A stretch of 64,000 bases of DNA, from the sequence record PZ386967.1; one strand, 5' to 3'. Under the pieces are notes generated by a model. The model made no database searches, was not told the origin of the DNA, and saw nothing but the letters and a program-made list of their open reading frames with translations. Source of the stretch: a phage. Position 1 is the stretch's first letter; each line of letters begins with the position of its first letter. A program made the position numbers and the translations under genes. Positions 1-64,000 of this stretch are shown here, one piece after another.

Positions 1-433
1 GACCGAGGGAGCATCGGATCATGCTGTCCTTATAGGCATCGGTGGTCACCATGTGCAACCAGAATGCTTTCTTGGACGAGCTGTTGGACTCATCAGCTAC
101 GCGCCCAACACGCGCTACGCGCAGGGAGAGAGTGGTGTATTCCGAGGCCGCCGGACTCTTGAATGACACCACAACTTCTTCACCACCCAAGATAGGCATT
201 GTGTCAAGAATGTCCCACCCTTCTTTTATCAAGACATTGGCTGTAAGTGATGGAGATGACTTCCCTTCAAGACCCAGATCCTGGAATACGTTGAACTCCT
301 CAAACAACGCCGTCAGGTCATATGGCGTTGGTGATCCGCCCTGGGGTGTATGAGGGAGTATCGCCATATACTTCAGGTCAAATGTTGTTGACGGTGTTAC
401 AATACCGTCTTGGGTCTCTCTGTTTTCGATCAT
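1..433 (-). CDS. hypothetical protein, partial (runs off window start)
   Basis: Minus-strand frame opens at ATG 433-431, overlapping the TGA of the upstream gene (ATGA junction); hand translation finds no stop down to about position 320, not checked further toward position 1. Absent from ORF track because it has no stop in the window. Confidence 0.35.
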   Translation of the reverse strand, partial: MIENRETQDGIVTPSTTFDLKYMAILPHTPQGGSPTPYDLTALFEEFNVFQDLGLEGKSSPSLTANVLIKEGWDILDTMPILGGEEVVVSFKSPAASEYTTLSLRVARVGRVADESNSSSKKAFWLHMVTTDAYKDSMIRCSLG

Positions 434-984
434 TTCGCCAACTCCTGCTCCAGCTGATTGACAAACGAAGACACATAATCTGGGTCGAGTACTTGGATGT
501 TCCGTTTGGCTTCATTCTTACTGATTGCATCATCATGGTATGAAACTGCCGTCAGACCATAGTTAGCAATTATGGACGGCTCATCTAGGTCTAGGTTATA
601 TGCAAATTTGATAGCACGGGCGTCGGTCACATTGTTGAACTGGTCGACATAATAGGCTGTATCCCACATACCATCGATGCCGTAATCTGCAGTCAGTTCT
701 TCAACAATACGGCGTTCCGGTTTCGGCCAGTCCTTATTGATGTCCATGATGCCGTTTATCAGACAAGGTATCCAAAACAACTCGAAGGATCCGTAAACGC
801 GTTCTGCGAAAGACCTTGGGGTTTCCCCATCTTGGATCGTATACGGCAGGAGAAGTCCTTCGATGTCCTTAATTTTCTGTAAGATCATCACCCGGCGCGT
901 TAAGTTCTGTAACAGCACCTGATCATTCTCTTGGACATCTTGCAATTGATGCCAAACAAGTGGAAACTTCTCAAAATATTTCAT
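430..984 (-). CDS. hypothetical protein, probably late-expressed with the upstream gene
   Basis: 184-aa ORF with ATG start and GAGG SD; lies 12 nt downstream of the 996..1964 gene, which has a late-promoter-like motif. Confidence 0.5.
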   Translation of the reverse strand: MKYFEKFPLVWHQLQDVQENDQVLLQNLTRRVMILQKIKDIEGLLLPYTIQDGETPRSFAERVYGSFELFWIPCLINGIMDINKDWPKPERRIVEELTADYGIDGMWDTAYYVDQFNNVTDARAIKFAYNLDLDEPSIIANYGLTAVSYHDDAISKNEAKRNIQVLDPDYVSSFVNQLEQELAK

Positions 985-995
985 GGCATCCTCTC

Positions 996-1964
996 TTAGA
1001 AGCTATCGCCTTCGGTTTCAAAGCGCCCTTTGTGTAGAGGCTCCAGTTCGATGAAGGTCATGTCAACCTGCGTGGACACGATACCATCATCTTTGTGAAC
1101 CGCGTATGAACTGTCCGGCGTCTCGTTGACGAACATGTTGGAAAGTACACAAGTGGAGATGCGGTGCAGCCACTGGTTACGCTCCCCATTGACCATGAAC
1201 GTAATGTCGAATGTTGAAGGATGCAAGTAAAACGCGCTGGAATTCTTGTTGTACTTGTACTCTGGGTACATATGCATCTTGAACATGCGGATGATCTCAC
1301 GGACCATCTTGGCTTCCTTCTGAGATCGCGGCGTGAATTTGAATGTAAATGGAATCTCACGGTTGCGAACACCCTGGAAGATCATCTCCACATATGGGTT
1401 GGTCATGGTGCCTGTGAACAACTCAAGGGTGTCATGAGCGTTAATGCTCGGCAGGAATGGAATAGCCTCCGACGCAGATTGGATAGCCTTGGTGGCAGCG
1501 AATCGCCCCATCTCCTTCCCGACGTTGAGCGCATCACCCAGTTTAAACTGAGTCATGTCTTGGGCGGCGCGGGAAAGGAACTGTGCCCCCATACCAGCCA
1601 GCCCCAGCTCGCTACCGTTCCAGCCAACACCATAGTTGGTTGTAATGGACTCCGGCATACACAGAACAATAGATTCGTTCGAACGAACGTGACGCGCCCA
1701 TGCATATTTGGTGATGGAACCAGACTTGGACCCATAGACCACAGGAGTATTCCCCAGAGGGTTCTGTATTGGGTTCTCGATAGTCTGAGTAGCCGTGTTG
1801 CCATAAGATGAACCGGAGATGCGGTTGATGTTGAATAGGACATAGTGTCCCAAGGTCTTACCCCCAGTAACGTCTAGGGGATAAGACAATTGCTTCTGAG
1901 CCTGGGACAATCCCTTCGTGTTCAGAACCTTGATCTTATCGATTGTCTTCTTGAAGTCGGCCAT
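996..1964 (-). CDS. hypothetical protein, possibly virion structural (late promoter upstream)
   Basis: 322-aa ORF, ATG start; CTAAATA motif on the minus strand about 34 nt upstream (plus coordinates 1998-2006). No family recognised. Confidence 0.5.
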   Translation of the reverse strand: MADFKKTIDKIKVLNTKGLSQAQKQLSYPLDVTGGKTLGHYVLFNINRISGSSYGNTATQTIENPIQNPLGNTPVVYGSKSGSITKYAWARHVRSNESIVLCMPESITTNYGVGWNGSELGLAGMGAQFLSRAAQDMTQFKLGDALNVGKEMGRFAATKAIQSASEAIPFLPSINAHDTLELFTGTMTNPYVEMIFQGVRNREIPFTFKFTPRSQKEAKMVREIIRMFKMHMYPEYKYNKNSSAFYLHPSTFDITFMVNGERNQWLHRISTCVLSNMFVNETPDSSYAVHKDDGIVSTQVDMTFIELEPLHKGRFETEGDSF

Positions 1965-1997
1965 GGTCTCAGCCCTTAAATAGATAGAGTGTTATGG

Positions 1998-2006
1998 CTA
2001 TTTAGG
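1998..2006 (-). promoter_or_regulatory. late-promoter-like motif CTAAATAGCC
   Basis: Same CTAAATA core as upstream of the structural genes at 40.4-62 kb; spacing to the ATG is about 34 nt. Confidence 0.4.
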
Positions 2007-2014
2007 ACTAGATT

Positions 2015-2629
2015 ATGAGCAACTATCTTCAGGGGAAGTACACCCCGGTTAATCCCAAGAAGTATCAGGGGAATGTGAATAACATCATCTTCCGCTCTTC
2101 GCTGGAGTTGGTGGCTTTCAAGTTCTGTGATATGAACTCCGCGATAGTGAAGTGGTCTAGTGAGGAGACCGTAATCCCTTACATTTCCCCAGTCGACGGG
2201 CGCACCCATCGTTACTTCATGGACCTCAAGGTCTGGACGCGCCGTGAAGGGCAAGAGGAACTACAGGTCACCCTCATTGAGATCAAGCCCAAAGACCAGA
2301 TCAAGCAGCCGAAGAAGACTCCGAACATGAAGGAGTCGACATTCAACAATGCGATGCGAACCTGGTTGGTCAATTCTGCCAAGTGGGAGGCCACCCGCGA
2401 ACTGTGTGCCAAGAAGAACTGGAAGTTCATTATCTGGACCGAAGAGCATCTTGTTCCAGGTGAAGATCCGGATGTTCGTAAACAGTTTGAGCTGAAGTCG
2501 AAAAAGAAACGGGATATGGAGATGCAAGATCGCCGACATGCCGAACGTGTCAGGGTGCTGAAGGAACAGATGCGGAAGGAGATTAAACCCGCCCCAACGG
2601 AGCGGGATGATGGACTTCTATTACCTTAA
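2015..2629 (+). CDS. hypothetical protein
   Basis: 204-aa ORF with ATG and AGGA SD 8 nt upstream; the only plus-strand gene inside this minus-strand block; lysine-rich C-terminus. Confidence 0.55.
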   Translation: MSNYLQGKYTPVNPKKYQGNVNNIIFRSSLELVAFKFCDMNSAIVKWSSEETVIPYISPVDGRTHRYFMDLKVWTRREGQEELQVTLIEIKPKDQIKQPKKTPNMKESTFNNAMRTWLVNSAKWEATRELCAKKNWKFIIWTEEHLVPGEDPDVRKQFELKSKKKRDMEMQDRRHAERVRVLKEQMRKEIKPAPTERDDGLLLP

Positions 2630-2634
2630 CTACC

Positions 2635-2847
2635 TTAACTTCTTTTGTGGCCAGGGGCGTAGCAGGTATGCCTGTCGCGCCCGATTTGCCAGCCGTCTGC
2701 TCGCGCCTGTTTGACACAATCACCCCAAGTCTCACCAGTGTATTGTTTGAACCCGCACTTGGGGTGATGCTCTTCCCAAGCCCAACTGCATGCCTTGCAA
2801 TCTGAGCATTCACAATAAAGATCGATGGTGTAACCTGAAATGATCAT
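2635..2847 (-). CDS. small Cys-rich (zinc-ribbon-like) protein
   Basis: 70-aa ORF, ATG start; CxCxxCxxC and further Cys/His residues. Confidence 0.4.
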   Translation of the reverse strand: MIISGYTIDLYCECSDCKACSWAWEEHHPKCGFKQYTGETWGDCVKQARADGWQIGRDRHTCYAPGHKRS

Positions 2848-2849
2848 AA

Positions 2850-3257
2850 TCAGTCTTCTAGGTGATCGTAGATCTTCTGACGGAACGCATTACCACCAGC
2901 ACAACCCTTGGCCAGCAGGTGGGTGCCGCCCGTACCGATCACGCTGATTGTTGAGAAGCCCAAGATACGGCCTGTGATGGACTGATCAACCTTCACTGTC
3001 TCCACCTTACCGATGCGCAACTCATCAGCATCACGACGGATGAAACCACGTTTGACGATGACACGCTTATTAGTCACAGCGAATTCAGTTGTCAATACAT
3101 TTAAAATTGTTGGTATCAGAAATAACAAGCTGAATCCAAATGTTGGGATAAACGTTAAAATAACCAGAACGTAAATCCAAAAACCGCTCCACCAGGTCGG
3201 GCGGGTGAAGGCAATAACGTGCTCGTCTTTGCCGAGCATACGATCTACATAACGCAT
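2850..3257 (-). CDS. membrane-anchored bacterial PH-domain (YdbS/YdbT-like) protein
   Basis: 135 aa; two hydrophobic helices followed by TTEFAVTNKRVIVKRGFIRRDADELRIGKVE...GRILGFSTI, matching the bPH_2 pattern. Confidence 0.55.
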   Translation of the reverse strand: MRYVDRMLGKDEHVIAFTRPTWWSGFWIYVLVILTFIPTFGFSLLFLIPTILNVLTTEFAVTNKRVIVKRGFIRRDADELRIGKVETVKVDQSITGRILGFSTISVIGTGGTHLLAKGCAGGNAFRQKIYDHLED

Positions 3258-3267
3258 GATAAATTCC

Positions 3268-3774
3268 TTATTTGTCAGGGTTCACTAAAACAGGGGTGGA
3301 TACCAGTTCGCCGTTCTTCACAGAATGCTGGACTACAACAAACTGATCGACCATGCGATATACTTCAATTCCAGCAGCCAGCATGTCAATAATGCCGTCT
3401 ATGATACGATATGGTCGGTCATAGAACACTTTAGCGATCTTGCCACTGTCGATAATACGACGGGTGCACTCTGGGCATGGACTATGAGTGACAAACATCA
3501 CTAGGCCACAACAGTCTTCAGTGTGCTGGGGGAGTTTGCTCAGAGCATTCTCCTCGGCGTGGATAACACCCACCGATACCAGTTGACCGTCTACTTCCTT
3601 CTCACAGACATTAGGAGCGCCAGGAGCAGTCCCGTTCCAACCGATAGACAGGGGCTGGTCAACACGCGGGTCAACGATAACACAGCCGACCTTCAGGCGC
3701 TGGGCATAGCTGGACAGGGCGTATGCATGAGCCGAGCGCATATGCGCAAATAACATACGGGGTTTGATAGCCAT
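3268..3774 (-). CDS. cd: dCMP deaminase
   Basis: Zinc-binding motifs HAEENA and PCPEC typical of cytidine/dCMP deaminases. ORF-track start is GTG; the ATG at 3774 overlaps the upstream TGA. Confidence 0.8.
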   Translation of the reverse strand: MAIKPRMLFAHMRSAHAYALSSYAQRLKVGCVIVDPRVDQPLSIGWNGTAPGAPNVCEKEVDGQLVSVGVIHAEENALSKLPQHTEDCCGLVMFVTHSPCPECTRRIIDSGKIAKVFYDRPYRIIDGIIDMLAAGIEVYRMVDQFVVVQHSVKNGELVSTPVLVNPDK

Positions 3775-4088
3775 CACATCACCAGTTTCTTTTCAAGGAG
3801 GAAGATCATGTCGTCTTGGTCTGCACGACCAAAGATCTGACCCATGGCGACCATCTGGTGGACTTCCCTGACAATGATTTCTTTACCAGGAGTAACTTCA
3901 TCCAGGTCCATGATAGTGCTGACGCGGTCTACCATGCGCGGCGGGTGATTAATGTAGCGCTGCAGGTACTTCTCGCGAGTGGCAATCAGGTTGTTCAGCT
4001 CGGAGATTTCAGACTCTTCTTCTGAGAAGCGCTTTTCCTTCGCCTGCAGTTCAGCCAGGCGCTCATACATTTCTTTTAATGGGGTCAT
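3774..4088 (-). CDS. hypothetical protein (predicted helical)
   Basis: 104-aa ORF, ATG start, charged sequence. Confidence 0.45.
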   Translation of the reverse strand: MTPLKEMYERLAELQAKEKRFSEEESEISELNNLIATREKYLQRYINHPPRMVDRVSTIMDLDEVTPGKEIIVREVHQMVAMGQIFGRADQDDMIFLLEKKLVM

Positions 4089-4157
4089 TTCCGGTTCCTC
4101 TTAATAAACGAAGGGAAGTATATACTCCCCCTTCTTCAATAACCGCTGAATCTTTAT

Positions 4158-4487
4158 TCAGAGATAAGATTTACCGAGTTCGGTCAGGCGATAGAACGTC
4201 ACCTCAGTGTTCGGCCAGTTCACGTAAGAACCGTCATGAACCATTGAGCCAGCTGGTTCGATCAACCCCTTGGCGAGCAGGGAAGCCCCAGTGCGGGGGT
4301 TGCCTTTGACGGAGGTGAAACCACCAGCGTTCGGGCATACCTGGAACGTCCAGACGGTGTTGCCCTTGTCATTGGTCCAGGATTTGGGATGAAAGTACCA
4401 TTCACCATAACGGTAATGACCTTTCTCAAAGTTCAACATTCCTAAAAGGACGCAGAGTTGATGTCCTGTGATGCGCGGCTTTTTCAT
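4158..4487 (-). CDS. hypothetical protein
   Basis: Start moved to the ATG at 4487, which has a strong AAGGAG SD and overlaps the upstream stop (ATGA); 109 aa. Confidence 0.5.
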   Translation of the reverse strand: MKKPRITGHQLCVLLGMLNFEKGHYRYGEWYFHPKSWTNDKGNTVWTFQVCPNAGGFTSVKGNPRTGASLLAKGLIEPAGSMVHDGSYVNWPNTEVTFYRLTELGKSYL

Positions 4488-4801
4488 GACAATACTCCTT
4501 TCAGAGCTAAAACGGAAAGCACACCAATAATCAACCATGTCGGGATAATTGGCTTGCAGTTCATGTGGGTTTCTCCACCTTCGATGTTCGGGCTTCCTTG
4601 TATAAGAACGTGTTCACAGGAAGCTCTGAACGTCATTACACAGCCCATCAACACAATTGGCCTGATATAATAACCCGTTTTAGTTTGCTTCACGATACAT
4701 GGAGAGGAGAAGCGCAGATATGGATCCCCTTTCCGGTAGCCTGTGATTGTGACCTTCTGCACTTCAGAAGGCACTTTTTGGCCAGGAAAATAAATTTTCA
4801 T
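4484..4801 (-). CDS. hypothetical protein with C-terminal transmembrane helix
   Basis: 105-aa ORF, ATG start, ATGA coupling on both sides; hydrophobic C-terminus. Confidence 0.45.
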
Positions 4802-5358
4802 ATTTCAATCCCCAGATTGGTGTATAACAACTCAGACAGGGTTACAGGACGCTTGAATTGTTCCCAGCTGCAGTTCAGGTATTCGCGCTCTTCACGCATT
4901 TCACCGTGAAGATGGCCATGGATATTATACGCCCAGCGGTCTAATTGATAAGGAACGTGAGTGGTCAGCACACGACCAACCGGAGTATCACGCTCATACA
5001 TCGCACCAAAGGAGCTAATCCATCCCTCTTGATACAGCTGCATCAACATCTTGAATTTGTCATGGTTGCCTTGCGCCACCCTGATGATAAAGTTCGGTCG
5101 CCAGTCATCAGGGACGGGGCGGCGCTTGAACTCATCAATATTCCGCTTGGCACCCTCGCGCATCAGGCGAATGAACCCCTCAGCCCCGATGAAGCAGATG
5201 TCCCCAGCCAGTTCAAGGACGTCTCGGGACTTCAGCCCCTGAAAGATACTGTCGATAACTGCAGCATCATGTGCCTCTTGGGTATCGAACCCACGGGGCT
5301 TGAAGATCTTCTTGTGTCCGAGGTGAGTGTCGCCCAGATACTTTACAATTCCTGCCAT
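4798..5358 (-). CDS. metallophosphoesterase (calcineurin-like phosphatase)
   Basis: Motifs GDTHLGH, GNHD and GHLH; start moved to ATG 5358 with GAGGAG SD. Confidence 0.7.
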
Positions 5359-5699
5359 TATGGTCTCCTCAACCATTCTAAAATCGGTACGTTCACAAAC
5401 CCTTTATGCCAGCGATGGGGTTTATGGCCTCTGTTGTGTTCGAGCAAACACGTATCCGGTGGGACACTGAAGTGGATGCCTTCGATGTCGTAGTAATGCC
5501 CATCAATCAGAGTATACACATGACCTTCGGTCTGACTGTAATGGATCTCTGCTTGGGGATACACGTGCTTCAGAAGTAGAGCAACCTGGTAACACTTCCC
5601 GTTCTTCCCCACGTACTCGACATCCACCTGTTGTGGAAACACATCTTTGATAAGGTTTATCAATCTCGTGATGTCATTTACGACAACCGAACGTTTCAT
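5358..5699 (-). CDS. hypothetical protein
   Basis: Start moved to ATG 5699 with GGAGAGG SD; 113 aa, His-rich. Confidence 0.45.
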
Positions 5700-5754
5700 A
5701 TCACCTCTCCCGAGGATTCGTTGGTGAACCAATGATACTCTATCCCGGATATAG

Positions 5755-5774
5755 AAAAGCCCCTCACGGGGCTT
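5755..5774 (-). terminator. rho-independent terminator hairpin
   Basis: GC hairpin AGCCCC-TCAC-GGGGCT followed by a U-run on the minus strand, just after the 5764..6066 gene. Confidence 0.45.
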
Positions 5775-6066
5775 GATCGTCTTCATCAGGGAATATACGC
5801 CATCGACCTATTCCATACCACTCACCGATAGAGTTCCATGTCCTTTCCCCAGGCCAGCCGCCGACCGAGTAGTAATGCGTCACCAGCCGCCAGTAAGGAA
5901 GAGAGGCCGTGTTCACGCCGCCGTCGGCCTTTAGGCAGGCCAAGTACCAATTCGTGAGACTGAACGCCTGAAATAACGGATGAAGGAACATGAAGTACAG
6001 GTAGCCCAATATGGCTGTGAATACCCCAGCTGTTACGATCACACCGATGACAGTGAATACAATCAT
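5764..6066 (-). CDS. small membrane protein
   Basis: 100-aa ORF; ATG overlaps the dexA-like stop (ATGA); long hydrophobic segments. Confidence 0.45.
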   Translation of the reverse strand: MIVFTVIGVIVTAGVFTAILGYLYFMFLHPLFQAFSLTNWYLACLKADGGVNTASLPYWRLVTHYYSVGGWPGERTWNSIGEWYGIGRWRIFPDEDDQAP

Positions 6067-6695
6067 CCCACAACCTCCAGACCCATCAGATCTTCCATGG
6101 TCTTCTGAATACGCAGCCAGTCAAGCGCAGCGTCATAACGAGGGTCATGATAGACCATACCTTCCAGTTCCCACGCCTTGATACCAGCATACCGATCCTG
6201 CTGTCCAACACCCTTCAGCCAACTCACGATGTCGAAGGTGTGGTGGTAGTCCCAAGGCTCGTTGGAGTCCTGCTTACATGTCACCTCAATGATGTGCTGA
6301 GCCTTGCGCAGATCAAACAGGTTGCGATCACACCAGTCGACCGAGCGCGGGTCTACCCCAAGACGATGACAACCCTTGCGGATTTCATCGGCCAATTGGA
6401 AGATAGAGATGTCATCTTCCTTGGGGTACAGACTGACTGCGCGAGCCGCATCACACGGGTTACGTTTACCCGCCCCCAACCACCATTCTACCGTCCCAGC
6501 GTCCTTCACGCGACCAAGTTCGAGCTGCTCTTTGACATTCAGCTTAATGAACGTCGTGCGCTCCTCAACCAGCTGCTGAAGAGTATAACGCTTGGTCAGG
6601 TCGGCGATGGTGTGCGCCCAAGACAGCATGACTGCATCATCCCAGCGCCCCAAGGTTTCACTGTCGGCCACAGCCAAAAAATTTGATTTATACAT
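6063..6695 (-). CDS. dexA: DnaQ-like 3'-5' exonuclease (DexA-like)
   Basis: N-terminal FLAVADSETLG (DxE exonuclease motif I); TVEWW and other segments resemble recalled T4 DexA. Confidence 0.6.
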   Translation of the reverse strand: MYKSNFLAVADSETLGRWDDAVMLSWAHTIADLTKRYTLQQLVEERTTFIKLNVKEQLELGRVKDAGTVEWWLGAGKRNPCDAARAVSLYPKEDDISIFQLADEIRKGCHRLGVDPRSVDWCDRNLFDLRKAQHIIEVTCKQDSNEPWDYHHTFDIVSWLKGVGQQDRYAGIKAWELEGMVYHDPRYDAALDWLRIQKTMEDLMGLEVVG

Positions 6696-6939
6696 GTTTA
6701 TTCTCCCAACACTTTATTTTGGCTTTTACTGTATAATAATTTTCATCAATGAACTTTTTGTTGACGCGCTTAATTTCTATCTCTGGGCAAAGTAACCCTA
6801 TAGTTTCCCTCAAAATCTGGCTCACCCTGGCCTGTGAAATACAATAAATTTCTGATACTTCTTTCGAACTAGTTCCAGACATGACAAGTTTTAGAATATT
6901 GACCTTTTTATAAAATTCTTGATCAAACGCACATATCAT
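6688..6939 (-). CDS. small HTH protein (sigma-70 region-4-like)
   Basis: 83 aa; SSKEVSEIYCISQARVSQILRETIGLL resembles sigma region 4 / LuxR HTH; sits in a strongly AT-rich stretch. Confidence 0.45.
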   Translation of the reverse strand: MICAFDQEFYKKVNILKLVMSGTSSKEVSEIYCISQARVSQILRETIGLLCPEIEIKRVNKKFIDENYYTVKAKIKCWENKHV

Positions 6940-6942
6940 TAT

Positions 6943-7542
6943 TCACCCCTCCTCGTCGATGATTTCTTGCTCATCTTCGACAATCATGATACCTTCTGCG
7001 TCCAGATGAGAAAGTTCCATCAGATCATTATCGAATCCGTCTCCTTCCCTGATATAGAAGACTGGGACGACACGACGGCGGGTCTCTTCATACACGCTTT
7101 CAGAGATTCGATTGATATGGCGTACTACACTGTAGAGGTTCAGGCCACCAATACCACAGCCGATAGCAGGCAGGCCGACATAGACAGTTTCGTCTTTAGT
7201 TGCTTCCACAATTTCATGCACCTGCTCAAACAGGGTCTGAACAGAACTGATGACAGACGGCATGCGAGCGTTCGGGCCTGGATAAAACTGAGTGTAGAGG
7301 TTCGCGCCCCAAACGCCCTTGCTGTGGTCAAATGCATAGGACATACCACCCAGGCGTTGCTCTGGACCACGAGGGTCGTTCGCATCGACTTCGCGCAGCG
7401 CTGGGAAGTTGTTGCCGATGTGCAGAGCAATGCCCGCACCCATGGTAGACCAGCAGTTGGCACCGTGGGCAAAGATGTCGATCAGATTGAAGCTACAGGC
7501 GGCTTTCAGTAGATCGCCGCCATTGATTACATATGTGGTCAT
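6943..7542 (-). CDS. macro-domain protein (ADP-ribose binding/processing)
   Basis: YVINGGDLLKA...FAHGANCWSTMGAGIAL resembles the macro-domain Gly-rich ADP-ribose-binding motif; start moved to ATG 7542 with GGAGA SD. Confidence 0.6.
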   Translation of the reverse strand: MTTYVINGGDLLKAACSFNLIDIFAHGANCWSTMGAGIALHIGNNFPALREVDANDPRGPEQRLGGMSYAFDHSKGVWGANLYTQFYPGPNARMPSVISSVQTLFEQVHEIVEATKDETVYVGLPAIGCGIGGLNLYSVVRHINRISESVYEETRRRVVPVFYIREGDGFDNDLMELSHLDAEGIMIVEDEQEIIDEEG

Positions 7543-7781
7543 GCGTACTGTCTCCATTCAATAATGCTGTTGTCAACACATGACACTTGGATGATGCCTG
7601 TGCGGTGGTGATAATCAGTCATCTGCATGATAAAGTTGTTCCCATTGCGGATAATGGTGTTGACAACGATACCCTTGGCAGCAAGGCGTATTACAATGGC
7701 AGTGCAAAGACGGTCCATGTAACCGGACACAGAACCTGGTTCGAAGCATCGCTCGAACAGATTTTCAAATTCTGGGCTCAT
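7539..7781 (-). CDS. hypothetical protein
   Basis: 80-aa ORF with ATG start; its stop overlaps the macro-domain gene start (ATGA). Confidence 0.45.
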   Translation of the reverse strand: MSPEFENLFERCFEPGSVSGYMDRLCTAIVIRLAAKGIVVNTIIRNGNNFIMQMTDYHHRTGIIQVSCVDNSIIEWRQYA

Positions 7782-7831
7782 TTGATGTTACCAAACAAGA
7801 GGTCGAGGCGGTAATAATACCGCCTTTTTCT

Positions 7832-8242
7832 TCAATAGAGGTCTTCGGAAAAGAGTTCGCGGAATGGGGTTGTCTTCAGGCGCACCTGATTGATCTGTCC
7901 AGCTTCACGGGCTACGATGCATGCCTCTTCACGAGTAAGGAAGTTGCCCTGGTTGTCGATGAATCCCTGTTCGCGGGTATGGGTGGATTTAATGACGCCT
8001 GCCTCTTTCAGGATCTTGAGCTGGTTGTTCATGAATCGGCTGTGGTGACGGTCAGCAACGACGATTACATCACCATATTTGTTGGCGGCAGCGACCACAC
8101 GACGCTCCCAGGCACCTTCGGCAGGAAGTTCACGAGTGTACAGGGGAATCATCGTATCACCGATGTCATCCCCCTTCACCTGTGAGAACAACTTGCCTTC
8201 AGTTCCCGTTGGGAGTTCACGAAAATATCCCAGTAATTTCAT
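7832..8242 (-). CDS. hypothetical protein
   Basis: 136-aa ORF, ATG start; no family assigned confidently. Confidence 0.45.
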   Translation of the reverse strand: MKLLGYFRELPTGTEGKLFSQVKGDDIGDTMIPLYTRELPAEGAWERRVVAAANKYGDVIVVADRHHSRFMNNQLKILKEAGVIKSTHTREQGFIDNQGNFLTREEACIVAREAGQINQVRLKTTPFRELFSEDLY

Positions 8243-8293
8243 AATCTATTCAATCCAAATTTCAGGTTCAGAGATGTCGACCATATCCACTGT

Positions 8294-8524
8294 CTAGTTC
8301 TTCAGATCATGGAAACAGTCGCCGAGGAATTGTATTTTGCCGTCGGTCAGGAATAGATGGCAAAATGATGCTGGATCAGTTGCATTCACCAGCAGGCTCG
8401 GTGTGAACGTAGGCTCAATAACATTGTTGTTCCACGACCACATCGGACCTTGGGTTTCGCCCTTAATGTGATATAGATGAAGCATATCACACCCAGGACA
8501 ATGAAAATACAAGGAATCATCCAT
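8294..8524 (-). CDS. small Cys-rich protein (CPGC motif)
   Basis: 76-aa ORF with CPGC plus further Cys/His residues. Confidence 0.4.
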   Translation of the reverse strand: MDDSLYFHCPGCDMLHLYHIKGETQGPMWSWNNNVIEPTFTPSLLVNATDPASFCHLFLTDGKIQFLGDCFHDLKN

Positions 8525-8559
8525 AGACAGAAGTTTAGGGCTCAGAAGCTATGTTATGA

Positions 8560-8847
8560 TCAACCATCTACAGTGGCTTCAGGATCGTAGGGGCGCAGTT
8601 CACCAACCAGTTTCGGAAAGAGTGCAATCCCGAACAGGTTGAAAGAACGCATAGTGCCGACCATTGCAACATCTTCCCCTTCCTCGATATCTTTCAGGGC
8701 GCACATTGGGTAATATTCATCGACCTCTGGGTCTTCCGTCTCACCATAGAGACCAAACGCTACCTCTTCTTTGATAAAGCGAGGAACCAAGATATCAAAT
8801 AGGATAATGATGAATACCATAGGTGCTGCAGAACGGAGATAGAACAT
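8560..8847 (-). CDS. hypothetical protein
   Basis: 95-aa ORF, hydrophobic N-terminus. Confidence 0.4.
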   Translation of the reverse strand: MFYLRSAAPMVFIIILFDILVPRFIKEEVAFGLYGETEDPEVDEYYPMCALKDIEEGEDVAMVGTMRSFNLFGIALFPKLVGELRPYDPEATVDG

Positions 8848-8888
8848 AGCACAACCCTCCAGGTGAGGAGGGGCGAACCCCTCCGATG

Positions 8889-10229
8889 TTATAGGCCAAG
8901 AGCCTTTTCAAGGTCATCAAGGTCTTCAGTGTAAAGATCGATGTCCTCTTTCTTACTTAATTCCTTGTGCTGTGCTTCAAGGTTCTCAATCTGCTTGAGT
9001 AGGCGCTCACGGGCATCCAGAGTAATAGACGACAGAGGCATCTTGAACAACTCGTCAAGATCACCACCAAAGTCCGGGTAGTCCTGCATGAACAGAGACT
9101 TCAGCACGTCAATCTTTTGGCGGAGATCAACACGCGTCGCCCATTCAATGAACACCGCCCGGTCACCCAGCTTGCGGATCCTGTCTGCCATGTCCTTCAA
9201 CAGATACTGGCGACGGTCTTCATACCGTGACAGGCGATAATTGAAGAACGGCAGCAACATGTCCCGCCAACCAGAATAACGATGAATGACCCCGTCTTCA
9301 TCCCAGGCCGTCCAAACAGGCTTGTTGGCTGAATACAACTTGAACATCTGCTCAACCTGATTATCATCCAGCTTGGACAGTTCGCCGCGCTTAAACACAA
9401 CCGTGATATCCCAGCCATCTTCCGTCGTGTCGTTGGCGTACTCGGTGAGGATACCTGCCTTGTACAGAGGCAGCAACACCTTGGTCTCATAGGTCTTGGC
9501 AAACCAACCCACTGGGACTTCGGTGATATGCAGGGTCGTGGCATTGACGCGACGGAAGATGCCGCGACTGTATGCTCTTCCTTCCTCAGTATAGCCTGTC
9601 TCTCCTTTGAAGCCGTTCCAGTACGGTTTTAAGTCTTTCGGGTCTTCGCCACGGAGAAGCGCTCTCAGGGCATTCAGCACGGACTTAACGCAATGACACG
9701 GGGTGTCGGTGGAATATCCGGTGCCGATACCATTGATCCCATTCACCAGGAACATGGGTAGGATGGGCAGAAAGAACTTCGGCTCCAGTCTTTCTTCACC
9801 AAGGTAGTTGTATTCCAAAATACCCTCATCCTCCTTGCGGAAGATCTTGCGGATAACGTCAGATACAGCGACGGATATGTATCGGGCAGATGAAGCATCA
9901 CGCCCCATGATAGAACCAAACTGGCCATCGCGGTCAAAGTACGGGATGTTGTTCGTGCCTGGGAACCCCTGAGCCATGTTCACGATAGTGCCGCTCATGT
10001 TCTCACCACCAGACTTGTAGTTGGTGCGAGCGGCGGCGAACATACCAAGGCGGTCAACAATCTCCTCCTTGTTGTACTCAAGAGCAGCGAAAAGGATCTT
10101 GCGCTGGCTTGGCTTGAGGCTGTCGATCAGCTGAGGGATTTGACGGATGCTGTTGACCACAGAAAACTGCTTATGGTCAGTGTTGACAAAGTCCGTTACA
10201 GTAATGCTCTTAGCAACCATCTTATTCAT
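8889..10229 (-). CDS. 52: DNA topoisomerase II medium subunit (GyrA-like, gp52-like)
   Basis: DSLKPSQRKILFAA matches the GyrA/ParC DNA-gate region; start moved to ATG 10229, overlapping the stop of the large-subunit gene. Confidence 0.8.
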   Translation of the reverse strand: MNKMVAKSITVTDFVNTDHKQFSVVNSIRQIPQLIDSLKPSQRKILFAALEYNKEEIVDRLGMFAAARTNYKSGGENMSGTIVNMAQGFPGTNNIPYFDRDGQFGSIMGRDASSARYISVAVSDVIRKIFRKEDEGILEYNYLGEERLEPKFFLPILPMFLVNGINGIGTGYSTDTPCHCVKSVLNALRALLRGEDPKDLKPYWNGFKGETGYTEEGRAYSRGIFRRVNATTLHITEVPVGWFAKTYETKVLLPLYKAGILTEYANDTTEDGWDITVVFKRGELSKLDDNQVEQMFKLYSANKPVWTAWDEDGVIHRYSGWRDMLLPFFNYRLSRYEDRRQYLLKDMADRIRKLGDRAVFIEWATRVDLRQKIDVLKSLFMQDYPDFGGDLDELFKMPLSSITLDARERLLKQIENLEAQHKELSKKEDIDLYTEDLDDLEKALGL

Positions 10230-12131
10230 CCTCAGTTTCAAACAGGCAAACATCGCTAAACCAGGTTTTACGGTAATCGGCAGCCTCATCACCGAAGCCA
10301 TTCTTCAGTGACTGTTGGTAGCCATCGTCCAGCGTGACCGTCGTAGTATACGCATCTAGGTTGTTTAGAATACGTTTGAAGTCTTCAGTGCTGTTACCAC
10401 CAAGACCTTTCAGATATTTCTTCTTCGTGATCTTCTTGGCATCAGGCGTCTTCAGGAACTCCTCATACTCGGCGTTGTTCATGAACTCATGCATCACCTT
10501 ACCACACCACACACGCATGTAAGGGGTGCGCAGGAGCTTCAGCCTGCCCTGACGGACATACTCCGGCCAGTAGGTGCAATACAGGGTGATCAACAACCCA
10601 CGGATGTGGATGCCGTCATCGTCCGCATCGGTAGCCACAACAGTCTGTGGGTAACGGGTGATATCAAGGGGCTGGCCTGGCACTGCGCCGCCATGGATCG
10701 TACACAGGTTCTTGAACTCTTCATTGTTCATCACCTTTGAGCGCGGGGCGTTCAGGCAGTTGATGAACTTACCACGAAGCGGGAACAACCCGATCTTCTT
10801 GGTGTCGCGGGCGTTCAGGATAGGATTGGAGGCACTATCACCCTCTGTCAGCAACAGGGAGCATCCGCTGCGGTCACCACGGGCGGTCGCCGGGTAATAC
10901 TTCTCAATCTCACGATAATCCCGCTTGCTGATGTCCTTCTTGGCCTTTTCAAACTCAGCATCATCCTGCTCATTGCGCAGGGAAGCCAGTTCTTTGCTCA
11001 GACCAGCTGTAACGAACTCAAGCGCCTTGCGGATCAGTTTATCACTGGGCTTGTACGACGTACCGAACTGGCTGACAGGAGTGGTCATGCGCTCCTTGGT
11101 CTGGCTGTCAAAGCGCGGGTTGTTGATGTCGGCAGCGATGAACAAGGACATGTGGTTCTTGATCATTGCTGGCTTCAGTTCGGTCTTGAACTTCTTCACC
11201 AGCTGGGGACGAATCGCTGCCACGATCTGGTCAGCAACATAATCAACGTGAGGACCACCGATGTGGGTGGCAATAGAGTTCACGTATGATGCGTGCATGA
11301 ACGTACCGGATGAAGGGGCTACAGCAACAGACCAATCCCCGGTTTCGTCAACAGCCGAACCAGCATGGAAGTAATCAACGAAGTGGCCAAAGCGGTCAAT
11401 CCGGATTTGCTTCCCGTTGAGAACAATCTTCAGGCGCGGGTTACACGCAGCCACTTCAAACGCGCGGCGATAGATCATCAGCAGGTTGTTCTGGTCAAGT
11501 CCTTTGACGCCCAGACGAGCATAGTCAGGGATCCAGGCGATGGATGTGCCAGGACTGTTCACGTTGCTGATGACTGGGTTAGATTTCTTGCTCATGTTGT
11601 CTTCAAACGTCTGAGTATAAGACTTCTTGCCGTCATTAGTCGTGACGCGGAACCATTTGGAGAACACGTTGACGAGGGACGCCCCTTCGCCATTCTGACC
11701 ACCGGACTTCTGGTTGTTGTACTCTTCGTCTTCGTCGTTGAAGTTCGATCCCGCATATAGAGAGCCGAACAACATTTCAGGAAGCCACTCGTTGGTGACG
11801 CCATGCTTGACCACAGGGATACCCCCGTTGTCAGCAACGATGATTTGACCGTTCATCGGGGAAACTGTGACGGTGATTTCCGTCAGGGATTTGCCCTCAG
11901 GGGTCTTGCTGTGTCAACACAGTTGGTGATGATTTCATCAAACTGTTTGATCAGCGCGGGGGAGTACTCAAAGTTGTCACGGAAGATGACTTTGTCCTTA
12001 GTTGGGTCATACACCCACACCGTCCCCACAGACGAACGAATACTGCCCAGATGACGCTCTGGGCGGAGTAGGATATGCTCAACGTGAGTGAGCTTCTTGT
12101 ACTTGCGTTCAATATCAATTTTGTTGGACAT
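10222..12131 (-). CDS. 39: DNA topoisomerase II large subunit (GyrB-like, gp39/gp60-like), interrupted by a frame change near 11886-11913
   Basis: N-terminal ORF 11883..12131 (EHILLRPERHLGS, DEIITNCVDTA = GHKL N-box) and ORF 10222..11856 (ADNGGIP, GEGASLVNVFS, LLTEGDSA Toprim) lie in different frames; the conserved strand KSLTEITVTVSP is readable only in the downstream frame upstream of its first Met. Confidence 0.8.
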
Positions 12132-12180
12132 CGGCCTATCCCGTCAATGGTAAACACACAAGATTATGTATGGGGTCGGC

Positions 12181-12762
12181 TTATAGACCAAATTTGCTAC
12201 GCCACTTTTCAACCTTGTGTTCAATAGCGTGCTCCACTTTAATGCGAGTGGCCATCAAAGAGGATCCATGGATCGCCCCTTCCCCACACCCCATGCGCGC
12301 AACATGCTTGATTAGGTCATTGACGAGTTGATCCAATCTGTCTTGACTGCGATAAGGCTGGTTGCACAACCGGATAATCCGGCCATGATAATGATGGATA
12401 AGATTCAGATGCTTTTGAGGATCACGATCAATCAGACGGAACCAGTCTTCTTCCAACAGATTAGAAGAAATATCGTTCACTGTCGCCATGTGGTTGATGA
12501 CAGAGTCGATCATTTCGGCCTTGTTCATAGAGCCGCGCATTTGGACGTCGTCATAATCCATGACGTACAGAAGGTCAATAGCAGAGATAATGACATCAGC
12601 AACTTCGCCATTCAACGGCTCAGAAGATACTATGCCATGAAACACATCAGACAGTTCACAGATCTCTTCACCTAGTTTGTTCAGAACAAACACAGGCGAG
12701 CGGTCTGGGGTATGAGCAGTGCAGTCATAAGAAGCGTCGACGATAGTGTGTAGAAATTTCAT
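12181..12762 (-). CDS. MazG-like nucleotide pyrophosphohydrolase
   Basis: LNKLGEEICEL...EVADVIISAIDL resembles the MazG EExxE/D motif; ATG with AAGGAA SD. Confidence 0.5.
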   Translation of the reverse strand: MKFLHTIVDASYDCTAHTPDRSPVFVLNKLGEEICELSDVFHGIVSSEPLNGEVADVIISAIDLLYVMDYDDVQMRGSMNKAEMIDSVINHMATVNDISSNLLEEDWFRLIDRDPQKHLNLIHHYHGRIIRLCNQPYRSQDRLDQLVNDLIKHVARMGCGEGAIHGSSLMATRIKVEHAIEHKVEKWRSKFGL

Positions 12763-13262
12763 TTCAAAGTTCCTTGTATGCGGAGACGATTAATGTGGGC
12801 AATGATATAGTCCATAGAGTTTTGAAAACTGTATTTCCCGTTCTGAACGTATGCATGGATCAGGGGTAGGCGACTGTACGCCAATCTGATCTTCAGACGT
12901 TCAGGCATTGTCTGGAGTTTCATACTAGTTGCAAATAGGATATCGCGCTTGAATTCTTCGGTAGACGGGTCCAGGACAATGACGCGGGAAGCCGCCAATC
13001 CCTGTCCATATTGCTTGGCCTCATAACCGTCGAGCAGGCGCAGGTTGTCATCCCTATACTTCAGCCAATACCAGTACCCCTCCATGGAGTTAAACACACC
13101 ATGTTCATGGGTAGTCATTGGATGATGGGTAAAATGCGAGAGGAAGCGCCCGAGTTCCGTCTGGCTCCGGCTGTAGATGTTGAAGTGATTCTTACCCTCT
13201 GTTGCAGGGGTCATCTTGTTCTGTGGAACGCTCATTAACAGCATCATGATGTAGTTTCTCAA
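12759..13262 (-). CDS. hypothetical protein
   Basis: 167-aa ORF (start uncertain); stop overlaps the MazG-like start (ATGA). Confidence 0.45.
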   Translation of the reverse strand: MRNYIMMLLMSVPQNKMTPATEGKNHFNIYSRSQTELGRFLSHFTHHPMTTHEHGVFNSMEGYWYWLKYRDDNLRLLDGYEAKQYGQGLAASRVIVLDPSTEEFKRDILFATSMKLQTMPERLKIRLAYSRLPLIHAYVQNGKYSFQNSMDYIIAHINRLRIQGTLK

Positions 13263-13289
13263 ATCAAAGTATTGCTGTGTGTAGCCAGT

Positions 13290-13487
13290 TTATTTCTTCA
13301 CACACCCCAAATAGGAGCAGAGTAAACCGACAACAGAAAATATAATGGCAAGAAGGTAACGAGTCACCTGCATTTGTGGTGTTGTAAGCAGGCCGATAAC
13401 GCTTTCGAGCGCCAGGAACAAACACACCCCAGCGATTACACCGAATTTGAACGAATTACGTTCTCTGTTAATTCTGAACTTGTACAT
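13290..13487 (-). CDS. small membrane protein
   Basis: 65-aa ORF with two hydrophobic helices; AGGAGG SD. Confidence 0.4.
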   Translation of the reverse strand: MYKFRINRERNSFKFGVIAGVCLFLALESVIGLLTTPQMQVTRYLLAIIFSVVGLLCSYLGCVKK

Positions 13488-13536
13488 TGCGCACCTCCTG
13501 TTAGGGAAATAGGGGAGTTTCCTCCCCTATAACTAT

Positions 13537-14037
13537 CTAGCCCAGAAACACTACTAAAGTCAAATTAGTGAGGGCGCTGCGGCCTTCCCGCAGCATTTCA
13601 TGCGCAGATGCAAGGCGCTTGGGGTCATGCAACGTATCAGAGAACACGATGATGTTTGCTTTATCGATGCCCGTGCCCATGTAATGGGAGATGGTTGTCG
13701 TGTGCTGTTTCTTGTCTACATCGGGCAATGATACATCCGCGCCTGCTCGGGAGCGGAAGAAAGAATCGCGTTCACTAACGCTATGGAAGACACCCATGAT
13801 GTTGAGGTTGTTCTCTGTCTGGAAATCATAGGACAGAATCTTCTTCAGCGCGGCGGTGTGCCCAGTCTGGCGCAGCATGCGATAGTACAGTATGTTTCCA
13901 GAACAGGTGGGGTCCGTCACACCTCCCCTCGATTGGCGATCTTTCTGGATTTCATACGCATCCAGGATAAGTTGTTGGACCATTTCAATATGGGCAGTCA
14001 GGGAGATTTCGACTTTACGTTTGACCATGGATTTCAT
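13537..14037 (-). CDS. hypothetical protein
   Basis: Start moved to ATG 14037 with GAGGA SD; 166 aa. Confidence 0.45.
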   Translation of the reverse strand: MKSMVKRKVEISLTAHIEMVQQLILDAYEIQKDRQSRGGVTDPTCSGNILYYRMLRQTGHTAALKKILSYDFQTENNLNIMGVFHSVSERDSFFRSRAGADVSLPDVDKKQHTTTISHYMGTGIDKANIIVFSDTLHDPKRLASAHEMLREGRSALTNLTLVVFLG

Positions 14038-14104
14038 TTGGTGTATCCTCAGATAGGTTCCGCTCATGGGGAACGGTTCCATTATACACCAAATGCTGGA
14101 AATG

Positions 14105-14130
14105 AAAAAGAGGCCGGAGCCTCTTTTGTT
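14105..14130. terminator. bidirectional terminator-like hairpin
   Basis: Hairpin AGAGGC-CGGA-GCCTCT flanked by an A-run and a T-run. Confidence 0.45.
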
Positions 14131-14155
14131 AACCCATGATCATCGCGTTCATGGC

Positions 14156-14389
14156 TCATTCCTCTTCATATTTGCCTGTCCTGAAGTTCCACTTTCGCGC
14201 ATTCTTCAGGTCGAGGTCTTTGAAGATGTTTCCAAAGATCTTTTGGAAGGAGGTCTGCTCTTGTTCTTCCTCAAGATCCTTGGGCTTCTTGACAGGCTCT
14301 TTCACCATACCGCCTTCGGGTTTCCCCACATCGGCGGTCGTGGTTCCAGGGGCTGCTGAGTCTTCAAGGAAGTCCTGGAAGCCTTTCAT
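14156..14389 (-). CDS. hypothetical acidic/lysine-rich small protein
   Basis: Start moved to ATG 14389, 3 nt after the stop of the Ig-like gene; 77 aa. Confidence 0.4.
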   Translation of the reverse strand: MKGFQDFLEDSAAPGTTTADVGKPEGGMVKEPVKKPKDLEEEQEQTSFQKIFGNIFKDLDLKNARKWNFRTGKYEEE

Positions 14390-14391
14390 GA

Positions 14392-15201
14392 TTAGACCGC
14401 AGCCATTTCGCAACGAGTAGAGGTCACAGAGTGGCCGTCAGCGTCTTCAACAACACACCAGTACTCACCCTCGTTTTCGGCAGCAACTGCAGTGATAACC
14501 AGGCTCGCAGTTGCAGCAGTGGGGTTAGTGCCAGCATCGATCACCTCACCTTCACCACCAGGGACATCAGAGAAGTACCAAGTATGTGTGTATGGGGTAG
14601 TGCCGCCTGTAGCAGCGATGGTGAAGGTTGCGGATTCACCTGTTGTTACATCCTGAGAAGCAGCCAGATCGGTAGACAGAGACAGAGCGCCAGCCACTGT
14701 GATGACGGTAGAGTCAGTGTGGTCACCTTCGATGGTTACACCGTAAACAGTCACTGAACCCGGTGCCAGCAGCTTGAATTTACCACCACCGATGTGCACA
14801 GCTTTGGTCAGATCGCCAGAGTACCAGTTGACACCCTGGTAGGTCGCGTTCTCCGGAGCGACGACCGCCTTCAGTTCAACAACCTGACCGACTTCACCAT
14901 TAGCAGTTTCAGGGGTGATGGTCAGGCCAGTGGTCAGCACAGCGCTTGGGTCGTGGATTTCATAAGACAGCTGGAAGCCAACGGGCTTGGTTGGATCCAC
15001 TTTGGTGACGCCATCGGCCTGCAAATTGCTCTTGGTCAGCAGTGCATCCAGACCTTTACACTCAGTCAGGATCTCGTCTGGGTCTTGGTTAAGACTGGTC
15101 TTTTCCCAACCACGAGCAGTACCTGTTACAGTGTGAAGACGCTCAGTTTCCGGTTTGTTGCGAACAACTTCCGGTGCTACTAATACAGTGATCGTTGGCA
15201 T
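14392..15201 (-). CDS. Ig-like domain protein (possible capsid decoration or adhesin, Hoc-like)
   Basis: Two beta-rich repeats with Ig-like signatures (GEYWCVVEDADG resembles the I-set Y-x-C motif); start moved to ATG 15201 with GGAGGAA SD. Confidence 0.5.
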   Translation of the reverse strand: MPTITVLVAPEVVRNKPETERLHTVTGTARGWEKTSLNQDPDEILTECKGLDALLTKSNLQADGVTKVDPTKPVGFQLSYEIHDPSAVLTTGLTITPETANGEVGQVVELKAVVAPENATYQGVNWYSGDLTKAVHIGGGKFKLLAPGSVTVYGVTIEGDHTDSTVITVAGALSLSTDLAASQDVTTGESATFTIAATGGTTPYTHTWYFSDVPGGEGEVIDAGTNPTAATASLVITAVAAENEGEYWCVVEDADGHSVTSTRCEMAAV

Positions 15202-15572
15202 GGTTTCCTCCACTCATCCAAATCGTTGTTCAGAGCCATCATCAGCTCATTATCTGGTTCGTATGAACCGGAACATAAATCATCGCGCCATACGCCTAAT
15301 GTCAACAAAGCAGCCTTGAGGCGTGGCAACTGGGGCTTATCCACCTTCAAAACGAGCATACGGCAAGCGGCCTCTGTTTCGAACGTATTGAAGACGGTAA
15401 TCAATTGATTGAGAATCAACCGAGGACTCTTACCAGGGACAAATCTCTTCAATGATTGATTAATTAGCGAAATCCGCTGAATGTCTACCAGCAGTTCATC
15501 CCACGAGACAGAATCTACAATATAATGCCTCAGTGCATAATCCATCAAGTTGCTTTCGTCAACGATAGGCAT
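15180..15572 (-). CDS. hypothetical protein
   Basis: 130-aa ORF, ATG start. Confidence 0.4.
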   Translation of the reverse strand: MPIVDESNLMDYALRHYIVDSVSWDELLVDIQRISLINQSLKRFVPGKSPRLILNQLITVFNTFETEAACRMLVLKVDKPQLPRLKAALLTLGVWRDDLCSGSYEPDNELMMALNNDLDEWRKPCQRSLY

Positions 15573-15602
15573 ATTGAATAAGTTCAGCTGTTGTACATCG
15601 GC

Positions 15603-16028
15603 TTATTTAATCTGCAATTTTTCGATCAGCTTCGCAATCAGCTGAATGCGATCTTCTTCTGTGATACCCAGCGGCGCAGCCAACAACTTGAGATCATCTT
15701 CACCCAGCAGGTTCAGAGTCTCGACTGTGATGTTGGTTTCAATCACAGCCCCGGTTTCAAACGGCTTGCCGAACTTGTCGCGACCATAACGCTTGAGGGT
15801 CGCAGCCAGCCCTGGAAGCTCCTGGAGGAGTTCCTTCGTGCCGTCTTGGTATTCGCACACCCAACCGTACCCGCCAGCGTAGACGACGCCTCCGTCTCCC
15901 CCTGGAGGGATGTTATCGATGGCGCGTTGTAGGTAGGTAGGCAACACACCTTCCTCCTTCGCCTGGATGTCATCGACTGGGGCTTCAGTTTTAATTTCAA
16001 CTTTCTTGACTTCAGGTTTCTTCGCCAT
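15603..16028 (-). CDS. hypothetical protein
   Basis: 141-aa ORF, ATG start; lysine-rich N-terminus, Gly-rich core. Confidence 0.45.
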   Translation of the reverse strand: MAKKPEVKKVEIKTEAPVDDIQAKEEGVLPTYLQRAIDNIPPGGDGGVVYAGGYGWVCEYQDGTKELLQELPGLAATLKRYGRDKFGKPFETGAVIETNITVETLNLLGEDDLKLLAAPLGITEEDRIQLIAKLIEKLQIK

Positions 16029-16214
16029 GTTTGGTTCTCCTATAGACTGTTACGTATTTACCACAGCAATTGCAGCAGTATACGTGCATCGCGTATCCTT
16101 CGTCTGTGAAGTCGCAACCACCACAGCGACAGAACAATTTCACGAACTGTTGGTCATGAACTTCACGGGGAGGGAATTGTTTGTGGGAGTATTCCCTGGT
16201 CTCGCCTTCGAACT

Positions 16215-16238
16215 GAAAAGGAGGCCGGAGCCTCCTTG
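16215..16238 (-). terminator. rho-independent terminator after rIIB
   Basis: Hairpin GGAGGC-CGGA-GCCTCC followed by a U-run on the minus strand, 16 nt after the rIIB stop. Confidence 0.5.
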
Positions 16239-16253
16239 GTGGATGGGGTTTGG

Positions 16254-17819
16254 TTACTTGTACAGGCCTGTCACGTCAATGGACTTGTGCTGGCGGTTGT
16301 ACTCGGCGGTGTAATCATCCAACACCAGGTATTCACAGCAGCGGATTTTGCTTGAACCAAAATCATCGGTGACCGACACGATGTCACGCGGGTTCAGCTT
16401 ACAGCGAACGACACGCTGTCCCACAGAACCGAAACACTCCTTCAGGTAGGCCAGGGAGCACACATGCAGACCATATGAACACAGTTCGGAGTTGTTGTCG
16501 TTCACGAATGAGCGAGCCATGCGCACGATAGTGCCTGGGGCGTTGCTGATCGTGTTGCTATGCTTGTCCATGTAGTTGCCGCGCACCGATTTGTAGAGGA
16601 TGATGTCACCATCTTCGTCAATTTCGATGTCAGAGTACGCCATGAACTCGTAGATGCGCCCAGACTGAACCAGAGAAGCTGACGGGTTCTGGAACATTTT
16701 GTCCATAAACTTCGCCATGCGGTCCAGGTTGTGGAAGTCACCCTTCAGCATCAGCGCCAGTACACGCTTGGCGATGGATGTGCCTGTGATGTCATGACCG
16801 GACCAGCGGACACGGTTGTCAGACACGTCTACCAGACCAGCAGCGTACTTCGCGATGGCTTCACGAGGACGCATCAGCGAGTATGCCAGCTTCACGTCTT
16901 TGTCTTTGATCGCCTGTACGATGCGGTCATAGGCCGGGTGTGAAGTGGTGATCGTTTCCGGCTTGCCGTCAATCGCGATAACAACGCTGTCAGGCAGAAT
17001 CAGGATCTGGTGTTCGTTCAGGAACACGTCCAGGTCTTTCGCGCCGAAGTCCTGCTTGGTCTTCTTATCATCAGCCACTTCTTCAACGTCTTTGACAGCG
17101 ACGGCGAATTCTACAGAAGACAGAGCCAGACGCAGGGTGCGACCGAGGATGCCATCAAAGTAACCAACACGGCGACGGGCATCCAAGGATCCACGGATAG
17201 GATAGGTTTCCCCGTCAACCACAACGCTGATTTCAACGTTGCTCGGAACTTTGTCCGCACCTTCTGACAGTGCCACAGAAATTTCTGCCATCTCGCCGAT
17301 AGCTTCAACATCGAAAGCGCAACTATCACCTTCCACAGGAGTCAATTCAGACTTTTCAAAGAAAGCCCCTTTGAAATTGCCGTCGTTAGTGAGACACAGA
17401 TACTTGTTGTGGTTCGGCAGATATGCCCCAACATACCATTCTGTGCCATCTTTGTCTTTGGCCGTGCCGCCCGGTTGGACCTCGAATACTTCTTGTTCTT
17501 CCGGCTTGATAGGAGAGATCACAGTTACCTTGTTTTTCTCCTCGGTAATCCGGACCAACAGAGCGCGAGCAATGGTCTTGGCGGACACACCGTACACCTT
17601 GGCCAAGAATGCATTGCTGACATTACCTGCCGCCGAATCCCTTTGGATATTGGCGATCTGATCTGTTGTCAGGGATTTCAGCGAAGTAGGGTCAACACCA
17701 ATTTCCGTGTCGGAAACACGTTGTACAGTCGAGCGGGGTATGCCCAACAGAGTAGCAATTGCGCTCTGGCTTTTGCCTTCCTTCAAATACTTCAGGATCT
17801 TTTCGTCAATCTTGTTCAT
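16254..17819 (-). CDS. rIIB: rIIB-like membrane-associated protein
   Basis: N-terminal HTH and C-terminal GLHVCS...RVVRCKLNPRDIVSV closely resemble recalled T4 rIIB (GLHVCSKSY...RVVKVKVHPRDVVSI); start moved to ATG 17819 (start uncertain). Confidence 0.85.
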   Translation of the reverse strand: MNKIDEKILKYLKEGKSQSAIATLLGIPRSTVQRVSDTEIGVDPTSLKSLTTDQIANIQRDSAAGNVSNAFLAKVYGVSAKTIARALLVRITEEKNKVTVISPIKPEEQEVFEVQPGGTAKDKDGTEWYVGAYLPNHNKYLCLTNDGNFKGAFFEKSELTPVEGDSCAFDVEAIGEMAEISVALSEGADKVPSNVEISVVVDGETYPIRGSLDARRRVGYFDGILGRTLRLALSSVEFAVAVKDVEEVADDKKTKQDFGAKDLDVFLNEHQILILPDSVVIAIDGKPETITTSHPAYDRIVQAIKDKDVKLAYSLMRPREAIAKYAAGLVDVSDNRVRWSGHDITGTSIAKRVLALMLKGDFHNLDRMAKFMDKMFQNPSASLVQSGRIYEFMAYSDIEIDEDGDIILYKSVRGNYMDKHSNTISNAPGTIVRMARSFVNDNNSELCSYGLHVCSLAYLKECFGSVGQRVVRCKLNPRDIVSVTDDFGSSKIRCCEYLVLDDYTAEYNRQHKSIDVTGLYK

Positions 17820-17850
17820 CTTGTAGTTCCCACGTTGGTTAACAGGACTA

Positions 17851-20607
17851 TTATGCCCTGATAATGGAATTTGAAATAACGTCCAAGTAATCCGAAGATT
17901 TTTCAATCGGGTTCAGGGCGCTTGGTTTGTAATTCTCTTTCAAGAACCGGACAACACGATGACGCTCGATGGTCAATCGGTTTTCCCGCCTTGCTTTCAA
18001 TGACGGAGTCCTCGATATATCAAACGGTGTAAATCCATGAAACCGCAACACATCCGAAGCGCATTCAAAGATCTGTAGCATCTGATGTTCTGAACGGAAT
18101 ATCTTTTCGTCACGCTCGTTGGCGTACAAATTCACGTTAAGAGAATGTATTGTGTCCTGGAAATGGCTAAATCGACGCTTGTCATTGATTGAAACCGGGG
18201 CTTTCGCCAGGCTTTGGTAATGACGTACAGTCTGCTCATCCAAGATATCGTCCACAACTTTCATTAACTTGTTGTAACGGCTGACCAATTTGCCATAACG
18301 ATCGTCTTCAACATCACCAAACGCCTGATGAACCAGATGGCTCCCGTATTTTAATCGATCCGCCCCAAGGCGCATGCGGCGGTATGATTCCAGTATGCGC
18401 TTGGCGCTATCGCGCTCCATCATAGGCTTCACGTTTTCCAACATGATCTTCAGGATTTCATCGATCGGTATGAAGACCTCTGGGAACTTCTTCATCATTG
18501 GCACGGATTTACGACGAGCCAAGAAGATTCGGTTGTGAACGTTCAACATATCGCTGATGTACACTGGCTTGCCTTCATCGTCGACACTGACTGCGTGCTC
18601 ATACAGAGATTTACGAATACCCCGCGCCGCCGCAGTCGTCAACGTTCTGTCCATCACCTGATGGATACACGCATGGCCAGACACCTCAATATAGACGATG
18701 CGCTCGCCCTTGTTGATGATATCTGAGATCTGGTCGCCCGTTAGTTCTTCATACTGGTATATGTCGAAGTTGCTGCGCGTGAACGGAAACAGGCCGGGGT
18801 CTTTGGTGACCGGGGGCGTGACATACGACAGTTCGTTCATGAACTTGACTTCAGCAGGCTCCAACACCGCACTCAGCCAATCGACGAACTTGTCGGCGAA
18901 GCACAGATAATCAACCGTCGTTTCTTCTTTACCAATCCAAGTTTCAAAGAAATCATAGAGAGCCTGAGAATTCTTGAACGCAGGGTTGTCCTTAGATTGG
19001 TTGCGCTTGGTGACATAGGATGTGTTCGGCTTGGCCACGATGACTATCGTCCCTGTATCTTTCAGCTGCTTGATCTTCAGGTTACGAGCACGAACACTAT
19101 CTTCGATCACCACAGTAACATGCTGGCCGCGATCAATCCACTTCTGGATTTCTGAAATGGTCAAATTACTGGACTCACCCCAGTCATAGAAGATCTCCAT
19201 AGAGAACGGTGATGACAGCTCATTGAACGGCGCGGTATGGTCATAATCGCGATCAATCTCAACAGGCAGCGGGTAACGGTAATATGAATCATGAAAGCGC
19301 TTGTCGGCCGGGTATTCCTTTTCAACCATCTTGCGGAACCCACTGCCGAACATTTCACTCAGTTTTACCTTCTCCATATACAGGGCAAGAGGACCACGCT
19401 TACACGCCAGCTCCAGGTCACGCATCTTTTCTGTCAAGATTGCATTGGCGGTGCCCTTAAACTCCTCAGAGAGCGTCTCACGCGTGAATTCGTCATATGA
19501 AAGGTCTTCACGCGACGGTGGTACGTTCAGCGATCCAAGTTCGAAGAACGTATAGGACGATGGAAACTTGCTCATGATGGAAGCAGTGTCCGGGTCCAGC
19601 TGGTCCAGGTCAATCGGGTACGACACGCCACCCATTACAGCATAATGGGTGTTCCCCTGGCCTTTCGGCTGGATGTACGTGTTGTTGACCTTGAAATCAT
19701 AACTGATATCTTCCCAGCTGAAGCGGTATGAAGCGTTCTCAACAATTGGACGTTGTTCAGGGCGCATAACACGACCAAGACGGACCAGTTCATCGGAGAA
19801 TGCAGAGAAACGAGCGTTCTTCACCGGGATCTTCACCGTCATACCGTTGAACTCATCGGTGTCTTCCGGTTTAGGATCACGGGTTTCAAGATCTTTGGTG
19901 ATCAGATCAACAGTCGGGATGCGCTTGGCATTCAGGTACATCAGGAAGCGATGGAGTTTACCGTCCATGCGGCTTTCCACAGTGAACGAATCCGATACCG
20001 CAAATGGTGATTTGGAGCCAAGACCGAATGCCCCAATCTGATCATCATCTTCTTCCTTCGTACTGTGGAAGAGAGTGGTATACAACCCAGGCGTACGAAT
20101 GATTTCACCATCTTCGCGACGGAACACTAGACCACCATTATAGAACGCAGGCACGCCGATGACCTCAGCTGAGTCAGGGATCTCGTCTTCCTTGACCACC
20201 ATGTTGCCTTCCAGCAGCACTTCATCTTCCTGCGCTGGGATAGGCTCGCCAATGATCTTCTCGAGTGGTAGACCGATGCCGTAATCACGGATTTCCAGCC
20301 ATGGCTCAAAGTCATCAGGCAGATGCACAACAACCTGCTTACCCTTCGGTGCAAGGTATTTGCTATGGCGGGCAGGAGGCGGAGTGAGAGGCGCGTAGTG
20401 GGATGCTACCATACGGTGCATACGATCACGCATGCCATGGGAGTCGATGGCGTTACAGACGGTTTCGCGCAGGGCTGCAGCCTCTTTGTAACGATACAAT
20501 GATGAGAACAGAGTCTCAAACATCTTATCGTTCATCTTCACGTTGAACGCCTGCCCCTGAATGGAAGACGACGAGCGGATAAAGTGCTCGGACTTGCGCA
20601 TTTTCAT
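17851..20607 (-). CDS. rIIA: rIIA-like protein (N-terminal GHKL ATPase fold)
   Basis: LRETVCNAIDSH and IGAFGLGSKSPF match recalled T4 rIIA (VRELITNMIDAH, IGGFGLGSKSPF); 918 aa. Confidence 0.85.
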   Translation of the reverse strand: MKMRKSEHFIRSSSSIQGQAFNVKMNDKMFETLFSSLYRYKEAAALRETVCNAIDSHGMRDRMHRMVASHYAPLTPPPARHSKYLAPKGKQVVVHLPDDFEPWLEIRDYGIGLPLEKIIGEPIPAQEDEVLLEGNMVVKEDEIPDSAEVIGVPAFYNGGLVFRREDGEIIRTPGLYTTLFHSTKEEDDDQIGAFGLGSKSPFAVSDSFTVESRMDGKLHRFLMYLNAKRIPTVDLITKDLETRDPKPEDTDEFNGMTVKIPVKNARFSAFSDELVRLGRVMRPEQRPIVENASYRFSWEDISYDFKVNNTYIQPKGQGNTHYAVMGGVSYPIDLDQLDPDTASIMSKFPSSYTFFELGSLNVPPSREDLSYDEFTRETLSEEFKGTANAILTEKMRDLELACKRGPLALYMEKVKLSEMFGSGFRKMVEKEYPADKRFHDSYYRYPLPVEIDRDYDHTAPFNELSSPFSMEIFYDWGESSNLTISEIQKWIDRGQHVTVVIEDSVRARNLKIKQLKDTGTIVIVAKPNTSYVTKRNQSKDNPAFKNSQALYDFFETWIGKEETTVDYLCFADKFVDWLSAVLEPAEVKFMNELSYVTPPVTKDPGLFPFTRSNFDIYQYEELTGDQISDIINKGERIVYIEVSGHACIHQVMDRTLTTAAARGIRKSLYEHAVSVDDEGKPVYISDMLNVHNRIFLARRKSVPMMKKFPEVFIPIDEILKIMLENVKPMMERDSAKRILESYRRMRLGADRLKYGSHLVHQAFGDVEDDRYGKLVSRYNKLMKVVDDILDEQTVRHYQSLAKAPVSINDKRRFSHFQDTIHSLNVNLYANERDEKIFRSEHQMLQIFECASDVLRFHGFTPFDISRTPSLKARRENRLTIERHRVVRFLKENYKPSALNPIEKSSDYLDVISNSIIRA

Positions 20608-20680
20608 AGTATAGAAATCCTATCAAGTCAAAGGGAAACATATTGGTTGAGTGGGTATAATACGGTGGGCGTCTTCAATT

Positions 20681-20704
20681 GAAAAAGCCCTCGGCTGAGG
20701 GCTT
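20681..20704 (-). terminator. rho-independent terminator
   Basis: Hairpin AGCCCTC-GGCT-GAGGGCT with U-run on the minus strand after the 20713 gene. Confidence 0.45.
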
Positions 20705-20712
20705 TGTTCAGA

Positions 20713-21060
20713 TCAATCTTCGGTGGCAAATCGCGCCTGGAAGTCGAATGTTGGGCGCTGGGCACCAGGTTCCAACTTCTCTTCCAGATAGCCGATGATG
20801 GTGCGGGTGACCGACACAGGCTCTTTGCGTGGGTTGACTGGAGTAGCCAGCGCGATGATAGAGGACTGCTGCTCTTCTACACGCGTGTATTCCACATTGA
20901 AGTGATAGCGAGAACCAAAGGCCGCCACTTCGACTTCAACGATTTGTAGATCTTTCAGGTCAGTGCTGCTCAGGGTTCCCACGTTCAACTGTGAGCGCAG
21001 GTGCTCAACAATGTTGGAGTACACATACTGTGGGGTGATCAGCTGTTCAATAGAACTCAT
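20713..21060 (-). CDS. hypothetical protein
   Basis: 115-aa ORF, ATG with AGAGGA SD. Confidence 0.45.
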   Translation of the reverse strand: MSSIEQLITPQYVYSNIVEHLRSQLNVGTLSSTDLKDLQIVEVEVAAFGSRYHFNVEYTRVEEQQSSIIALATPVNPRKEPVSVTRTIIGYLEEKLEPGAQRPTFDFQARFATED

Positions 21061-21201
21061 AACATATCCTCTACTTTTTGGGTTCGGTTTTACTTAATCG
21101 AGCGACCTCTGCTCGAAGGAAGATTATCTCGTCGGTCATCAAACATCACCCATGATCTGGCCAACTTTGGATTGCCTACAGAAAGATCCTTCAGGCGCTC
21201 C

Positions 21202-21402
21202 TCACTTACGTTTGCGCTTGTTCTTTCCATAGGTCTTCGCCTTCTTCTTGCGGGTTACAGATGGACGACCATGTCCCGGTTCGCCGGGTGTGCCACCCTG
21301 AGTGTAACGACGCCCCCACATATCATCACCACGATGCGCGGCGACGATTTCCATTTCTGACAGCGCTAGCATAGCAGCAACAGCCGCAGATGATTTCTTC
21401 AT
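21202..21402 (-). CDS. small protein with basic C-terminus
   Basis: 66-aa ORF, ATG with AGGGGGA SD; ends KKKAKTYGKNKRKRK. Confidence 0.4.
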   Translation of the reverse strand: MKKSSAAVAAMLALSEMEIVAAHRGDDMWGRRYTQGGTPGEPGHGRPSVTRKKKAKTYGKNKRKRK

Positions 21403-21854
21403 TTCGTTTCCCCCTTGGCAGCATAGGACAGTGCCTGAACAATCATTACAGCCAGATCGATCGGCGAGTAGGTGCTGTTCAGATCTTCTCGAACACTCTG
21501 CTCGATTTCTTCATCAGACTGGACCACAGGACAGTTCTTCCCCTGGCGACGGCGTTCTGTGTTGATCATATCACGCAGGAGCAGATCGGTGAAGGAGTAC
21601 TCGTCAAAGTTCTCCAGGTATTTCTGAATCCCAGTGGATACAGGGGTTGGCTCCGGTTCCTGTTCCCCAGGATCTTTCAGGGCAGCAACAGTGGCATCAA
21701 TATCCCACAGAGGGTTCAGCAGTAACAGAAGATTAACTGTTTCTCCTGACTCTGAAGTCGGGTTCTTTCCCAGCACCTTGTACAGATTCTTCAGGGTGCT
21801 GTCGAAGGTCAGAACGGTCTGCGCCAGTTCTTCATAAGTTGGTTTGGTAGTCAT
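21399..21854 (-). CDS. hypothetical protein
   Basis: 151-aa ORF, ATG start. Confidence 0.45.
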   Translation of the reverse strand: MTTKPTYEELAQTVLTFDSTLKNLYKVLGKNPTSESGETVNLLLLLNPLWDIDATVAALKDPGEQEPEPTPVSTGIQKYLENFDEYSFTDLLLRDMINTERRRQGKNCPVVQSDEEIEQSVREDLNSTYSPIDLAVMIVQALSYAAKGETK

Positions 21855-21916
21855 CAGCGTTTGCTCCGGCGTTTGTTCTTCATCTTTCTTGGCTTGTCTG
21901 TCATGTTCCTGTCCAC

Positions 21917-21950
21917 GAAAAAGGGATAGAGCAATAATACCCTATCCCCT
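21917..21950 (-). terminator. rho-independent terminator with conserved 5' flank
   Basis: Minus strand reads CGTTCTTCAATAAAAGGGGATAGGG...CTATCCCTTTTT: hairpin plus U-run. Confidence 0.5.
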
Positions 21951-21965
21951 TTTATTGAAGAACGA

Positions 21966-22379
21966 TTAGTCTTCAGATTCTACTTTGCCGCCTCGTAGAT
22001 CCCGAACTGGTTTACCGTCCGGTGCCATCACATAAATGGTGTTGATTGTCTCAAACCAAGACAGCTGGTCAACACCCTCGGTGTATGGAGTCACCGGAAC
22101 AGAAGTCTTGACCTCTTTGCCTTTCGTGTTCGGATGTTCAACCACATCCAAGAACGCACATTTCCCGCTCGGAAGGATAACACCATCAGTAAACAGCACG
22201 ATCTTCTTGCGAGGGTTGCTGGCCTCACCCAGGCACACCACCAGATGATGGATCATCTCGGGGCGGTCAATCAACAAGTCGTCTTTGATAATCCCTTGCT
22301 TGATAGCAGAGATCACCACTTCATCCAACAGAGCCTGCTGTTGGTCCAGTGTCAGGGATTCAGTGAGTTTCACGCTCAT
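21966..22379 (-). CDS. hypothetical protein
   Basis: 137-aa ORF, ATG start. Confidence 0.45.
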   Translation of the reverse strand: MSVKLTESLTLDQQQALLDEVVISAIKQGIIKDDLLIDRPEMIHHLVVCLGEASNPRKKIVLFTDGVILPSGKCAFLDVVEHPNTKGKEVKTSVPVTPYTEGVDQLSWFETINTIYVMAPDGKPVRDLRGGKVESED

Positions 22380-22383
22380 GACA

Positions 22384-22953
22384 TCAGCCTTTGAAGTTAA
22401 TCGGTTTCTGAATACCAGCGTCGAACGCGGCCTGGGTACGGGTATCGCTCACCACCTGGCAAGTCTTGTCAAGGTCGATGCGCGGGTAGCCGAACATGCC
22501 AGCAATCAACGAACCAGGGAACTGAGCCAGCTTGGTTTCGTATATTGTGCAGATATCCAGCTTCTTGGTCTGGCTGATGCGGAATTCATCACGCCCAGAA
22601 CTGATCACCACCTGGATCTCTTTGTACAGGCTGGAATCGAACTGAATATTCTGCTCCTGGATCCACTGCATGACGGCCTTGGAACCATCAGCGCCATAAC
22701 GCCCTTCGAACGTGCCTTTGATCACTTCCTTCAGACCGTCTTTATACATGTCAGGAATCTGCGCCGTCTCCTGAACTTTGAGCGTGTAGTTGCTCAGGTA
22801 GTTCTCGGAGTCTTTGTTGAACTTCCTAACCTGCTGCTCAGTGCGGTTGAAGTCGTTGAAGTAGCTGATGACTGTACCGATGCCGAGAATCACTACACCC
22901 AGCAAAGCCAAACCAATTATCCAACCTGTTGCAATACCCTTAGATTGAGACAT
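22384..22953 (-). CDS. LemA-like membrane protein
   Basis: 189 aa; one N-terminal transmembrane helix then a soluble helical domain, LemA-family architecture; ATG with AGAGGAAG SD. Confidence 0.45.
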   Translation of the reverse strand: MSQSKGIATGWIIGLALLGVVILGIGTVISYFNDFNRTEQQVRKFNKDSENYLSNYTLKVQETAQIPDMYKDGLKEVIKGTFEGRYGADGSKAVMQWIQEQNIQFDSSLYKEIQVVISSGRDEFRISQTKKLDICTIYETKLAQFPGSLIAGMFGYPRIDLDKTCQVVSDTRTQAAFDAGIQKPINFKG

Positions 22954-22971
22954 TCTTACTTCCTCTTTTGA

Positions 22972-24084
22972 TTAAAAATTAAACGGATAACGACGACCAC
23001 CATTGTACTCCATTCGCTGCAATATGAAAATTGCGGTGAATGGTAAGCAACCCAGCAGAACAATAACCACAACTTCCCAGGTCTTGAGTTCCCGCCACTT
23101 CAGGTACTCCATTTCCTTCATCTCAACGCGGTTGTAGCCTTTGGTGATGTTAGCGACAACATCAGCCATGACACCGACGCCCATGTCGTGGCCTGTGAGA
23201 GTCATGCCATTGCGAGAGTGTAGTTCACGGTTATACATACCATCAGCGAACGAAGTGCTCTTACCCCAGTTGATCTTCAGATCTTTGCTGATGTCGGTCA
23301 CGACGATAACGTCGTTCTTTTTACCACCATCCCAAGCATAGACCAAGCCCTGGAAGTATTCAACTGGCTGACCGGATGTCACAACCCAGACGATATTGAC
23401 CTGACGTGAAGCACCTAATGTTTTCAGAGTATTGTTCAGATAGTCGTTCCAGTATGTGGTCGGTAACGCCAGGCCGGACACATTCAACACACGAGTGACA
23501 CGATAGTAGTCATAGACCTCAGGGTACTTGGGAATCTTGTCTTTGAAGCGCTCAGCAAACTGCTGGTCCGAGCGAGAGAACAGAGAGTCCTTGTTACCCA
23601 GCACATAGTTCATGTAGGAATGCTCACGGGCTGCGGGTTCGCCGATCTGAACCTGCGCCCAGCGCGGCGGTTGACCAAGACCACGGCGATCAATACGGTC
23701 AATCGTCAGATTACCGACAGTAGTCAACACATCCCAGTCCACGTCATATGAATGCTCATAACATGTACTGCAATGGCGAGTGCGGGTACAGGACTTGCTA
23801 CTGCCGGAGCCAGAGCACGATGTGGTGTAGTAGCAGTTGCATTCATATGAATGCTCACAGCTCACCTTATTCCGCTCCTTTGCAGTGACGTACCCGTTCA
23901 GGATCTCAACATCCCCTGAACTGCCAAGGGAGAACGCAGCATAAGCCCCCGCCTGAATCAGACAGGATAGCACCACTACAATCGCGGTCGCTATCAGAGT
24001 CTCTTTCGGCTCATGGGTCTTGCGGTGGTAGGCCACAAACAGGATAGCCAGTACCAATGGCACACCAAACAGGAGGTAGATCAT
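22972..24084 (-). CDS. membrane protein with TPM-like domain and Cys-rich insert
   Basis: 370 aa; N- and C-terminal transmembrane helices; VNIVWVVTSG...GKKNDVIVVTDISKDLKINWGK resembles the TPM-domain core; Cys-rich segment CEHSYECNCYYTTSCSG...CSTC. Confidence 0.4.
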   Translation of the reverse strand: MIYLLFGVPLVLAILFVAYHRKTHEPKETLIATAIVVVLSCLIQAGAYAAFSLGSSGDVEILNGYVTAKERNKVSCEHSYECNCYYTTSCSGSGSSKSCTRTRHCSTCYEHSYDVDWDVLTTVGNLTIDRIDRRGLGQPPRWAQVQIGEPAAREHSYMNYVLGNKDSLFSRSDQQFAERFKDKIPKYPEVYDYYRVTRVLNVSGLALPTTYWNDYLNNTLKTLGASRQVNIVWVVTSGQPVEYFQGLVYAWDGGKKNDVIVVTDISKDLKINWGKSTSFADGMYNRELHSRNGMTLTGHDMGVGVMADVVANITKGYNRVEMKEMEYLKWRELKTWEVVVIVLLGCLPFTAIFILQRMEYNGGRRYPFNF

Positions 24085-24467
24085 TTGGATTCACCGACGA
24101 GCTGCGCCTTGGTCATCCCAAGGAGTTGATCTTTATGCTCAGGATTGGCACCGTTCTTTAACAACAAATCCCAACGCTCTTCATGGTACTGTGGGTCCAG
24201 TGCTTCATCAAATGTGATGTGGTGGCGGAACATAACAGTTGCCACTGAATGGACACAATGAGCGGTTGCACGCTTCAGAGTATGCTCTGATGTGATGTGC
24301 TTTTGGTATTCAATCCCCATCAAATCCAGTTCTCTGAAAAGACAAGATAATGACAGGACACCCTGCGAATGCAACGCGACGATAGTGTCTTTCTTAGGGT
24401 GCAGCATACCATCTGTTTCTTTCATGAACAGATCATACAGATACTGCTTGTATTCAGACTGTGTCAT
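24081..24467 (-). CDS. hypothetical protein (His-rich)
   Basis: 128-aa ORF; stop overlaps the start of the upstream-numbered gene (ATGA). Confidence 0.45.
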   Translation of the reverse strand: MTQSEYKQYLYDLFMKETDGMLHPKKDTIVALHSQGVLSLSCLFRELDLMGIEYQKHITSEHTLKRATAHCVHSVATVMFRHHITFDEALDPQYHEERWDLLLKNGANPEHKDQLLGMTKAQLVGESK

Positions 24468-24535
24468 TTAGATTCTCCCATGACGAGTAGAGACATATCT
24501 TCAATTCGTTGTATTGCCATGATGTAGATCCTTGC

Positions 24536-24578
24536 AAAAAGAAAGGGGAACGGGCTAATATTAACCCATTCCCCTTTA
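24536..24578 (-). terminator. rho-independent terminator with conserved 5' flank
   Basis: Minus strand reads GCGTTCTTCAATAAAGGGGAATGGG...CCCGTTCCCCTTTCTTTTT. Confidence 0.5.
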
Positions 24579-24603
24579 TTGAAGAACGCAATCCGCAGTC
24601 AGA

Positions 24604-24771
24604 TTACTTTTTCTTCAGCTCTTCCAGCTTGGCTTCAATTTGGTCCAGAATCTCTTTACCTTTCTGGACGATGGCTTCACCATCTTGCGCGTGTTTACGG
24701 AAGACCAAAGCACCAGCGATGAAGCCGACAACCGCGCCAGGAAGCGCATAAACCAGCAGATCTTGTAACAT
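24604..24771 (-). CDS. small membrane protein (55 aa, below the ORF-track size cutoff)
   Basis: Hand-translated ATG..TAA frame with hydrophobic segment YALPGAVVGFIAGALVF, sitting between the 411-aa gene and the terminator. Confidence 0.3.
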   Translation of the reverse strand: MLQDLLVYALPGAVVGFIAGALVFRKHAQDGEAIVQKGKEILDQIEAKLEELKKK

Positions 24772-24807
24772 GATAATATCCTCGCTTTATAGGCGAGGAT
24801 ATTTATA

Positions 24808-26043
24808 TCAGCGTTTCAAGAGTGCCATGAGGTTGACGCTGCTGGACTTCGGCTTGTCCTCAACCTTGCGCACAGGCATCTTCAGGTTCGTACATACCTC
24901 GGATGGCTCCCAGCGCGTACCCTTTTGCAGGTGCCAGATATGCAGAGGAACACCAGTCTCAAAGAACACAGGCATCTTCCACTTCTGGACGCCTGGAACG
25001 TGCCCTGCAGGAGCCTTTTCGCACAACAGGGTATCTGGCAGCCAGAGCGAACGGGCTTCCCAGAGCGCTGCGCAGGAGTATTCAGGCCAGACGCGTTCCA
25101 TGTAGTCTATTTCATCCCAGGTACGCTCTGCGTCCCACCCGATGTAACGGGTATTCTTCAGTCGGAAGAATTTCTTCAGCCAACAAGCACCGGAGGTTTC
25201 AAAGTTCAGACGGTTGATGAACGTCAGGTGTCCGAACTCAGCCACACAATCCTGGAACGCCTGCTCAAGGTCGGCCTCAAGGATGTCACACTCTTCATCC
25301 GTGATAGGGCAACCGTTGATCTTTTTCTTCCCGTGTTTAGTCACCCAATCGTCACGGTTGGACAAGAACGCCGCGCCATTACGGTTGGACTCGCTTCCAT
25401 CACGATCACGCAGCATGAAGCCAGGGACGTCAATGGTGTATTCGTTCCCGAAGACCATGTTCAGGGCTTCCAGGAAGTTCCAGGCGCTCAGGCGACCGAA
25501 GTATTTCCAGGACATCGCCGTGTCCCACAGCTGGGTGAATTGTTCTGTCTTATCGATGCACACCAACATCCCACGGAAAGCGTCATATTGAGTACGGCCA
25601 GCCAGCCAGTCAATATAGGACTGAACACACGGAATCATCTTGGACTTGCGGTAGCGGCAATCGGTATCGAATCGCATGCGATCAAAGTTCAGATTATACC
25701 AATCAGAGAAGCGCTGCATCTCTTCCTTAGACTGAGGCGGCACAGGGAACTCACTGTAGATCGTCCACGGCCCGACGGCGTTATAGCAACAACCCCACAG
25801 GAATGCCATCCAGATCTTGCGCTCGACTTTCTGTTCGAGGCTGATGCCTTCAGTGACTTCGATCGCATAGTCCATCAGACGCATCTGCTGGTTGTGCTCT
25901 TCTGTGTAGGACAGCGCCTCCACCCAAGCCTTGAGCAGGTACATGCGATTCTCAGGCTTGCGATAATCAACAGCCAGGTCAATCGGGTACTTCCATTCAG
26001 CCGGAGGTGTATAGCCCGTCGGCATTTTAGATAAATGATGCAT
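24808..26043 (-). CDS. hypothetical protein (candidate DNA-modification enzyme by context only)
   Basis: 411-aa ORF, ATG start, Trp/Cys-rich; no motif recognised. Confidence 0.5.
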   Translation of the reverse strand: MHHLSKMPTGYTPPAEWKYPIDLAVDYRKPENRMYLLKAWVEALSYTEEHNQQMRLMDYAIEVTEGISLEQKVERKIWMAFLWGCCYNAVGPWTIYSEFPVPPQSKEEMQRFSDWYNLNFDRMRFDTDCRYRKSKMIPCVQSYIDWLAGRTQYDAFRGMLVCIDKTEQFTQLWDTAMSWKYFGRLSAWNFLEALNMVFGNEYTIDVPGFMLRDRDGSESNRNGAAFLSNRDDWVTKHGKKKINGCPITDEECDILEADLEQAFQDCVAEFGHLTFINRLNFETSGACWLKKFFRLKNTRYIGWDAERTWDEIDYMERVWPEYSCAALWEARSLWLPDTLLCEKAPAGHVPGVQKWKMPVFFETGVPLHIWHLQKGTRWEPSEVCTNLKMPVRKVEDKPKSSSVNLMALLKR

Positions 26044-26404
26044 CTTTCGCTTCCTCTTCAGGAGCCACAGCTTCAGGCTCGGGAGCCAACTGAATGTCTT
26101 CTGGTTTCACAAACCCCATCGGACGTTCCCACATATCGATGAAGCGGCGGTCGGCGGTCACAAACCAAAGACGGGCTGCAGTGTGGGTCTTACCCGAGAT
26201 GAACATCTGGGCATTCGTCTGGGTACGGAACGGAGCCGCCTGCAACCACTTACCGAAGTCTTTGGACGACGGATTGGCATTCAGCTGGAACTGAGGGATG
26301 ACGCAGTTCTTTTCAGGAATAAGGCGCACGGCAGTAATGTGCTTGGCGTTTCCGGTGTAGTCAATCGCAACAGCCACAGCATCGCGAGGGATTTGAATTT
26401 TCAT
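26027..26404 (-). CDS. hypothetical protein
   Basis: 125-aa ORF overlapping its neighbours by a few codons. Confidence 0.45.
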   Translation of the reverse strand: MKIQIPRDAVAVAIDYTGNAKHITAVRLIPEKNCVIPQFQLNANPSSKDFGKWLQAAPFRTQTNAQMFISGKTHTAARLWFVTADRRFIDMWERPMGFVKPEDIQLAPEPEAVAPEEEAKDASFI

Positions 26405-26604
26405 TTTGGTTCCTTGAATATTTTATAGCCAGCAGCGCCGATAGCCATAATCGCGCCGATACAATACAACATGGTCAGGTTCATCTTCTCTGAGGTTGTT
26501 AAGTCCAGAGGGGTGAAATGATAGGCTAGGGCAGTACACATTGAAACGGCTGCCATAACCAGACCAATGAACAACAGATAATTAGACAACCGTTTCATGA
26601 TCAC
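26401..26604 (-). CDS. small membrane protein
   Basis: 67-aa ORF with two hydrophobic helices; ATGA coupling. Confidence 0.4.
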   Translation of the reverse strand: MIMKRLSNYLLFIGLVMAAVSMCTALAYHFTPLDLTTSEKMNLTMLYCIGAIMAIGAAGYKIFKEPK

Positions 26605-27518
26605 CCCTTCTTCATCAGGTCAAGGAGAGAGCGCGACGCTGCCTTCGTTGCTTCTGGCTGGGCGCTCGCCTTGGTTTTAGTTTTGGATGCCTTCTGCGGC
26701 TTCTCAGGGACTCTGTGCGCCAAAGGATCCTGGCCGCCGATTTCACGAGTCATCGGATTGGTTTCACAGTAGGCGTAGAAGTCTTTGGTGTCCATGTTAA
26801 CTTCACGCAGTTCGGACCGTATCTGATGACAAATCGCATTACCCACAACCCACAGCGGGGCGTCGTATGGGAGCACCGCCAACTCGGACTGCTGTTTGGT
26901 CGTGAACTCCTGGGTGTTGGTCTCTGGCGCTTTATACAGGATATCCTGTCCGCTGTAATCATCAACAGCCACAGTGAAGCCCAGCGCCAGCATTTCGGCC
27001 TTCGACTTCTCAAACTCCTTGGAGTAAGATTCGTTGCGTGACCAGCCGGAGTTCCCTGCTTCTTTACCAGATCGACCACGGATACGAGCATCGTACTGAT
27101 AGCGGTCGGGGTACGCAAAGTACAGCAGCGCCAATGATTCAATCGGATAGTTCTTGAACATCCATTCAGGACGCCATTTGTCCGACAGCATGAGGGGTTC
27201 ACCCTCACACACCAGAGTGTATCCCTGAACCAACCAGCACTTGATTAGATCACGAGCAATATCGCCTGAGCCTGTAGCAGCATGGATTGCATCCATTGAA
27301 GTCCAGGAAGCCAGGCCGGATTTGTTAGACACGGTGTACTGTCCAACGAAGATTAACTTCAGCTCTCCGAACTTCAGGCCAAACGGGCGAGTCTTGTCAC
27401 CAACGGTGTAGGTCAGTTCGGTAGGCTCCAGCTTCGTACGGAGCCATTCGATGAACTGGACCACTCTCGTACCCTTGCCCGTGGCCGAGGTGCCTTTCAC
27501 TACGATAATTTTTGCCAT
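26601..27518 (-). CDS. P-loop kinase (polynucleotide kinase-like; candidate DNA or nucleotide kinase)
   Basis: N-terminal Walker A KIIVVKGTSATGKGT, similar in layout to T4 Pnk N-terminus (KIILTIGCPGSGKST); 305 aa. Confidence 0.55.
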   Translation of the reverse strand: MAKIIVVKGTSATGKGTRVVQFIEWLRTKLEPTELTYTVGDKTRPFGLKFGELKLIFVGQYTVSNKSGLASWTSMDAIHAATGSGDIARDLIKCWLVQGYTLVCEGEPLMLSDKWRPEWMFKNYPIESLALLYFAYPDRYQYDARIRGRSGKEAGNSGWSRNESYSKEFEKSKAEMLALGFTVAVDDYSGQDILYKAPETNTQEFTTKQQSELAVLPYDAPLWVVGNAICHQIRSELREVNMDTKDFYAYCETNPMTREIGGQDPLAHRVPEKPQKASKTKTKASAQPEATKAASRSLLDLMKKG

Positions 27519-27823
27519 TACACAGCATCCTCAATACGCCAGCTCACGCCGCCCAGCCAAGGTGCCCAGAACACAGCAACCTGCGGACGACCGTTTTCTT
27601 CAAACTTAACTTTATACTGGTCGTCGAAGTTATAGAAGATTTCATCCGATTCAGAGCGCTGGCCGATCTTCACCAGTACATCATGAAGAGCCTTGGCTGC
27701 GCCGATAGGAGTTGGAGTCTCCTGCTGACGAATGAAGTTGTTCACATGGTTAATCACGCCATCCATGTCGCTGTCACCGGAACGCTTGTCTGGGGTTTCC
27801 CCGAACTTATTCTGATCTTGCAC
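27518..27823 (-). CDS. hypothetical protein
   Basis: 101-aa ORF; TAATG junction with the kinase gene. Confidence 0.45.
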   Translation of the reverse strand: MQDQNKFGETPDKRSGDSDMDGVINHVNNFIRQQETPTPIGAAKALHDVLVKIGQRSESDEIFYNFDDQYKVKFEENGRPQVAVFWAPWLGGVSWRIEDAV

Positions 27824-27832
27824 GATGTCCTC

Positions 27833-28612
27833 CTATCGGACGTATTGATAATGACTAATCAGGCGGTTCACCACTTCGAAGATATTGTGGTTCAGGAAGT
27901 CGAAGTGATTCTGGCCTTCTACTGGTTTAATATAAAGCATGTCTTCCGAATTCGAAAGATCCAGTTTTTCATAATTGCCCTGAGGAACAAAGATGACAAA
28001 GATGTTGTTCAGGCCGCACGGCTCGACATACTTCGGATTGTCATCAATCAGGACATCGCCAGCCAGCAGATGCTTTTCGTCGGTACTGACAAACCCGTTG
28101 AAGATACCAGGGAACTTATCATAGACAAACTGACGCTTGCTGCGCTCGTGTTCCGGCTCACACTTGGACACTGCGATGAATTCAACATTGTCGAAATCTT
28201 CAAGCAAGATCTCCTTCAGATTTACCAGGAACTCGTAAGCGCCGGGGAGCGGGTTCATCTTGGCGTACAAGTCAGGGCGACGCCACCAGTCCATAGGATC
28301 GTTACCGCTTGGCACACGTTGTTTGTGCATCCCCAATTGGACTTCATGGTATAGCCACGCCGGATGCGCACGTTCACGCATCAGAATAGCCAGGTCGCCA
28401 GCATGGGACATATAACACTCTTTGGTGATCGGCTGGAACTGGTATGACTTATGTTCCCCCGTAGCGATAGCAGCGGCGGCGATGTTCTCTTCGTTAAACC
28501 ACTGCACCCAAGGGGAGAGGCTGTCGACCAACGTCAGGTCAACATCCACGAGGACGCGATACAGGCCACCGACCTTTGATTTCATATCATAGATACAAAC
28601 CAGGTTGTTCAT
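27833..28612 (-). CDS. HAD-superfamily phosphatase
   Basis: N-terminal DVDLTL matches HAD motif I (DxDxT); ATG with GAGGAA SD. Confidence 0.55.
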   Translation of the reverse strand: MNNLVCIYDMKSKVGGLYRVLVDVDLTLVDSLSPWVQWFNEENIAAAAIATGEHKSYQFQPITKECYMSHAGDLAILMRERAHPAWLYHEVQLGMHKQRVPSGNDPMDWWRRPDLYAKMNPLPGAYEFLVNLKEILLEDFDNVEFIAVSKCEPEHERSKRQFVYDKFPGIFNGFVSTDEKHLLAGDVLIDDNPKYVEPCGLNNIFVIFVPQGNYEKLDLSNSEDMLYIKPVEGQNHFDFLNHNIFEVVNRLISHYQYVR

Positions 28613-28950
28613 TTGTCTTCCTCAACTTTATCGTAGCCTGTAGCAACACACTGTTCTTCGGTACAATCTGCATACAGAACGACGGAGGCCTGCTTCACGT
28701 AGGTGATGCAGTGGTAAGTTTCGTCTTCCTGGATGGAATCGTCATAGTTGCAGACAGTTTGGAGCGGACCCGGAGTAGTGTTGTCCAGTGCTGCATGCGC
28801 CTTGATGGTGTCTTCCATCTTGGACACGGCCTGCTCATTGGTGAACGTCGGCGTGTCAAGGTCTACAGTAGAAGCAACGTCCAGAAGGGTGGAACACGCA
28901 GTGGTAGAGAAAGCCAGAGCACACACCAGAAGAATCTTATTGAGTTTCAT
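28609..28950 (-). CDS. putative secreted protein or lipoprotein
   Basis: Start moved to ATG 28950; signal-peptide-like MKLNKILLVCALAFSTTAC with Cys after the hydrophobic core. Confidence 0.45.
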   Translation of the reverse strand: MKLNKILLVCALAFSTTACSTLLDVASTVDLDTPTFTNEQAVSKMEDTIKAHAALDNTTPGPLQTVCNYDDSIQEDETYHCITYVKQASVVLYADCTEEQCVATGYDKVEEDK

Positions 28951-29012
28951 TTCAATCACCTGTTTGTCAAAGGGTTAACAGGGGGAATTATATCCCCCTT
29001 TGGTTTATTGAA

Positions 29013-32012
29013 TCAACCTTTCTTCTTTTGCATCATGGCAAGAAGGTTCACACGGCGCTTGTGCGACCAGCCGACCACGTCAAGGATGGACTGAATCGGG
29101 TCAATGAAGGACTTCTCAAAGGCCGCCTGATAATCCACCCATTTGCCCAGACCAAGCTCCTCAGGGAAGAACTCAGGATATGCGAAGTAATTCTGGCCGA
29201 ATGGGTTGCCTGGCTTCAACAACACCATCTGTACCTTATCACCCGACTCGATCATCGGTAGACCCAGATCTTCGTTCTTCTCAACCAGACGGTTGTAGCC
29301 CACACACGCCTTGGCAGCAAAATGAGCACCAGAGATGAACGATCCGTCAGCAGCCACACACTTCTCTATGTCGGACACGCCGGAAGCCTTGGCGATATCG
29401 TCTACAGAGAGTTTCATGTACTCCTCTTTGTACTGGGAGATGAGCGCCTGTACTTCCTCTTCAGTGCCGAGTAGGATCTTCTCATAGCACTTGACAAGAC
29501 GCTCACGACACCATTCCGGCGTGGTGGACTTGCGGGCTTCCAGACCTTTGAACTTGATCTTCGGCTTCTCGTACTTGATACCCTCACTGTCGTACACGGC
29601 CATGGCATACATCTTCTTGGCTCGCCAGACAGCGGCTGACGCAATGACCTCACGCTCCCATACCATGCGCTGTTCAAATCCGTTCATGGTGTTACACAGA
29701 AGCTGTGCCCACTCATTGGTCTTCGGCTGGTAGTTGTCTTTGATCCATTGGTCGATATTATCAACCATAGCATGATGGTCAGTAACATCAGGCCACAACT
29801 GCTTGACAAGACGCTCAATGCAGATGTAGTTGGAGTCGGTATCACCTGCGATGACGAAGTCCTGGCCTGTTGTACCACACAGCTTGTTCAGATAGTCATC
29901 AGTGTAACGCTTGTTCCACTTGTTGATCAGCTGACCGGATGTGGTGATGGCTTCGGCAATGTTGAGGTTGAAGTACTCTTTGAACCAGACGTTCGAGATA
30001 GCGCCATAACCTGCGTTCATCAAGATCTTCAGACCTTGCTGTAGGGTGTCTTGAGCAACGCCCAGATCTTCCCACTTCTTCATCACTTCGGTCAGTGCAT
30101 CAAGATCAATGTTCTTGTGCTCTTCATACCACTCTGGGTCATAGTAGCGAGACTTCATGGCAGACTCAAGATGGAAGTCGCCCTTCGACATCTCTTTACA
30201 CCAGCCAGCCCACTGCTCATACTTCAGACCCTTGGCCTTCTCTACTTTACGGTCGCTGTAGATACCACGCATGATTTCAGACAGGAACGACATCTTCTCG
30301 TTGCTGAAGAATTGAACGTTCGGCGTGAACGACACGTTGTAGCGGCGCAGGGTTTCAAAGTGGAACTCACCCAGGGCAACCAACTCATCAACAACCTGCA
30401 GGCGTTCGTCAACCGCACGCAACAGCTTGTCGTGAAGGGCTTTCATCAACCGACGTTTGTGCATCGGCGTTGCCATGTTATTCATCTGAGCAGCCAGCTC
30501 TTCACACATAGCCTCAATAATCTCGCGGCGCTGGTGTTTGTCGCCAACGATAGTCTCTGGACCGAGGTTGTACTGCTGAATGATGTGAGGATACAGGGAA
30601 TTCAAATCTTCCGAGAAGACCCAGAAGTAGATTCCTGGTGTCACATCCATGACGTATGCACCCTCAAAGTCGGTCGGACCATCGTATACACGCTGGATCT
30701 TAGGCACTATCCCCTTCTCGTACAGGCGATAGTAGCACATGGCCAGCCACGGAGCCACAGTTCCCAGACCGTCTTCATAGTTGGACTTGGTGCGGTAGGC
30801 CAGGACGAACATCAGCTGGAGCAGGCGCAGCTTCTGTTCAAGTCGCCATACCAGCTTAACGTCTTTGATACCATATCGGGTGTGTTTGCAGTAGTCGTTG
30901 AAGTACAGATCAAAGAGCGACTTGCTCTCACTGTAGTCCATCTTCTTCTCACCCAGCTCACAATACGCAATCCAGTCAAGAGAGTAGCGTTCACGGGTGG
31001 TGTACGTGTGTTTCTTGTAGATCTGCATATAATCGAGCATAGGACAGCCCACGAACTGATACGTCGTGATATCGCCCTTCTTATCGCGAATGATACGCTT
31101 CTTAATGATACCCCAAGGACTGAGGCGCGACGTTTCAGCCTCACCCAGAACCTGATTCATGCGCTCAACAAGATACGGGCTATCGAACGTTTCAATGTTC
31201 CAGCCTGTCCAGCCGTCGAACTGACGCTCCGACCAGAAGTCAAGGAAAGATCGCAGCAGATCTTGTTCGGTGGTGAACTCCTGATAAACAACCTCAAGGC
31301 CGCCGATCTCTTTGTCTTCGGTGTCGTATGCGAATTTGTTACGATCTTTGGCACAGGGCATACCCCAGACCATGAACTTATTGGTCGCCATATCCTGAAG
31401 CTGGATCAGGGTAATGGGGAACGCCGCATTCATGTCTTGGGTGATCTTGCCGTTGCTGTCAATGATAGGGAACTGATCAGTGACGTTGTTGCTGATGAAA
31501 GAACCAGGGAAGTGCTCACGGACAAAGTCATGGTTGGCCAGCACTTGTTTATGGAAGCGGCGAATGCGCGCCTCATTCCCTTTGAACGTCTGCTGCTCAA
31601 TAGTTGGGTGAGGGAATGGACCTTTGGTCATCTTTCCGTCTTTCCACCCGGCGGAGAATACTTCGATATCGAGGTTAGCAATATGGATGTTGGAGTAATC
31701 CGGCTCAATCTTTCCAGGAAAGCTATGGGCGATGAACTGGTATGCATAATCGGTCTGCCCATAAATGGCAGCACCCTGGACTTCCTTGTACTCTTCAAGA
31801 TAGTTGTCAGCGTCACGCATGGAAGGGAACTGCTTGGCTACCAGGGGTTCATTGAGAAGGCCGACCTTTTCAACATTTGAATAGTCAGCCGTGGGTAAAT
31901 AGAGAGTGGGTTCGAATTTCTTTTTCAACAGACGGCGATTACCCATGTCATCTGCAATTCGAATCAACAGGTCATTGCCCCTGCGGGCAACGTTCGTATA
32001 GAAAACGGTCAT
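29013..32012 (-). CDS. 43: family-B DNA polymerase (T4 gp43-like)
   Basis: N-terminus matches recalled T4 gp43 (YLPT..., QKFPSM[KR]DA); YGDTDS-type polymerase motif AGDTDS; 999 aa; ATG with GGAG SD. Confidence 0.9.
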   Translation of the reverse strand: MTVFYTNVARRGNDLLIRIADDMGNRRLLKKKFEPTLYLPTADYSNVEKVGLLNEPLVAKQFPSMRDADNYLEEYKEVQGAAIYGQTDYAYQFIAHSFPGKIEPDYSNIHIANLDIEVFSAGWKDGKMTKGPFPHPTIEQQTFKGNEARIRRFHKQVLANHDFVREHFPGSFISNNVTDQFPIIDSNGKITQDMNAAFPITLIQLQDMATNKFMVWGMPCAKDRNKFAYDTEDKEIGGLEVVYQEFTTEQDLLRSFLDFWSERQFDGWTGWNIETFDSPYLVERMNQVLGEAETSRLSPWGIIKKRIIRDKKGDITTYQFVGCPMLDYMQIYKKHTYTTRERYSLDWIAYCELGEKKMDYSESKSLFDLYFNDYCKHTRYGIKDVKLVWRLEQKLRLLQLMFVLAYRTKSNYEDGLGTVAPWLAMCYYRLYEKGIVPKIQRVYDGPTDFEGAYVMDVTPGIYFWVFSEDLNSLYPHIIQQYNLGPETIVGDKHQRREIIEAMCEELAAQMNNMATPMHKRRLMKALHDKLLRAVDERLQVVDELVALGEFHFETLRRYNVSFTPNVQFFSNEKMSFLSEIMRGIYSDRKVEKAKGLKYEQWAGWCKEMSKGDFHLESAMKSRYYDPEWYEEHKNIDLDALTEVMKKWEDLGVAQDTLQQGLKILMNAGYGAISNVWFKEYFNLNIAEAITTSGQLINKWNKRYTDDYLNKLCGTTGQDFVIAGDTDSNYICIERLVKQLWPDVTDHHAMVDNIDQWIKDNYQPKTNEWAQLLCNTMNGFEQRMVWEREVIASAAVWRAKKMYAMAVYDSEGIKYEKPKIKFKGLEARKSTTPEWCRERLVKCYEKILLGTEEEVQALISQYKEEYMKLSVDDIAKASGVSDIEKCVAADGSFISGAHFAAKACVGYNRLVEKNEDLGLPMIESGDKVQMVLLKPGNPFGQNYFAYPEFFPEELGLGKWVDYQAAFEKSFIDPIQSILDVVGWSHKRRVNLLAMMQKKKG

Positions 32013-32091
32013 GTAATTCTCCAGGTTATCCGTGCCGTTAGCACGTGGGCATATTTAACCATAGAGCCATTCATTGACCAAGGAGTTTATT

Positions 32092-32664
32092 ATGGCAATC
32101 CCCCTCGTTGGTATGATCCCAGGGGCGCTCAAGCAACTCTGGAACCTCGGGACTGATTTGATCCAATATAAGCGGGAAGTTGTACAGGCCAAACACGACG
32201 TCAAGCTGGAGGCCATCAAGTCCTCCTCAGATTGGGAGCTGTCTAAGATTACCGAAGTCGGCGGGTCTTGGAAAGACGAATTCTGGACTATCGTGTTGGC
32301 CATACCCGCCATCCTCGTCATGACTGCTCCGGTTGTGGAACTGATTCTGTTCCCTGGTGAGTATCATAAAGGGGATTTCATCAAAGCAGTAATCGGTGGC
32401 CTTCAGGCACTAGATACCGCACCTGAATGGTATACCTATTCGTTATTGACAGCAATTAGTGCATCATTCGGTATCAAAGGCTACAACCACTACAAAAGCA
32501 ACAGGCGAAAAGCCCAAGCTATGGATGCTCTCAAGCAATTTGGGGTTCGGGTCGTACAGAAAGATCCCACTGTTGTTACTCAGTCGGGTGCTCCCGATCT
32601 TGAGTCTGCTCCCCCAGCTGGGTCTACTGCGACCTCTGGTGCGTGGCCTGATCTGAAGAAATAA
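32092..32664 (+). CDS. membrane protein
   Basis: ATG with strong AGGAG SD (ORF-track start at 32074 is not ATG); two or three hydrophobic helices. Confidence 0.5.
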   Translation: MAIPLVGMIPGALKQLWNLGTDLIQYKREVVQAKHDVKLEAIKSSSDWELSKITEVGGSWKDEFWTIVLAIPAILVMTAPVVELILFPGEYHKGDFIKAVIGGLQALDTAPEWYTYSLLTAISASFGIKGYNHYKSNRRKAQAMDALKQFGVRVVQKDPTVVTQSGAPDLESAPPAGSTATSGAWPDLKK

Positions 32665-32668
32665 GTTC

Positions 32669-32696
32669 AAGGGGAGGAAACTCCCCTTTCTTTTGG
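32669..32696 (+). terminator. rho-independent terminator
   Basis: Hairpin AAGGGGAG-GAAA-CTCCCCTT followed by a T-run. Confidence 0.55.
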
Positions 32697-32706
32697 TGTT
32701 TAGGGA

Positions 32707-32919
32707 ATGAATGTGGTAAACAAGAGATTGCTCGTCACCCAAGGCGGGGCGACGATAGTGCGCGGAAGGATCTATGAACAAACACAGCTGGGTGATCACA
32801 AGACACGCCTGACTATTAAGGCTCCCGATGGTGGTTGGCCAACAAAGGTGATTGTCCCAGACGGTCTCATAGAACGAGGGTCGGCGGTGTATAAAGGAGC
32901 AGAGTTCAAAATTTATTAA
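32707..32919 (+). CDS. small hypothetical protein
   Basis: About 70-aa ORF; start at ATG 32707 or GTG 32713. Confidence 0.35.
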   Translation: MNVVNKRLLVTQGGATIVRGRIYEQTQLGDHKTRLTIKAPDGGWPTKVIVPDGLIERGSAVYKGAEFKIY

Positions 32920-33015
32920 AATATTTATTGAATAAAGTTTACTTCTTCAATAACTGGCGTATACTTCTAATTGTAGTACGAACAAACAACAATCTGAAGA
33001 GAAGGAAATACATCA

Positions 33016-33572
33016 TGGCAATCGAAATTATCGCTCAATCCAAATCTGGTAAAACTGTAATGTACGGCACTGAAGAAGGCCGCGCAATCACCACTCTGGG
33101 CACAATTGACGGTTCCAACCCAGTGAAAGGCGGTCGCTACCTGGTTGAATACGGTTCACACCTGCTGATGGTAAGCAAAGTCGATGGTCGTGAAATCATG
33201 ATTCCCCGCAAAGAGTACTTCGACTCGCGCATTGAAGCCATGAACTTCTTCCTTTTCCAGGAACGTCACGAACTGTTCGTTGAAGCGAAAGACGCAGGCC
33301 TGGACGATGCGACTGCCGAACTGATCGCTGAAGGTAAAATGACTCTTGAGGCTGCTCTGGGTGACATGGATTGCGATGCTGAAGCCCATTACATCGAATA
33401 TTCCGCTTATCAGAATGAATGCGAAGACGATCCTGAAGATGACGGCTTCGACCCTGACCTTCACGGTGGCGAGGATGACAACACTCCTTCCCTGGAAGTG
33501 ATCATGGCAGGCGGTCAGGCCGCTTGGGAGTGGCAGAACGAAAAGAACGCCTGGCTGGATTCCCACCTTTAA
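33016..33572 (+). CDS. hypothetical acidic protein
   Basis: Start moved to ATG 33016 with GAAGGA SD; acidic C-terminal half. Confidence 0.45.
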
Positions 33573-33584
33573 TGTGAAGAAATA

Positions 33585-33612
33585 AAGAAAGGGGCTTAAC
33601 GCCCCTTTTCTT
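33585..33612. terminator. bidirectional terminator between convergent genes
   Basis: Hairpin AAAGGGGC-TTAA-CGCCCCTTT flanked by an A-run and a T-run. Confidence 0.55.
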
Positions 33613-34069
33613 ATTCTTCCCAGAAGTCTTCGTCGTCCCCGACAGCAGCCAGTTCCGTGTCCAGTTCTTCATCGGTAAACGGTGGCAGCACCCCGTTCTG
33701 AATCAGATAATCCATCTCATCATCTTCCAGCTGCAGGTCGGTGGCAATATACAGCGCTCCGCTGCCCTCTTCGTCCGTCTCGATACTGTACGAAGTGTAT
33801 GGCACCCCATTCACTGTAATGATGATAGACGTTGGATCCTTGGGATCTACGTGCGCCTCGAACGGCACACCATCAATCGGTGCATCTTCTAGGAAGGTAG
33901 CAAGTGCTACGGCGGCGCGGACAACATCAGTGCCTTCAACGCCCGCATAGATCTCTTCCGCGCCTGTCTCTTCACGATCAAACAGCTCAATCGTGATACC
34001 GTCTTGAACACCAGTCCATACAGGGATGTCATTGGTGTATTCTGATTCAAACAATTTGGAGGTTGGCAT
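33611..34069 (-). CDS. acidic hypothetical protein, late-expressed
   Basis: 152-aa very acidic ORF; late-promoter-like motif about 30 nt upstream; GAGGAA SD. Confidence 0.5.
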   Translation of the reverse strand: MPTSKLFESEYTNDIPVWTGVQDGITIELFDREETGAEEIYAGVEGTDVVRAAVALATFLEDAPIDGVPFEAHVDPKDPTSIIITVNGVPYTSYSIETDEEGSGALYIATDLQLEDDEMDYLIQNGVLPPFTDEELDTELAAVGDDEDFWEE

Positions 34070-34097
34070 GTTGGGTTCCTCAGTGGGTTAGCCATAT

Positions 34098-34109
34098 GGG
34101 GTATTTAGG
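34098..34109 (-). promoter_or_regulatory. late-promoter-like motif CCTAAATACCCC
   Basis: Same CTAAATACCCC as upstream of the tailspike genes, here on the minus strand ahead of the 33611..34069 gene. Confidence 0.4.
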
Positions 34110-34213
34110 CTTCCCGCTTGGCGAGGTCTGGTTTGTACAGGACGCCTCTCGGAAATATTGGAGGAAGGTTTTCATAGATACCCCACACGGATTGTATGGG
34201 GTATTCAGGAGGG

Positions 34214-35428
34214 TCAGGAAGGGGTGAATTCGTTTACAGGAACTGTTTCAGGGATAGCCAGCTCAGGGCATGCTGCCTTCATCGGCTCGATGTATGGCTT
34301 GCTACCCACAATCCAGAACAGAGTGTTCTCATTGAGCAACTCGGGCTTGTGTTGCTGAACCCAGGTCATGACCTTGCCTTCATAGCGAGGATGCAACTCA
34401 ATATCACCCCACTGATATTCCATCAGGTCATTATAACGAACCCAATTAGTGGTATGAAGATCCCAATGGTGTACCTCAAAGCGAGGAAGCACGACCTCTG
34501 GCTCTTCCTTCTGCCTGATACCACTTAGGAGGCCAGCCAGCGAAACGCTCTTAGAGGCATGCTGAAGCTCCTTCTTGCCGTGTACATAGTCTGGGTTGTC
34601 GTGATAGCGACGGGTAAAGTCGACAATGTGCGGTAGATTGGCATGTTTGCCGATGATGCGCAGACGACTCTCGATAAAGTCCAGGCGGTTCGGACCGATG
34701 CCAATCAGATACACACGCTTCAGATTAGGCTTCGGATGCATTGCCAGCCCGGTCAGGATGCTTGTGCAAGAGTTGCACGATCCGGCTGGGATGATCAGGT
34801 CAGTAATGTGATCAGGAATGTTGGCAACCTGCTCGCCACCCAACATATGGAACCCAGCAATGCGCTCAGGGGAGTGGGCTGTATGGTCGAGGGTGATACC
34901 ATACTCCAGATAATACGCCTTTGGATTCTGTTGTTCGATCAACTTCTTACAGCGCGGCTGGATGGTGCTGTTGTAACCCGAGCCGACGAAGTTGAACTCA
35001 CTACCAAACCAGGCTGACATTGCCACCATTTCATGGTTCATACAGGTGGTGGGTTTGGTCGCGCCGAGCACAGTAGTTGTCTTGCCGCCGAAGTGCCGAG
35101 AGACTGCCGTCGCCATAGGGGACTGCGGACTACCAACGACAGTACCATGGATGATGTCAGGGGAGCCTCCGGTCATGAGGTGCTCAACCATCAACCAGAT
35201 GGCCTGGCGGAGTTTGCTGCCGTTGATGCCCTGCTGGCCATTTGCATAATTGGACAGCGGCGCAAAATAATCTTCACGCTTGAACCAGACCTGCTGGTTG
35301 GTTTCGGGGTTGACGACAAGTTCGCACGGGGTGTGCTTGTAGAGATAATCTTCCCAATGGACCAGGTTGCGGTCGAGGGAAAGGATATCGAAGATGGTCT
35401 TGTTCATTCTATTTTCTCCTGTAGACAT
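34214..35428 (-). CDS. PLP-dependent enzyme, fold type II (ACC deaminase / D-cysteine desulfhydrase-like)
   Basis: WFKREDY...GINGSKLRQA...HGTVVGSPQSP...FGGKTTTVLG matches the KREDL / GGNKxRK / G-rich PLP-loop pattern of that family. Confidence 0.55.
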   Translation of the reverse strand: MSTGENRMNKTIFDILSLDRNLVHWEDYLYKHTPCELVVNPETNQQVWFKREDYFAPLSNYANGQQGINGSKLRQAIWLMVEHLMTGGSPDIIHGTVVGSPQSPMATAVSRHFGGKTTTVLGATKPTTCMNHEMVAMSAWFGSEFNFVGSGYNSTIQPRCKKLIEQQNPKAYYLEYGITLDHTAHSPERIAGFHMLGGEQVANIPDHITDLIIPAGSCNSCTSILTGLAMHPKPNLKRVYLIGIGPNRLDFIESRLRIIGKHANLPHIVDFTRRYHDNPDYVHGKKELQHASKSVSLAGLLSGIRQKEEPEVVLPRFEVHHWDLHTTNWVRYNDLMEYQWGDIELHPRYEGKVMTWVQQHKPELLNENTLFWIVGSKPYIEPMKAACPELAIPETVPVNEFTPS

Positions 35429-35477
35429 TGGCTTATCATAGTGTATCTACAGGAGTATAGAAAAGGAGAATCTCGGA

Positions 35478-36122
35478 TTACTTCTTGAACAGACGAAGGA
35501 ACTTCATCATGTTATCCATGAAAGTTGGCTTCTTGGCCTTTTGTTTTACTGGAGCACCCTGATCATTCAGAACACGACTGGCCGGAGGAGTTGGATTCAA
35601 AGATTTAATTGCCTGATTCAAATCGGAATTATCCACGACACCCACTTCTTCACCGACCGTAACGCATGGTTTGATTAGAACGGATTTCTTAGACTGCTCA
35701 TACTGATGAGCGATATCCAGATATTTCTTGCGCTCTGCGTAGAAATCAACAGACTTGACCTTGCGACGACGCCAATTGGCGCTTTCTTCGCCATAGAAAT
35801 CATATCCGTTTCTGATCAGCCAGTGTACGGCTTGTTCAAAAGAACCGAAGACCATAAGTGGAGCACCCTGGCCTTTCTCAGATTGTTCCAGGCTACCATA
35901 ACCCATCAATACAACCTGGCCTTTGATACTCAAATCAAACGTCATACCAAGGTTCGGGATGTTTTTATCGCGGCGGAAGAACCCGCCATCACGGTAGACG
36001 TAAACAGGCGACAGGAACTCATTCAGAGTACGCTTGACACCCTTGTATCGGAAGAGTCTGACAATTGGAGGGGTGTCACGGGAAATCACTTCGTTCAATT
36101 CCCAGATAGAAACATTACGCAT
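35478..36122 (-). CDS. hypothetical protein
   Basis: 214-aa ORF, ATG start, basic C-terminus. Confidence 0.45.
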   Translation of the reverse strand: MRNVSIWELNEVISRDTPPIVRLFRYKGVKRTLNEFLSPVYVYRDGGFFRRDKNIPNLGMTFDLSIKGQVVLMGYGSLEQSEKGQGAPLMVFGSFEQAVHWLIRNGYDFYGEESANWRRRKVKSVDFYAERKKYLDIAHQYEQSKKSVLIKPCVTVGEEVGVVDNSDLNQAIKSLNPTPPASRVLNDQGAPVKQKAKKPTFMDNMMKFLRLFKK

Positions 36123-36245
36123 CGGTGTATCCTCAAATCTATGACAGGGGGTTAACGGTTAAATTTTAAACCCCCTTTGTATCATTGAACAAACTATGAT
36201 AAAGGAGGACATGCTTGGGTCGATAAGAAGATAATAAGACAGGGA

Positions 36246-36274
36246 TAAAAAGAAAGCCGGATAGGATATCCGGC
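36246..36274 (-). terminator. rho-independent terminator closing the tRNA cluster
   Basis: Hairpin GCCGGATA-GGA-TATCCGGC followed by a U-run on the minus strand. Confidence 0.5.
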
Positions 36275-36492
36275 TATACCACATCGATGGGTTGGGTTGA
36301 AAGACTACACGCTTACACTGGTACTACCCTATGGGAGAGCGCGTCAGGAGTCGAACCTGAAGTCGTCGACGTAGAGAAAGCTATTTGCATTTCACTATCC
36401 TCGCCGCGATTTTCTTAACTTCCTAAACACCCCGATTACGAGAGAGTCGACATGCACATCTTCTAACTCTTCAGGAAGTCACGCCCGTAATT

Positions 36493-36581
36493 TGGCGGAA
36501 GGTGAAGGATTCGAACCTTCGGGGGCTAAAAGCCCCACTCGATTAGCAGTCGAGTCCCTTAAACCTCTCGGGCAACCTTCC
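36493..36581 (-). tRNA. tRNA-Ser (anticodon GCU)
   Basis: Hand-folded cloverleaf: acceptor GGAAGGT/ACCTTCC, anticodon loop CTGCTAA, long variable arm, T-loop GGTTCGAATCC, encoded CCA. Confidence 0.8.
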
Positions 36582-36801
36582 AATTTGGACGGGCTTCACA
36601 CCCGATTGAGCATTTGATCTGCTGTAGCCCAACTCCCCGCGCTTCTCAGCGCCGATTGGTTAACTGGCGACCAGTGCCTTCTGGTTCGATCTCCTGGAAC
36701 TTTACAGGCTTTGCGCCCGACCATTTCTGGAAGTTGGGGCATCGTTTCCGATGTGGAGTCACCCCATTTTATACACAGCTGGCTGCAACGCTTACTGTGT
36801 T

Positions 36802-36886
36802 TGGTGTGAGTGGATGGATTCGAACCACCGCGCTGTTACGGGGAGATTTACAGTCTCCTGCATTCGACCGCTCTGCCACACTCACA
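36802..36886 (-). tRNA. tRNA-Tyr (anticodon GUA)
   Basis: Acceptor GTGAGTG/CACTCAC, anticodon stem GGAGA/TCTCC with loop CTGTAAA, long variable arm, T-loop TTCGAAT, encoded CCA. Confidence 0.75.
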
Positions 36887-37142
36887 TTTGGTCTGCCGCT
36901 GCGTGCTGGGCCACGCTCGAGGACATCGGCCATCCTTCCTCAGCTAATCCACGCAGCGGTAGATTTGTATCAGAGTGTCCGGTGTAGCAACCCGTGAGGT
37001 GCGCACTACTGTAGCCTCTACACTCTGAATTTGGTGGGCGTTACTATCGTCGTCTTCGGATTCCGTTCGGCTATTGGACAGAGGCTTGGAGCTTGTCGGT
37101 CGCGTACTTTATGCCTATTCACTTTCGTTCACACCCATTGTC

Positions 37143-37218
37143 TGGCGACGATGGCAGGACTTGAACCTGCGACATACGGTTTAACAGACCGCCGTTCTAC
37201 CGACTGAACTACATCGTC
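37143..37218 (-). tRNA. tRNA-Asn (anticodon GUU)
   Basis: Acceptor GACGATG/CATCGTC, anticodon loop CTGTTAA, T-arm CAGG-TTCAAGT-CCTG, encoded CCA. Confidence 0.8.
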
Positions 37219-37389
37219 TTGCAAATCACTATACCATATAAAGTTTATTGAACAAACATTTATTTTACAACAAACTGTATTGGCGGGGTCTGAGGCTTTT
37301 CACCTCACCTGCTGGGTTTGGCCGCCCAGCCGTTCTCTATGAGGATTCACTGTCCGGACAGCTATCCATTAAACTATCGCCCCTCAATA

Positions 37390-37466
37390 TGGTGATCCTG
37401 ATTGGGTTTGAACCAATGACCAATGAATTATGAGTTCACTGCTCTAACCGACTGAGCTACAGGACC
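37390..37466 (-). tRNA. tRNA-Met (anticodon CAU; initiator, elongator or Ile2 not resolved)
   Basis: Acceptor GGTCCTG/CAGGATC, D-arm TAGCTCAGTCGGTTAGAGCA, anticodon loop CTCATAA, T-loop GGTTCAAACCC, encoded CCA. Confidence 0.8.
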
Positions 37467-37469
37467 AAA

Positions 37470-39285
37470 TTATTGTGTGACCAACCAAGGACTGTCAACC
37501 CTTTATCCCGTTTGTGCATGATCAGTTCATACAGGCCTCTTTGTGCTGCCTCACGGCATGCGCTTCTGTTGGTCATTGGCTTACACTGTGGCCTCACAAC
37601 AGGCGTTTATTTTTCCAGGGCTTTCCACTTACAAGTCTTAACCAGACCGGGATACGGGCTTGTAAGATCGGGTTGGACACAACTTTGAGGACACTGACGA
37701 CGTATACGAGTCACCCATAACAGATATTCGGATGCCAGTGTCCTCAAAGTTGCAACCAATGTCGCAACTCGCAGCTTCCATACAGAAGCAACTTGTCCTC
37801 TAACGCTCGGACCAAACGAGGCTGGCTGGTTGATTCAGAGCCGCTGGTTGCTCCAGCAAGCATGGGTTGATAGCCCGGCAACATAGAATCACCCAAAGAT
37901 GAAGAACATTCATGACTCACATCACACCACGAATGGCCTGAAAGAGAATCGAACTCTTTAAATGCTCTTCATTTTGTGAACTTGAGAATACTACGCCTGT
38001 CTCGGGTTTCCCCTTAGTTCGGCCTCCCAGTCCTCGCCGCGCCGGGTAGCTAACCCTGATGGCTCGTCTGCTACTGAGTTCTTCTTGGTGCCCACCAGTG
38101 TCCGGAATGTGTAGACATCGCAATCTGCAAGGCATGGTCTATTTCACCCAATGCTCTCTCAAGTTCACAAATCGAAGTGCCCTGACTCAACAGTATGGCC
38201 CAATATGCTGTTATCGTCCACCGGATTGGCCGCCCAATTTGTAGATCAACCTTTGGGTTTAAGATAAATTGTCAAGGCACTTCGATTTGTGTGCCCTTCA
38301 CCTGCCAGGGATCAGGGCTGATGGCAAGACTTCGCTCACATCTTTCAAGATACTCGTGAGAATATCCTCAAAGATGTGGAGCCGTTTTAGGGAGTCGAAC
38401 CCAAATGCTCGGCCAGCGCTGACCTTACATCCCATCTGACTTAGGCAACCCACCTCTGCTTACTCAGGAGCTTATCCCCTTTGGACAGTCAGATATAACG
38501 GCATTGTCGACGGGAGCTTATTAATCACACCCTCCCGTCTATTGTTAGTGCGCCGAATTTGTTGATGAGGAATCGGAAGACCTCACTGACTTATAGGCTA
38601 TTACGCCGCCATCAGAACTTCGGAATCATTAGCAGTTATTTGCTTGGTCAGTTTCTAAAACCCGCAAAGTCACGCACAACGAAAACGAAAACCTGTTTGA
38701 GTCCTAAACGTACCTGTCTTGGTCTCACAACACTATGAGTGGCCAGGACTCAAACAGCTTGCCGTTCAGTGGGTTAACTATACTTTGTAACCCGTTATTG
38801 ATAAAACCTTTTATTTTTGTTGGCGAGGGCGTCACCATCGATTTACCGGAACTTACGCATCCGGCCTCGCCTGTTGGTGCTCCTTCGAATCCGGGAAGAT
38901 TAGTAGGAACTATGAATCAAGTTAATTCGACCAACAGGAACCTTGTTGCCCTTTGACGCAACATTATGAACCCTCTGTGAAGACTCATAATGTTGTCGGC
39001 GTGATGGAGATTAGCGCCCCCGACCTCCCCTTATACGTTGGTGTCGACTTGCCAACAGGGTGCTCTCTGATTCTGAGCTAATCACGCTACAACAGGGAGT
39101 TTCGTTCTCCGACGGTCAGTGCGTCCACCGACACCAGCGAGGTTGATATTACGCCTCTATTCGTCACGGTGCCCTGAGACTGGGCTTTCCTGGTTTCGGG
39201 TTCCAACCCTACTCCCACCGCGCTATTCGCCTCGTGTTTAATACTTTACTACAGCCCAACTAATTTGAAAAGTCCTCTCCTCTTT
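37470..39285 (-). ncRNA. candidate structured non-coding RNA locus (unclassified)
   Basis: About 1.8 kb with no credible ORF in any frame, visibly more GC-rich than flanking genes, with several long-range perfect inverted repeats of 12-17 bp; directly downstream of a small ORF and upstream of the tRNAs on the same strand. Strand and boundaries are guesses. Confidence 0.3.
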
Positions 39286-39432
39286 GAGCTACACTGCCCA
39301 CAGCAGTGCGGACGAACCTGAACTCAAAACCGGATGCGCCGAAGTGGGCGTCTGTTTACCGGACTGATCGGGTCGACCCAGGAGAGAGCAGGTAATCCCG
39401 ATCAGAAGGATGAGGAGTAACATCATGTAAAA
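39286..39432 (-). CDS. small hydrophobic peptide (48 aa, below the ORF-track cutoff)
   Basis: Hand-translated MFYMMLLLILLIGITCSLLGRPDQSGKQTPTSAHPVLSSGSSALLWAV with GGAGGG SD 6-8 nt upstream. Confidence 0.3.
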
Positions 39433-39492
39433 CATAGTGTTCCCTCCCTTCCATGCAAATAACTTTACTGCAATTATTTATTGAATAAAGCG

Positions 39493-40062
39493 TTATTTTA
39501 ACACTTCTAACTTCACAACACGACGCAGAAGGTAAACATATTCGCCAGCAGCTTCATGCGTCATATAATGGGTAGAAGGTGTGGAATGAGTGTTCTGGGT
39601 TTCTTTTAATCCAACGCGTTCAGCCCAACCATTAATAGAGTTTCCATAGAAACCGATAATCGCGCCAAAATAAATGCGCCCGCTTTCTGGCTCTAAAACG
39701 TAGTTGACAGTGAAGCAAATGTCCGAACGAATAGACTCCAGTTTCATACCAACACGACCTTCAGAGAATTCGTTACGAACATATAAATGACGGAAACGAT
39801 TACGCCGCGCTTGTGATGATTCTTCCATTTCTTGTCGAAGCGAAGAAGTTATGTCAATATTAAATGAAAATGTTGGATTTCGTAAATCAGAACGGGCCAA
39901 CTCTAAGGCAGATTCAATAACGCGACGGAAATTGATACTTTTACCTGTCAGGCGTTTCACTTCTTCGGTGATTGTTCCAAAAGGGATTTTCGTGGCGCGT
40001 TCCCCTTCGTATTTTGCTAACAAAGGAATAATGTGTTTCATAATTGCTGTGTTAATGTGCAT
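39493..40062 (-). CDS. hypothetical protein in an AT-rich island
   Basis: 189-aa ORF; ATG with GAGG SD; flanks are AT-rich. Confidence 0.45.
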   Translation of the reverse strand: MHINTAIMKHIIPLLAKYEGERATKIPFGTITEEVKRLTGKSINFRRVIESALELARSDLRNPTFSFNIDITSSLRQEMEESSQARRNRFRHLYVRNEFSEGRVGMKLESIRSDICFTVNYVLEPESGRIYFGAIIGFYGNSINGWAERVGLKETQNTHSTPSTHYMTHEAAGEYVYLLRRVVKLEVLK

Positions 40063-40380
40063 TCCGGAGCCTCACTCGATTGATTAAATGTCTCCGTTAT
40101 TATATTGGGAGTATGTTTATTGAATATAAACACAGGAATGACCAACAAAATAGGAGCGCGGTTTATTAATAGGTAAAAACTACTTTTCTACAACATCAAG
40201 AAACTGTATCCTAACGCAGTGCCCTTCGAGTTGTGAGTGTCAACGAACAACGAGAAGCAGCCTCCATGGCTGTGGAATGGTGCTGCCCGCATAGGGCGGT
40301 GTTACGAGCGAGGGCGTCAGCCCCCTCGCGAGTTATATTCGAATAAATTAAACGCGCGCGAGAGTTTTGATTCCCGTTGG

Positions 40381-40388
40381 CTAAATAT
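40381..40388 (+). promoter_or_regulatory. late-promoter-like motif CTAAATAT
   Basis: Located 40 nt upstream of the GGAG SD and ATG of the gp6-like gene. Confidence 0.4.
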
Positions 40389-40427
40389 CTTCAACACCAT
40401 ATTCAAACTCAGGTGATGGAGATTATC

Positions 40428-42206
40428 ATGGCCACGCAAACAGTCCCTTCACTCGATGTCAGGGCTTTCGAGTATCTTATCAAGAAGCGCATGAAAGCTG
40501 ATCCAACTTTCAAGGATTATGACTTTGAAGGTTCTGGTCTCAGTGCAATCGTGCGTATCTTGGCCTCGGATGCCAACTCTATCGGGTTCATGCAGAACAT
40601 GCTGAATGGCGAAAGCCATCTTCACTCTGCTCAACAGCGTTCTAATGTCGGTCTTGCGGCCGGGTTCTTGTCGTACACCCCTCACAACTACCAGGCGGCG
40701 TACCTGTACGCAAACGTCACAGTCACTCCATATGACGCCAGCACGGCTCCGGACACGATTATAATGGATCGCCGCGCGATGTTCATTGGGGCGAAGGATG
40801 GCAAATCCTACAACTTCACGGTTGACCAACCTGTGAGTGCCTCTCTTGTAGACGGCTCTTACAAGTTCGAGAACATCAAACTCGTACAGGGCAACTGGCT
40901 ATACAAGTCCTATGACGTGGAAGGCAGCGCGATCTCTACCTATGTGATCCCATCTTCTTCCGTGGACATCGACCATATGGTGGTGCAGGTGCAGGAATCT
41001 GAGACATCTGACGTGCGGTCTACCTTCTCACGATATGTCAGCCCGTTCGATTTGAGCCAGTATGCGCAACTCTACTTCGTTGAGCTGGGGTTGGACGGGA
41101 TGTATACGTTCGAATTCGGTGATGGGTATATCTGTAAGCGAGTAGAAGACGGGAACGTCGTGTACCTCCAGTATCTGGAGACAGCTGGTGCGGACGGCAA
41201 TGACATCACTGCCTTGTCCTCCGCGTCTTCCATCGGGGGATTCAACCTTGTAGATGTTGAGCTGGTGTCAGAACGTTCTTCCGGTGGTGCGGACCCGGAG
41301 AGCATTGAGGACATCAAGCGCCTTGCTCCGCTGGCTTATCAGGCTGAGGGTGCGGCGGTAGCTGAAGTCGATTATGCTGTGTTGACCGAGCGTCTGTTCT
41401 CCAACGTCTCCCGCGCCAAAGCATATGGCGGAGACACGCTCTCTCCGCCCGACTCCGGATACGTTTACATTGCTGTGGTGCCTTCTGTTGGTGAGACGCT
41501 CTCGGACGCCGAGAAGGCAGATATCGTGGCGAAGTTGGACAAGTACAATGTGGGCACGATCACACCCAAGATTGTCGACGCTGAACTGACTTATGTTGAT
41601 GTCACCACCCGCGTGTTCTGGGATCCGACTTCCACGACTTACACCGAAGAGCAGTTGAAGACAGTCGTGAAGAACGGTGTTGTCAACTGGGGCTTGGGGA
41701 ACCTAGAAGGATTCGACGAACTGTTCGATAAAGAGCAGTTGCAGTCGGCCATCACCGACATGGACAGATCGATAGTGTCAAACATCACTTCTGTGAAGTA
41801 TAAGCGCCATTTCAAGCCAGACTATGGGGTACTGGACAGCTTCACATTCGATTATGGGCGCTCGATTGCGTCTGGTTCTGTGCGTATCAGTGGGTTTAAG
41901 CCGCTTCCGGCCGAGGTCGAATTCACTTACTACATACGCGACGTCAGTGGTGTCCTGAATATGTACAAGGTGAGTACAACAGACACGACCAAGGAATATC
42001 TGGTACAAGCTGTTGGAATGGTTGATTATGTGACTGGCGTTGTTGAACTCCAGCGTATCATAGTATCCAACTACAACACTGAGGGTGTGACAATAATTGT
42101 GTCTCCAGACGGTCTTGACCAGAACATACAGGCCACACAGAATCAGGTGCTCCGCATCGGTGCTGTAACTGTGGAGCCGGAGGTGCGTTATGTCCAAAGA
42201 TCTTAA
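40428..42206 (+). CDS. 6: baseplate wedge protein (T4 gp6-like, Baseplate_J family)
   Basis: N-terminal DYDFEGSGLSAIVRILA matches recalled T4 gp6 (DYDFEGSRLNVLCDLLA); start moved to ATG 40428 with GGAG SD (ORF-track start is TTG). Confidence 0.7.
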   Translation: MATQTVPSLDVRAFEYLIKKRMKADPTFKDYDFEGSGLSAIVRILASDANSIGFMQNMLNGESHLHSAQQRSNVGLAAGFLSYTPHNYQAAYLYANVTVTPYDASTAPDTIIMDRRAMFIGAKDGKSYNFTVDQPVSASLVDGSYKFENIKLVQGNWLYKSYDVEGSAISTYVIPSSSVDIDHMVVQVQESETSDVRSTFSRYVSPFDLSQYAQLYFVELGLDGMYTFEFGDGYICKRVEDGNVVYLQYLETAGADGNDITALSSASSIGGFNLVDVELVSERSSGGADPESIEDIKRLAPLAYQAEGAAVAEVDYAVLTERLFSNVSRAKAYGGDTLSPPDSGYVYIAVVPSVGETLSDAEKADIVAKLDKYNVGTITPKIVDAELTYVDVTTRVFWDPTSTTYTEEQLKTVVKNGVVNWGLGNLEGFDELFDKEQLQSAITDMDRSIVSNITSVKYKRHFKPDYGVLDSFTFDYGRSIASGSVRISGFKPLPAEVEFTYYIRDVSGVLNMYKVSTTDTTKEYLVQAVGMVDYVTGVVELQRIIVSNYNTEGVTIIVSPDGLDQNIQATQNQVLRIGAVTVEPEVRYVQRS

Positions 42207-43044
42207 TAACGGACACAATGGGGTGAAATATGAAACCCCATTGTTTTACCAGAATGAATTCCCAGTATTCATCGAGTTTATGGATACGTTCTTCAACTGG
42301 TTGTATCGCCAGCAGGGATTCACCGAAGAGGAGATCTTGGCGTATCTGGCAGACACTGGTGGCTGGGTGAACCCAAATACGGATCAGTCTCCTATTGAGC
42401 AGTTGATTGACATCAAGAAGCGCAAGACGCCAGGTACTGAGGCCAAAGACTTCTTGGAAGACAAGTTCCTGACGCGCACGTTTGAGAACATGATGGCGCT
42501 AGACTTCGAAGATTTGCTGGACGTGGACGGTCGGCCATTAATCTCAATGGAAGACAAGAACGAACGCATCGACGATTGGTATGCTGATTTTGGATTCCAG
42601 AGAACGGTTGATAAGTCCTTCCTGGAGTTCGGGAAGTTTGTGCCAGTTGGTTCGGACAGTTTGGTGACTTCAGACGGAGACACTCTCTCTGTGTATGTCG
42701 AGGGAACTGAACGCCGGACACTGGACCATGTACGCTGGTTGAAGTTACTTAAACACATTTATCGCATTCGCGGGACGAAGAAAGCGATTGAATTGTTCTT
42801 CTGGATTTACTTTGGTTGCCCAGTGAGTGTGTATTATCCCAAGGAAGAAATTGGTGGCCTGGATGACAACTTTGAATGTGACGGCGCGACAGGAATGCGT
42901 GACGATTACTACTATGATGAATTCACGTATGTGATAAGAGTTCCTGGCAACGTATCTGATTTTGAAGGTGTGTTTGATCGCGTCTTCCGTCAGCATTTCC
43001 ATCCTGCTGGGTTTACTGTATTCCTAGAAAGTTCAAGGAGTTAA
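42190..43044 (+). CDS. putative baseplate protein
   Basis: 284-aa ORF translationally coupled to the gp6-like gene; GGAGGTG SD; function from synteny only. Confidence 0.4.
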   Translation: MSKDLNNGHNGVKYETPLFYQNEFPVFIEFMDTFFNWLYRQQGFTEEEILAYLADTGGWVNPNTDQSPIEQLIDIKKRKTPGTEAKDFLEDKFLTRTFENMMALDFEDLLDVDGRPLISMEDKNERIDDWYADFGFQRTVDKSFLEFGKFVPVGSDSLVTSDGDTLSVYVEGTERRTLDHVRWLKLLKHIYRIRGTKKAIELFFWIYFGCPVSVYYPKEEIGGLDDNFECDGATGMRDDYYYDEFTYVIRVPGNVSDFEGVFDRVFRQHFHPAGFTVFLESSRS

Positions 43045-43045
43045 A

Positions 43046-44236
43046 ATGGCCGATTTTCTGAGTCGATACACAGGTCAGCAGATTGATGCAATCCTTTCTT
43101 CTGTTGACGATAAAATAAGCAAGACTGATGTTGTCAACGATTTCGCTGTTGATGATCCGTTGTTCCCTCCTTCAGCTCATTTGACATACGAGCTGAAGCG
43201 TTCTGTGGATAAAATCTACGACACACTGGAAAACAAAGTGATCCGCACCGACGGTGGTGAACAAACGATCAACGGGAACAAGACCTTTGCTGCGTTATTG
43301 ACAGCCAACGGCGGCCTGACTGTTCCGGCTGGGAAGAAACTGTCTATCGCGGATGAGCCTATAGTAGCGACAGATGGTGTTAACCTGAGCATGTTGAGAA
43401 AGCATGGTGTCAGTGAAGACACTACCCCGCCTGGTTCTGGTTTGGCTGGGGAGTTGTTGACATCCGGATATTACAAATTCAATTTGGATTTCACCAGATT
43501 GTCTGCGTATACCGGATCAACGTTGCCGACTTCAATTCCAGTACAAACAGATTCTGGAGCGCGTTATTGGACAATGACTGCATTTTTTGATGCGTTGTTC
43601 GCAGACAACCGATTTAATGGATATGTGACAACGACAGCGTATGACGCAGATATGCTGAGTCTAGAGTCCCAGATTAATAACATCAACACATCGTTGAACG
43701 GGAAAGTCAACACATCGACTTACAACACTAAGATGGCGTCGTTGGATTTGAGTATCTCCAATATCAATACGTCTCTGGGTAATAAAGTCGAGGTCAGCAC
43801 GTACAACACGAAGATGACATCTCTGGATAACAGCATCAGTTCTCTTTCCAGTGATAAAGTTAATGTATCAACGTATAATGCCAAGATGACCTCTGTCGAC
43901 AATAGTTTAGGGAACGCCGTTTATCGTACCAAAACGAATTTGTCTTCTTACACGGTTTCGGCTTCTGGGACGACGGCTCTTCCAGATTTTGATTTGGTGA
44001 ACCTTTGTCAAATACTGGTGACCGCGCAATGGGGAACAGGTAACGTTGTTGATACATATCGAGTAACCATAACTCGCGACGGAACTATCAAATCGGAGTT
44101 GTTGGTTCAGAAAAGTACGAGCGGTACAGTGACGTTCACAGGGGCTGTGGTGGGTGGTAAATTGAGAATTTCCGTTGTTAATGCGAATACAACAACTGCT
44201 TGTTCGGTCGATTATTCTATTGTAGCTTCTTTCTAA
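43046..44236 (+). CDS. tail-fibre-like protein with tandem ~25-aa repeats
   Basis: Three to four tandem repeats of the form VxxSTYNTKMxSLDxSIS...; start 2 nt after the previous stop. Confidence 0.5.
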   Translation: MADFLSRYTGQQIDAILSSVDDKISKTDVVNDFAVDDPLFPPSAHLTYELKRSVDKIYDTLENKVIRTDGGEQTINGNKTFAALLTANGGLTVPAGKKLSIADEPIVATDGVNLSMLRKHGVSEDTTPPGSGLAGELLTSGYYKFNLDFTRLSAYTGSTLPTSIPVQTDSGARYWTMTAFFDALFADNRFNGYVTTTAYDADMLSLESQINNINTSLNGKVNTSTYNTKMASLDLSISNINTSLGNKVEVSTYNTKMTSLDNSISSLSSDKVNVSTYNAKMTSVDNSLGNAVYRTKTNLSSYTVSASGTTALPDFDLVNLCQILVTAQWGTGNVVDTYRVTITRDGTIKSELLVQKSTSGTVTFTGAVVGGKLRISVVNANTTTACSVDYSIVASF

Positions 44237-44243
44237 AGTGAAA

Positions 44244-44283
44244 ACTAAATACCCCTAGATGAAACGAACACATTTAGGGGTAT
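44244..44283 (+). promoter_or_regulatory. late-promoter-like motif ACTAAATAC plus 5' leader hairpin
   Basis: CTAAATA core, then inverted repeat ATACCCCTA / TAGGGGTAT whose 3' arm holds the only G-rich SD-like sequence before ATG 44289. Confidence 0.45.
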
Positions 44284-44288
44284 TTGAA

Positions 44289-47200
44289 ATGGCTAATAAA
44301 CCAACACAGCCTGTTTTCCCTCTCGGTCTGGTGGCTGAAGAGCAGTCTACTTTGGCTGGTGTCGTCAACACGGGTACGATTGAGCATGGACCAGATGCTG
44401 TCCTGACTTTACCCGAGGGTAATGCCAGCGCAGGACTCCCGTCTTCCGTTCGCTACAATGCCGACTCCGACGAATTTGAGGGCTTCTATGAAAATGGTGG
44501 ATGGTTGCCGCTGGGTGGCGGTGGTATCCGCTGGGAAGTCCTTCCGCATGCCTCTACGGTAATGCTCACTGAAGGGCGAGGCTATCTCATTAATAATACC
44601 ACAGGGGCATCTACAGTGGTTCTCCCTTCCCCTACGCGTATTGGGGATTCCGTTACTATTTGTGATGCTTATGGGAAATTTGCCACTTACCCATTGACCG
44701 TGTCTCCTTCTGGAAATAATTTGTATGGCTCCACTGAAGACATGGCTATAACAACTGATAACGTATCAGCAACGTTCACTTGGTCTGGACCTGAACAAGG
44801 TTGGATTATTACATCCGGCGTCGGTCTTGGCCAAGGCCGTGTCTACAGTCGTGAAATCTTTACAAAAATTTTGGCGTCTGAAACAAGTACTGTCACTCTC
44901 AATACTCCACCAACAATCGTGGACGTGTATGCTGACGGAAAACGCCTTGCGGAATCCAAATATTCACTAGATGGGAATGTAATCACTTTCAGTCCTTCTT
45001 TGCCAGCCAGCACAGAACTTCAGGTGATTGAATATACTCCTATTCAATTGGGTAATGGCGGTGGTTCTAGTTCTTCTACGATTACTTGGGTCTATAATGG
45101 GGGTTCAGCGATTGGCGGTGAAACCGAAATCACGTTGGACGTCGTTGTTGATGATGTTCCGGCCATTGATATAAACGGAAGTCGTCAGTATAAAAATCTG
45201 GGATTCACATTCGATCCATTAACCAGTAAAATCACTCTGGCGCAAGAACTGGAACCAGAAGATGAAGTTGTTGTAATCATCAATGGAACACCAAACATCT
45301 ATAATCAAATTGATCATACTTTGCGGGAAGTGGCTCGTGTAACCAATGTTAAAGATACAGAGGTCGTTTATTTTAGTGTTGGTGCTGTGCTAAGCGGGTA
45401 TAAAGTTATCTATGATAAAGTAACACAGAGATCATATTTTATTCCAGAGCTACCGACTGGAACCACGGCAGTCAGCCTTAGTTCTTCGGCTGTACTTGTG
45501 CATTCTGCTGGTAGTGTTGATCTGGGCGCATTAGCCGTATCTCGTGAGGAGTATGTGACCTTACCTGGTTCATTCGATACAGGTGTAACTGTTAATACCA
45601 AGAATGAGTTGGTTGTGAGTAACGATATTAAATATCGTTGGGATGGTTCTGTACCCAAAGTAGTCCCTCCAGAATCTACCCCATTGGGTACAGGAGGTGT
45701 TGGTCCAGGGGCATGGCTTGTAGTTGGTGTTGTTGGATTAGAGCAACGTTTAGCCTCCTGGAAAGGTTCTTCTCTTATTGATTCCGGTAGTCTGTCTCTT
45801 TACAAAAAGAGCGGTGTATTCGGTGATGGTGGGAATGTATCCGATAAATATCAGGTTGTTCTACATTCAGATGGGTTCTGGTACAAGTACAATGGGACAC
45901 TACCTGTTAGTTATGGTGCTGCCCCAGACTCTTCTTGGACTAACGTTGGTAAGCTAACAGGGTTTAATGAACACTCACCTGAGAATTTTGGTGCAATCCC
46001 CAATGACCCTAGTTTTGACTGTTTACCTGCTATAAAACTAGCTATAGCCACAGGTACATTAAATCTGAATGGGAATTCTACCTACCACGTAACGGATGAG
46101 GTTGTTATACCTTCTTACTTACGTGGGAATCTAAACGGGGCAACAATTAAAGCAATTGGCTCCGTATGGCCTACGTTAAAAGCTGTTGTACGCGTTAGTA
46201 AATTTCCTGTCGGTACAGCAACAGTGGATGTGGCTAATACAGAGAATCAAGTGCGAGGATTACGCTTAATCGGTAGCTTAAACGTAGACTGTGCAGATAT
46301 TGCATCATATGGTTTTTATGCACGTCTTCTGTGTGCAGAATCTGAGATGGGTAGCATCTATGCATATAATGCTAATAGATATGGCATTGTAATGTTTGCT
46401 TGCTGGTATTTTCAAATGGGCACTCTCCATGCAAACAACTGTGCAAGGGGTATGGCATTAGGTTATTCAACAGAAGGTGAGCAAGGGGATACCTATGTGA
46501 ATGCTACACACTTCCCTCACATTAGTGCATGGGGTACTGATAAGTCTACGGGACTAGGTTATGACCCAATCACGGATGATGCGAGTAAATATACAATAGG
46601 TGCTGGTATTATCTTAGGTCGTGGTTTGTCTACCAGTGTTGGTGTGATTTGCTCTGAGAATACGGCAGGTGCTGGGGTAGTAACAATGGACCCTGCTGCG
46701 TGGGACATTGGGGTCATGTACTGTGAGGGTAATAGTAAAGACTTTACTCAAGAGGGTGAACCCAAGGTGTCATTGCTGTCATCCAAGGCCAACAGTGAAA
46801 GTCATACGCTTACCATCTCCACACTCCACCTTTCCGCAGGTTGTGGCATTTTAACCAGAAGCAATCAAGAGCGTGTGCTAATCAGAAGTCTATATCGCTT
46901 TGATAACGCAAAAACCTTCCACTCTTACTGCACAGCAGACACAGTAGAGGTTGGTAGCAGCAACTACTATGTACTTAACGGGCATAATTACAATGCACCT
47001 GCTGCACTTATTAAGGAACCGCTCAATGTAGACTTTGTGCGTTCAGGGTTGACTTTAAGTGAGTGGACATCTACAGTTATCGGTCATTTTGCTGGTAGTA
47101 CAGCAGAACAACAGCTTTATGTTAAGCTCCCAGCAAGTCCCAGCGGCCTAGATTTACAGATAGATAGTGAGGATGGGACGGAATATATCACTGTAACTGG

Positions 47201-47342
47201 TACAGATTTTAAAGTCTCTCTAACTAAGAAAAGATTGCCTAGTAAACTGTATGAGATAAGGATTGGTGGGGTGTCTACAGTAGCTGTTACCGATTGTTCT
47301 ATTCTAGTCAGAAGTAAAAAAGGTGATTGGTATTACTGGTAG
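44289..47342 (+). CDS. tailspike protein with N-terminal adaptor region and internal conserved anchor module (TSP4-like)
   Basis: 1017 aa from ATG 44289; internal about 150-aa module (VVYFSVGAVLSGYKVIYDK...HSAGSVDLGALAVSREEYVTLPGSFDTGVTVNTKNELVV...) shared with three downstream genes; Asn/Gly-rich C-terminal half consistent with a beta-helix. Confidence 0.65.
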   Translation: MANKPTQPVFPLGLVAEEQSTLAGVVNTGTIEHGPDAVLTLPEGNASAGLPSSVRYNADSDEFEGFYENGGWLPLGGGGIRWEVLPHASTVMLTEGRGYLINNTTGASTVVLPSPTRIGDSVTICDAYGKFATYPLTVSPSGNNLYGSTEDMAITTDNVSATFTWSGPEQGWIITSGVGLGQGRVYSREIFTKILASETSTVTLNTPPTIVDVYADGKRLAESKYSLDGNVITFSPSLPASTELQVIEYTPIQLGNGGGSSSSTITWVYNGGSAIGGETEITLDVVVDDVPAIDINGSRQYKNLGFTFDPLTSKITLAQELEPEDEVVVIINGTPNIYNQIDHTLREVARVTNVKDTEVVYFSVGAVLSGYKVIYDKVTQRSYFIPELPTGTTAVSLSSSAVLVHSAGSVDLGALAVSREEYVTLPGSFDTGVTVNTKNELVVSNDIKYRWDGSVPKVVPPESTPLGTGGVGPGAWLVVGVVGLEQRLASWKGSSLIDSGSLSLYKKSGVFGDGGNVSDKYQVVLHSDGFWYKYNGTLPVSYGAAPDSSWTNVGKLTGFNEHSPENFGAIPNDPSFDCLPAIKLAIATGTLNLNGNSTYHVTDEVVIPSYLRGNLNGATIKAIGSVWPTLKAVVRVSKFPVGTATVDVANTENQVRGLRLIGSLNVDCADIASYGFYARLLCAESEMGSIYAYNANRYGIVMFACWYFQMGTLHANNCARGMALGYSTEGEQGDTYVNATHFPHISAWGTDKSTGLGYDPITDDASKYTIGAGIILGRGLSTSVGVICSENTAGAGVVTMDPAAWDIGVMYCEGNSKDFTQEGEPKVSLLSSKANSESHTLTISTLHLSAGCGILTRSNQERVLIRSLYRFDNAKTFHSYCTADTVEVGSSNYYVLNGHNYNAPAALIKEPLNVDFVRSGLTLSEWTSTVIGHFAGSTAEQQLYVKLPASPSGLDLQIDSEDGTEYITVTGTDFKVSLTKKRLPSKLYEIRIGGVSTVAVTDCSILVRSKKGDWYYW

Positions 47343-47350
47343 TATAATAA

Positions 47351-47380
47351 AAAGCCCCCAATTTTGGGGGCTTTTATTAT
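47351..47380 (+). terminator. rho-independent terminator
   Basis: Hairpin AAAGCCCCC-AATTTT-GGGGGCTTT followed by a T-run. Confidence 0.6.
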
Positions 47381-47414
47381 ATAGAGTTTACTGTTTTCAT
47401 TACCCTGATTGATA
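47374..47414 (+). repeat. about 40-nt intergenic repeat, copy 1
   Basis: TATATAGAGTTTACTGTTTTCATTACCCTGATTGATA; near-identical copy at 55206..55246. Confidence 0.6.
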
Positions 47415-47597
47415 ATGCTGTTGGCTCTCTCGGGTTGTCATCAAACGGGTATAAGAACTTTATAGGTGATATCAATGATGGGTCAGCGTATTTTTATTTC
47501 ACCAACATAGATGGATCAAGAATATCGGGGTCGTCTGTTTATGATGGGTGGGGTGATGTTGGTATACATTTTGAAATGTGTCTGGAATAGGAGTGTC

Positions 47598-47696
47598 AAA
47601 CCCCGCTTTGGCGGGGTTCTTATTATACCTTTGTTCATAAATTTGATTAGTTCAGACTAAATACTCCATATTGGTCATCCTTTATGGGGTATTATC
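47598..47696 (+). repeat. duplicated tailspike upstream cassette, copy 1 (hairpin, late-promoter-like motif, leader hairpin)
   Basis: About 85% identical by eye to 50575..50675; includes GACTAAATAC at 47655-47664 and leader hairpin ATACTCCATA / TATGGGGTAT at 47661-47692. Confidence 0.6.
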
Positions 47697-50126
47697 ATGA
47701 TTTCTCAATTCAATCAACCACGCGGCTCCACTTCCATAGAAGTTAACAAACAATCTATCGCTCGAAATTTCGGTGTCAAAGAAGACGAAGTCGTTTATTT
47801 CACTGCTGGTATTGATCTCAGTGGATTTAAAGTAATTTATAATGAGTCTACCCAACGGGCTTATTCTCTTCCTTCAGGTATTGTTTCAGGAACGACTGCG
47901 ATAAGTCTGGATAAAAGAGCTATCCTCACTCATTCAGCGGGTTCTGTTGATCTTGGGGAATTAGCAGTAAGCCGCGAAGAATACGTAACCTTACCTGGTT
48001 CATTTGATACTGGTGTAACTGTTAATACTAAGAATGAATTAGTTGTCTTTACCGATGGTAAGTATCGCTGGGATGGGGCACTGCCTAAAGAAGTGCCTGC
48101 TGGTTCAACCCCTACATCAACCGGTGGTGTTGGAACAGGTGCATGGGTTAGTGTTGGTGATGCGAGTTTGAGGTCAATAGCTCAATACAGAGCCAATACC
48201 ATTGAAGATTTAAAATCATTGCCATTTGCGGTTGGAGATATTGTTAATGTCGCTGGGTATTATGATGTTTTTGATGGGGCACAGCATTACCGAGTGATTA
48301 GTGGTACAGATGATGGAACAGGGGTTCAGCTCAATAATGGTTTGTGGGCAAATATTATCATTAATGGCGATGCTTGTGTAGATTGGTTTGGCGCTAAAGG
48401 TGATGGTGTTGCAGATGACTGGTGGGCAATCAATAAAGCTATTAACGCCTCGCTCTCTACCGATTATCAGGGTGGTTGGTGGGAGACGTCAAGTAGAAAC
48501 CCTAAATTTAAAGTTAGACTTAGTAGACGCTCTTACAGAATCACTAAACAGATTTTACTACCCCCTTACATAGAGTTTTATGGTATGGGTTCGCGCTGGT
48601 ATTTTTCGGGTGATAATAATTCTCGCTTAATCCCTGATTTTGATAATCCGTTGCAATTCGCTGTGAAATCTGCTAGCTATATTGTTGAAACCGGTGAACT
48701 AGCACCTGAGGGGTGGTATTCTGGGGTGGTTTGGGTTGACCCAAAAAAACTAACGACTTGTCATGGTATTAAAACTTATGGATATAGCATCGAACCAACA
48801 AAACAAATTTTAGGCGGTATAAGACTGATAGCGAGTCCAATTTCTCATGTATACGATATATTCATAACAAATGTTGATTTTGGAGTTTTACTGAATTGTT
48901 CATGGGTGAGTAAGGTTGACGTTAAAACTCATCATAATAAATGCGGGGTTATGTCTAGTCATGATGGTAATAACACTCACGTGGATGGTTATTTTACAGG
49001 GACAGAAATCAAACCGCTTGATGGTAATCCTTACCTCAACCCAATAGAGTCTTTAGACTCTACAACAGGGCTCCAAGACCAATCTATATCTGACCCAGAC
49101 AGTAAAATAGGTGTGATTTTTTATTGGTCACAGGGGTCAACAAGTACGAATATGACGTGTGAGGGTAACACTATTTCGTTGGCTGTGGCTAAGGGTGGTG
49201 CTGATGTAAGGTGTTTATACTCAGAACGTAATTCAGATTGTACATTTACTGGGTACAGTTCACTAGTTACAATTGGTGAAATAACTGGCATTGGTGACGG
49301 TGGAACTTTTGAGCTTGGTGTAAATAATACTATTTCGTTAGACAAAGACACTCAGTATGGTGTCGCTAAACGATTTAAGTACGTGAGCGAGTGGGGTAAT
49401 AAGCTGTTTATGCCCTCTAGCTGGAAAGAATACACCAAAGGTTGTTTAGTTGAAGGGTTTGATTATAGCGAAATTTTTGTAGATGCGATAAATGGAGATG
49501 ACACCAATGTTGGCTCCAGTCTTCACCCTGTGAAAACTTTGGAGAGAGCTCTAACGCTTGTGAATTCAGTGTATACTACATCTGACTTGCTAAGCTCAGT
49601 GCCGAGGGATAGAGTAATAAAGTTAGTAGGCTCAGCAACATACTACCCAGACGGACAGCATAGGTTCGTGGGCGGCTCGTTAAAAATTACAAAAGCTGAT
49701 AACTCACGACCGACTGTTAATTTATCAAAACCAATCCGATTTAACGACACATCCCTAGTATTTGAGGAAGTAAATTTAGTGCGACCAACAGATGACCACG
49801 GGAATAATGAGAATGGCGCAATTTTCCTTGAGGATGGGTGTAATGAAGTCAGATTGAAAAACTGCGATCTAAGTCTACAAAAATTCAGCTTCTTATATCC
49901 TACTTGGGGCTTTGCTGGAATATGTACCTTGGTGTTAAACGGGGTTAGTGTTACTGGTGATTCAACAACAAGAATGATACAAACAGCTGATGGATATCAT
50001 GATTTGCACTTGTTTAATGTAATTAGCTACGAGACAACTTACACTGGAGGAATAGAGTCAAGACCAGATAAAGGCTATGATATACCAGCAGATAGACGTG
50101 GTCATATATTGGGTGTATCAATATAA
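47697..50126 (+). CDS. tailspike protein with N-terminal anchor module (TSP1-like)
   Basis: 809 aa; the conserved module sits at the N-terminus; a 50-nt stretch (48114-48163) is identical to 51597-51646; Asn/Gly-rich C-terminal region. Confidence 0.65.
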   Translation: MISQFNQPRGSTSIEVNKQSIARNFGVKEDEVVYFTAGIDLSGFKVIYNESTQRAYSLPSGIVSGTTAISLDKRAILTHSAGSVDLGELAVSREEYVTLPGSFDTGVTVNTKNELVVFTDGKYRWDGALPKEVPAGSTPTSTGGVGTGAWVSVGDASLRSIAQYRANTIEDLKSLPFAVGDIVNVAGYYDVFDGAQHYRVISGTDDGTGVQLNNGLWANIIINGDACVDWFGAKGDGVADDWWAINKAINASLSTDYQGGWWETSSRNPKFKVRLSRRSYRITKQILLPPYIEFYGMGSRWYFSGDNNSRLIPDFDNPLQFAVKSASYIVETGELAPEGWYSGVVWVDPKKLTTCHGIKTYGYSIEPTKQILGGIRLIASPISHVYDIFITNVDFGVLLNCSWVSKVDVKTHHNKCGVMSSHDGNNTHVDGYFTGTEIKPLDGNPYLNPIESLDSTTGLQDQSISDPDSKIGVIFYWSQGSTSTNMTCEGNTISLAVAKGGADVRCLYSERNSDCTFTGYSSLVTIGEITGIGDGGTFELGVNNTISLDKDTQYGVAKRFKYVSEWGNKLFMPSSWKEYTKGCLVEGFDYSEIFVDAINGDDTNVGSSLHPVKTLERALTLVNSVYTTSDLLSSVPRDRVIKLVGSATYYPDGQHRFVGGSLKITKADNSRPTVNLSKPIRFNDTSLVFEEVNLVRPTDDHGNNENGAIFLEDGCNEVRLKNCDLSLQKFSFLYPTWGFAGICTLVLNGVSVTGDSTTRMIQTADGYHDLHLFNVISYETTYTGGIESRPDKGYDIPADRRGHILGVSI

Positions 50127-50574
50127 ATAATTGATATTATGCTTCATGGTGATTGTGGGTGATTCACCCACGATTACTTTTAGGTACTACAGTTGATAAT
50201 TCAGATTGATACATTGGATTGGCAGGTGCGTGTAATACTGCACTTGAATTTTGATACATAAATCCGGCACCCTCCCTCACCCTCAACGCGCCCAATTGCC
50301 CCCATAGGAGGCTCATTACCTCCTTGTGGGCTTTGTTGTTTTTGTGGCTGCTGTTGCTGACTACATTCTATGTATGGATGTATCTCATCATACTAAGCAT
50401 TATCTAAGAGCCATCCTATGATACGACCCCATTGGGATTCCTAACTTCACAACTACGGTAATATTATGAATTAATCAGGTGAACTGCTCCTAGTCAGACT
50501 GGAGGAACGATTGAAGACTCTGTTTGATAATCAGGCAAGGGATAGATAGGATCGTGGTTTTGGAGAGTAAAATC

Positions 50575-50675
50575 AAAACCCCTCTTCGGCGGGTTCTTGT
50601 TATACCTTTGTTCATAAATTTATTAGTTCAGACTAAATACCCCATATTGGCAAATCCTCTATGGGGTATCTTCAA
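50575..50675 (+). repeat. duplicated tailspike upstream cassette, copy 2
   Basis: Contains GACTAAATAC at 50631-50640 and perfect 10-bp leader hairpin ATACCCCATA / TATGGGGTAT at 50637-50669; the ORF-track ATG at 50661 lies inside the hairpin arm. Confidence 0.6.
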
Positions 50676-53180
50676 ATGACCAGAAACGTCGAGAGCATCT
50701 TTGGAGCGGTCGTAACAGCTCCGCACCAGATTCCATACACTTACACAGCAACGGGTGGAGAGAAGTTTATCTCCCTCCCTTTCTACCCTGTCACTGGTAT
50801 AGTCACAATCAACGGTGGCATGCAAGTTCCGTTAGACAACTTTGAAATCGATGGAAATACGTTGAATCTCGGACGCGCATTATCCAAAGGTGACGTTGTG
50901 TTCTGTCTGTTTGATAAGATTCTGTCTCCAGAAGATTATAAAACCGGGGTTCGAATCTATAAGTTTCAGGCTATAGGAGGTGAAACCGAGTTCACTCCTG
51001 ATTACACATATTATGGAGTCCAATCTCTTTATATCGGTGGTGAGTACAAAACACCCGAAATTGAATATTCCTATGACAGCACGACAGGGAAAGTGTCTTT
51101 ACAAACTGCGCTGACTGCAGGCGTTTGGGTAGTCGCTGAAATGTCTGTTAAACAACCGAATATCAGTCCGTTGTTTGACCGAAGTATTCAAGAAATCGCT
51201 CGTGCAACTAACGTTAAGGACAGTGAAGTAATTCTTAGCACTGACACTACGCAATTATTGAATGGTAAAAAGATTGTCTACTCTGTTAGTGAGCAGAAGT
51301 CATATGGGTTACCTTCATTACCCTCTAACATATACATCTCATCCGTTAGTAATGGGCAGTTAACGTACAATCCAGGTAATATTACTGTTACTTTGTTACC
51401 TACTCATCAAGAGTCGAATACCAGAGAATTGTGGAGACGTTTACTTGCAGAAGCAGGTTTATCTCTCGTTGCTGGTAGCTTTGAAGAAGGTGCAACAGTT
51501 AATAGTGAAACGGATGCTGTTTGGCACATCGCTGGTGGTCAGTGCTATACGTGGGAGGGTGCACTACCTAAAGTTGTCCCCGCTGACTCAACCACTACAT
51601 CAACCGGTGGTGTTGGAACAGGTGCATGGGTTAGTGTTGGTGATGCTTCATTGAAGTCAGAATTGGCTAAACCTACAGGAGCAGGTTTTTCAGGTTTTGA
51701 TAAGTCAATTGATTACGAAACTGGTACTGTTGGCAATGCGCTTAAGAAAATTATAAATGTCAACCCGGATATGTATCCATCATTACAGGATGCGATTGAT
51801 GCTGCGGCAGCTTTAACAGGTTTAGAACATGCACCAAGTAGTGCTGCTAACCATCCTGACTGGCTACAACCTAACACTGTAAGCAAAGTTATCAGGCTGA
51901 ATGGGAAGAAATATCCTATCAGTACGACACTACACATTCACGGAGATGTTAGCATTGATGCTGGTTTCGGTGGGGTATACCTGACAGATGACTTCATAGC
52001 AGACTCATCTGGTTATGCTGTAAAGTGTGATAAAGGTACAGGTAATCAATACGCTGGGCACATTAGCAATCTTTTAATTGATGCCCGTGCAAAAACTGTT
52101 AATGGATTTAAAATATCTGATGGTTATGCCAACAAGTTAGATGGCATTTACGTAGCCAATATTGATGGTCATGGCATCCATATTGCTGGCGGTATGGGTG
52201 TGCACCTATTGAAGTTTTATGCTGTTGGTGTATTAAAACCAACTAATCCACTCAGCACAGCCCACATTGTTGAAGGTAGCGATCATCAGGTTAGTATGGG
52301 TGAAGGTCGTTATTTCCGATTTGGTACCTGGGTTCGTGGTGGTGGCAATAACAGAATTAGTAAGGTGCACAACTGGGGCATGTATGACGATACAGTCACT
52401 GACCAGAACTCAAGGATGAAATGCTGCTTTGTTGTACAGAACTCAATAAACAATTCCTTCAATCAATGTTTTGCAGATTCTCCATCAAAATGGGACTACG
52501 CGAAAGCTAATTTAGATCCTGTAGATGGTTATATTAACGGCGGGATTGGCTTTTTTATTGATGGTGGAGCCACCGGTAATACGTTCTCTCAATGCCAGAC
52601 GTTTGTGAATATGAATGCGTTTAATGACGCAGGGCTATCTTCATATACGGCATCACTAATGCCATTCGCCGTTGGTAGTATCAACTGTTCATTCATTGAG
52701 TGTGAAAACTCAAACTCACCAGCATGGGTGGCAAGGCTGATAACTCATATTTACTCTGCGGACCAGACATTTACTAACATACTTGCAGCTAAGAATTTTG
52801 TTGGTATAGAGTATGATATGGTTTGCAATAGTACAATTTTCAGGAAAAATGTTGGAGTTCCTGTATTGGTAAGAAATCCAAAGTTCGAGACGCCAACAGC
52901 AAGTTATGCGCCTGACTTTTCAGACGCATCTTACATCGCAGCTACAGTTACAGGAGATGTAACAATAACTCCAGCAGTATTAACAAATACACTAATTGGT
53001 TATGTTGAGGTTCTTTTGGCTGTCTATTCAACAACATCTAAAACAATAACATTTGGTGCAAATGTTAAATTAGCAAGCAATACCCCATCTTTGACAGCAG
53101 CTGGAACACAAGTTTTTAGGTTGTCAACAACTGATGAAGGAGCAACCTGGTTTTGTAAGTTCGAGAGTGCTTACTCGTAA
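50676..53180 (+). CDS. tailspike protein with N-terminal adaptor region and internal anchor module (TSP2-like)
   Basis: Start moved to ATG 50676; conserved module at about residues 170-330, including TSTGGVGTGAWVSVGDASL identical to the 47697 gene. Confidence 0.6.
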   Translation: MTRNVESIFGAVVTAPHQIPYTYTATGGEKFISLPFYPVTGIVTINGGMQVPLDNFEIDGNTLNLGRALSKGDVVFCLFDKILSPEDYKTGVRIYKFQAIGGETEFTPDYTYYGVQSLYIGGEYKTPEIEYSYDSTTGKVSLQTALTAGVWVVAEMSVKQPNISPLFDRSIQEIARATNVKDSEVILSTDTTQLLNGKKIVYSVSEQKSYGLPSLPSNIYISSVSNGQLTYNPGNITVTLLPTHQESNTRELWRRLLAEAGLSLVAGSFEEGATVNSETDAVWHIAGGQCYTWEGALPKVVPADSTTTSTGGVGTGAWVSVGDASLKSELAKPTGAGFSGFDKSIDYETGTVGNALKKIINVNPDMYPSLQDAIDAAAALTGLEHAPSSAANHPDWLQPNTVSKVIRLNGKKYPISTTLHIHGDVSIDAGFGGVYLTDDFIADSSGYAVKCDKGTGNQYAGHISNLLIDARAKTVNGFKISDGYANKLDGIYVANIDGHGIHIAGGMGVHLLKFYAVGVLKPTNPLSTAHIVEGSDHQVSMGEGRYFRFGTWVRGGGNNRISKVHNWGMYDDTVTDQNSRMKCCFVVQNSINNSFNQCFADSPSKWDYAKANLDPVDGYINGGIGFFIDGGATGNTFSQCQTFVNMNAFNDAGLSSYTASLMPFAVGSINCSFIECENSNSPAWVARLITHIYSADQTFTNILAAKNFVGIEYDMVCNSTIFRKNVGVPVLVRNPKFETPTASYAPDFSDASYIAATVTGDVTITPAVLTNTLIGYVEVLLAVYSTTSKTITFGANVKLASNTPSLTAAGTQVFRLSTTDEGATWFCKFESAYS

Positions 53181-53184
53181 AACT

Positions 53185-53210
53185 AACCCCGCTTCGGCGG
53201 GGTTTCTTAG
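53185..53210 (+). terminator. terminator-like hairpin
   Basis: Hairpin AACCCCGC-TTCG-GCGGGGTT followed by TTCTTAG. Confidence 0.45.
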
Positions 53211-53228
53211 AAAAACAAAGAGGTCGTT

Positions 53229-55145
53229 ATGAACGAAATGTTCTCACAAGGTGGTAAAGGCTCTACTGGTATTCTTACCAATAAGCAAGCCATTGCCCGT
53301 AAGTTTGGTGTTAAACAGAATGAGGTAGTCTACTTTGCTGTAGGTGTAGACTTAGGTGGTTACAAAGTAATTTATGATAAGGCTACTCAGCGTGCCTATT
53401 CCTTGCCTGCTGACATTGGTTCAGGGGTGACTGCTGTAAGTCTTGGTACTAATGCCGTACTTGTACATTCAGCTGGTTCCGTAGATCTTGGGGAATTAGC
53501 CGTATCTCGTGAAGAATACGTTACATTGTCTGGGTCGTTTGACAATGGTGCTACACTTAATGTTAAAAATGAATTGCTTACCCATACAACAGGTAAGTAT
53601 CGCTGGGATGGTGAGTTACCTAAAACCGTTTCTTCTGGCTCAACTCCTGAAAGTGCTGGAGGTACTGGGTTAGACAAGTGGGTTAGTGTTGGTGATGCAG
53701 CCTTGAGAATCAATCTTGCATCTGATGATGGCGCTGGTCTGGTCGGATTTAAGTCACCTCTGGCCAACTCCATTAAGCGAACACTACATGATAAAAATAA
53801 AGACCTGGTGTCAGTCAAGGACTTCGGGGCTGTTGGCGACGGTGTGACCGATGATACCGCCGCGTTTCAGGCAGCAATAGATTCGAAAAAGAGTTTATAC
53901 ATACCGGATGGTATTTATCTTATAAGCTCTACTTTAATCATAACTGCCACTGATAGTCTATGTATTGTTGGTAATAGTTTTGGACATGTTAATGACCAAA
54001 CAACAGGTTCAGTAATTAAGTTTACCGGGTTAGCGTCACCCGCCATTCGGGTTCAAGGTGGTGCGATAGGAGCTAAGATTTCTGGACTTTTCTTGGATAT
54101 TCAGGACTCATCGTCTGATGGTTTTGATTTCGGAGGGGCTTGGTACCTAAAACTTCAAGATTGCGTTGTCAGAAACGCCCGGTACGGTGTTTATTTACAT
54201 TACGACGCCCCAGACTATTTTTCCGGGGTGGCTGAGCTAACTTCATGCTATTTCGCTAAATGTGCAAATGGTGTAAAAACGTCAAAAGTAGATATCAACG
54301 TAGTTAAAGTTGATAATTGTACTTTCTTTGATGGTGTTAACGGTGTTCTTATCGGAGACTCAGGTACTGCAAGTAGTGTACGAAATTTCATAGTCAGAGA
54401 CTCTCTATTTGAAGCAAACACGGGCTATGACGTAGGTGTTGTCGCCGGGGGTGCACAGCAGTTACTGGTAGATGGTAACTACTTTGAAGAGAATACTGCT
54501 TCTTCTTTAGCCAGGGTATATGTTGCAGATGATAGTCACTCACCGCGTTCTTCTTCTGTTTCAATAACCAACAACACGTTTAGCAAAGATACGACAGGCG
54601 ATCTTATTTTCCTGTCCGGTATTTCCGGTGTTCTTGTTAAACAAAACTGGTCAGCATTTGGGGGTATAGGTTTTGTAAGGGCTATTAATATCGACAATTA
54701 TGAGATAGATAGATGCTCTACCGTATCTGGAGCAACAGCCTGTAATGTTGTTATAGATAACGTCTTACAAGTACCTGACACTTCTGTTAATAAGATTTAT
54801 ATTAACAAGGCCCAAGAATACGCATTTATTGGGTCTACCGTCGCAAAAAGGTCGAGTGCATGTACACGGGCAATGATCAATTTTAATGGAATTTCGGGGT
54901 CGTCAGTGTATGCGGATGGAGCAACTGTAACTAAAACCGGGACCGGTAAATATACCGTCAACCTATCTAATACTATGCCCTCCTCTGCTTATGCTGTTTT
55001 ATGCAGTGTTGGCAATACCACTAGCGGAGGGAAATTAGTAATTAATGTCGTAAGTACATCCCCTGACTCTTTTAACTTAGAAGTTTTTGACCTTTCTGGA
55101 TCGTATCAAGATTCAGGATACATATCTGCCGCAGTTGTTATGTAA
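53229..55145 (+). CDS. tailspike protein with N-terminal anchor module and beta-helix-like C-terminus (TSP3-like)
   Basis: 638 aa; N-terminal module about 65% identical to that of the 47697 gene; C-terminal repeats typical of right-handed beta-helix (pectate-lyase-like) folds. Confidence 0.65.
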   Translation: MNEMFSQGGKGSTGILTNKQAIARKFGVKQNEVVYFAVGVDLGGYKVIYDKATQRAYSLPADIGSGVTAVSLGTNAVLVHSAGSVDLGELAVSREEYVTLSGSFDNGATLNVKNELLTHTTGKYRWDGELPKTVSSGSTPESAGGTGLDKWVSVGDAALRINLASDDGAGLVGFKSPLANSIKRTLHDKNKDLVSVKDFGAVGDGVTDDTAAFQAAIDSKKSLYIPDGIYLISSTLIITATDSLCIVGNSFGHVNDQTTGSVIKFTGLASPAIRVQGGAIGAKISGLFLDIQDSSSDGFDFGGAWYLKLQDCVVRNARYGVYLHYDAPDYFSGVAELTSCYFAKCANGVKTSKVDINVVKVDNCTFFDGVNGVLIGDSGTASSVRNFIVRDSLFEANTGYDVGVVAGGAQQLLVDGNYFEENTASSLARVYVADDSHSPRSSSVSITNNTFSKDTTGDLIFLSGISGVLVKQNWSAFGGIGFVRAINIDNYEIDRCSTVSGATACNVVIDNVLQVPDTSVNKIYINKAQEYAFIGSTVAKRSSACTRAMINFNGISGSSVYADGATVTKTGTGKYTVNLSNTMPSSAYAVLCSVGNTTSGGKLVINVVSTSPDSFNLEVFDLSGSYQDSGYISAAVVM

Positions 55146-55162
55146 GTAATAATCACTTAAAA

Positions 55163-55191
55163 ACAACCCCACTTCTATGGGGTTGTTTTTA
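55163..55191 (+). terminator. rho-independent terminator
   Basis: Hairpin AACAACCCCA-CTTCTA-TGGGGTTGTT followed by TTTTT. Confidence 0.55.
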
Positions 55192-55205
55192 CTTATTAAT
55201 AATAC

Positions 55206-55246
55206 TTTTTATATAGAGTTTACTGTTTGCATTACCCTAATCGATA
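55206..55246 (+). repeat. about 40-nt intergenic repeat, copy 2
   Basis: TATATAGAGTTTACTGTTTGCATTACCCTAATCGATA; about 36 of 39 positions identical to 47374..47414. Confidence 0.6.
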
Positions 55247-55404
55247 CAGCAGTTAAGGTAATAGTCTGACCTGATATATTAAACATACCTAATTGAATAC
55301 CATCTACCATGAATGGCAGAGGTCTCGAATCCATGACCATAACCACAGAAAGATAATCAAAGCCCCTTCGGGCTTATTTCTTTCTATTCCTCGGTTGGTT
55401 GTAT

Positions 55405-55413
55405 ACTAAATAT
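55405..55413 (+). promoter_or_regulatory. late-promoter-like motif ACTAAATAT
   Basis: 42 nt upstream of ATG 55447, which has a GGAG SD. Confidence 0.4.
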
Positions 55414-55446
55414 CTCTATAATGGCACCTATCGATGGAGCATCAAA

Positions 55447-58400
55447 ATGCAAGAAATGAACCTCAACCGCCGCCCATATTGGGATGACTGGAATCCAGAG
55501 AAGCGTTTTTCGCGCATCCTATTCCGTCCGGCACCTATCAAAGTTCAGACGCGTGAACTGAACCAGATGCAGACCATCTTCCAGGATCAACTGGAGAAAC
55601 TTGGCAACCATCTGTTCAAAGACGGTTCAATGGTTATCCCCGGCGGCCTAACGATCACCAACACTGCTGTGTCCATGAAGTTCACTCTGGCTGGTGGTAG
55701 TGAGTTCACTGATCTGGAAGGTATCTCCGAACTCTATGTTCTGGGCAAGGACAACAATGCGAAAGCACGCGTCCTGTCCTTGGAACGTTATCCAGCTGAG
55801 CCGGATACAATGTATGCCATCTTAGAGATGACTGAGAGTGGTAGTTCAGACGGTTTCGAAGCTGGTGACAATCTATACTTCAACACCTATGACGTGAACG
55901 ATAACTTCATCCGTGTCGGCTATGGTGTGGCCGATACTGTTGGCGGTTCGATTGTCGCTCGCATGACAAAGGGTGTTTATTTCGTTCGTGGTATGTTCCT
56001 GGATGTTGAACCAACCACTTTGATCGTAGACAACGCATCGAACTCTACATCTCACCGCATTGGCTTCAAAGTTACAGAAACAATCGTGACTGAAGCAGAA
56101 GATGAAAGTCTGTTCTCCAATACTCAGGGTACTCCGAACTCTAAAGCCCCTGGTGCGCATCGCCTGCGCGTCGACCTCGTGTTGTCTCGCTACGGTTATG
56201 ATGAAGAAGTGGCCGACTTCGTCGAACTGGCGAAGGTGAAAGACGGTCGCATTCAGTCCATGGTCACCCAGTCAACATACAACATCCTCGAAGACGCCAT
56301 GGCTCAGCGTACCTATGAGACCAATGGTGACTACAACGTCTCTACTCACCAGATCGACCTACGCGAACATCTGAAACAGAACAACAACGGTGGCGTATAC
56401 ACTCCGGCTGAAGGTGGTGATGAAAGCAAATTCGTGGCTGTTATGAAGCCAGGCATTTCCTACGTTCGTGGTCGTCGTATCGAAAACCTCGGCGAAGAGC
56501 TGGTCATAATTGACAAAGCCCGTGACACTGATATCCTGAACAACAACCCTGTGGCTGTTTCGACTGGCAACTATCTGGTGTCCAAGAACTCCAAAGGGGT
56601 TCCGGTTGTCTCCCGCACAATCCGCTACAAGTTCCTGAACGCATCCAGCGATGTGCAGGCCACCGCCCTGCTGATTTCGGCAGAGCGCTCCGGTACTGAA
56701 TTCCGTCTGTATATGCGCGACCTGGTTGTGACTGGGGACATGGGTACTGTTACCAAAGTTGCATACGAAGAAAGCGGCACAACCATGTTCTCCTGCGAAC
56801 TGGAGTCCAATCAGTTCAGCCAGAGTTCAGCAATTGACCTGATCTTCCCTCTGCCTGTATTTGGTGTGAAGACTCTAGCACCTACAGGCACCATCGACAT
56901 CAACTACACCGTCCTGCGGTCAAACAAGATCACGTTGAACGCCGCTGGTGCAGGCTCAATCTCTGCTCCTCTGGGTTACAGCTTCAGCCCTGAGTTTTCA
57001 CTGTACTCCGCAGCGAAGGCAGATGGCACTGCAGCTCAGTTTGATATCTCTTCGGGACTGTCCCTGGCTGGTACTCCGGTTGGTTCAGCACTGCAGATTT
57101 CCCTGGGCGCGGGGTATGCCAACCAGTCTATCAACCTGTTGGCATTGATGGTCCGCACCACAGCGACGATCAAGACCAAGACTGTTACCGAAGCCACCGA
57201 GACTGTGACGTTTACTGCGGCGGCCAGCGCACAACTTGGGAACCATGATGGTTACAAGCTGATCAGCGTGAAGAACGCAAATGGCGCTGACGTCACCTCG
57301 AACTTCACTCTGGACGGTGGTCAACGCGATGCGGCATACTACCTTTCTAACCTCATATCGTCCACAGGAGCCATTTCAGGGACGTTCACGGTGGTGTATC
57401 AGTATTTCGCTCACAGCTCTGGTGATTTCTTCACAGCGGACTCCTATTCGTCCATCAACTACCCAGACATCCCGAACTATGTTTCATCCAGTTCTGGTAC
57501 TGTGTATGGATTGGCCGACAGTCTGGATTTCCGTCCCAAGATCACCAGCGGAGCGTCTGACACGGACATGGTTCGTCCGAACACCGCGATCATCCTAGAT
57601 GCAGAGTACTATCTGCCTCGTATTGATGCTGTGTATCTGGCAGACAACGGCGTGTTCAACGTTGCTCGTGGTGTGAGTTCCAACAACCTGGCTTCCCCTG
57701 CGATCCCAGACAACGGCATGCGCCTGTATGAATTGATGATCCCACCATACACGGCCAACATTGACGACATCCAGATTCGTACTATCGACAACCGCCGCTA
57801 CACGATGCGCGATATCGGTAAACTGGAGACCCGTATCTCCAATGTCGAATATTACACCTCACTGTCTCAGCTGGAATCCTCGGCGATGTCACAACAGGTG
57901 TTCGATCCAATTACTGGTAACCCGCGCTTCAAGAACGGTATCGCAGCAGACCCGTTCAAAGACTTCCGTCTGATCGACGATTTGTCTGCAGACTGGGTGG
58001 GTTCAATCGACACTGACAATGGTCGCCTACGCCCGTTTGTTCAGCAGAACGCGATTGACCTGACGCCAGTCGGTTGGAACAACGTTCAGGATGGCATGGT
58101 TGTATGCAACTACACCCGTGAGATCTCTGTCCGCCAGGACTATGCAACCACGACCATCAACGTGAACCCGTATGCGGTGTTCAACTGGGAAGGCTTCTTG
58201 AAGCTGAACCCGACTACTGATTACTGGTTTGAGAACTACTATGTCACCCCACGTGTGATCAACGAAACGATCAACACCCGTGGTGCGATCAAAGAAGGTT
58301 CTGTGTATGGCACATGGCGTACTGTGTCTGTGTCTGAGCGTGTGTGGGAACCGCATGGTGCAGGTGGTGTATGGTGGGGCTATCGCTACCGCACGACTGT

Positions 58401-60285
58401 GTCTACCCGTGACGTCACCACGTACACGTACACCGACAAGACGACCACTACCCTGACTGGCGAGCAGATCGTTGAAACGCAGGTAATCCCATACATGCGC
58501 AAAACGAATATCAACTTCGAAGCCACAGGTCTACGTCCGTTCACTCGTGTGTATCCGTTCTTCTCTGGACGTGATGTGAGCGCGTACTGTACCCCAAACG
58601 GTGGTGTACTGGGTGGTGCGTTGAACACTGATGCCAACGGCAACATCAAAGGTGTGTTTGCGGTTCCTCAGAACGAGACTATCAAGTTTAACACGGGCGA
58701 CAACGTCTTCCGTCTGACTGACAGTCCTGTGGATAGCAAGTCTGCTGATGATACCCTGACCAATGCCGAGGCTGTTCATAAGTCCTTCGGCAAGAAACAG
58801 GGCATCCAGAAGACTTATGTCAACACTCGCGTCCTGGGATACACTGCGACCAAGTCTACGGAAAACAAAACAGAGACGGTTGAAGTCGCGAAGTGGAAAG
58901 ATCCTATCGCCCAGTCCTTCATGGTTGCCACCAATATCGGCGGCGAATACATCGAAGGTATTGAAGTGTTCTTCTCTACCAAGTCCCGTGATATCCCGAT
59001 CACTCTGGAAATCCGTGAGATGAGCAATGGTCTGCCAGCGACGACTGTCGTCACTCGTAAGACTCTGAATCCATCAGAAGTTTCCATCTCCACAGACTCT
59101 TCTGTGCCGACGATGTTCAAGTTTGATTATCCTGTGTATCTGCAGGCGCAGACTGAGTTCGCGATTGTTCTCTTGGCCAACACTCAGGACTACAACGCAT
59201 ACATCGCAGAGATGGGTAAGAAGAACTTGCTGACCAACGAGTTCATTGCCAAACAGCCGTACACTGGCGTGTTCTTCACATCTTCAAATGGTACGACCTG
59301 GACTCCAAACCAGACTGCCGATATGAAGTTCCGTGTGTATCGCTGTAACTTCTCCGCTGGTTCAAACATCGTGACCTTCGATGCTAAAGTCGGTCCGAAG
59401 ATCCGCCCTCTGGGTCTGAACACCGTGAAATGTGTCAACGGTTCTTCAACTGTTACTGTGTACGCTCCGGGGCATGGCCTGACTGCGGGTGAAAGTGTTA
59501 CTCTGTCTGGATTGACGGGTGGTTGCGGTTTCACTCCTGAGCAGCTGAACGCTCAACACACTGTGACTGATGCGACGTTCACGACGTTCAAATTCGTTCT
59601 GAGTTCCAACGCCGACTCCGACGGTCAGATTGGTGGTGAAGCAGCTTCTTTCCTGGGCAACTACTTGGTAGACATGTTCTACGCAAGCGTCACCAATTCA
59701 GCCCTAGAAGGATCTGTATTGAAACTGGAATACCGCTATCGCGATGCGACCTCCAACTCATTCTCTGATTGGGTTGAGTTCGAATCCGATACGGATGTGT
59801 CTCTACCGACGGAAGGTATCTATCGTCAGGTGGGTGACTTCCAGGTTCGTGCAACCATGACTCGCAACGAGAGTAATGTCTACACGGCTCCAATGATTGA
59901 TGGGGATGATTTCACTATCATCTTCAACACCTACGGTGTGGATCCGTTTGAAGACGTGTTCAGCTACGTGACCAAGGATATCGGATTCGATAACCCTTGC
60001 ACCACTCTGAAACAATACTTCGGCGCGATGCTACCTTCTCAGTCTTCAATGACTGTACAGGTTAAACTGCTGCGCGCAGGTCAGGAGATGGATAATGTGG
60101 CATGGGAAACTGTGACACCGACATCCCCTCTGGTCAATGACGGTTCTACATTCTTCGAATATGAGTATGACAAGACTGTAGACAGCACCAATCCTTTCGT
60201 TGGTCTGAAGATCCGCCTGCTGGTCAGAGGCAACCGCACAGCACCGCCGTCATTCAAAGATTTCCGTTTGATTGCTCTGGCATAA
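55447..60285 (+). CDS. large virion structural protein (baseplate or fibre-associated; family not assigned)
   Basis: Start moved to ATG 55447 (ORF-track start is TTG and contains the promoter motif); 1612 aa; sits between the tailspike genes and the neck genes. Confidence 0.55.
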   Translation: MQEMNLNRRPYWDDWNPEKRFSRILFRPAPIKVQTRELNQMQTIFQDQLEKLGNHLFKDGSMVIPGGLTITNTAVSMKFTLAGGSEFTDLEGISELYVLGKDNNAKARVLSLERYPAEPDTMYAILEMTESGSSDGFEAGDNLYFNTYDVNDNFIRVGYGVADTVGGSIVARMTKGVYFVRGMFLDVEPTTLIVDNASNSTSHRIGFKVTETIVTEAEDESLFSNTQGTPNSKAPGAHRLRVDLVLSRYGYDEEVADFVELAKVKDGRIQSMVTQSTYNILEDAMAQRTYETNGDYNVSTHQIDLREHLKQNNNGGVYTPAEGGDESKFVAVMKPGISYVRGRRIENLGEELVIIDKARDTDILNNNPVAVSTGNYLVSKNSKGVPVVSRTIRYKFLNASSDVQATALLISAERSGTEFRLYMRDLVVTGDMGTVTKVAYEESGTTMFSCELESNQFSQSSAIDLIFPLPVFGVKTLAPTGTIDINYTVLRSNKITLNAAGAGSISAPLGYSFSPEFSLYSAAKADGTAAQFDISSGLSLAGTPVGSALQISLGAGYANQSINLLALMVRTTATIKTKTVTEATETVTFTAAASAQLGNHDGYKLISVKNANGADVTSNFTLDGGQRDAAYYLSNLISSTGAISGTFTVVYQYFAHSSGDFFTADSYSSINYPDIPNYVSSSSGTVYGLADSLDFRPKITSGASDTDMVRPNTAIILDAEYYLPRIDAVYLADNGVFNVARGVSSNNLASPAIPDNGMRLYELMIPPYTANIDDIQIRTIDNRRYTMRDIGKLETRISNVEYYTSLSQLESSAMSQQVFDPITGNPRFKNGIAADPFKDFRLIDDLSADWVGSIDTDNGRLRPFVQQNAIDLTPVGWNNVQDGMVVCNYTREISVRQDYATTTINVNPYAVFNWEGFLKLNPTTDYWFENYYVTPRVINETINTRGAIKEGSVYGTWRTVSVSERVWEPHGAGGVWWGYRYRTTVSTRDVTTYTYTDKTTTTLTGEQIVETQVIPYMRKTNINFEATGLRPFTRVYPFFSGRDVSAYCTPNGGVLGGALNTDANGNIKGVFAVPQNETIKFNTGDNVFRLTDSPVDSKSADDTLTNAEAVHKSFGKKQGIQKTYVNTRVLGYTATKSTENKTETVEVAKWKDPIAQSFMVATNIGGEYIEGIEVFFSTKSRDIPITLEIREMSNGLPATTVVTRKTLNPSEVSISTDSSVPTMFKFDYPVYLQAQTEFAIVLLANTQDYNAYIAEMGKKNLLTNEFIAKQPYTGVFFTSSNGTTWTPNQTADMKFRVYRCNFSAGSNIVTFDAKVGPKIRPLGLNTVKCVNGSSTVTVYAPGHGLTAGESVTLSGLTGGCGFTPEQLNAQHTVTDATFTTFKFVLSSNADSDGQIGGEAASFLGNYLVDMFYASVTNSALEGSVLKLEYRYRDATSNSFSDWVEFESDTDVSLPTEGIYRQVGDFQVRATMTRNESNVYTAPMIDGDDFTIIFNTYGVDPFEDVFSYVTKDIGFDNPCTTLKQYFGAMLPSQSSMTVQVKLLRAGQEMDNVAWETVTPTSPLVNDGSTFFEYEYDKTVDSTNPFVGLKIRLLVRGNRTAPPSFKDFRLIALA

Positions 60286-60334
60286 GTAGTATTAACAAGG
60301 CGGGGTTGCCCCGCCATTAACAGAGGATATTATC

Positions 60335-60583
60335 ATGCGTGGTGTAAAAGTACAAGGGCATGCATCGATGATGAGAAGTAGCTCTTGCCCTGGGGCTATC
60401 ATCTGCACAGACAATGCTGCCGGTTTGGCAGCACTGAACGCTCGTCGAAATCAGGAAGAAAAGGACAAAACTATTGCAGCGCAGGCAGCGCAAATAGATC
60501 AACTGACAGCGATGGTACAACTCATGGCGGAACACCTCGGGATTGAACTCCCTTCAGGAGGCCAAGATGGCAACCCAAACTGA
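60335..60583 (+). CDS. hypothetical protein
   Basis: 82-aa ORF, ATG with AGAGGA SD. Confidence 0.4.
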   Translation: MRGVKVQGHASMMRSSSCPGAIICTDNAAGLAALNARRNQEEKDKTIAAQAAQIDQLTAMVQLMAEHLGIELPSGGQDGNPN

Positions 60584-60905
60584 CACTGTGATCGATGTGA
60601 AAGCGATCCTCACCGGGGTGCTGACGGCGACGATAGTCTCTGTTGGCTCGGTTGTTTGGATGATGGGTAAATTTGAGAATCGCCTTGATGTGGTTGAGCG
60701 TGACTCCAACAAGGTCGACCTAATCCTCACCAAGGTGAACGATATGAATGAGAAGATTGCTGTGTTAAACACAGACGTCAACTACGTTAAGCAGAACGTT
60801 GCTGAGTTGAAACTCAATAGCAACAGTCTATCTGACGACGTTCGCACTTTACGTATCACCGTCGCTGATATCCAGAGCAACAAGGGGAATGGCAATGGCC
60901 GTTAA
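60567..60905 (+). CDS. membrane protein with N-terminal transmembrane helix and coiled-coil
   Basis: Start moved to ATG 60567 with AGGAGG SD; hydrophobic helix ILTGVLTATIVSVGSVVWMM followed by heptad-like sequence. Confidence 0.45.
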   Translation: MATQTDTVIDVKAILTGVLTATIVSVGSVVWMMGKFENRLDVVERDSNKVDLILTKVNDMNEKIAVLNTDVNYVKQNVAELKLNSNSLSDDVRTLRITVADIQSNKGNGNGR

Positions 60906-61647
60906 TTCTATTGTTGATCGTAAAGGATTTATGAATTACATTCTCAAGAAATTGGGGGCACCTGTAATTCAGATCAACCTTGACCCAACGCAAGTTTCGG
61001 ATGCTGTAGACGATGCTCTACAGAAGTTTTGGGAGTATCATCGTGATGGCAGTCAGGACGCATTCTTTGTTCACCAGGTGACTGAAGAAACTATCACCAA
61101 CGGTTACATCGAATTCCCCAAAGACATCGACGACGTGGTTGAAGTCATCGTTGGCCCTCCGATTGAATCGATCGGTAACTGGGCAACCCCTCAATGGCAG
61201 ATGGCCCAAGCCATGTTGGTACCAAAGGCCGCCCTCGTTTCCATCCGCTTGGTCGACTATGTTTCAATGCAACAGCGTTTGTCTGACATAACCAGTGTGC
61301 TGAACGTGAAGCGCACCTTCGTTTACAAGAAATTCCAGCGCAAACTCTACCCACAATTCGCCCTGATAAAGGACGAGGTGTTGGCGTTCAAATGCTTCCA
61401 GAACATCGACCCAGAGGTTGAGGGTAATGAAGAAGCATGGAATGATATGTGGCTGAAGGCATATGCAACTGCGTTGGTCAAGCGCCGCTGGGCAGAAGTG
61501 CTCAAGAAGGCAAGAGGCATCCGTCTCCCTGGCGGTATCGAGCTGGATGGCGATAGTATGTTCAGTGAGGCTGAAGCGGAGATCGAGCGTTTAGAGGAAG
61601 AATTGCGTACTGGTCAGCAGTACCCTATCGACTTCTACATGGGATAA
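60889..61647 (+). CDS. neck protein (gp13-like, by synteny)
   Basis: 252-aa ORF immediately upstream of clear gp14- and gp15-like genes; no direct motif match. Confidence 0.45.
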   Translation: MAMAVNSIVDRKGFMNYILKKLGAPVIQINLDPTQVSDAVDDALQKFWEYHRDGSQDAFFVHQVTEETITNGYIEFPKDIDDVVEVIVGPPIESIGNWATPQWQMAQAMLVPKAALVSIRLVDYVSMQQRLSDITSVLNVKRTFVYKKFQRKLYPQFALIKDEVLAFKCFQNIDPEVEGNEEAWNDMWLKAYATALVKRRWAEVLKKARGIRLPGGIELDGDSMFSEAEAEIERLEEELRTGQQYPIDFYMG

Positions 61648-61649
61648 GG

Positions 61650-61678
61650 AAAGGCGGGATTACCCGCCCTTCTTTTAG
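61650..61678. terminator. bidirectional terminator hairpin
   Basis: Hairpin GGCGGG-ATTA-CCCGCC followed by a T-run; lies between convergent genes. Confidence 0.5.
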
Positions 61679-61887
61679 ATTTTCAAATCCAGGTTTCCGT
61701 TGCCACTACCACGCAGCAGACCGTCTTCTGTCTTGTCTTTGGAGTTCCACCACTCAATGAAGTCTGTGCCATCTACTTCTTTCACCAGACCGACGATGTC
61801 GTAATCACCACCTCCAATCTTGGCGTCTACACAGATGATTCGGACGCGACGACCGCTGCGAACTTCTTTGATGTCTTCCACTTGCAT
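61675..61887 (-). CDS. small hypothetical protein
   Basis: 70-aa ORF, ATG with GAGGAA SD; Gly-rich. Confidence 0.4.
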   Translation of the reverse strand: MQVEDIKEVRSGRRVRIICVDAKIGGGDYDIVGLVKEVDGTDFIEWWNSKDKTEDGLLRGSGNGNLDLKI

Positions 61888-61914
61888 GAGCTATTCCTCA
61901 AAAGAATAAACTTC

Positions 61915-61942
61915 GACTAAATACCTTCAAAATTGAGGGTAT
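61915..61942 (+). promoter_or_regulatory. late-promoter-like motif GACTAAATAC plus leader hairpin
   Basis: CTAAATA core followed by inverted repeat ATACCTTCAA / TTGAGGGTAT ending 5 nt before ATG 61947. Confidence 0.45.
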
Positions 61943-61946
61943 CGAT

Positions 61947-62597
61947 ATGGCCACTTCTAAATATTTCAACGCCACCAATCACCAAGGCACACAGAAGCTG
62001 ATTGAAGATTTGGTACAGGAAATGATTGAGTTGCGCGGGATAGACATCAAGTATATACCCCGTTCCATCGTTGAAAAATTTCCTATCACCAACGATGCTA
62101 ACCACAGATTCGACCAGGCGTTCGACATCGAAGCATACATGCAGGATTACCAGGGCTTCAACACCCAGATGTGGGAGAAGTTTGGGGGTATCCAATTGCA
62201 AGACGAAGTGACGTTCTCTATCTCGCGCCGCCGATTTGCTGAGGTGATAGGCAACGGTGTTGGGTTTGAACAACAACCTCAGGAAGGTGACCTGATCTAT
62301 CTACCACTGGCGAACAAGATCTTCAAGGTCAACAACCCGAACAACGATGAAGACTTCATGCAATTTGGCAAATGGTATACGTTCTCTCTACCGTGCACGT
62401 TGTTCCAGTACGGCAACGAAAACTTCGATACGGGCGTTCCGGAGATCGACGATATCGACAAACGTCTGTCCATCTTGGACGAAGAGAACGAACCGGACGT
62501 GTACAAGGATTCTTCTCTACAGACCGACAATGCTTTAGCAGATGTTCTTGAGAAGGGACTTGCAACAGACAAGATGAAGATCGACTTTGGAGAATAA
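61947..62597 (+). CDS. 14: neck protein (T4 gp14-like)
   Basis: LVQEMIELRGIDIKYIPRSIV, FGGIQLQDEVTFSI and QEGDLIYLPLANKIFKVN resemble recalled T4 gp14 ([52 protein letters not shown]). Confidence 0.65.
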   Translation: MATSKYFNATNHQGTQKLIEDLVQEMIELRGIDIKYIPRSIVEKFPITNDANHRFDQAFDIEAYMQDYQGFNTQMWEKFGGIQLQDEVTFSISRRRFAEVIGNGVGFEQQPQEGDLIYLPLANKIFKVNNPNNDEDFMQFGKWYTFSLPCTLFQYGNENFDTGVPEIDDIDKRLSILDEENEPDVYKDSSLQTDNALADVLEKGLATDKMKIDFGE

Positions 62598-62599
62598 TC

Positions 62600-63295
62600 A
62601 TGGCCAGACCATTTGAAAATTACTTCTACCATGATTCATTGATGAAATACATCAATCTGTTTGCCACCATTATGTCTGACCTGAAGGTGAACACAGAGCG
62701 TGGACTTATGGAAGTCCCATTACACATGGCCATCGGGAGACGCAATGACCTCAACAGGAACGTGCCGTCCAACATGCTTCCATTTGCGACTTTCTCTTTT
62801 GGTCAGTTTGAGATCAACAAACAGGTGACGAAGACGTACCACAATCGACAATCGACACCAACAGCAGGGGCGAAGCAGCGAATCCCCCTGATTATCGATT
62901 TTGAGTACAATATCCGAACCAAGAAATTGGTTGAGATGTTACAGGTGCTAGAGCAGGTTTATTCGGTATTCACTCCCTCTCTAGACTGTGGTATCAAGGA
63001 CAACGATACACTACAGCAAGACCAGAAGATCAAGATCCAACTGGTTAGCCACCAGATGTCCGATAACTGGGAAGGGGATGCTTCTGATTCACCACACGTC
63101 GACTGCTCCTTCATGTTCCAGCTGAGTGGCTTCATCTACGGGTATGACTATTGGGTGGACAACGGTGGAGGTGGGGATCCTAACGGGATCAAAGAGATAA
63201 TTATCGAAATGTCTAATGATTTGAAAACACCGTGGACGGAACTGCCAGAGTGGTTCCGTGTTGACAAAGACGGTGTACATCATCCTGGAGATTGA
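62600..63295 (+). CDS. 15: tail sheath stabiliser / tail completion protein (T4 gp15-like)
   Basis: N-terminal FENYFYHDSLMKYINLFATIMSDL resembles recalled T4 gp15 (FGYFYNSSFRRYATLMGDLFSNI); GGAG SD. Confidence 0.65.
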   Translation: MARPFENYFYHDSLMKYINLFATIMSDLKVNTERGLMEVPLHMAIGRRNDLNRNVPSNMLPFATFSFGQFEINKQVTKTYHNRQSTPTAGAKQRIPLIIDFEYNIRTKKLVEMLQVLEQVYSVFTPSLDCGIKDNDTLQQDQKIKIQLVSHQMSDNWEGDASDSPHVDCSFMFQLSGFIYGYDYWVDNGGGGDPNGIKEIIIEMSNDLKTPWTELPEWFRVDKDGVHHPGD

Positions 63296-63297
63296 TT

Positions 63298-64000
63298 ATG
63301 AGTGCTATGTCAGAACGCCTATTATCCACCCTCAGTGCTATCCAAGCGCGAGATGAGGTCGCTCAAGAAGTCATGGAGAAGACCTCGCCTGTGGCTGGAA
63401 AAGATTACGATCCGGATACAGGTGAATGGTTGGGTGAAAAGCCTGCGGGGTATGAGTCTGCGGGGTATGAGCCTGTGGTGTTTCCTCCTTCATTGGACCC
63501 AGAAGAGCTGAAGCCCAAGGAGTCTAAGGTTCCAGACTTCGAAGACACTGATGCCACCACCGACTACAAACGCATCCGTGACACGACTTATGCCATGCAG
63601 GAAGCCACGATGTTCATGATGGGACAGGCAGCCAAACTTGCGACGACGACTGAAGCACCCCGTGCCTTCACAGTCTTTAAAGAGTTGGGTGAACTCATGC
63701 GCGGTCTGAACAAAGACCTGATGGAGAACCAGAAAACTATCAAGGCAGTCACGGGCGACAGAGAGCCACCTCCTGGAGATGAAACAACCGTCGAGGTCAC
63801 CACGTCCCCTGATGGCACAACCACGGTCAACGTCGGTAAACAGGCCAGGTCTTCCCGTGATCTACTGAAGACCATCGAAGACGCCCGTAAACGTGCTGAA
63901 GAACGTGCTGCAGCGAAAGCTGCGTCCAAAGGACCTGATCCCGAAGAAGATGTAATCGACGTTCAGGCCGAGCCGCAGCCGAAGGAAGAAGGTGAAGACA
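63298..64000 (+). CDS. 16: terminase small subunit (T4 gp16-like), 3'-partial
   Basis: Hand-translated frame from ATG 63298 (GGAG SD) stays open to the window end; DYKRIRDTTYAMQEATMFMMGQAAKLA...PRAFTVFKELGELMRGLNKDLMENQK resembles recalled T4 gp16. Not in the ORF track because it has no stop. Confidence 0.6.
   Translation, partial: MSAMSERLLSTLSAIQARDEVAQEVMEKTSPVAGKDYDPDTGEWLGEKPAGYESAGYEPVVFPPSLDPEELKPKESKVPDFEDTDATTDYKRIRDTTYAMQEATMFMMGQAAKLATTTEAPRAFTVFKELGELMRGLNKDLMENQKTIKAVTGDREPPPGDETTVEVTTSPDGTTTVNVGKQARSSRDLLKTIEDARKRAEERAAAKAASKGPDPEEDVIDVQAEPQPKEEGED

What the first reader, a model, noticed from the sequence alone, without database searches (positions are those of the whole stretch)
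50127..50660. A 534-nt non-coding spacer between two tailspike genes
Most genes in this block abut or overlap, but here more than 0.5 kb separates two tailspike genes. The spacer holds no ORF longer than about 15 codons with an SD, but has a perfect hairpin GTGGGTG-ATT-CACCCAC (about 50152-50168), a second hairpin AGGAGG-CTCATTA-CCTCCT (about 50302-50320) followed by a T-rich run, and then the duplicated upstream cassette. It may be the scar of a deleted or exchanged tailspike module, or encode a small RNA.
Basis: seen in the sequence. Interest (0 to 1): 0.4.

Follow-up and report, generated by a model that had tools for sequence, protein, structure and literature searches.

The report
Fossil-filled spacer between tailspike genes
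The long gap between two tailspike genes of this E. coli phage is dead, non-coding DNA made of leftovers that rode in with swapped tailspike modules from at least three unrelated phage groups, ending in the phage's own terminator and promoter block for the next gene.

Summary
The spacer is real. It is 549 nt (50127-50675), because the downstream tailspike most likely starts at ATG 50676. The phage is Agtrevirus-like (Ackermannviridae). All but the first 52 nt are accounted for by homology.

- 50127-50339 continues a tailspike module shared with Phapecoctavirus ukendt.
- 50179-50311 matches the right genome end and terminal-repeat boundary of T7-like phages, just after their last tailspike gene.
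- 50302-50359 is the antisense remnant of an SSB gene's 3' end (…QQSPQGGNEPPM).
- 50360-50556 is the upstream region plus the first 30 codons of an N4 gp63-like gene, with two stop codons.
- 50557-50675 is the resident inter-tailspike cassette.

Each foreign piece lies directly 3' of a tailspike or tail-fibre gene in its home lineage. Related phages have only 88-111 nt upstream of TSP2, and two close relatives lack TSP3 altogether. The flank diverges at the synonymous-site rate. There is no Rfam hit, no intact conserved ORF, and no unusual overall fold.

Verdict: a recombination scar. The "exchanged module" reading is supported; the small-RNA reading is not. Junction combinations across phages imply a crossover inside the SSB fossil, so the fossils may act as 3' homology arms.

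The parts
47697..50126 (+). TSP3 tailspike gene (809 aa), upstream of the spacer. Its receptor-binding part from 48069 on is shared with Phapecoctavirus ukendt.
   Evidence: PF18668 at E 1.8e-26 and PHROG tail spike families. 48069-50339 is 95.2% identical to ukendt. The RBD is 96.3% identical at protein level to ukendt only.
50127..50178 (+). Segment a: gene-proximal flank holding hairpin 1 (14-bp stem, 50148-50178). It is a candidate transcription terminator for TSP3. Its origin is unknown and only ukendt shares it.
   Evidence: dG -20.2, z -4.95. All three stem differences from ukendt keep pairing. Only four U follow the stem, so the terminator scan does not call it.
50179..50311 (+). Segment b: fossil of the right genome end of a T7-like phage (Autographiviridae). 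50275-50311 corresponds to the first 37 nt of the direct terminal repeat, including the CCCCCATAGG motif.
   Evidence: 88.8% identical to Providencia Kakivirus PS3 at 40777-40910 of 41,024 bp, E 2e-40. That site lies between the tail fibre stop (40653) and the annotated terminal repeat (from 40874). Drulisvirus matches sit at extreme record ends, after the last tailspike gene. T7's repeat carries CCCCCATAGGGGG.
50302..50359 (-). Segment c: antisense fossil of the 3' end of a phage SSB gene. It has 19 codons (QQQQPQKQQSPQGGNEPPM) and lacks the acidic tip and the stop.
   Evidence: 93.5-95.7% identical over 46 nt to SSB genes of Akira/Jersey-like siphophages, E 1e-12, in 131 records. Translation compared with Akira SSB, which ends ...QQSPQGGNEPPMDFDDSIPF*.
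50360..50556 (+). Segment e: fossil of the region upstream of an N4 gp63-like gene (phrog_5211) plus its first 30 codons. The start ATG is at 50466, with TAA at 50472-50474 and TAG at 50547-50549. It is a dead 5' gene fragment.
   Evidence: 88.9-90.5% identical to Gamaleyavirus phages (E to 1e-67; 34 records). 94.5% identical to Phapecoctavirus vB_Ec-G1 over 50448-50556. Alignment; family assignment.
50557..50675 (+). Segment f: resident Ackermannviridae inter-tailspike cassette. It holds a degenerate terminator hairpin (50574-50599), the promoter-like motif ACTAAATACCCC (50632-50643) and a 5' leader hairpin (50637-50669). It ends immediately before the TSP2 start at ATG 50676.
   Evidence: Conserved in Mutine, LHE287, A221 and AV101, and the dominant match among the 517 records. 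The motif gives 4 hits against 0.34 expected, all just upstream of ORF starts.
47596..47696 (+). First copy of the same cassette, upstream of TSP3. With 50573-50675 it forms direct repeats that bracket TSP3 and its foreign flank.
   Evidence: Its terminator hairpin is intact (dG -15.3, z -4.05).
50676..53180 (+). TSP2 tailspike gene (834 aa from the corrected start), downstream of the spacer.
   Evidence: PF18668 at E 1e-20. The N-terminal 268 aa are 87.7% identical to AV101 TSP2. 50368-51388 is 92.6% identical to AV101 at DNA level.

Best explanation
The spacer is a recombination scar: a stack of hitch-hiked 3' flanks followed by the phage's own regulatory cassette. Tailspike receptor-binding modules move between phages by a left crossover in the conserved N-terminal anchor region and a right crossover somewhere downstream of the gene. 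Each move drags along a piece of whatever lay 3' of the tailspike in the donor.

Five blocks follow one another here:
- (a) A gene-proximal hairpin region.
- (b) The right genome end and terminal-repeat boundary of a T7-like phage. In those phages the tailspike is the last gene.
- (c) The antisense 3' end of an SSB gene. In Akira/Jersey-like siphophages SSB converges on the tailspike gene.
- (e) The upstream region and first 30 codons of an N4 gp63-like gene. In Gamaleyavirus and some Phapecoctavirus this gene follows the tailspike gene.
- (f) The resident cassette that drives TSP2.

Blocks b, c and e are dead and drift neutrally.

What is shown: the homologies, their home contexts, the broken frames, the neutral divergence, and the short gap or absent TSP3 in relatives.

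What is inferred:
- Hairpin 1, and perhaps hairpin 2, stop TSP3 transcription.
- ACTAAATACCCC is a T4-type late promoter.
- The fossils, being shared among many tailspike flanks, serve as 3' homology for further exchange.
- The two cassette copies allow TSP3 to be gained or lost.
For: 1. Mosaic map. Local blastn and database searches give non-overlapping or minimally overlapping matches that cover all but the first 52 nt of the spacer.

2. Each fossil's home context is directly 3' of a tailspike or tail-fibre gene:
- PS3 tail fibre, then 220 nt, then the terminal repeat.
- Drulisvirus tailspike (plus an HNH gene), then the match, at the record end.
- Akira tailspike stop, then 41 nt, then the convergent SSB stop. 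SB28 and S192 are similar.
- Bp4, PBM-3, phi G17 and SP5M tailspike, then the gp63-like gene.
- vB_Ec-G1 tail protein, then the phrog_5211 gene.

3. SSB fossils of different lengths also sit after tailspike or fibre genes in Kayfunavirus (IMEP24, PDP351P4), Gamaleyavirus (PBM-3, phi G17, SP5M) and ukendt.

4. Frames are dead. The SSB fragment lacks its OB fold, acidic tip and stop. The gp63-like fragment has stops at codons 3 and 28.

5. Neutral drift. The window-ukendt flank shows 7 mismatches and 1 gap in 213 nt (3.3%). Fourfold sites of the adjacent, equally recent coding stretch 48601-50123 show 9 of 225 (4.0%).

6. Relatives have much shorter gaps upstream of TSP2. The Mutine TSP3-TSP2 gap is 111 nt. 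LHE287 (97% identical backbone) has no TSP3 and an 88-nt TSP4-TSP2 gap. A221 also lacks TSP3, and its 445-nt gap is likewise a terminal-repeat fossil plus a Gamaleyavirus fossil plus the cassette.

7. There was a crossover inside fossil c. All four combinations of left junction (b-joined or SSB tail intact) and right junction (cut after QQS or SSB continuing) exist: ukendt, window, SP5M, and IMEP24/Akira.

8. The b/c junction lies in a 10-nt microhomology, CCATnGGnGG.

9. No Rfam family matches and the overall fold is not special.
Against: - Hairpins 1 and 2 fold much better than shuffled sequence (z -4.95 and -3.1), so a local RNA function cannot be excluded. Termination is the obvious candidate.
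- Neither hairpin meets the simple terminator criterion.
- There are no expression data.
- The direction and order of the transfers cannot be fixed from present-day sequences.
- The origin of segment a is unknown.
- The neutral-rate comparison rests on few substitutions.
- The late-promoter reading of the cassette motif is inference only. The CBA120 genome paper states that the late promoter of ViI-like phages had not been identified (PMC3184105).
Confidence: 0.85

Rival explanations
1. The spacer encodes a small regulatory RNA or a structured cis-acting RNA that uses hairpins 1 and 2.
For: Both hairpins are far more stable than shuffled controls. The three stem differences between the window and ukendt in hairpin 1 all keep pairing.
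Against: No Rfam match reaches its gathering score. The whole-region fold has z -1.2. Hairpin 2 and its T-run are antisense SSB codons, and the same sequence is coding in 100+ siphophages. The outer stem of hairpin 2 pairs bases from two different fossils, so it arose by accident of the junction. The flank drifts at the synonymous rate. Three pairing-compatible transitions are expected by chance at roughly 25-50%.
Confidence: 0.05
2. A small protein gene is hidden in the spacer. Candidates are the 50-codon minus-strand ORF 50164-50316 (ATG preceded by AAGGAGG), the gp63-like fragment, and the 51-codon TTG ORF 50524-50679.
For: These ORFs exist mechanically. The minus-strand ORF has an SD-like AAGGAGG. 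Relatives annotate a phrog_5211 gene at the homologous site.
Against: The ATG and AAGGAGG of the minus-strand ORF are simply the SSB codons GGNEPPM read in another frame, and only 2 nt separate the SD from the ATG. ukendt has a 1-nt indel inside that ORF. The gp63-like frame has stops at codons 3 and 28, and homology ends at codon 30. The TTG ORF runs through the terminator and promoter cassette.
Confidence: 0.03
3. The spacer is the decayed remnant of a former tailspike gene, for example a fifth tailspike, that was deleted or pseudogenised in place.
For: Tailspike number varies in this genus: LHE287 and A221 lack TSP3. Engineered phages readily delete tsp genes (PMC11414711).
Against: All but the first 52 nt are accounted for by homology to non-tailspike sequences. 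Six-frame translation shows no tailspike-like stretch.
Confidence: 0.04
4. The extra DNA is kept by selection as a transcriptional insulator. Several tandem terminator-like hairpins would uncouple TSP3 from TSP2 expression and make up for the degenerate cassette terminator.
For: The terminator hairpin in this cassette copy is degenerate (dG -6.6 against -15.3 for the intact copy). The same defect occurs in AV101, which also carries fossil e. Hairpin 1, a scan-positive site at 50223-50246 and hairpin 2 all lie upstream.
Against: Divergence is neutral. The reverse causation is just as likely: the cassette terminator decayed because upstream hairpins made it redundant, or it was clipped at the e/f junction. 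Relatives manage with about 100 nt.
Confidence: 0.15

Closest known systems
Mosaic module boundaries in tailed phages: illegitimate recombination followed by selection, and conserved boundary or 'linker' sequences at gene junctions. This comes from established knowledge of lambdoid phage genomics (Susskind-Botstein and Hendrix models), not from a test here.
   Same: Sharp homology breakpoints at or near gene borders. Junctions at microhomology. Dead gene fragments left at the joints. Short shared sequences that can seed later homologous exchange.
   Different: Several fossils from different families are stacked in one intergenic gap. One of them is a genome terminus rather than a gene border. 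The shared 'linker' is itself a pseudogene fragment (the SSB 3' end) that has spread to at least five phage lineages.
Receptor-binding-module exchange among Ackermannviridae tailspikes and with G7C-like and other phages (PMC8432352, PMC10791037, PMC11414711).
   Same: The same gene cluster and the same process. The left crossover is in the conserved N-terminal/TD1 region. TSP3 is variably present. G7C-like phages are exchange partners.
   Different: Term searches of those three papers found discussion of the 5' homology and of protein-level similarity, and no hit for 'intergenic'. The 3' flanks, their fossils and the right-hand crossover were not found there.
The canonical Ackermannviridae inter-tailspike intergenic cassette. 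In phage Mutine it is annotated as a terminator and a ribosome-binding site between tailspike genes.
   Same: Segment f (50557-50675) is this cassette: hairpin, ATACCTTTGTTCATAAATTT, CTAAATACCCC, leader hairpin, ATG.
   Different: The terminator hairpin of this copy is degenerate. The cassette is preceded by about 430 nt of foreign DNA that typical members lack.
The T7-type direct terminal repeat and right genome end.
   Same: Segment b aligns across the unique-sequence/repeat boundary of Kakivirus PS3. It carries the CCCCCATAGG motif that T7 also has in its repeat.
   Different: It is internal to a 150-kb myovirus genome and includes only 37 nt of the repeat. No role in packaging is expected.
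Bacterial-type phage SSB and its C-terminal tail (…NEPPMDFDDDIPF).
   Same: The antisense frame reads QQQQPQKQQSPQGGNEPPM. It is 93.5-95.7% identical at DNA level to siphophage SSB genes.
   Different: There are only 19 codons. The fragment has no OB fold, no acidic tip and no stop, and it lies on the strand opposite to the surrounding genes.

Membership tests
Rho-independent (intrinsic) terminator | A stable G+C-rich stem-loop with a loop of 3-8 nt | tested here: met
   Hairpin 1 has 14 bp, a 3-nt loop, dG -20.2 and z -4.95. Hairpin 2 has dG -18.1 and z -3.1.
Rho-independent (intrinsic) terminator | A U-tract immediately after the stem (at least 5 T in 8 within 0-2 nt) | tested here: not met
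   Hairpin 1 is followed by CTTTTAGG and hairpin 2 by CTTTGTTGTTTTTG. Neither is listed by the scan. Only 50223-50246 is listed within the spacer.
Rfam RNA families (any known small RNA or cis element) | A covariance-model score at or above the family's gathering threshold | tested here: not met
   The best hits score 14.7-18.7 bits against thresholds of 42-64, with E 0.83-9.5.
Phage SSB gene (bacterial type) | An intact ORF with an OB-fold domain and the acidic C-terminal tip DFDDxIPF | tested here: not met
   Only 19 antisense codons up to NEPPM are present. The frame then reads GAIGRVE, which comes from the T7-like fossil.
phrog_5211 (N4 gp63-like small protein) | An intact ORF of about 109-147 aa that matches the family profile | tested here: not met
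   Bp4 orf15 and vB_Ec-G1 gene 105 match phrog_5211 (E 8.8e-50 and 4.3e-30). The window keeps only codons 1-30, with TAA at codon 3 and TAG at codon 28.
T7-type direct terminal repeat | Located at both physical genome ends as an exact repeat | tested here: not met
   The homolog lies inside a tailspike cluster. Only 37 nt of the repeat start is present. Whether a second copy exists outside the window was not tested.
Ackermannviridae inter-tailspike cassette | The conserved block of hairpin, ATACCTTTGTTCATAAATTT, ACTAAATACCCC, leader hairpin and ATG, directly upstream of a tailspike gene | tested here: met
   An 8-sequence alignment across two subfamilies has 81% mean column identity. The motif is enriched at 4 hits against 0.34 expected. 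The hairpin part is degenerate in this copy.
T4-type late promoter (gp55-dependent, consensus TATAAATA) | A -10-like TATAAATA element upstream of late genes, used by a gp55-type sigma factor | tested here: inconclusive
   ACTAAATA matches 6 of 8 consensus positions and lies 4-33 nt upstream of four ORF starts. ViI-like phages have gp55, gp33 and gp45 homologs, but their late promoter was reported as unidentified (PMC3184105). No transcript mapping is available.
Mosaic junction / recombination scar | Abrupt switches of nearest relative along the sequence, with each block having an independent homolog set and native context | tested here: met
   Five blocks have distinct relatives and identities. 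The composite as a whole is found in no other record: 0 of 517 matching records cover at least 80% of it. The junction strings are absent from IMG/VR and, for b/c, from metagenome contigs.

The most novel reading that the evidence does not exclude
The dead fragments are not just debris. A handful of them recur downstream of tailspike and tail-fibre genes in Ackermannviridae, Gamaleyavirus, Phapecoctavirus, Kayfunavirus and Akira/Jersey-like siphophages. These are the SSB 3' fossil, the Gamaleyavirus flank pieces and the AACCCCGCTTCGGCGGGGTT terminator. Together they would form a shared set of portable 3' homology arms. Paired with the conserved Tail_spike_N coding region on the 5' side, they would let receptor-binding cassettes move between otherwise unrelated phage families by ordinary two-sided homologous recombination. 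Their order in a flank would then record the chain of former host genomes.
Probability: 0.2. Interest if true: 0.6.

Novelty: new member of a known kind. Interest (0 to 1): 0.4.

Why it matters
Tailspike swapping sets phage host range, and phage engineers copy it. Work on this family has described the 5' crossover site. The 3' side, and how modules cross family boundaries, were not addressed in the papers searched here.

This spacer gives direct sequence evidence of cross-family traffic between T7-like, N4-like, rV5-like/Phapecoctavirus, siphophage and Ackermannviridae genomes. It shows that right-hand junctions form both at microhomology and inside shared fossils. It also suggests a simple marker for tracing where a receptor-binding module has been: flank fossils such as the SSB tail.

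It is also a caution for annotation. A convincing hairpin plus T-run here is antisense coding debris, not a designed terminator or a small RNA.

Tried and rejected
- Rfam scan of 49900-50900 at permissive E-values found nothing near threshold.
- Whole-spacer folding gave z -1.2, which is not special.
- The sigma-70 promoter scan found fewer sites than in shuffles (17 against 22.9), so it is uninformative.
- I first thought the flank was more conserved than synonymous sites: 3.3% against 11.9%, Fisher p 0.0003. I rejected this after a sliding view showed the coding divergence is concentrated in 48069-48600 (28 of 85 fourfold sites). The equally recent stretch 48601-50123 has 4.0%, which matches the flank.
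- I recalled that the CBA120 paper gave a late-promoter consensus CTAAATAcCcc. The paper in fact says the late promoter of ViI-like phages was not identified, so the promoter reading stands on motif enrichment and position only.
- Exact-string scans for the SSB-fossil core and for the b/c and e/f junctions found, in IMG/VR, one Akira-sized contig for the core and nothing for either junction. The b/c junction was also absent from metagenome contigs.
- A protein search with the TSP3 receptor-binding domain found only ukendt as a close relative, and Acinetobacter Friunavirus tailspikes at about 25% identity. This is too distant to name a donor.
- A protein search with the 67-aa open frame in the TSP4-TSP3 spacer matched only AV101. 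This remains unresolved.

Full report
**Setting**

The window comes from an Agtrevirus-like E. coli phage (Ackermannviridae, Aglimvirinae). The rII region is 97% identical to phage LHE287 and about 95% identical to A221, ZQ1 and AV101.

The finding lies in the tailspike cluster:
- TSP4, 44259-47342
- TSP3, 47697-50126
- TSP2, 50676-53180
- TSP1, 53229-55145

All four carry the Pfam Tail_spike_N domain PF18668 and match PHROG tail spike families.

**Observation check**

TSP3 stops at 50126. The ORF lister opens the next gene at ATG 50661. AV101, Mutine and LHE287 start the homologous gene at the ATG equal to 50676, giving MTRNVES…. The gap is therefore 549 nt.
- Hairpin 1 has its core at 50155-50171 and extends to 14 bp at 50148-50178 (dG -20.2, z -4.95).
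- Hairpin 2 has its core at 50306-50324 and extends to 50298-50331 (dG -18.1, z -3.1).
- The repeated cassette is 50573-50675 against 47596-47696.

This is not the only long gap. TSP4-TSP3 is 354 nt and TSP1-next is 253 nt. Related phages have far less DNA upstream of TSP2. Mutine has 111 nt between TSP3 and TSP2. LHE287 has no TSP3 and 88 nt between TSP4 and TSP2.

**The spacer is a mosaic**

A search of 50,697 phage records found no record covering 80% of the spacer. It found many records covering separate parts. Local blastn against fetched loci, plus part-by-part searches, resolve five blocks.

*Block a+b+c, left part (50127-50339).* This continues a module that begins inside TSP3 at 48069 and is 95.2% identical to Phapecoctavirus ukendt. 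In ukendt it also follows a tailspike gene and lies in a 580-nt unannotated gap.

*Block b (50179-50311).*
- It is 88.8% identical (E 2e-40) to Providencia Kakivirus PS3. That site lies between the tail-fibre stop and the annotated short terminal repeat.
- The alignment crosses the repeat boundary, so 50275-50311 corresponds to the first 37 nt of the repeat.
- Weaker matches (77-81%) lie at the extreme right ends of Klebsiella Drulisvirus records: KpV17Sklif 43359-43432 of 43,443 and CX1 44904-44977 of 45,013. In these phages the tailspike, sometimes followed by an HNH gene, is the last gene.
- T7's own repeat carries CCCCCATAGGGGG at positions 27-39.

*Block c (50302-50359).*
- The 46-nt core is 93.5-95.7% identical (E 1e-12) to 131 records, mostly Salmonella and E. 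coli siphophages. There it falls inside the SSB gene.
- Read on the minus strand the window gives QQQQPQKQQSPQGGNEPPM. Akira SSB ends …QQSPQGGNEPPMDFDDSIPF*.
The T-rich run is the antisense of Gln and Lys codons.
- In Akira the SSB gene converges on the tailspike gene, with 41 nt between the two stops. SB28 and S192 have one or two small genes in between.
- SSB 3' fragments of various lengths, no longer part of a gene, also lie just downstream of tailspike or tail-fibre genes in Kayfunavirus IMEP24 and PDP351P4, in Gamaleyavirus PBM-3, phi G17 and SP5M, and in ukendt.

*Block e (50360-50556).*
- It is 88.9-90.5% identical to 30 Gamaleyavirus (G7C-like, N4-related) records.
- There it spans the region upstream of an N4 gp63-like gene and that gene's first 30 codons. 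The gene follows the tailspike genes.
- It is 94.5% identical over 50448-50556 to Phapecoctavirus vB_Ec-G1, where the homologous 147-aa gene also follows the tail protein gene.
- Both intact genes belong to phrog_5211, of unknown function.
- In the window the start ATG (50466) is kept, codon 3 is TAA (GAA in the relatives) and codon 28 is TAG. Homology stops at codon 30.

*Block f (50557-50675).*
- This is the resident cassette, conserved in both Ackermannviridae subfamilies.
- Its motif ACTAAATACYCC occurs four times in the window against 0.34 expected. Each copy is 4-33 nt upstream of an ORF start on the same strand: TSP4, TSP3, TSP2 and a minus-strand ORF starting at 34069.
- The terminator hairpin of this copy is degenerate (dG -6.6 against -15.3 for the copy at 47599-47618). 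AV101 shares the same defect, and it also shares e, f and the TSP2 N-terminus with the window at 92.6% identity.

**Interpretation**

Each of the three foreign blocks is what lies immediately 3' of a tailspike gene in some other lineage. That is what one expects if receptor-binding modules are imported with a right-hand crossover in the donor's flank. On this view the spacer is a stack of such flanks in front of the phage's own cassette. Several observations support it:
- The b/c joint sits in a 10-nt microhomology. The T7-type sequence is CCCCCATAGGGGGG and the SSB antisense is TCCATCGGAGGC.
- The frames are dead.
- Divergence from ukendt in the flank (7 mismatches and 1 gap in 213 nt, 3.3%) equals that at fourfold sites of the adjacent, equally recent coding stretch 48601-50123 (9 of 225, 4.0%).
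- No Rfam family matches, and the region as a whole folds no better than shuffles (z -1.2).
- A221, which lacks TSP3, has a 445-nt gap upstream of TSP2. It is built the same way: a terminal-repeat fossil, then a different Gamaleyavirus flank fossil, then the cassette.
- The first 80 nt after TSP4 (47343-47422), and a copy after TSP1 (55206-55254), match the 3' flank of Gamaleyavirus tailspikes.

**A crossover inside a fossil**

The SSB fossil has two kinds of left border and two kinds of right border. The left border is either joined to block b or keeps the SSB tail intact. The right border is either cut after QQS and followed by …CAATATTTTAGG…, or continues as SSB.

All four combinations exist:
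- ukendt: b-joined, cut
- window: b-joined, continuing
- SP5M: tail intact, cut
- IMEP24 and Akira: tail intact, continuing

.

Unless identical junctions arose twice, at least one homologous crossover took place within the 38-nt core. That core is also where window-ukendt homology ends (50339). This is the basis for the more novel reading that the fossils serve as shared 3' homology arms.

**Function of what remains (inferred)**
- Hairpin 1, directly after the TSP3 stop, is the best terminator candidate. Only four U follow it and the scan does not call it. Its three differences from ukendt keep pairing, which is weak evidence.
- The cassette probably supplies a T4-type late promoter. ACTAAATA matches TATAAATA at 6 of 8 positions, and ViI-like phages encode gp55, gp33 and gp45 homologs (PMC3184105). 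That paper says the late promoter had not been identified.
- The cassette also supplies a leader hairpin at 50637-50669 (dG -16.3, z -4.9).
- The two cassette copies are direct repeats that bracket TSP3 and its flank. Recombination between them would produce the three-tailspike layout of LHE287.

**Comparison with the literature**

Searches of the papers on Ackermannviridae tailspike diversity, AV101 and tailspike engineering found three themes: exchange of receptor-binding modules, a conserved recombination site in the TD1 domain, and similarity to G7C-like phages. The word "intergenic" returned no hit in any of them, and 3' flanks or their content were not found (PMC8432352, PMC10791037, PMC11414711).

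The general phenomenon of mosaic joints with dead fragments is long established for tailed phages. I therefore file this as a new member of a known kind. It has two unusual details: a genome terminus and an SSB tail among the debris, and evidence that the debris is reused as a crossover site.

**Verdict**

The "scar of an exchanged module" reading is supported, and the "small RNA" reading is not. Interest is moderate.

Noticed in passing
window 47343-47696: The TSP4-TSP3 gap (354 nt) is also a composite. It holds a strong hairpin AAAAAGCCCCCAATTTTGGGGGCTTTT (dG -21.7) and an element at 47374-47422, which match the 3' flank of Gamaleyavirus tailspikes. Next comes a 79-codon stop-free frame (about 47345-47584) found otherwise only in AV101, at 58% aa identity. 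The cassette follows. The origin of the open frame is unexplained.
   Followed up: partly
window 55206-55254: A second copy (86% identical) of the 49-nt Gamaleyavirus-type flank element lies in the 253-nt gap after TSP1. Three of the four tailspike genes therefore carry G7C-like 3' flank debris.
   Followed up: partly
window 50637-50669 and 47661-47690: The conserved leader hairpin ATACCCCATA…TATGGGGTAT overlaps both the promoter-like motif and the GGGG that annotators of phage Mutine marked as the ribosome-binding site. It may gate translation of TSP2 and TSP3. It is conserved across Cvivirinae and Aglimvirinae.
   Followed up: partly
window 47596-47696 and 50573-50675; L018 (LHE287); L007 (A221): The closest backbone relatives, LHE287 and A221, have no TSP3. 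In the window TSP3 and its flank sit between two direct copies of the cassette. This suggests gain or loss of TSP3 by recombination between the cassette copies.
   Followed up: partly
window 48069-48600 versus 48601-50339: Inside TSP3, divergence from ukendt drops from 33% to 4% at fourfold sites around position 48600. This is an internal mosaic boundary within the shared receptor-binding module.
   Followed up: partly
window 53185-53204: The terminator hairpin AACCCCGCTTCGGCGGGGTT after TSP2 is identical to the hairpin right after the Akira siphophage tailspike gene. In Gamaleyavirus phi G17 it is followed by the same AGTTTTATCAT. It may be another shared flank element. Chance identity of a common GC-rich hairpin was not excluded.
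   Followed up: no
L007 (A221) 3318-3762: The 445-nt gap upstream of A221 TSP2 contains a longer T7-type terminal-repeat fossil (…CCCCCATAGGGGGGTGGCCTAGGGAAAACATAGG) joined to a Gamaleyavirus flank segment that is about 91% identical to G7C, PhAPEC5/7 and phi G17. AV101 and PC3/PH4 carry the same Gamaleyavirus segment elsewhere in their clusters.
   Followed up: partly
L002 (AV101) about 4099-4250: In AV101 the gp63-like fragment keeps its start and, after a 1-nt deletion, reads on into the cassette as an unannotated chimeric ORF of about 49 codons. It is probably meaningless.
   Followed up: no
window 36493-37466, minus strand: There is a cluster of four tRNA genes (Ser-GCT, Tyr-GTA, Asn-GTT, Met-CAT) within a stretch of about 2.5 kb that has no ORF of 80 aa or more.
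   Followed up: no
window 50661 versus 50676: A mechanical ORF call puts the TSP2 start 15 nt too far upstream, at an ATG inside the leader hairpin. LHE287's deposited annotation makes the same choice.
   Followed up: yes

What the first reader, a model, noticed from the sequence alone, without database searches (positions are those of the whole stretch)
55206..55246. A 40-nt element repeated downstream of two tailspike terminators
TATATAGAGTTTACTGTTT(T/G)CATTACCCT(G/A)AT(T/C)GATA occurs right after the terminators of the 44289 gene (47374-47414) and the 53229 gene (55206-55246), and nowhere else in the window. Together with the upstream cassette, each tailspike gene is bracketed by repeats, a signature of modular gene cassettes.
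Basis: seen in the sequence. Interest (0 to 1): 0.4.

Follow-up and report, generated by a model that had tools for sequence, protein, structure and literature searches.

The report
Gene relic flanking swapped tailspike cassettes
The repeated 40-base element is the leftover tail end of a gene from an unrelated group of phages, dragged in next to imported tailspike genes; it marks where host-range cassettes were spliced in and is probably not a working signal.

Summary
The repeat is real: a 37-nt core at 47378-47414 and 55210-55246 (34/37 identical; 49 nt at 86%), twice only, directly after two strong bidirectional terminators. It is not a dedicated signal. On the minus strand it is the stop codon plus the last 14 codons (site 1) or 35 codons (site 2) of a decayed gene, "gene X" (phrog_17779). 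Gene X is intact (208 aa) only in N4-like Gamaleyavirus podophages. There it always lies immediately downstream of, and convergent with, tailspike gene gp63.1. The window comes from an Agtrevirus-like myophage. Its relative A221 shares one 2,662-nt block (93% identity) with Gamaleyavirus nithesis: tailspike, terminator and the last ~91 codons of gene X. So the relic arrived as the 3' flank of a transferred tailspike cassette and was then shortened by deletions. Close relatives lack it at one site or the other, so it is dispensable. Homology between relatives resumes at the element's left edge (site 1) or switches inside it (site 2), so it marks the 3' boundary of cassette exchange and probably served as a passive homology patch. 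Modest interest.

The parts
47344..47380 (.). Bidirectional intrinsic terminator of the 1027-aa tailspike gene (44259-47342). The hairpin is AAAAAGCCCCC-AATT-GGGGGCTTTTT with flanking A and T runs.
   Evidence: Folds at -20 kcal/mol, z -3.1. Together with the element it is 89% identical over 56 nt to the gp63.1 terminator plus relic of Gamaleyavirus St11Ph5.
47377..47422 (-). Gene X relic, site 1. It comprises the stop codon (complement of 47377-47379) plus the last 14 codons (...TALSIRVMKTVNSI*).
   Evidence: Translation. It is 84-91% nt identical to the 3' ends of four intact genes (pSb-1, UE-M3, Bp4, nithesis) and has DNA hits to many Gamaleyavirus phages. The protein-level match alone is weak (HMM E 0.28). 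AV101 carries the same 14-codon relic.
55158..55191 (.). Bidirectional intrinsic terminator of the 638-aa tailspike gene (53229-55145).
   Evidence: Terminator-like on both strands. Folds at -19.2 kcal/mol, z -7.4. The hairpin, spacer and relic (55165-55316) are 85.6% identical to pSb-1.
55209..55316 (-). Gene X relic, site 2. It comprises the stop codon plus the last 35 codons (PFMVDGIQLGMFNISGQTITLTAVSIRVMQTVNSI*), corresponding to aa 174-208 of the 208-aa protein.
   Evidence: PHROG phrog_17779 E 4.5e-16. tblastn 97% identity to P0001. Family HMM E 3.5e-18.
44259..47342 (+). Tailspike gene upstream of site 1, a three-part mosaic. The N-terminal 496 aa are 93% identical to AV101 and A221. 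The receptor-binding part (45922-47341) is 88.5% nt identical to the tail fibre of Kayfunavirus TM1, and that homology ends exactly at the stop codon.
53180..55145 (+). Tailspike cassette upstream of site 2. The upstream hairpin plus the first ~160 codons (53180-53709) are 85.5% nt identical to the gp63.1 locus of Gamaleyavirus pSb-1. The receptor-binding part is found only in YX22 and dw-ec.
50368..50556 (+). A third relic from the same Gamaleyavirus neighbourhood. It is the promoter/leader and first ~31 codons of gp63, the gene that lies beyond gene X in the donor. It is now dead, because codon 3 is TAA.
   Evidence: 86-89% nt identity to pSb-1, UE-M3 and St11Ph5; alignment A4.

Best explanation
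The element is a pseudogene relic. It is the stop codon and last 14-35 codons, read on the minus strand, of 'gene X' (phrog_17779). Gene X encodes a 208-aa protein whose N-terminus resembles a capsid-decoration (head-fibre) protein and whose C-terminus is a TNF-like knob. The 37-nt core covers the stop codon and the last ~12 codons, which the AlphaFold model places in the knob's last beta-strand (E192-205). Gene X is intact only in N4-like Gamaleyavirus podophages, and in related Schitoviridae such as Ithacavirus B2. In every Gamaleyavirus examined it lies immediately downstream of tailspike gene gp63.1, convergent with it and sharing its bidirectional terminator. Agtrevirus-like myophages, including the one this window comes from, acquired gp63.1-type tailspike cassettes together with the terminator and the adjoining 3' part of gene X. 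The fragment cannot make the protein, and it has since been whittled down by deletions from its 5' side. What remains is the piece that abuts the terminator. Two tailspike sites in this genome carry such a relic, hence the '40-nt repeat'.

Shown: identity of the sequence, synteny in the donors, a contiguous transferred block in a close relative, a series of differently shortened forms, and dispensability. Inferred: the relic has no autonomous function. Its only likely role is passive, as a short patch of identity shared with other tailspike loci at which the downstream crossover of later tailspike swaps can resolve.
For: (1) The minus-strand ORFs end ...TALSIRVMKTVNSI* and ...TAVSIRVMQTVNSI*. 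pSb-1 gp17 (208 aa) ends ...TAVSVRVMQTVNSI*, and its 3' end plus terminator aligns to window 55165-55316 at 85.6%.

(2) The site-2 relic hits phrog_17779 at E 4.5e-16 and a family HMM at E 3.5e-18.

(3) tblastn finds full-length genes only in ~70-kb podophages. Ackermannviridae carry only unannotated 3' fragments.

(4) In Gamaleyavirus UE-M3, Bp4, nithesis, PD205, ZQ2, EC1-UPM and St11Ph5 the order is always gp66, gp63.1, terminator, convergent gene X (or its relic), gp63.

(5) A221 and nithesis share one 2,662-nt block at 93.4% identity. It runs from 48 nt upstream of the tailspike, through the terminator, into the last ~91 codons of gene X. RPN242 shares 2,082 nt at 95.5%.

(6) The relics form a series of shortened forms, all anchored on the 3' end: 85 codons (A221, RPN242), 81 (LHE287), 74 (YX22 site 1), 35 (window and YX22 site 2, CAU_YEP3), 14 (window site 1, AV101). 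There are signs of decay: frameshifts in SKML-39 and fGh-Ecl02, and a lost stop codon in LHE287.

(7) Differences between relics and intact genes fall mainly at third codon positions, e.g. 21 of 26 for A221 against pSb-1. The sequence therefore diverged as coding DNA.

(8) AV101 lacks a relic at site 2 and A221 lacks one at site 1, although their backbones are ~96% identical to the window.

(9) Breakpoints: window and AV101 are unrelated to the left of 47377 and nearly identical to the right. Window and CAU_YEP3 have 15 mismatches in 55206-55293 but only 2 in 55294-55460.

(10) Other relics of the same donor neighbourhood are in the window at 50368-50556 and 53180-53709.

(11) Fold of the intact protein: AlphaFold2 mean pLDDT 79, with the C-terminal domain matching the Sf6 and HS1 tail-needle knobs and TNF-like lectins. 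The N-terminal 47 aa match phage B2 decoration protein gp45, PDB 9d82 (E 6.9e-8; PMC11654681).
Against: Site 1 retains only 14 codons. At protein level the match is not significant on its own (E 0.28), so its assignment rests on nucleotide identity and on the shared terminator context.

The receptor-binding domains of the two tailspikes next to the relics are not found in any Gamaleyavirus in the database. Co-transfer is therefore demonstrated in the relative A221, not for the present genes of this window.

Every independent truncation, in both phage families, keeps at least ~28 nt next to the terminator. This could mean that those bases contribute to terminator function. I regard it as expected if deletions that reach the terminator are selected against, but I did not test it.

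Third-position bias cannot distinguish the minus-strand frame from the overlapping plus-strand frame, because their wobble positions coincide.

No expression data are available.
Confidence: 0.88

Rival explanations
1. The element is a cis-acting signal kept by selection. Candidates are a promoter for what lies downstream, an operator, or an extension of the terminator.
For: It always abuts a terminator, and its first ~28 nt survive every independent deletion seen. Copy 1 contains a weak sigma-70-like match, TTTACT-18-GATAAT, 9 of 12.
Against: The number of promoter-like sites in the region equals the shuffled expectation (27 against 29.4), and copy 2 does not score. The element has no stable structure on either strand: z is +1.25 and +0.36 on the plus strand, -2.2 and -0.8 on the minus strand. 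No Rfam family reaches threshold. It is missing from one site or the other in close relatives, and from most Ackermannviridae whose tailspike genes have the same native upstream region. Its conservation pattern is that of coding sequence.
Confidence: 0.05
2. The minus-strand ORFs (47377-47475, 32 aa; 55209-55346, 45 aa) are functional small proteins that share a C-terminal motif.
For: Both are open, with TTG or GTG starts, and both end in the same 14 residues. One relative has an annotated 47-aa CDS on its relic.
Against: The N-terminal parts are unrelated to each other. There is no Shine-Dalgarno-like sequence before either start (read). ORF length and start are not conserved among relatives, which carry 14 to 85 codons, frameshifts or a lost stop. 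What is retained is a fragment of the C-terminal end of the jelly-roll (the model's last strand at site 1, the last two at site 2) and would not fold alone. Upstream on that strand lies a terminator hairpin or another gene's promoter region.
Confidence: 0.03
3. The repeat is the remnant of a plus-strand gene. The plus frame through copy 1 is open for 71 codons (47378-47590) and ends 8 nt before a terminator hairpin, like the 3' end of a displaced tailspike gene.
For: Open frame YIEFTV...HFEMCLE*. The hairpin at 47599-47618 follows it.
Against: tblastn with this frame finds only AV101, where it is broken by deletions (alignment A1). In copy 2 the same frame stops after 19 codons. The homologous sequence in Gamaleyavirus is an intact 208-aa minus-strand gene with a confident fold. 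The segment 47423-47598 could still be a plus-strand remnant of something else, but that segment is not the repeated element.
Confidence: 0.03
4. The element is a relic as described, but the two copies arose by duplication inside this genome lineage, for example by duplication of a tailspike cassette, and not by separate acquisitions.
For: Tailspike genes of this family are paralogous and recombine with each other (PMC11414711). The YX22 site-1 relic and the window/YX22 site-2 relic are 92% identical over 106 nt, closer to each other than either is to A221.
Against: In the window the two copies have different terminators: site 1 is St11Ph5-type and site 2 is pSb-1-type. The 45-nt site-1 relic shows its highest identity among the four intact genes compared to UE-M3, 91%, while the site-2 relic resembles the LHE287 and YX22 relics at 91-92%. 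The two copies share only 49 nt.
Confidence: 0.15

Closest known systems
Conserved flanking motifs of receptor-binding-protein genes proposed as recombination hotspots, in particular 'motif three', a 20-nt terminator motif downstream of RBP genes in Gamaleya-, Kutter- and Justusliebigviruses (Pas et al. 2023, Virol J 20:174, PMC10408124)
   Same: Both are short sequences conserved across phage families, located just downstream of tailspike genes at the edge of the variable receptor-binding region. Both are compatible with a role as homology for cassette exchange. The window carries four copies of a 20-nt hairpin (47599, 50577, 53185, 55165, D3), probably the same motif.
   Different: The 40-nt element is not the hairpin. 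It lies beyond the hairpin, has no structure of its own, and is a fragment of coding sequence from a neighbouring gene. It is far more restricted: 35 phage records, only Gamaleyavirus and Agtrevirus-like phages. I could not see the published logo, so equating D3 with motif three is an inference.
Gene X family: phrog_17779, e.g. Shigella phage pSb-1 gp17 (AHB79435.1), Escherichia phage Bp4 orf14, UE-M3 'tail needle knob', Shigella phage B2 gp46
   Same: The element is homologous to the 3' end of these genes, at nucleotide level for both copies and at protein level for site 2. It occupies the same position relative to a tailspike gene and its terminator.
   Different: These genes are intact (about 204-212 aa) and presumably functional. 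The window holds only 14 and 35 terminal codons, with no plausible start or expression signals.
Horizontal exchange of tailspike receptor-binding modules between Ackermannviridae and podophages (Det7/P22, CBA120/G7C; PMC8432352, PMC10791037, PMC11414711)
   Same: The phenomenon is the same: mosaic tailspike genes with a conserved N-terminal anchor and swapped C-terminal modules. The window's 1027-aa tailspike has a receptor-binding part 88.5% nt identical to that of a Kayfunavirus.
   Different: Published work concentrates on the 5' (N-terminal domain) recombination site and on protein domains. Here the evidence lies in non-coding flanks: whole-cassette transfer including the terminator and part of the next gene, which also gives the direction of transfer (podophage to myophage) for those flanks.

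Membership tests
phrog_17779 / gene X (decoration-like N-terminus plus TNF-like knob) | Significant sequence match to the family profile | tested here: met
   Site 2: PHROG E 4.5e-16 and own HMM E 3.5e-18. Site 1: protein-level E 0.28 only, but 84-91% nt identity to the 3' ends of four intact genes and DNA hits at E 1e-11 to 8e-14 that include the terminator.
phrog_17779 / gene X (decoration-like N-terminus plus TNF-like knob) | Intact ORF of about 200-210 aa covering both domains | tested here: not met
   Only aa 195-208 (site 1) and aa 174-208 (site 2) are present. These are therefore relics, not members in the functional sense.
phrog_17779 / gene X (decoration-like N-terminus plus TNF-like knob) | Synteny: immediately downstream of a tailspike or tail-fibre gene, on the opposite strand, sharing a bidirectional terminator | tested here: met
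   The window has this arrangement at both sites. The same arrangement is seen in seven Gamaleyavirus genomes and in B2.
'Motif three' downstream terminator motif of RBP genes (PMC10408124) | 20-nt conserved G+C-rich hairpin predicted to act as a terminator | tested here: not met
   The element itself has no hairpin. The hairpins beside it (D3) fit the description, but the element is a separate, adjacent sequence.
Sigma-70-type promoter | Two hexamers with 16-18 nt spacing, present in both copies and above background | tested here: not met
   Only copy 1 gives a 9/12 match. Sites in the region number 27 against 29.4 expected.
Known structured RNA (Rfam 15) | Score at or above a family's gathering threshold | tested here: not met
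   There are only sub-threshold hits, all lying over the terminator hairpins.
Small protein-coding gene | ORF conserved in length and start among relatives, with a ribosome-binding site | tested here: not met
   The ORFs are 32 and 45 aa with unrelated N-termini. Relatives carry 14-85 codons, frameshifts or a lost stop. No Shine-Dalgarno-like sequence is seen.
Site-specific recombination site (att-like) or homing-endonuclease target | An associated recombinase or endonuclease gene and a defined cleavage or crossover core | not tested
   No such gene lies next to either copy among the ORFs of 43.5-56.5 kb. Crossover points differ between comparisons, as expected for general homologous recombination.

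The most novel reading that the evidence does not exclude
The relic of gene X, together with the shared terminator and the shared N-terminal anchor domain, is retained under selection as a cross-family 'landing pad'. The conserved anchor domain would be the 5' arm and the terminator plus the gene X end the 3' arm. With both arms, whole tailspike cassettes would be portable between N4-like podophages (Gamaleyavirus) and Agtrevirus-like myophages during co-infection, so the relic would directly promote host-range switching.
Probability: 0.2. Interest if true: 0.5.

Novelty: new member of a known kind. Interest (0 to 1): 0.3.

Why it matters
Tailspikes decide which bacterial surface sugars a phage can attack, and swapping them is how these phages change host range. 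The swap is usually inferred from protein domains. Here a non-coding scar shows three further things. Whole cassettes moved, carrying the terminator and part of the neighbouring gene. For those flanks the movement was from N4-like podophages into Ackermannviridae myophages. The downstream junctions of later exchanges lie at or inside the scar. For phage engineers this identifies a natural, dispensable 3' homology arm for tailspike replacement in Agtrevirus-like phages. For annotators it explains a recurrent unannotated conserved block, and the occasional spurious small 'protease' ORF, downstream of tailspike genes. It does not reveal a new mechanism.

Tried and rejected
(1) Promoter and terminator scans. 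The element itself is neither, and promoter-like sites are at background level.

(2) Rfam at E<=1. Only sub-threshold hits over the terminator hairpins.

(3) Folding the element on both strands. No meaningful structure.

(4) Plus-strand coding hypothesis. The 71-codon open frame through copy 1 has no relatives except a broken copy in AV101.

(5) Pfam on the intact gene. No family. The source labels 'protease' and 'tail needle knob' are unsupported or only fold-level.

(6) Looking for the donors of the two adjacent receptor-binding domains among Gamaleyavirus. Not found: one is Kayfunavirus-like, the other occurs only in two Ackermannviridae.

(7) Exact-pattern scan of IMG/VR found nothing. A protein-guided scan gave only 7 loci, none adding relic copies.

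(8) A scan of bacterial genomes gave only hits I read as chance-level.

(9) Searching for a further gene X remnant in the third long intergenic region (50127-50367). None was found by tblastn or HMM; a relic of the next donor gene, gp63, is there instead.

(10) Codon-position analysis to decide the coding strand. It is uninformative, because the wobble positions of the two candidate frames coincide (and direct reading).

(11) The origin of 47423-47598 stays unexplained.

Full report
OBSERVATION

The two copies differ at three positions. Ungapped similarity extends to 49 nt (47374-47422 / 55206-55254, 86%, D4). blastn-short and a protein-family HMM on the six-frame translation found no third copy.

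Each copy begins a few bases after a strong hairpin with flanking A and T runs:
- 47344-47380: -20 kcal/mol.
- 55158-55191: -19.2 kcal/mol, scored terminator-like on both strands.

These hairpins follow the tailspike genes 44259-47342 (1027 aa) and 53229-55145 (638 aa).

WHAT THE SEQUENCE IS

Read on the minus strand, both copies are the end of an open reading frame:
- Site 1: ...TALSIRVMKTVNSI*, ORF 47377-47475, 32 aa.
- Site 2...PFMVDGIQLGMFNISGQTITLTAVSIRVMQTVNSI*, ORF 55209-55346, 45 aa.

A megablast of the site-2 region hit ~72-kb N4-like podophages of the genus Gamaleyavirus as well as Ackermannviridae relatives. In Shigella phage pSb-1 the matching DNA is the terminator plus the 3' end of an intact 208-aa minus-strand gene, gp17, which ends ...TLTAVSVRVMQTVNSI*. 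I call this gene X.

It belongs to PHROG phrog_17779, of unknown function. The site-2 remnant hits that family at E 4.5e-16. There is no Pfam match. A family HMM built here gives E 3.5e-18 for site 2 and E 0.28 for site 1. Site 1 keeps only 14 codons. Its assignment rests on two things: 84-91% nucleotide identity to the 3' ends of four intact genes, and DNA hits that span the terminator and the element in many Gamaleyavirus genomes (89% over 56 nt to St11Ph5).

WHAT GENE X IS IN ITS HOME GENOMES

tblastn finds full-length copies only in ~70-kb podophages. The C-terminal ~150 aa also occur at the end of Aeromonas-phage collagen-like proteins and in some Klebsiella and Kayfunavirus podophages.

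An AlphaFold2 model from 21 homologues has mean pLDDT 79, above 84 for most of residues 55-208. It gives a jelly-roll whose best PDB matches are the Sf6 and HS1 tail-needle knobs, TNF-like lectins and PRD1 P5. The N-terminal 47 residues match the capsid decoration protein gp45 of Shigella phage B2 (PDB 9d82, profile E 6.9e-8). That protein is a 99-aa trimer on the capsid (PMC11654681). In B2 the gene X homologue gp46 lies directly next to gp45 and converges on the tail-fibre genes.

Gene X is therefore most likely a decoration or head-fibre-like protein with a TNF-like knob. This is an inference from fold and neighbourhood. The 37-nt core covers the stop codon and the last ~12 codons, which the model places in the knob's last beta-strand (E192-205).

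SYNTENY

The order is the same in every Gamaleyavirus examined (UE-M3, Bp4, nithesis, PD205, ZQ2, EC1-UPM, St11Ph5). It runs gp66 (tailspike), gp63.1 (tailspike), terminator, gene X on the opposite strand, then gp63, holin and so on. This is exactly the arrangement seen in the window: tailspike, bidirectional terminator, convergent remnant.

Several Gamaleyaviruses have themselves lost most of gene X through at least three different deletions: PD205/ZQ2, EC1-UPM and St11Ph5. Each keeps 28-105 nt of the 3' end.

HOW IT GOT HERE

The window's backbone is ~96% identical to the Agtrevirus-like E. coli phages A221, AV101 and LHE287 (Ackermannviridae, Aglimvirinae).

A221 shares one contiguous 2,662-nt block at 93.4% identity with Gamaleyavirus nithesis. 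The block runs from 48 nt upstream of the tailspike gene, through all 765 codons and the terminator, into the last ~91 codons of gene X. RPN242 shares 2,082 nt at 95.5%. This shows directly that a whole gp63.1 cassette, with its terminator and part of its neighbour, moved between the two phage families. Gene X is complete only on the podophage side, so for these flanks the direction was podophage to myophage.

The window holds further debris from the same donor neighbourhood:
- 53180-53709 (upstream hairpin plus the first ~160 codons of the 638-aa tailspike) is 85.5% identical to pSb-1.
- 50368-50556 is the promoter/leader and first ~31 codons of gp63, with codon 3 now TAA.

DECAY AND DISPENSABILITY

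Among Agtrevirus-like phages the remnant comes in several lengths, all anchored on the 3' end:

| Codons retained | Phage and site |
|---|---|
| 85 | A221, RPN242 |
| 81 | LHE287 (stop codon lost) |
| ~84-87 | SKML-39, fGh-Ecl02 (with frameshifts) |
| 74 | YX22 site 1 |
| 35 | window site 2, YX22 site 2, CAU_YEP3 |
| 14 | window site 1, AV101 |

Relative to A221, the window's site 2 lacks an internal stretch, with a short GAA microhomology at the junction (alignment A2).

AV101 has no remnant at site 2 and A221 has none at site 1. Only 35 of 50,697 phage records contain the element at all, whereas the native upstream region of Ackermannviridae tailspike genes matched 168 records. The element is therefore dispensable.

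Differences between remnants and intact genes are mostly at third codon positions (21 of 26 for A221 against pSb-1). The remnants thus diverged as coding DNA in different donors and were captured fairly recently.

DOES IT DO ANYTHING NOW?

I found no sign of an autonomous function.
- Promoter-like sites are at background level, and only copy 1 scores.
- The element is unstructured.
- No Rfam family reaches threshold.
- The small ORFs have unrelated N-termini, no visible ribosome-binding site and no conservation of length.

What the data do show is that the element marks the downstream edge of the variable tailspike region. Window and AV101 are unrelated to the left of 47377 and nearly identical to the right. 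Window and CAU_YEP3 are unrelated to the left of 55206, differ at 15 positions in 55206-55293, and differ at only 2 positions in 55294-55460. That step in divergence inside the remnant is what a crossover there would leave. I therefore infer, but have not shown, that the remnant has served as a passive 3' homology patch in later tailspike swaps. The conserved N-terminal anchor domain would be the 5' patch, as the literature proposes (PMC8432352, PMC11414711).

COMPARISON WITH WHAT IS KNOWN

Horizontal exchange of tailspike modules between Ackermannviridae and podophages is well documented. Pas et al. (PMC10408124) described conserved DNA motifs flanking receptor-binding domains. These include a 20-nt terminator motif downstream of the gene in Gamaleya- and Kutterviruses, which they propose as a recombination hotspot. 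The four copies of the hairpin AACCCCGCTTCGGCGGGGTT in the window (D3) fit that description.

The 40-nt element is a different, adjacent sequence. I found no description of it or of gene X remnants in the papers searched. It is best filed as a new example of a known kind: a recombination scar or pseudogene fragment flanking horizontally exchanged tailspike cassettes.

'A signature of modular gene cassettes' is right in spirit. 'Each tailspike gene is bracketed by repeats' is not. The ~100-nt upstream cassette precedes the genes at 47697 and 50661, whereas the element follows the genes at 44259 and 53229. The element is a gene fragment, not a dedicated site.

CAVEATS

- Site 1 is short.
- The receptor-binding domains now adjacent to the two remnants are not found in any Gamaleyavirus in the database: one is Kayfunavirus-like, with homology ending exactly at the stop codon, and the other is known only from YX22 and dw-ec. 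Co-transfer is therefore demonstrated in a relative, not for these particular genes.
- The universal survival of the first ~28 nt next to the terminator could reflect a contribution to termination that I could not test.
- The segment 47423-47598 between the site-1 remnant and the next hairpin has no relatives other than AV101 and remains unexplained.

VERDICT

This is a real repeat with an ordinary explanation and modest added value. I put about 0.9 on the identification as a gene X remnant carried in with tailspike cassettes. I put about 0.5 on its having actually been used as a recombination arm.

Noticed in passing
window 50368-50556 (+): A dead fragment of another Gamaleyavirus gene: the promoter/leader and first ~31 codons of gp63, at 86-89% nt identity to pSb-1, UE-M3 and St11Ph5. 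Codon 3 has mutated to TAA. It sits in the long intergenic region between the second and third tailspike genes.
   Followed up: partly
window 47423-47598 (+): An orphan segment between the site-1 relic and the next hairpin. The plus frame through it is open for 71 codons and stops 8 nt before the hairpin at 47599-47618, like the 3' end of a displaced gene. Its only relative in the phage database is AV101, where two stretches are deleted.
   Followed up: partly
window 45922-47341 (+): The receptor-binding part of the 1027-aa tailspike is 88.5% nt identical over 1,420 nt to the tail-fibre gene of the T7-like Kayfunavirus phage TM1. The homology ends exactly at the stop codon, so this gene is a three-source mosaic.
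   Followed up: yes
window 47599-47618, 50577-50596, 53185-53204, 55165-55184: Four copies of a 20-nt G+C-rich hairpin (AACCCCGCTTCGGCGGGGTT and variants) before or after the tailspike genes. It is also present in Gamaleyavirus on both sides of gp63.1. It probably corresponds to the published 'motif three' terminator or recombination hotspot (PMC10408124).
   Followed up: partly
L004 (A221) 8969-11629 and L025 (nithesis) 118-2779: A single 2,662-nt block at 93.4% identity is shared between a ~153-kb myophage and a ~72-kb N4-like podophage. It covers a whole tailspike gene, its terminator and part of the next gene.
   Followed up: yes
L001 (YX22) 1644-4070 and L006 (UE-M3) 10281-12707: The receptor-binding part of a YX22 tailspike is 91% nt identical over 2,429 nt to gp66 of Gamaleyavirus UE-M3, annotated as an endosialidase. 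This is another cross-family exchange, ending about 10 nt after the stop codon.
   Followed up: no
L002 (pSb-1) 1977-3993: In pSb-1 the gp63.1-type tailspike appears split into three annotated ORFs, gp20, gp19 and gp18. The N-terminal anchor domain is in gp20 and continues past its stop (two tblastn pieces). This may be a disrupted or frameshifted tailspike, or a sequencing error.
   Followed up: no
L007 (B2) 4609-5621; also L010 and L011 about 3616-4594: In Ithacavirus-type phages the gene X homologue lies directly after the capsid decoration/head-fibre gene (B2 gp45) and shares its first ~40 residues. This suggests that gene X is a decoration-protein paralogue that gained a TNF-like knob.
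   Followed up: partly
L020 (fGh-Ecl02) 3057-3200: A 47-aa CDS annotated on the gene X relic as 'similar to protease of Salmonella enterica'. The 'protease' name attached to this family in NCBI records has no support from Pfam or from the predicted fold.
   Followed up: partly
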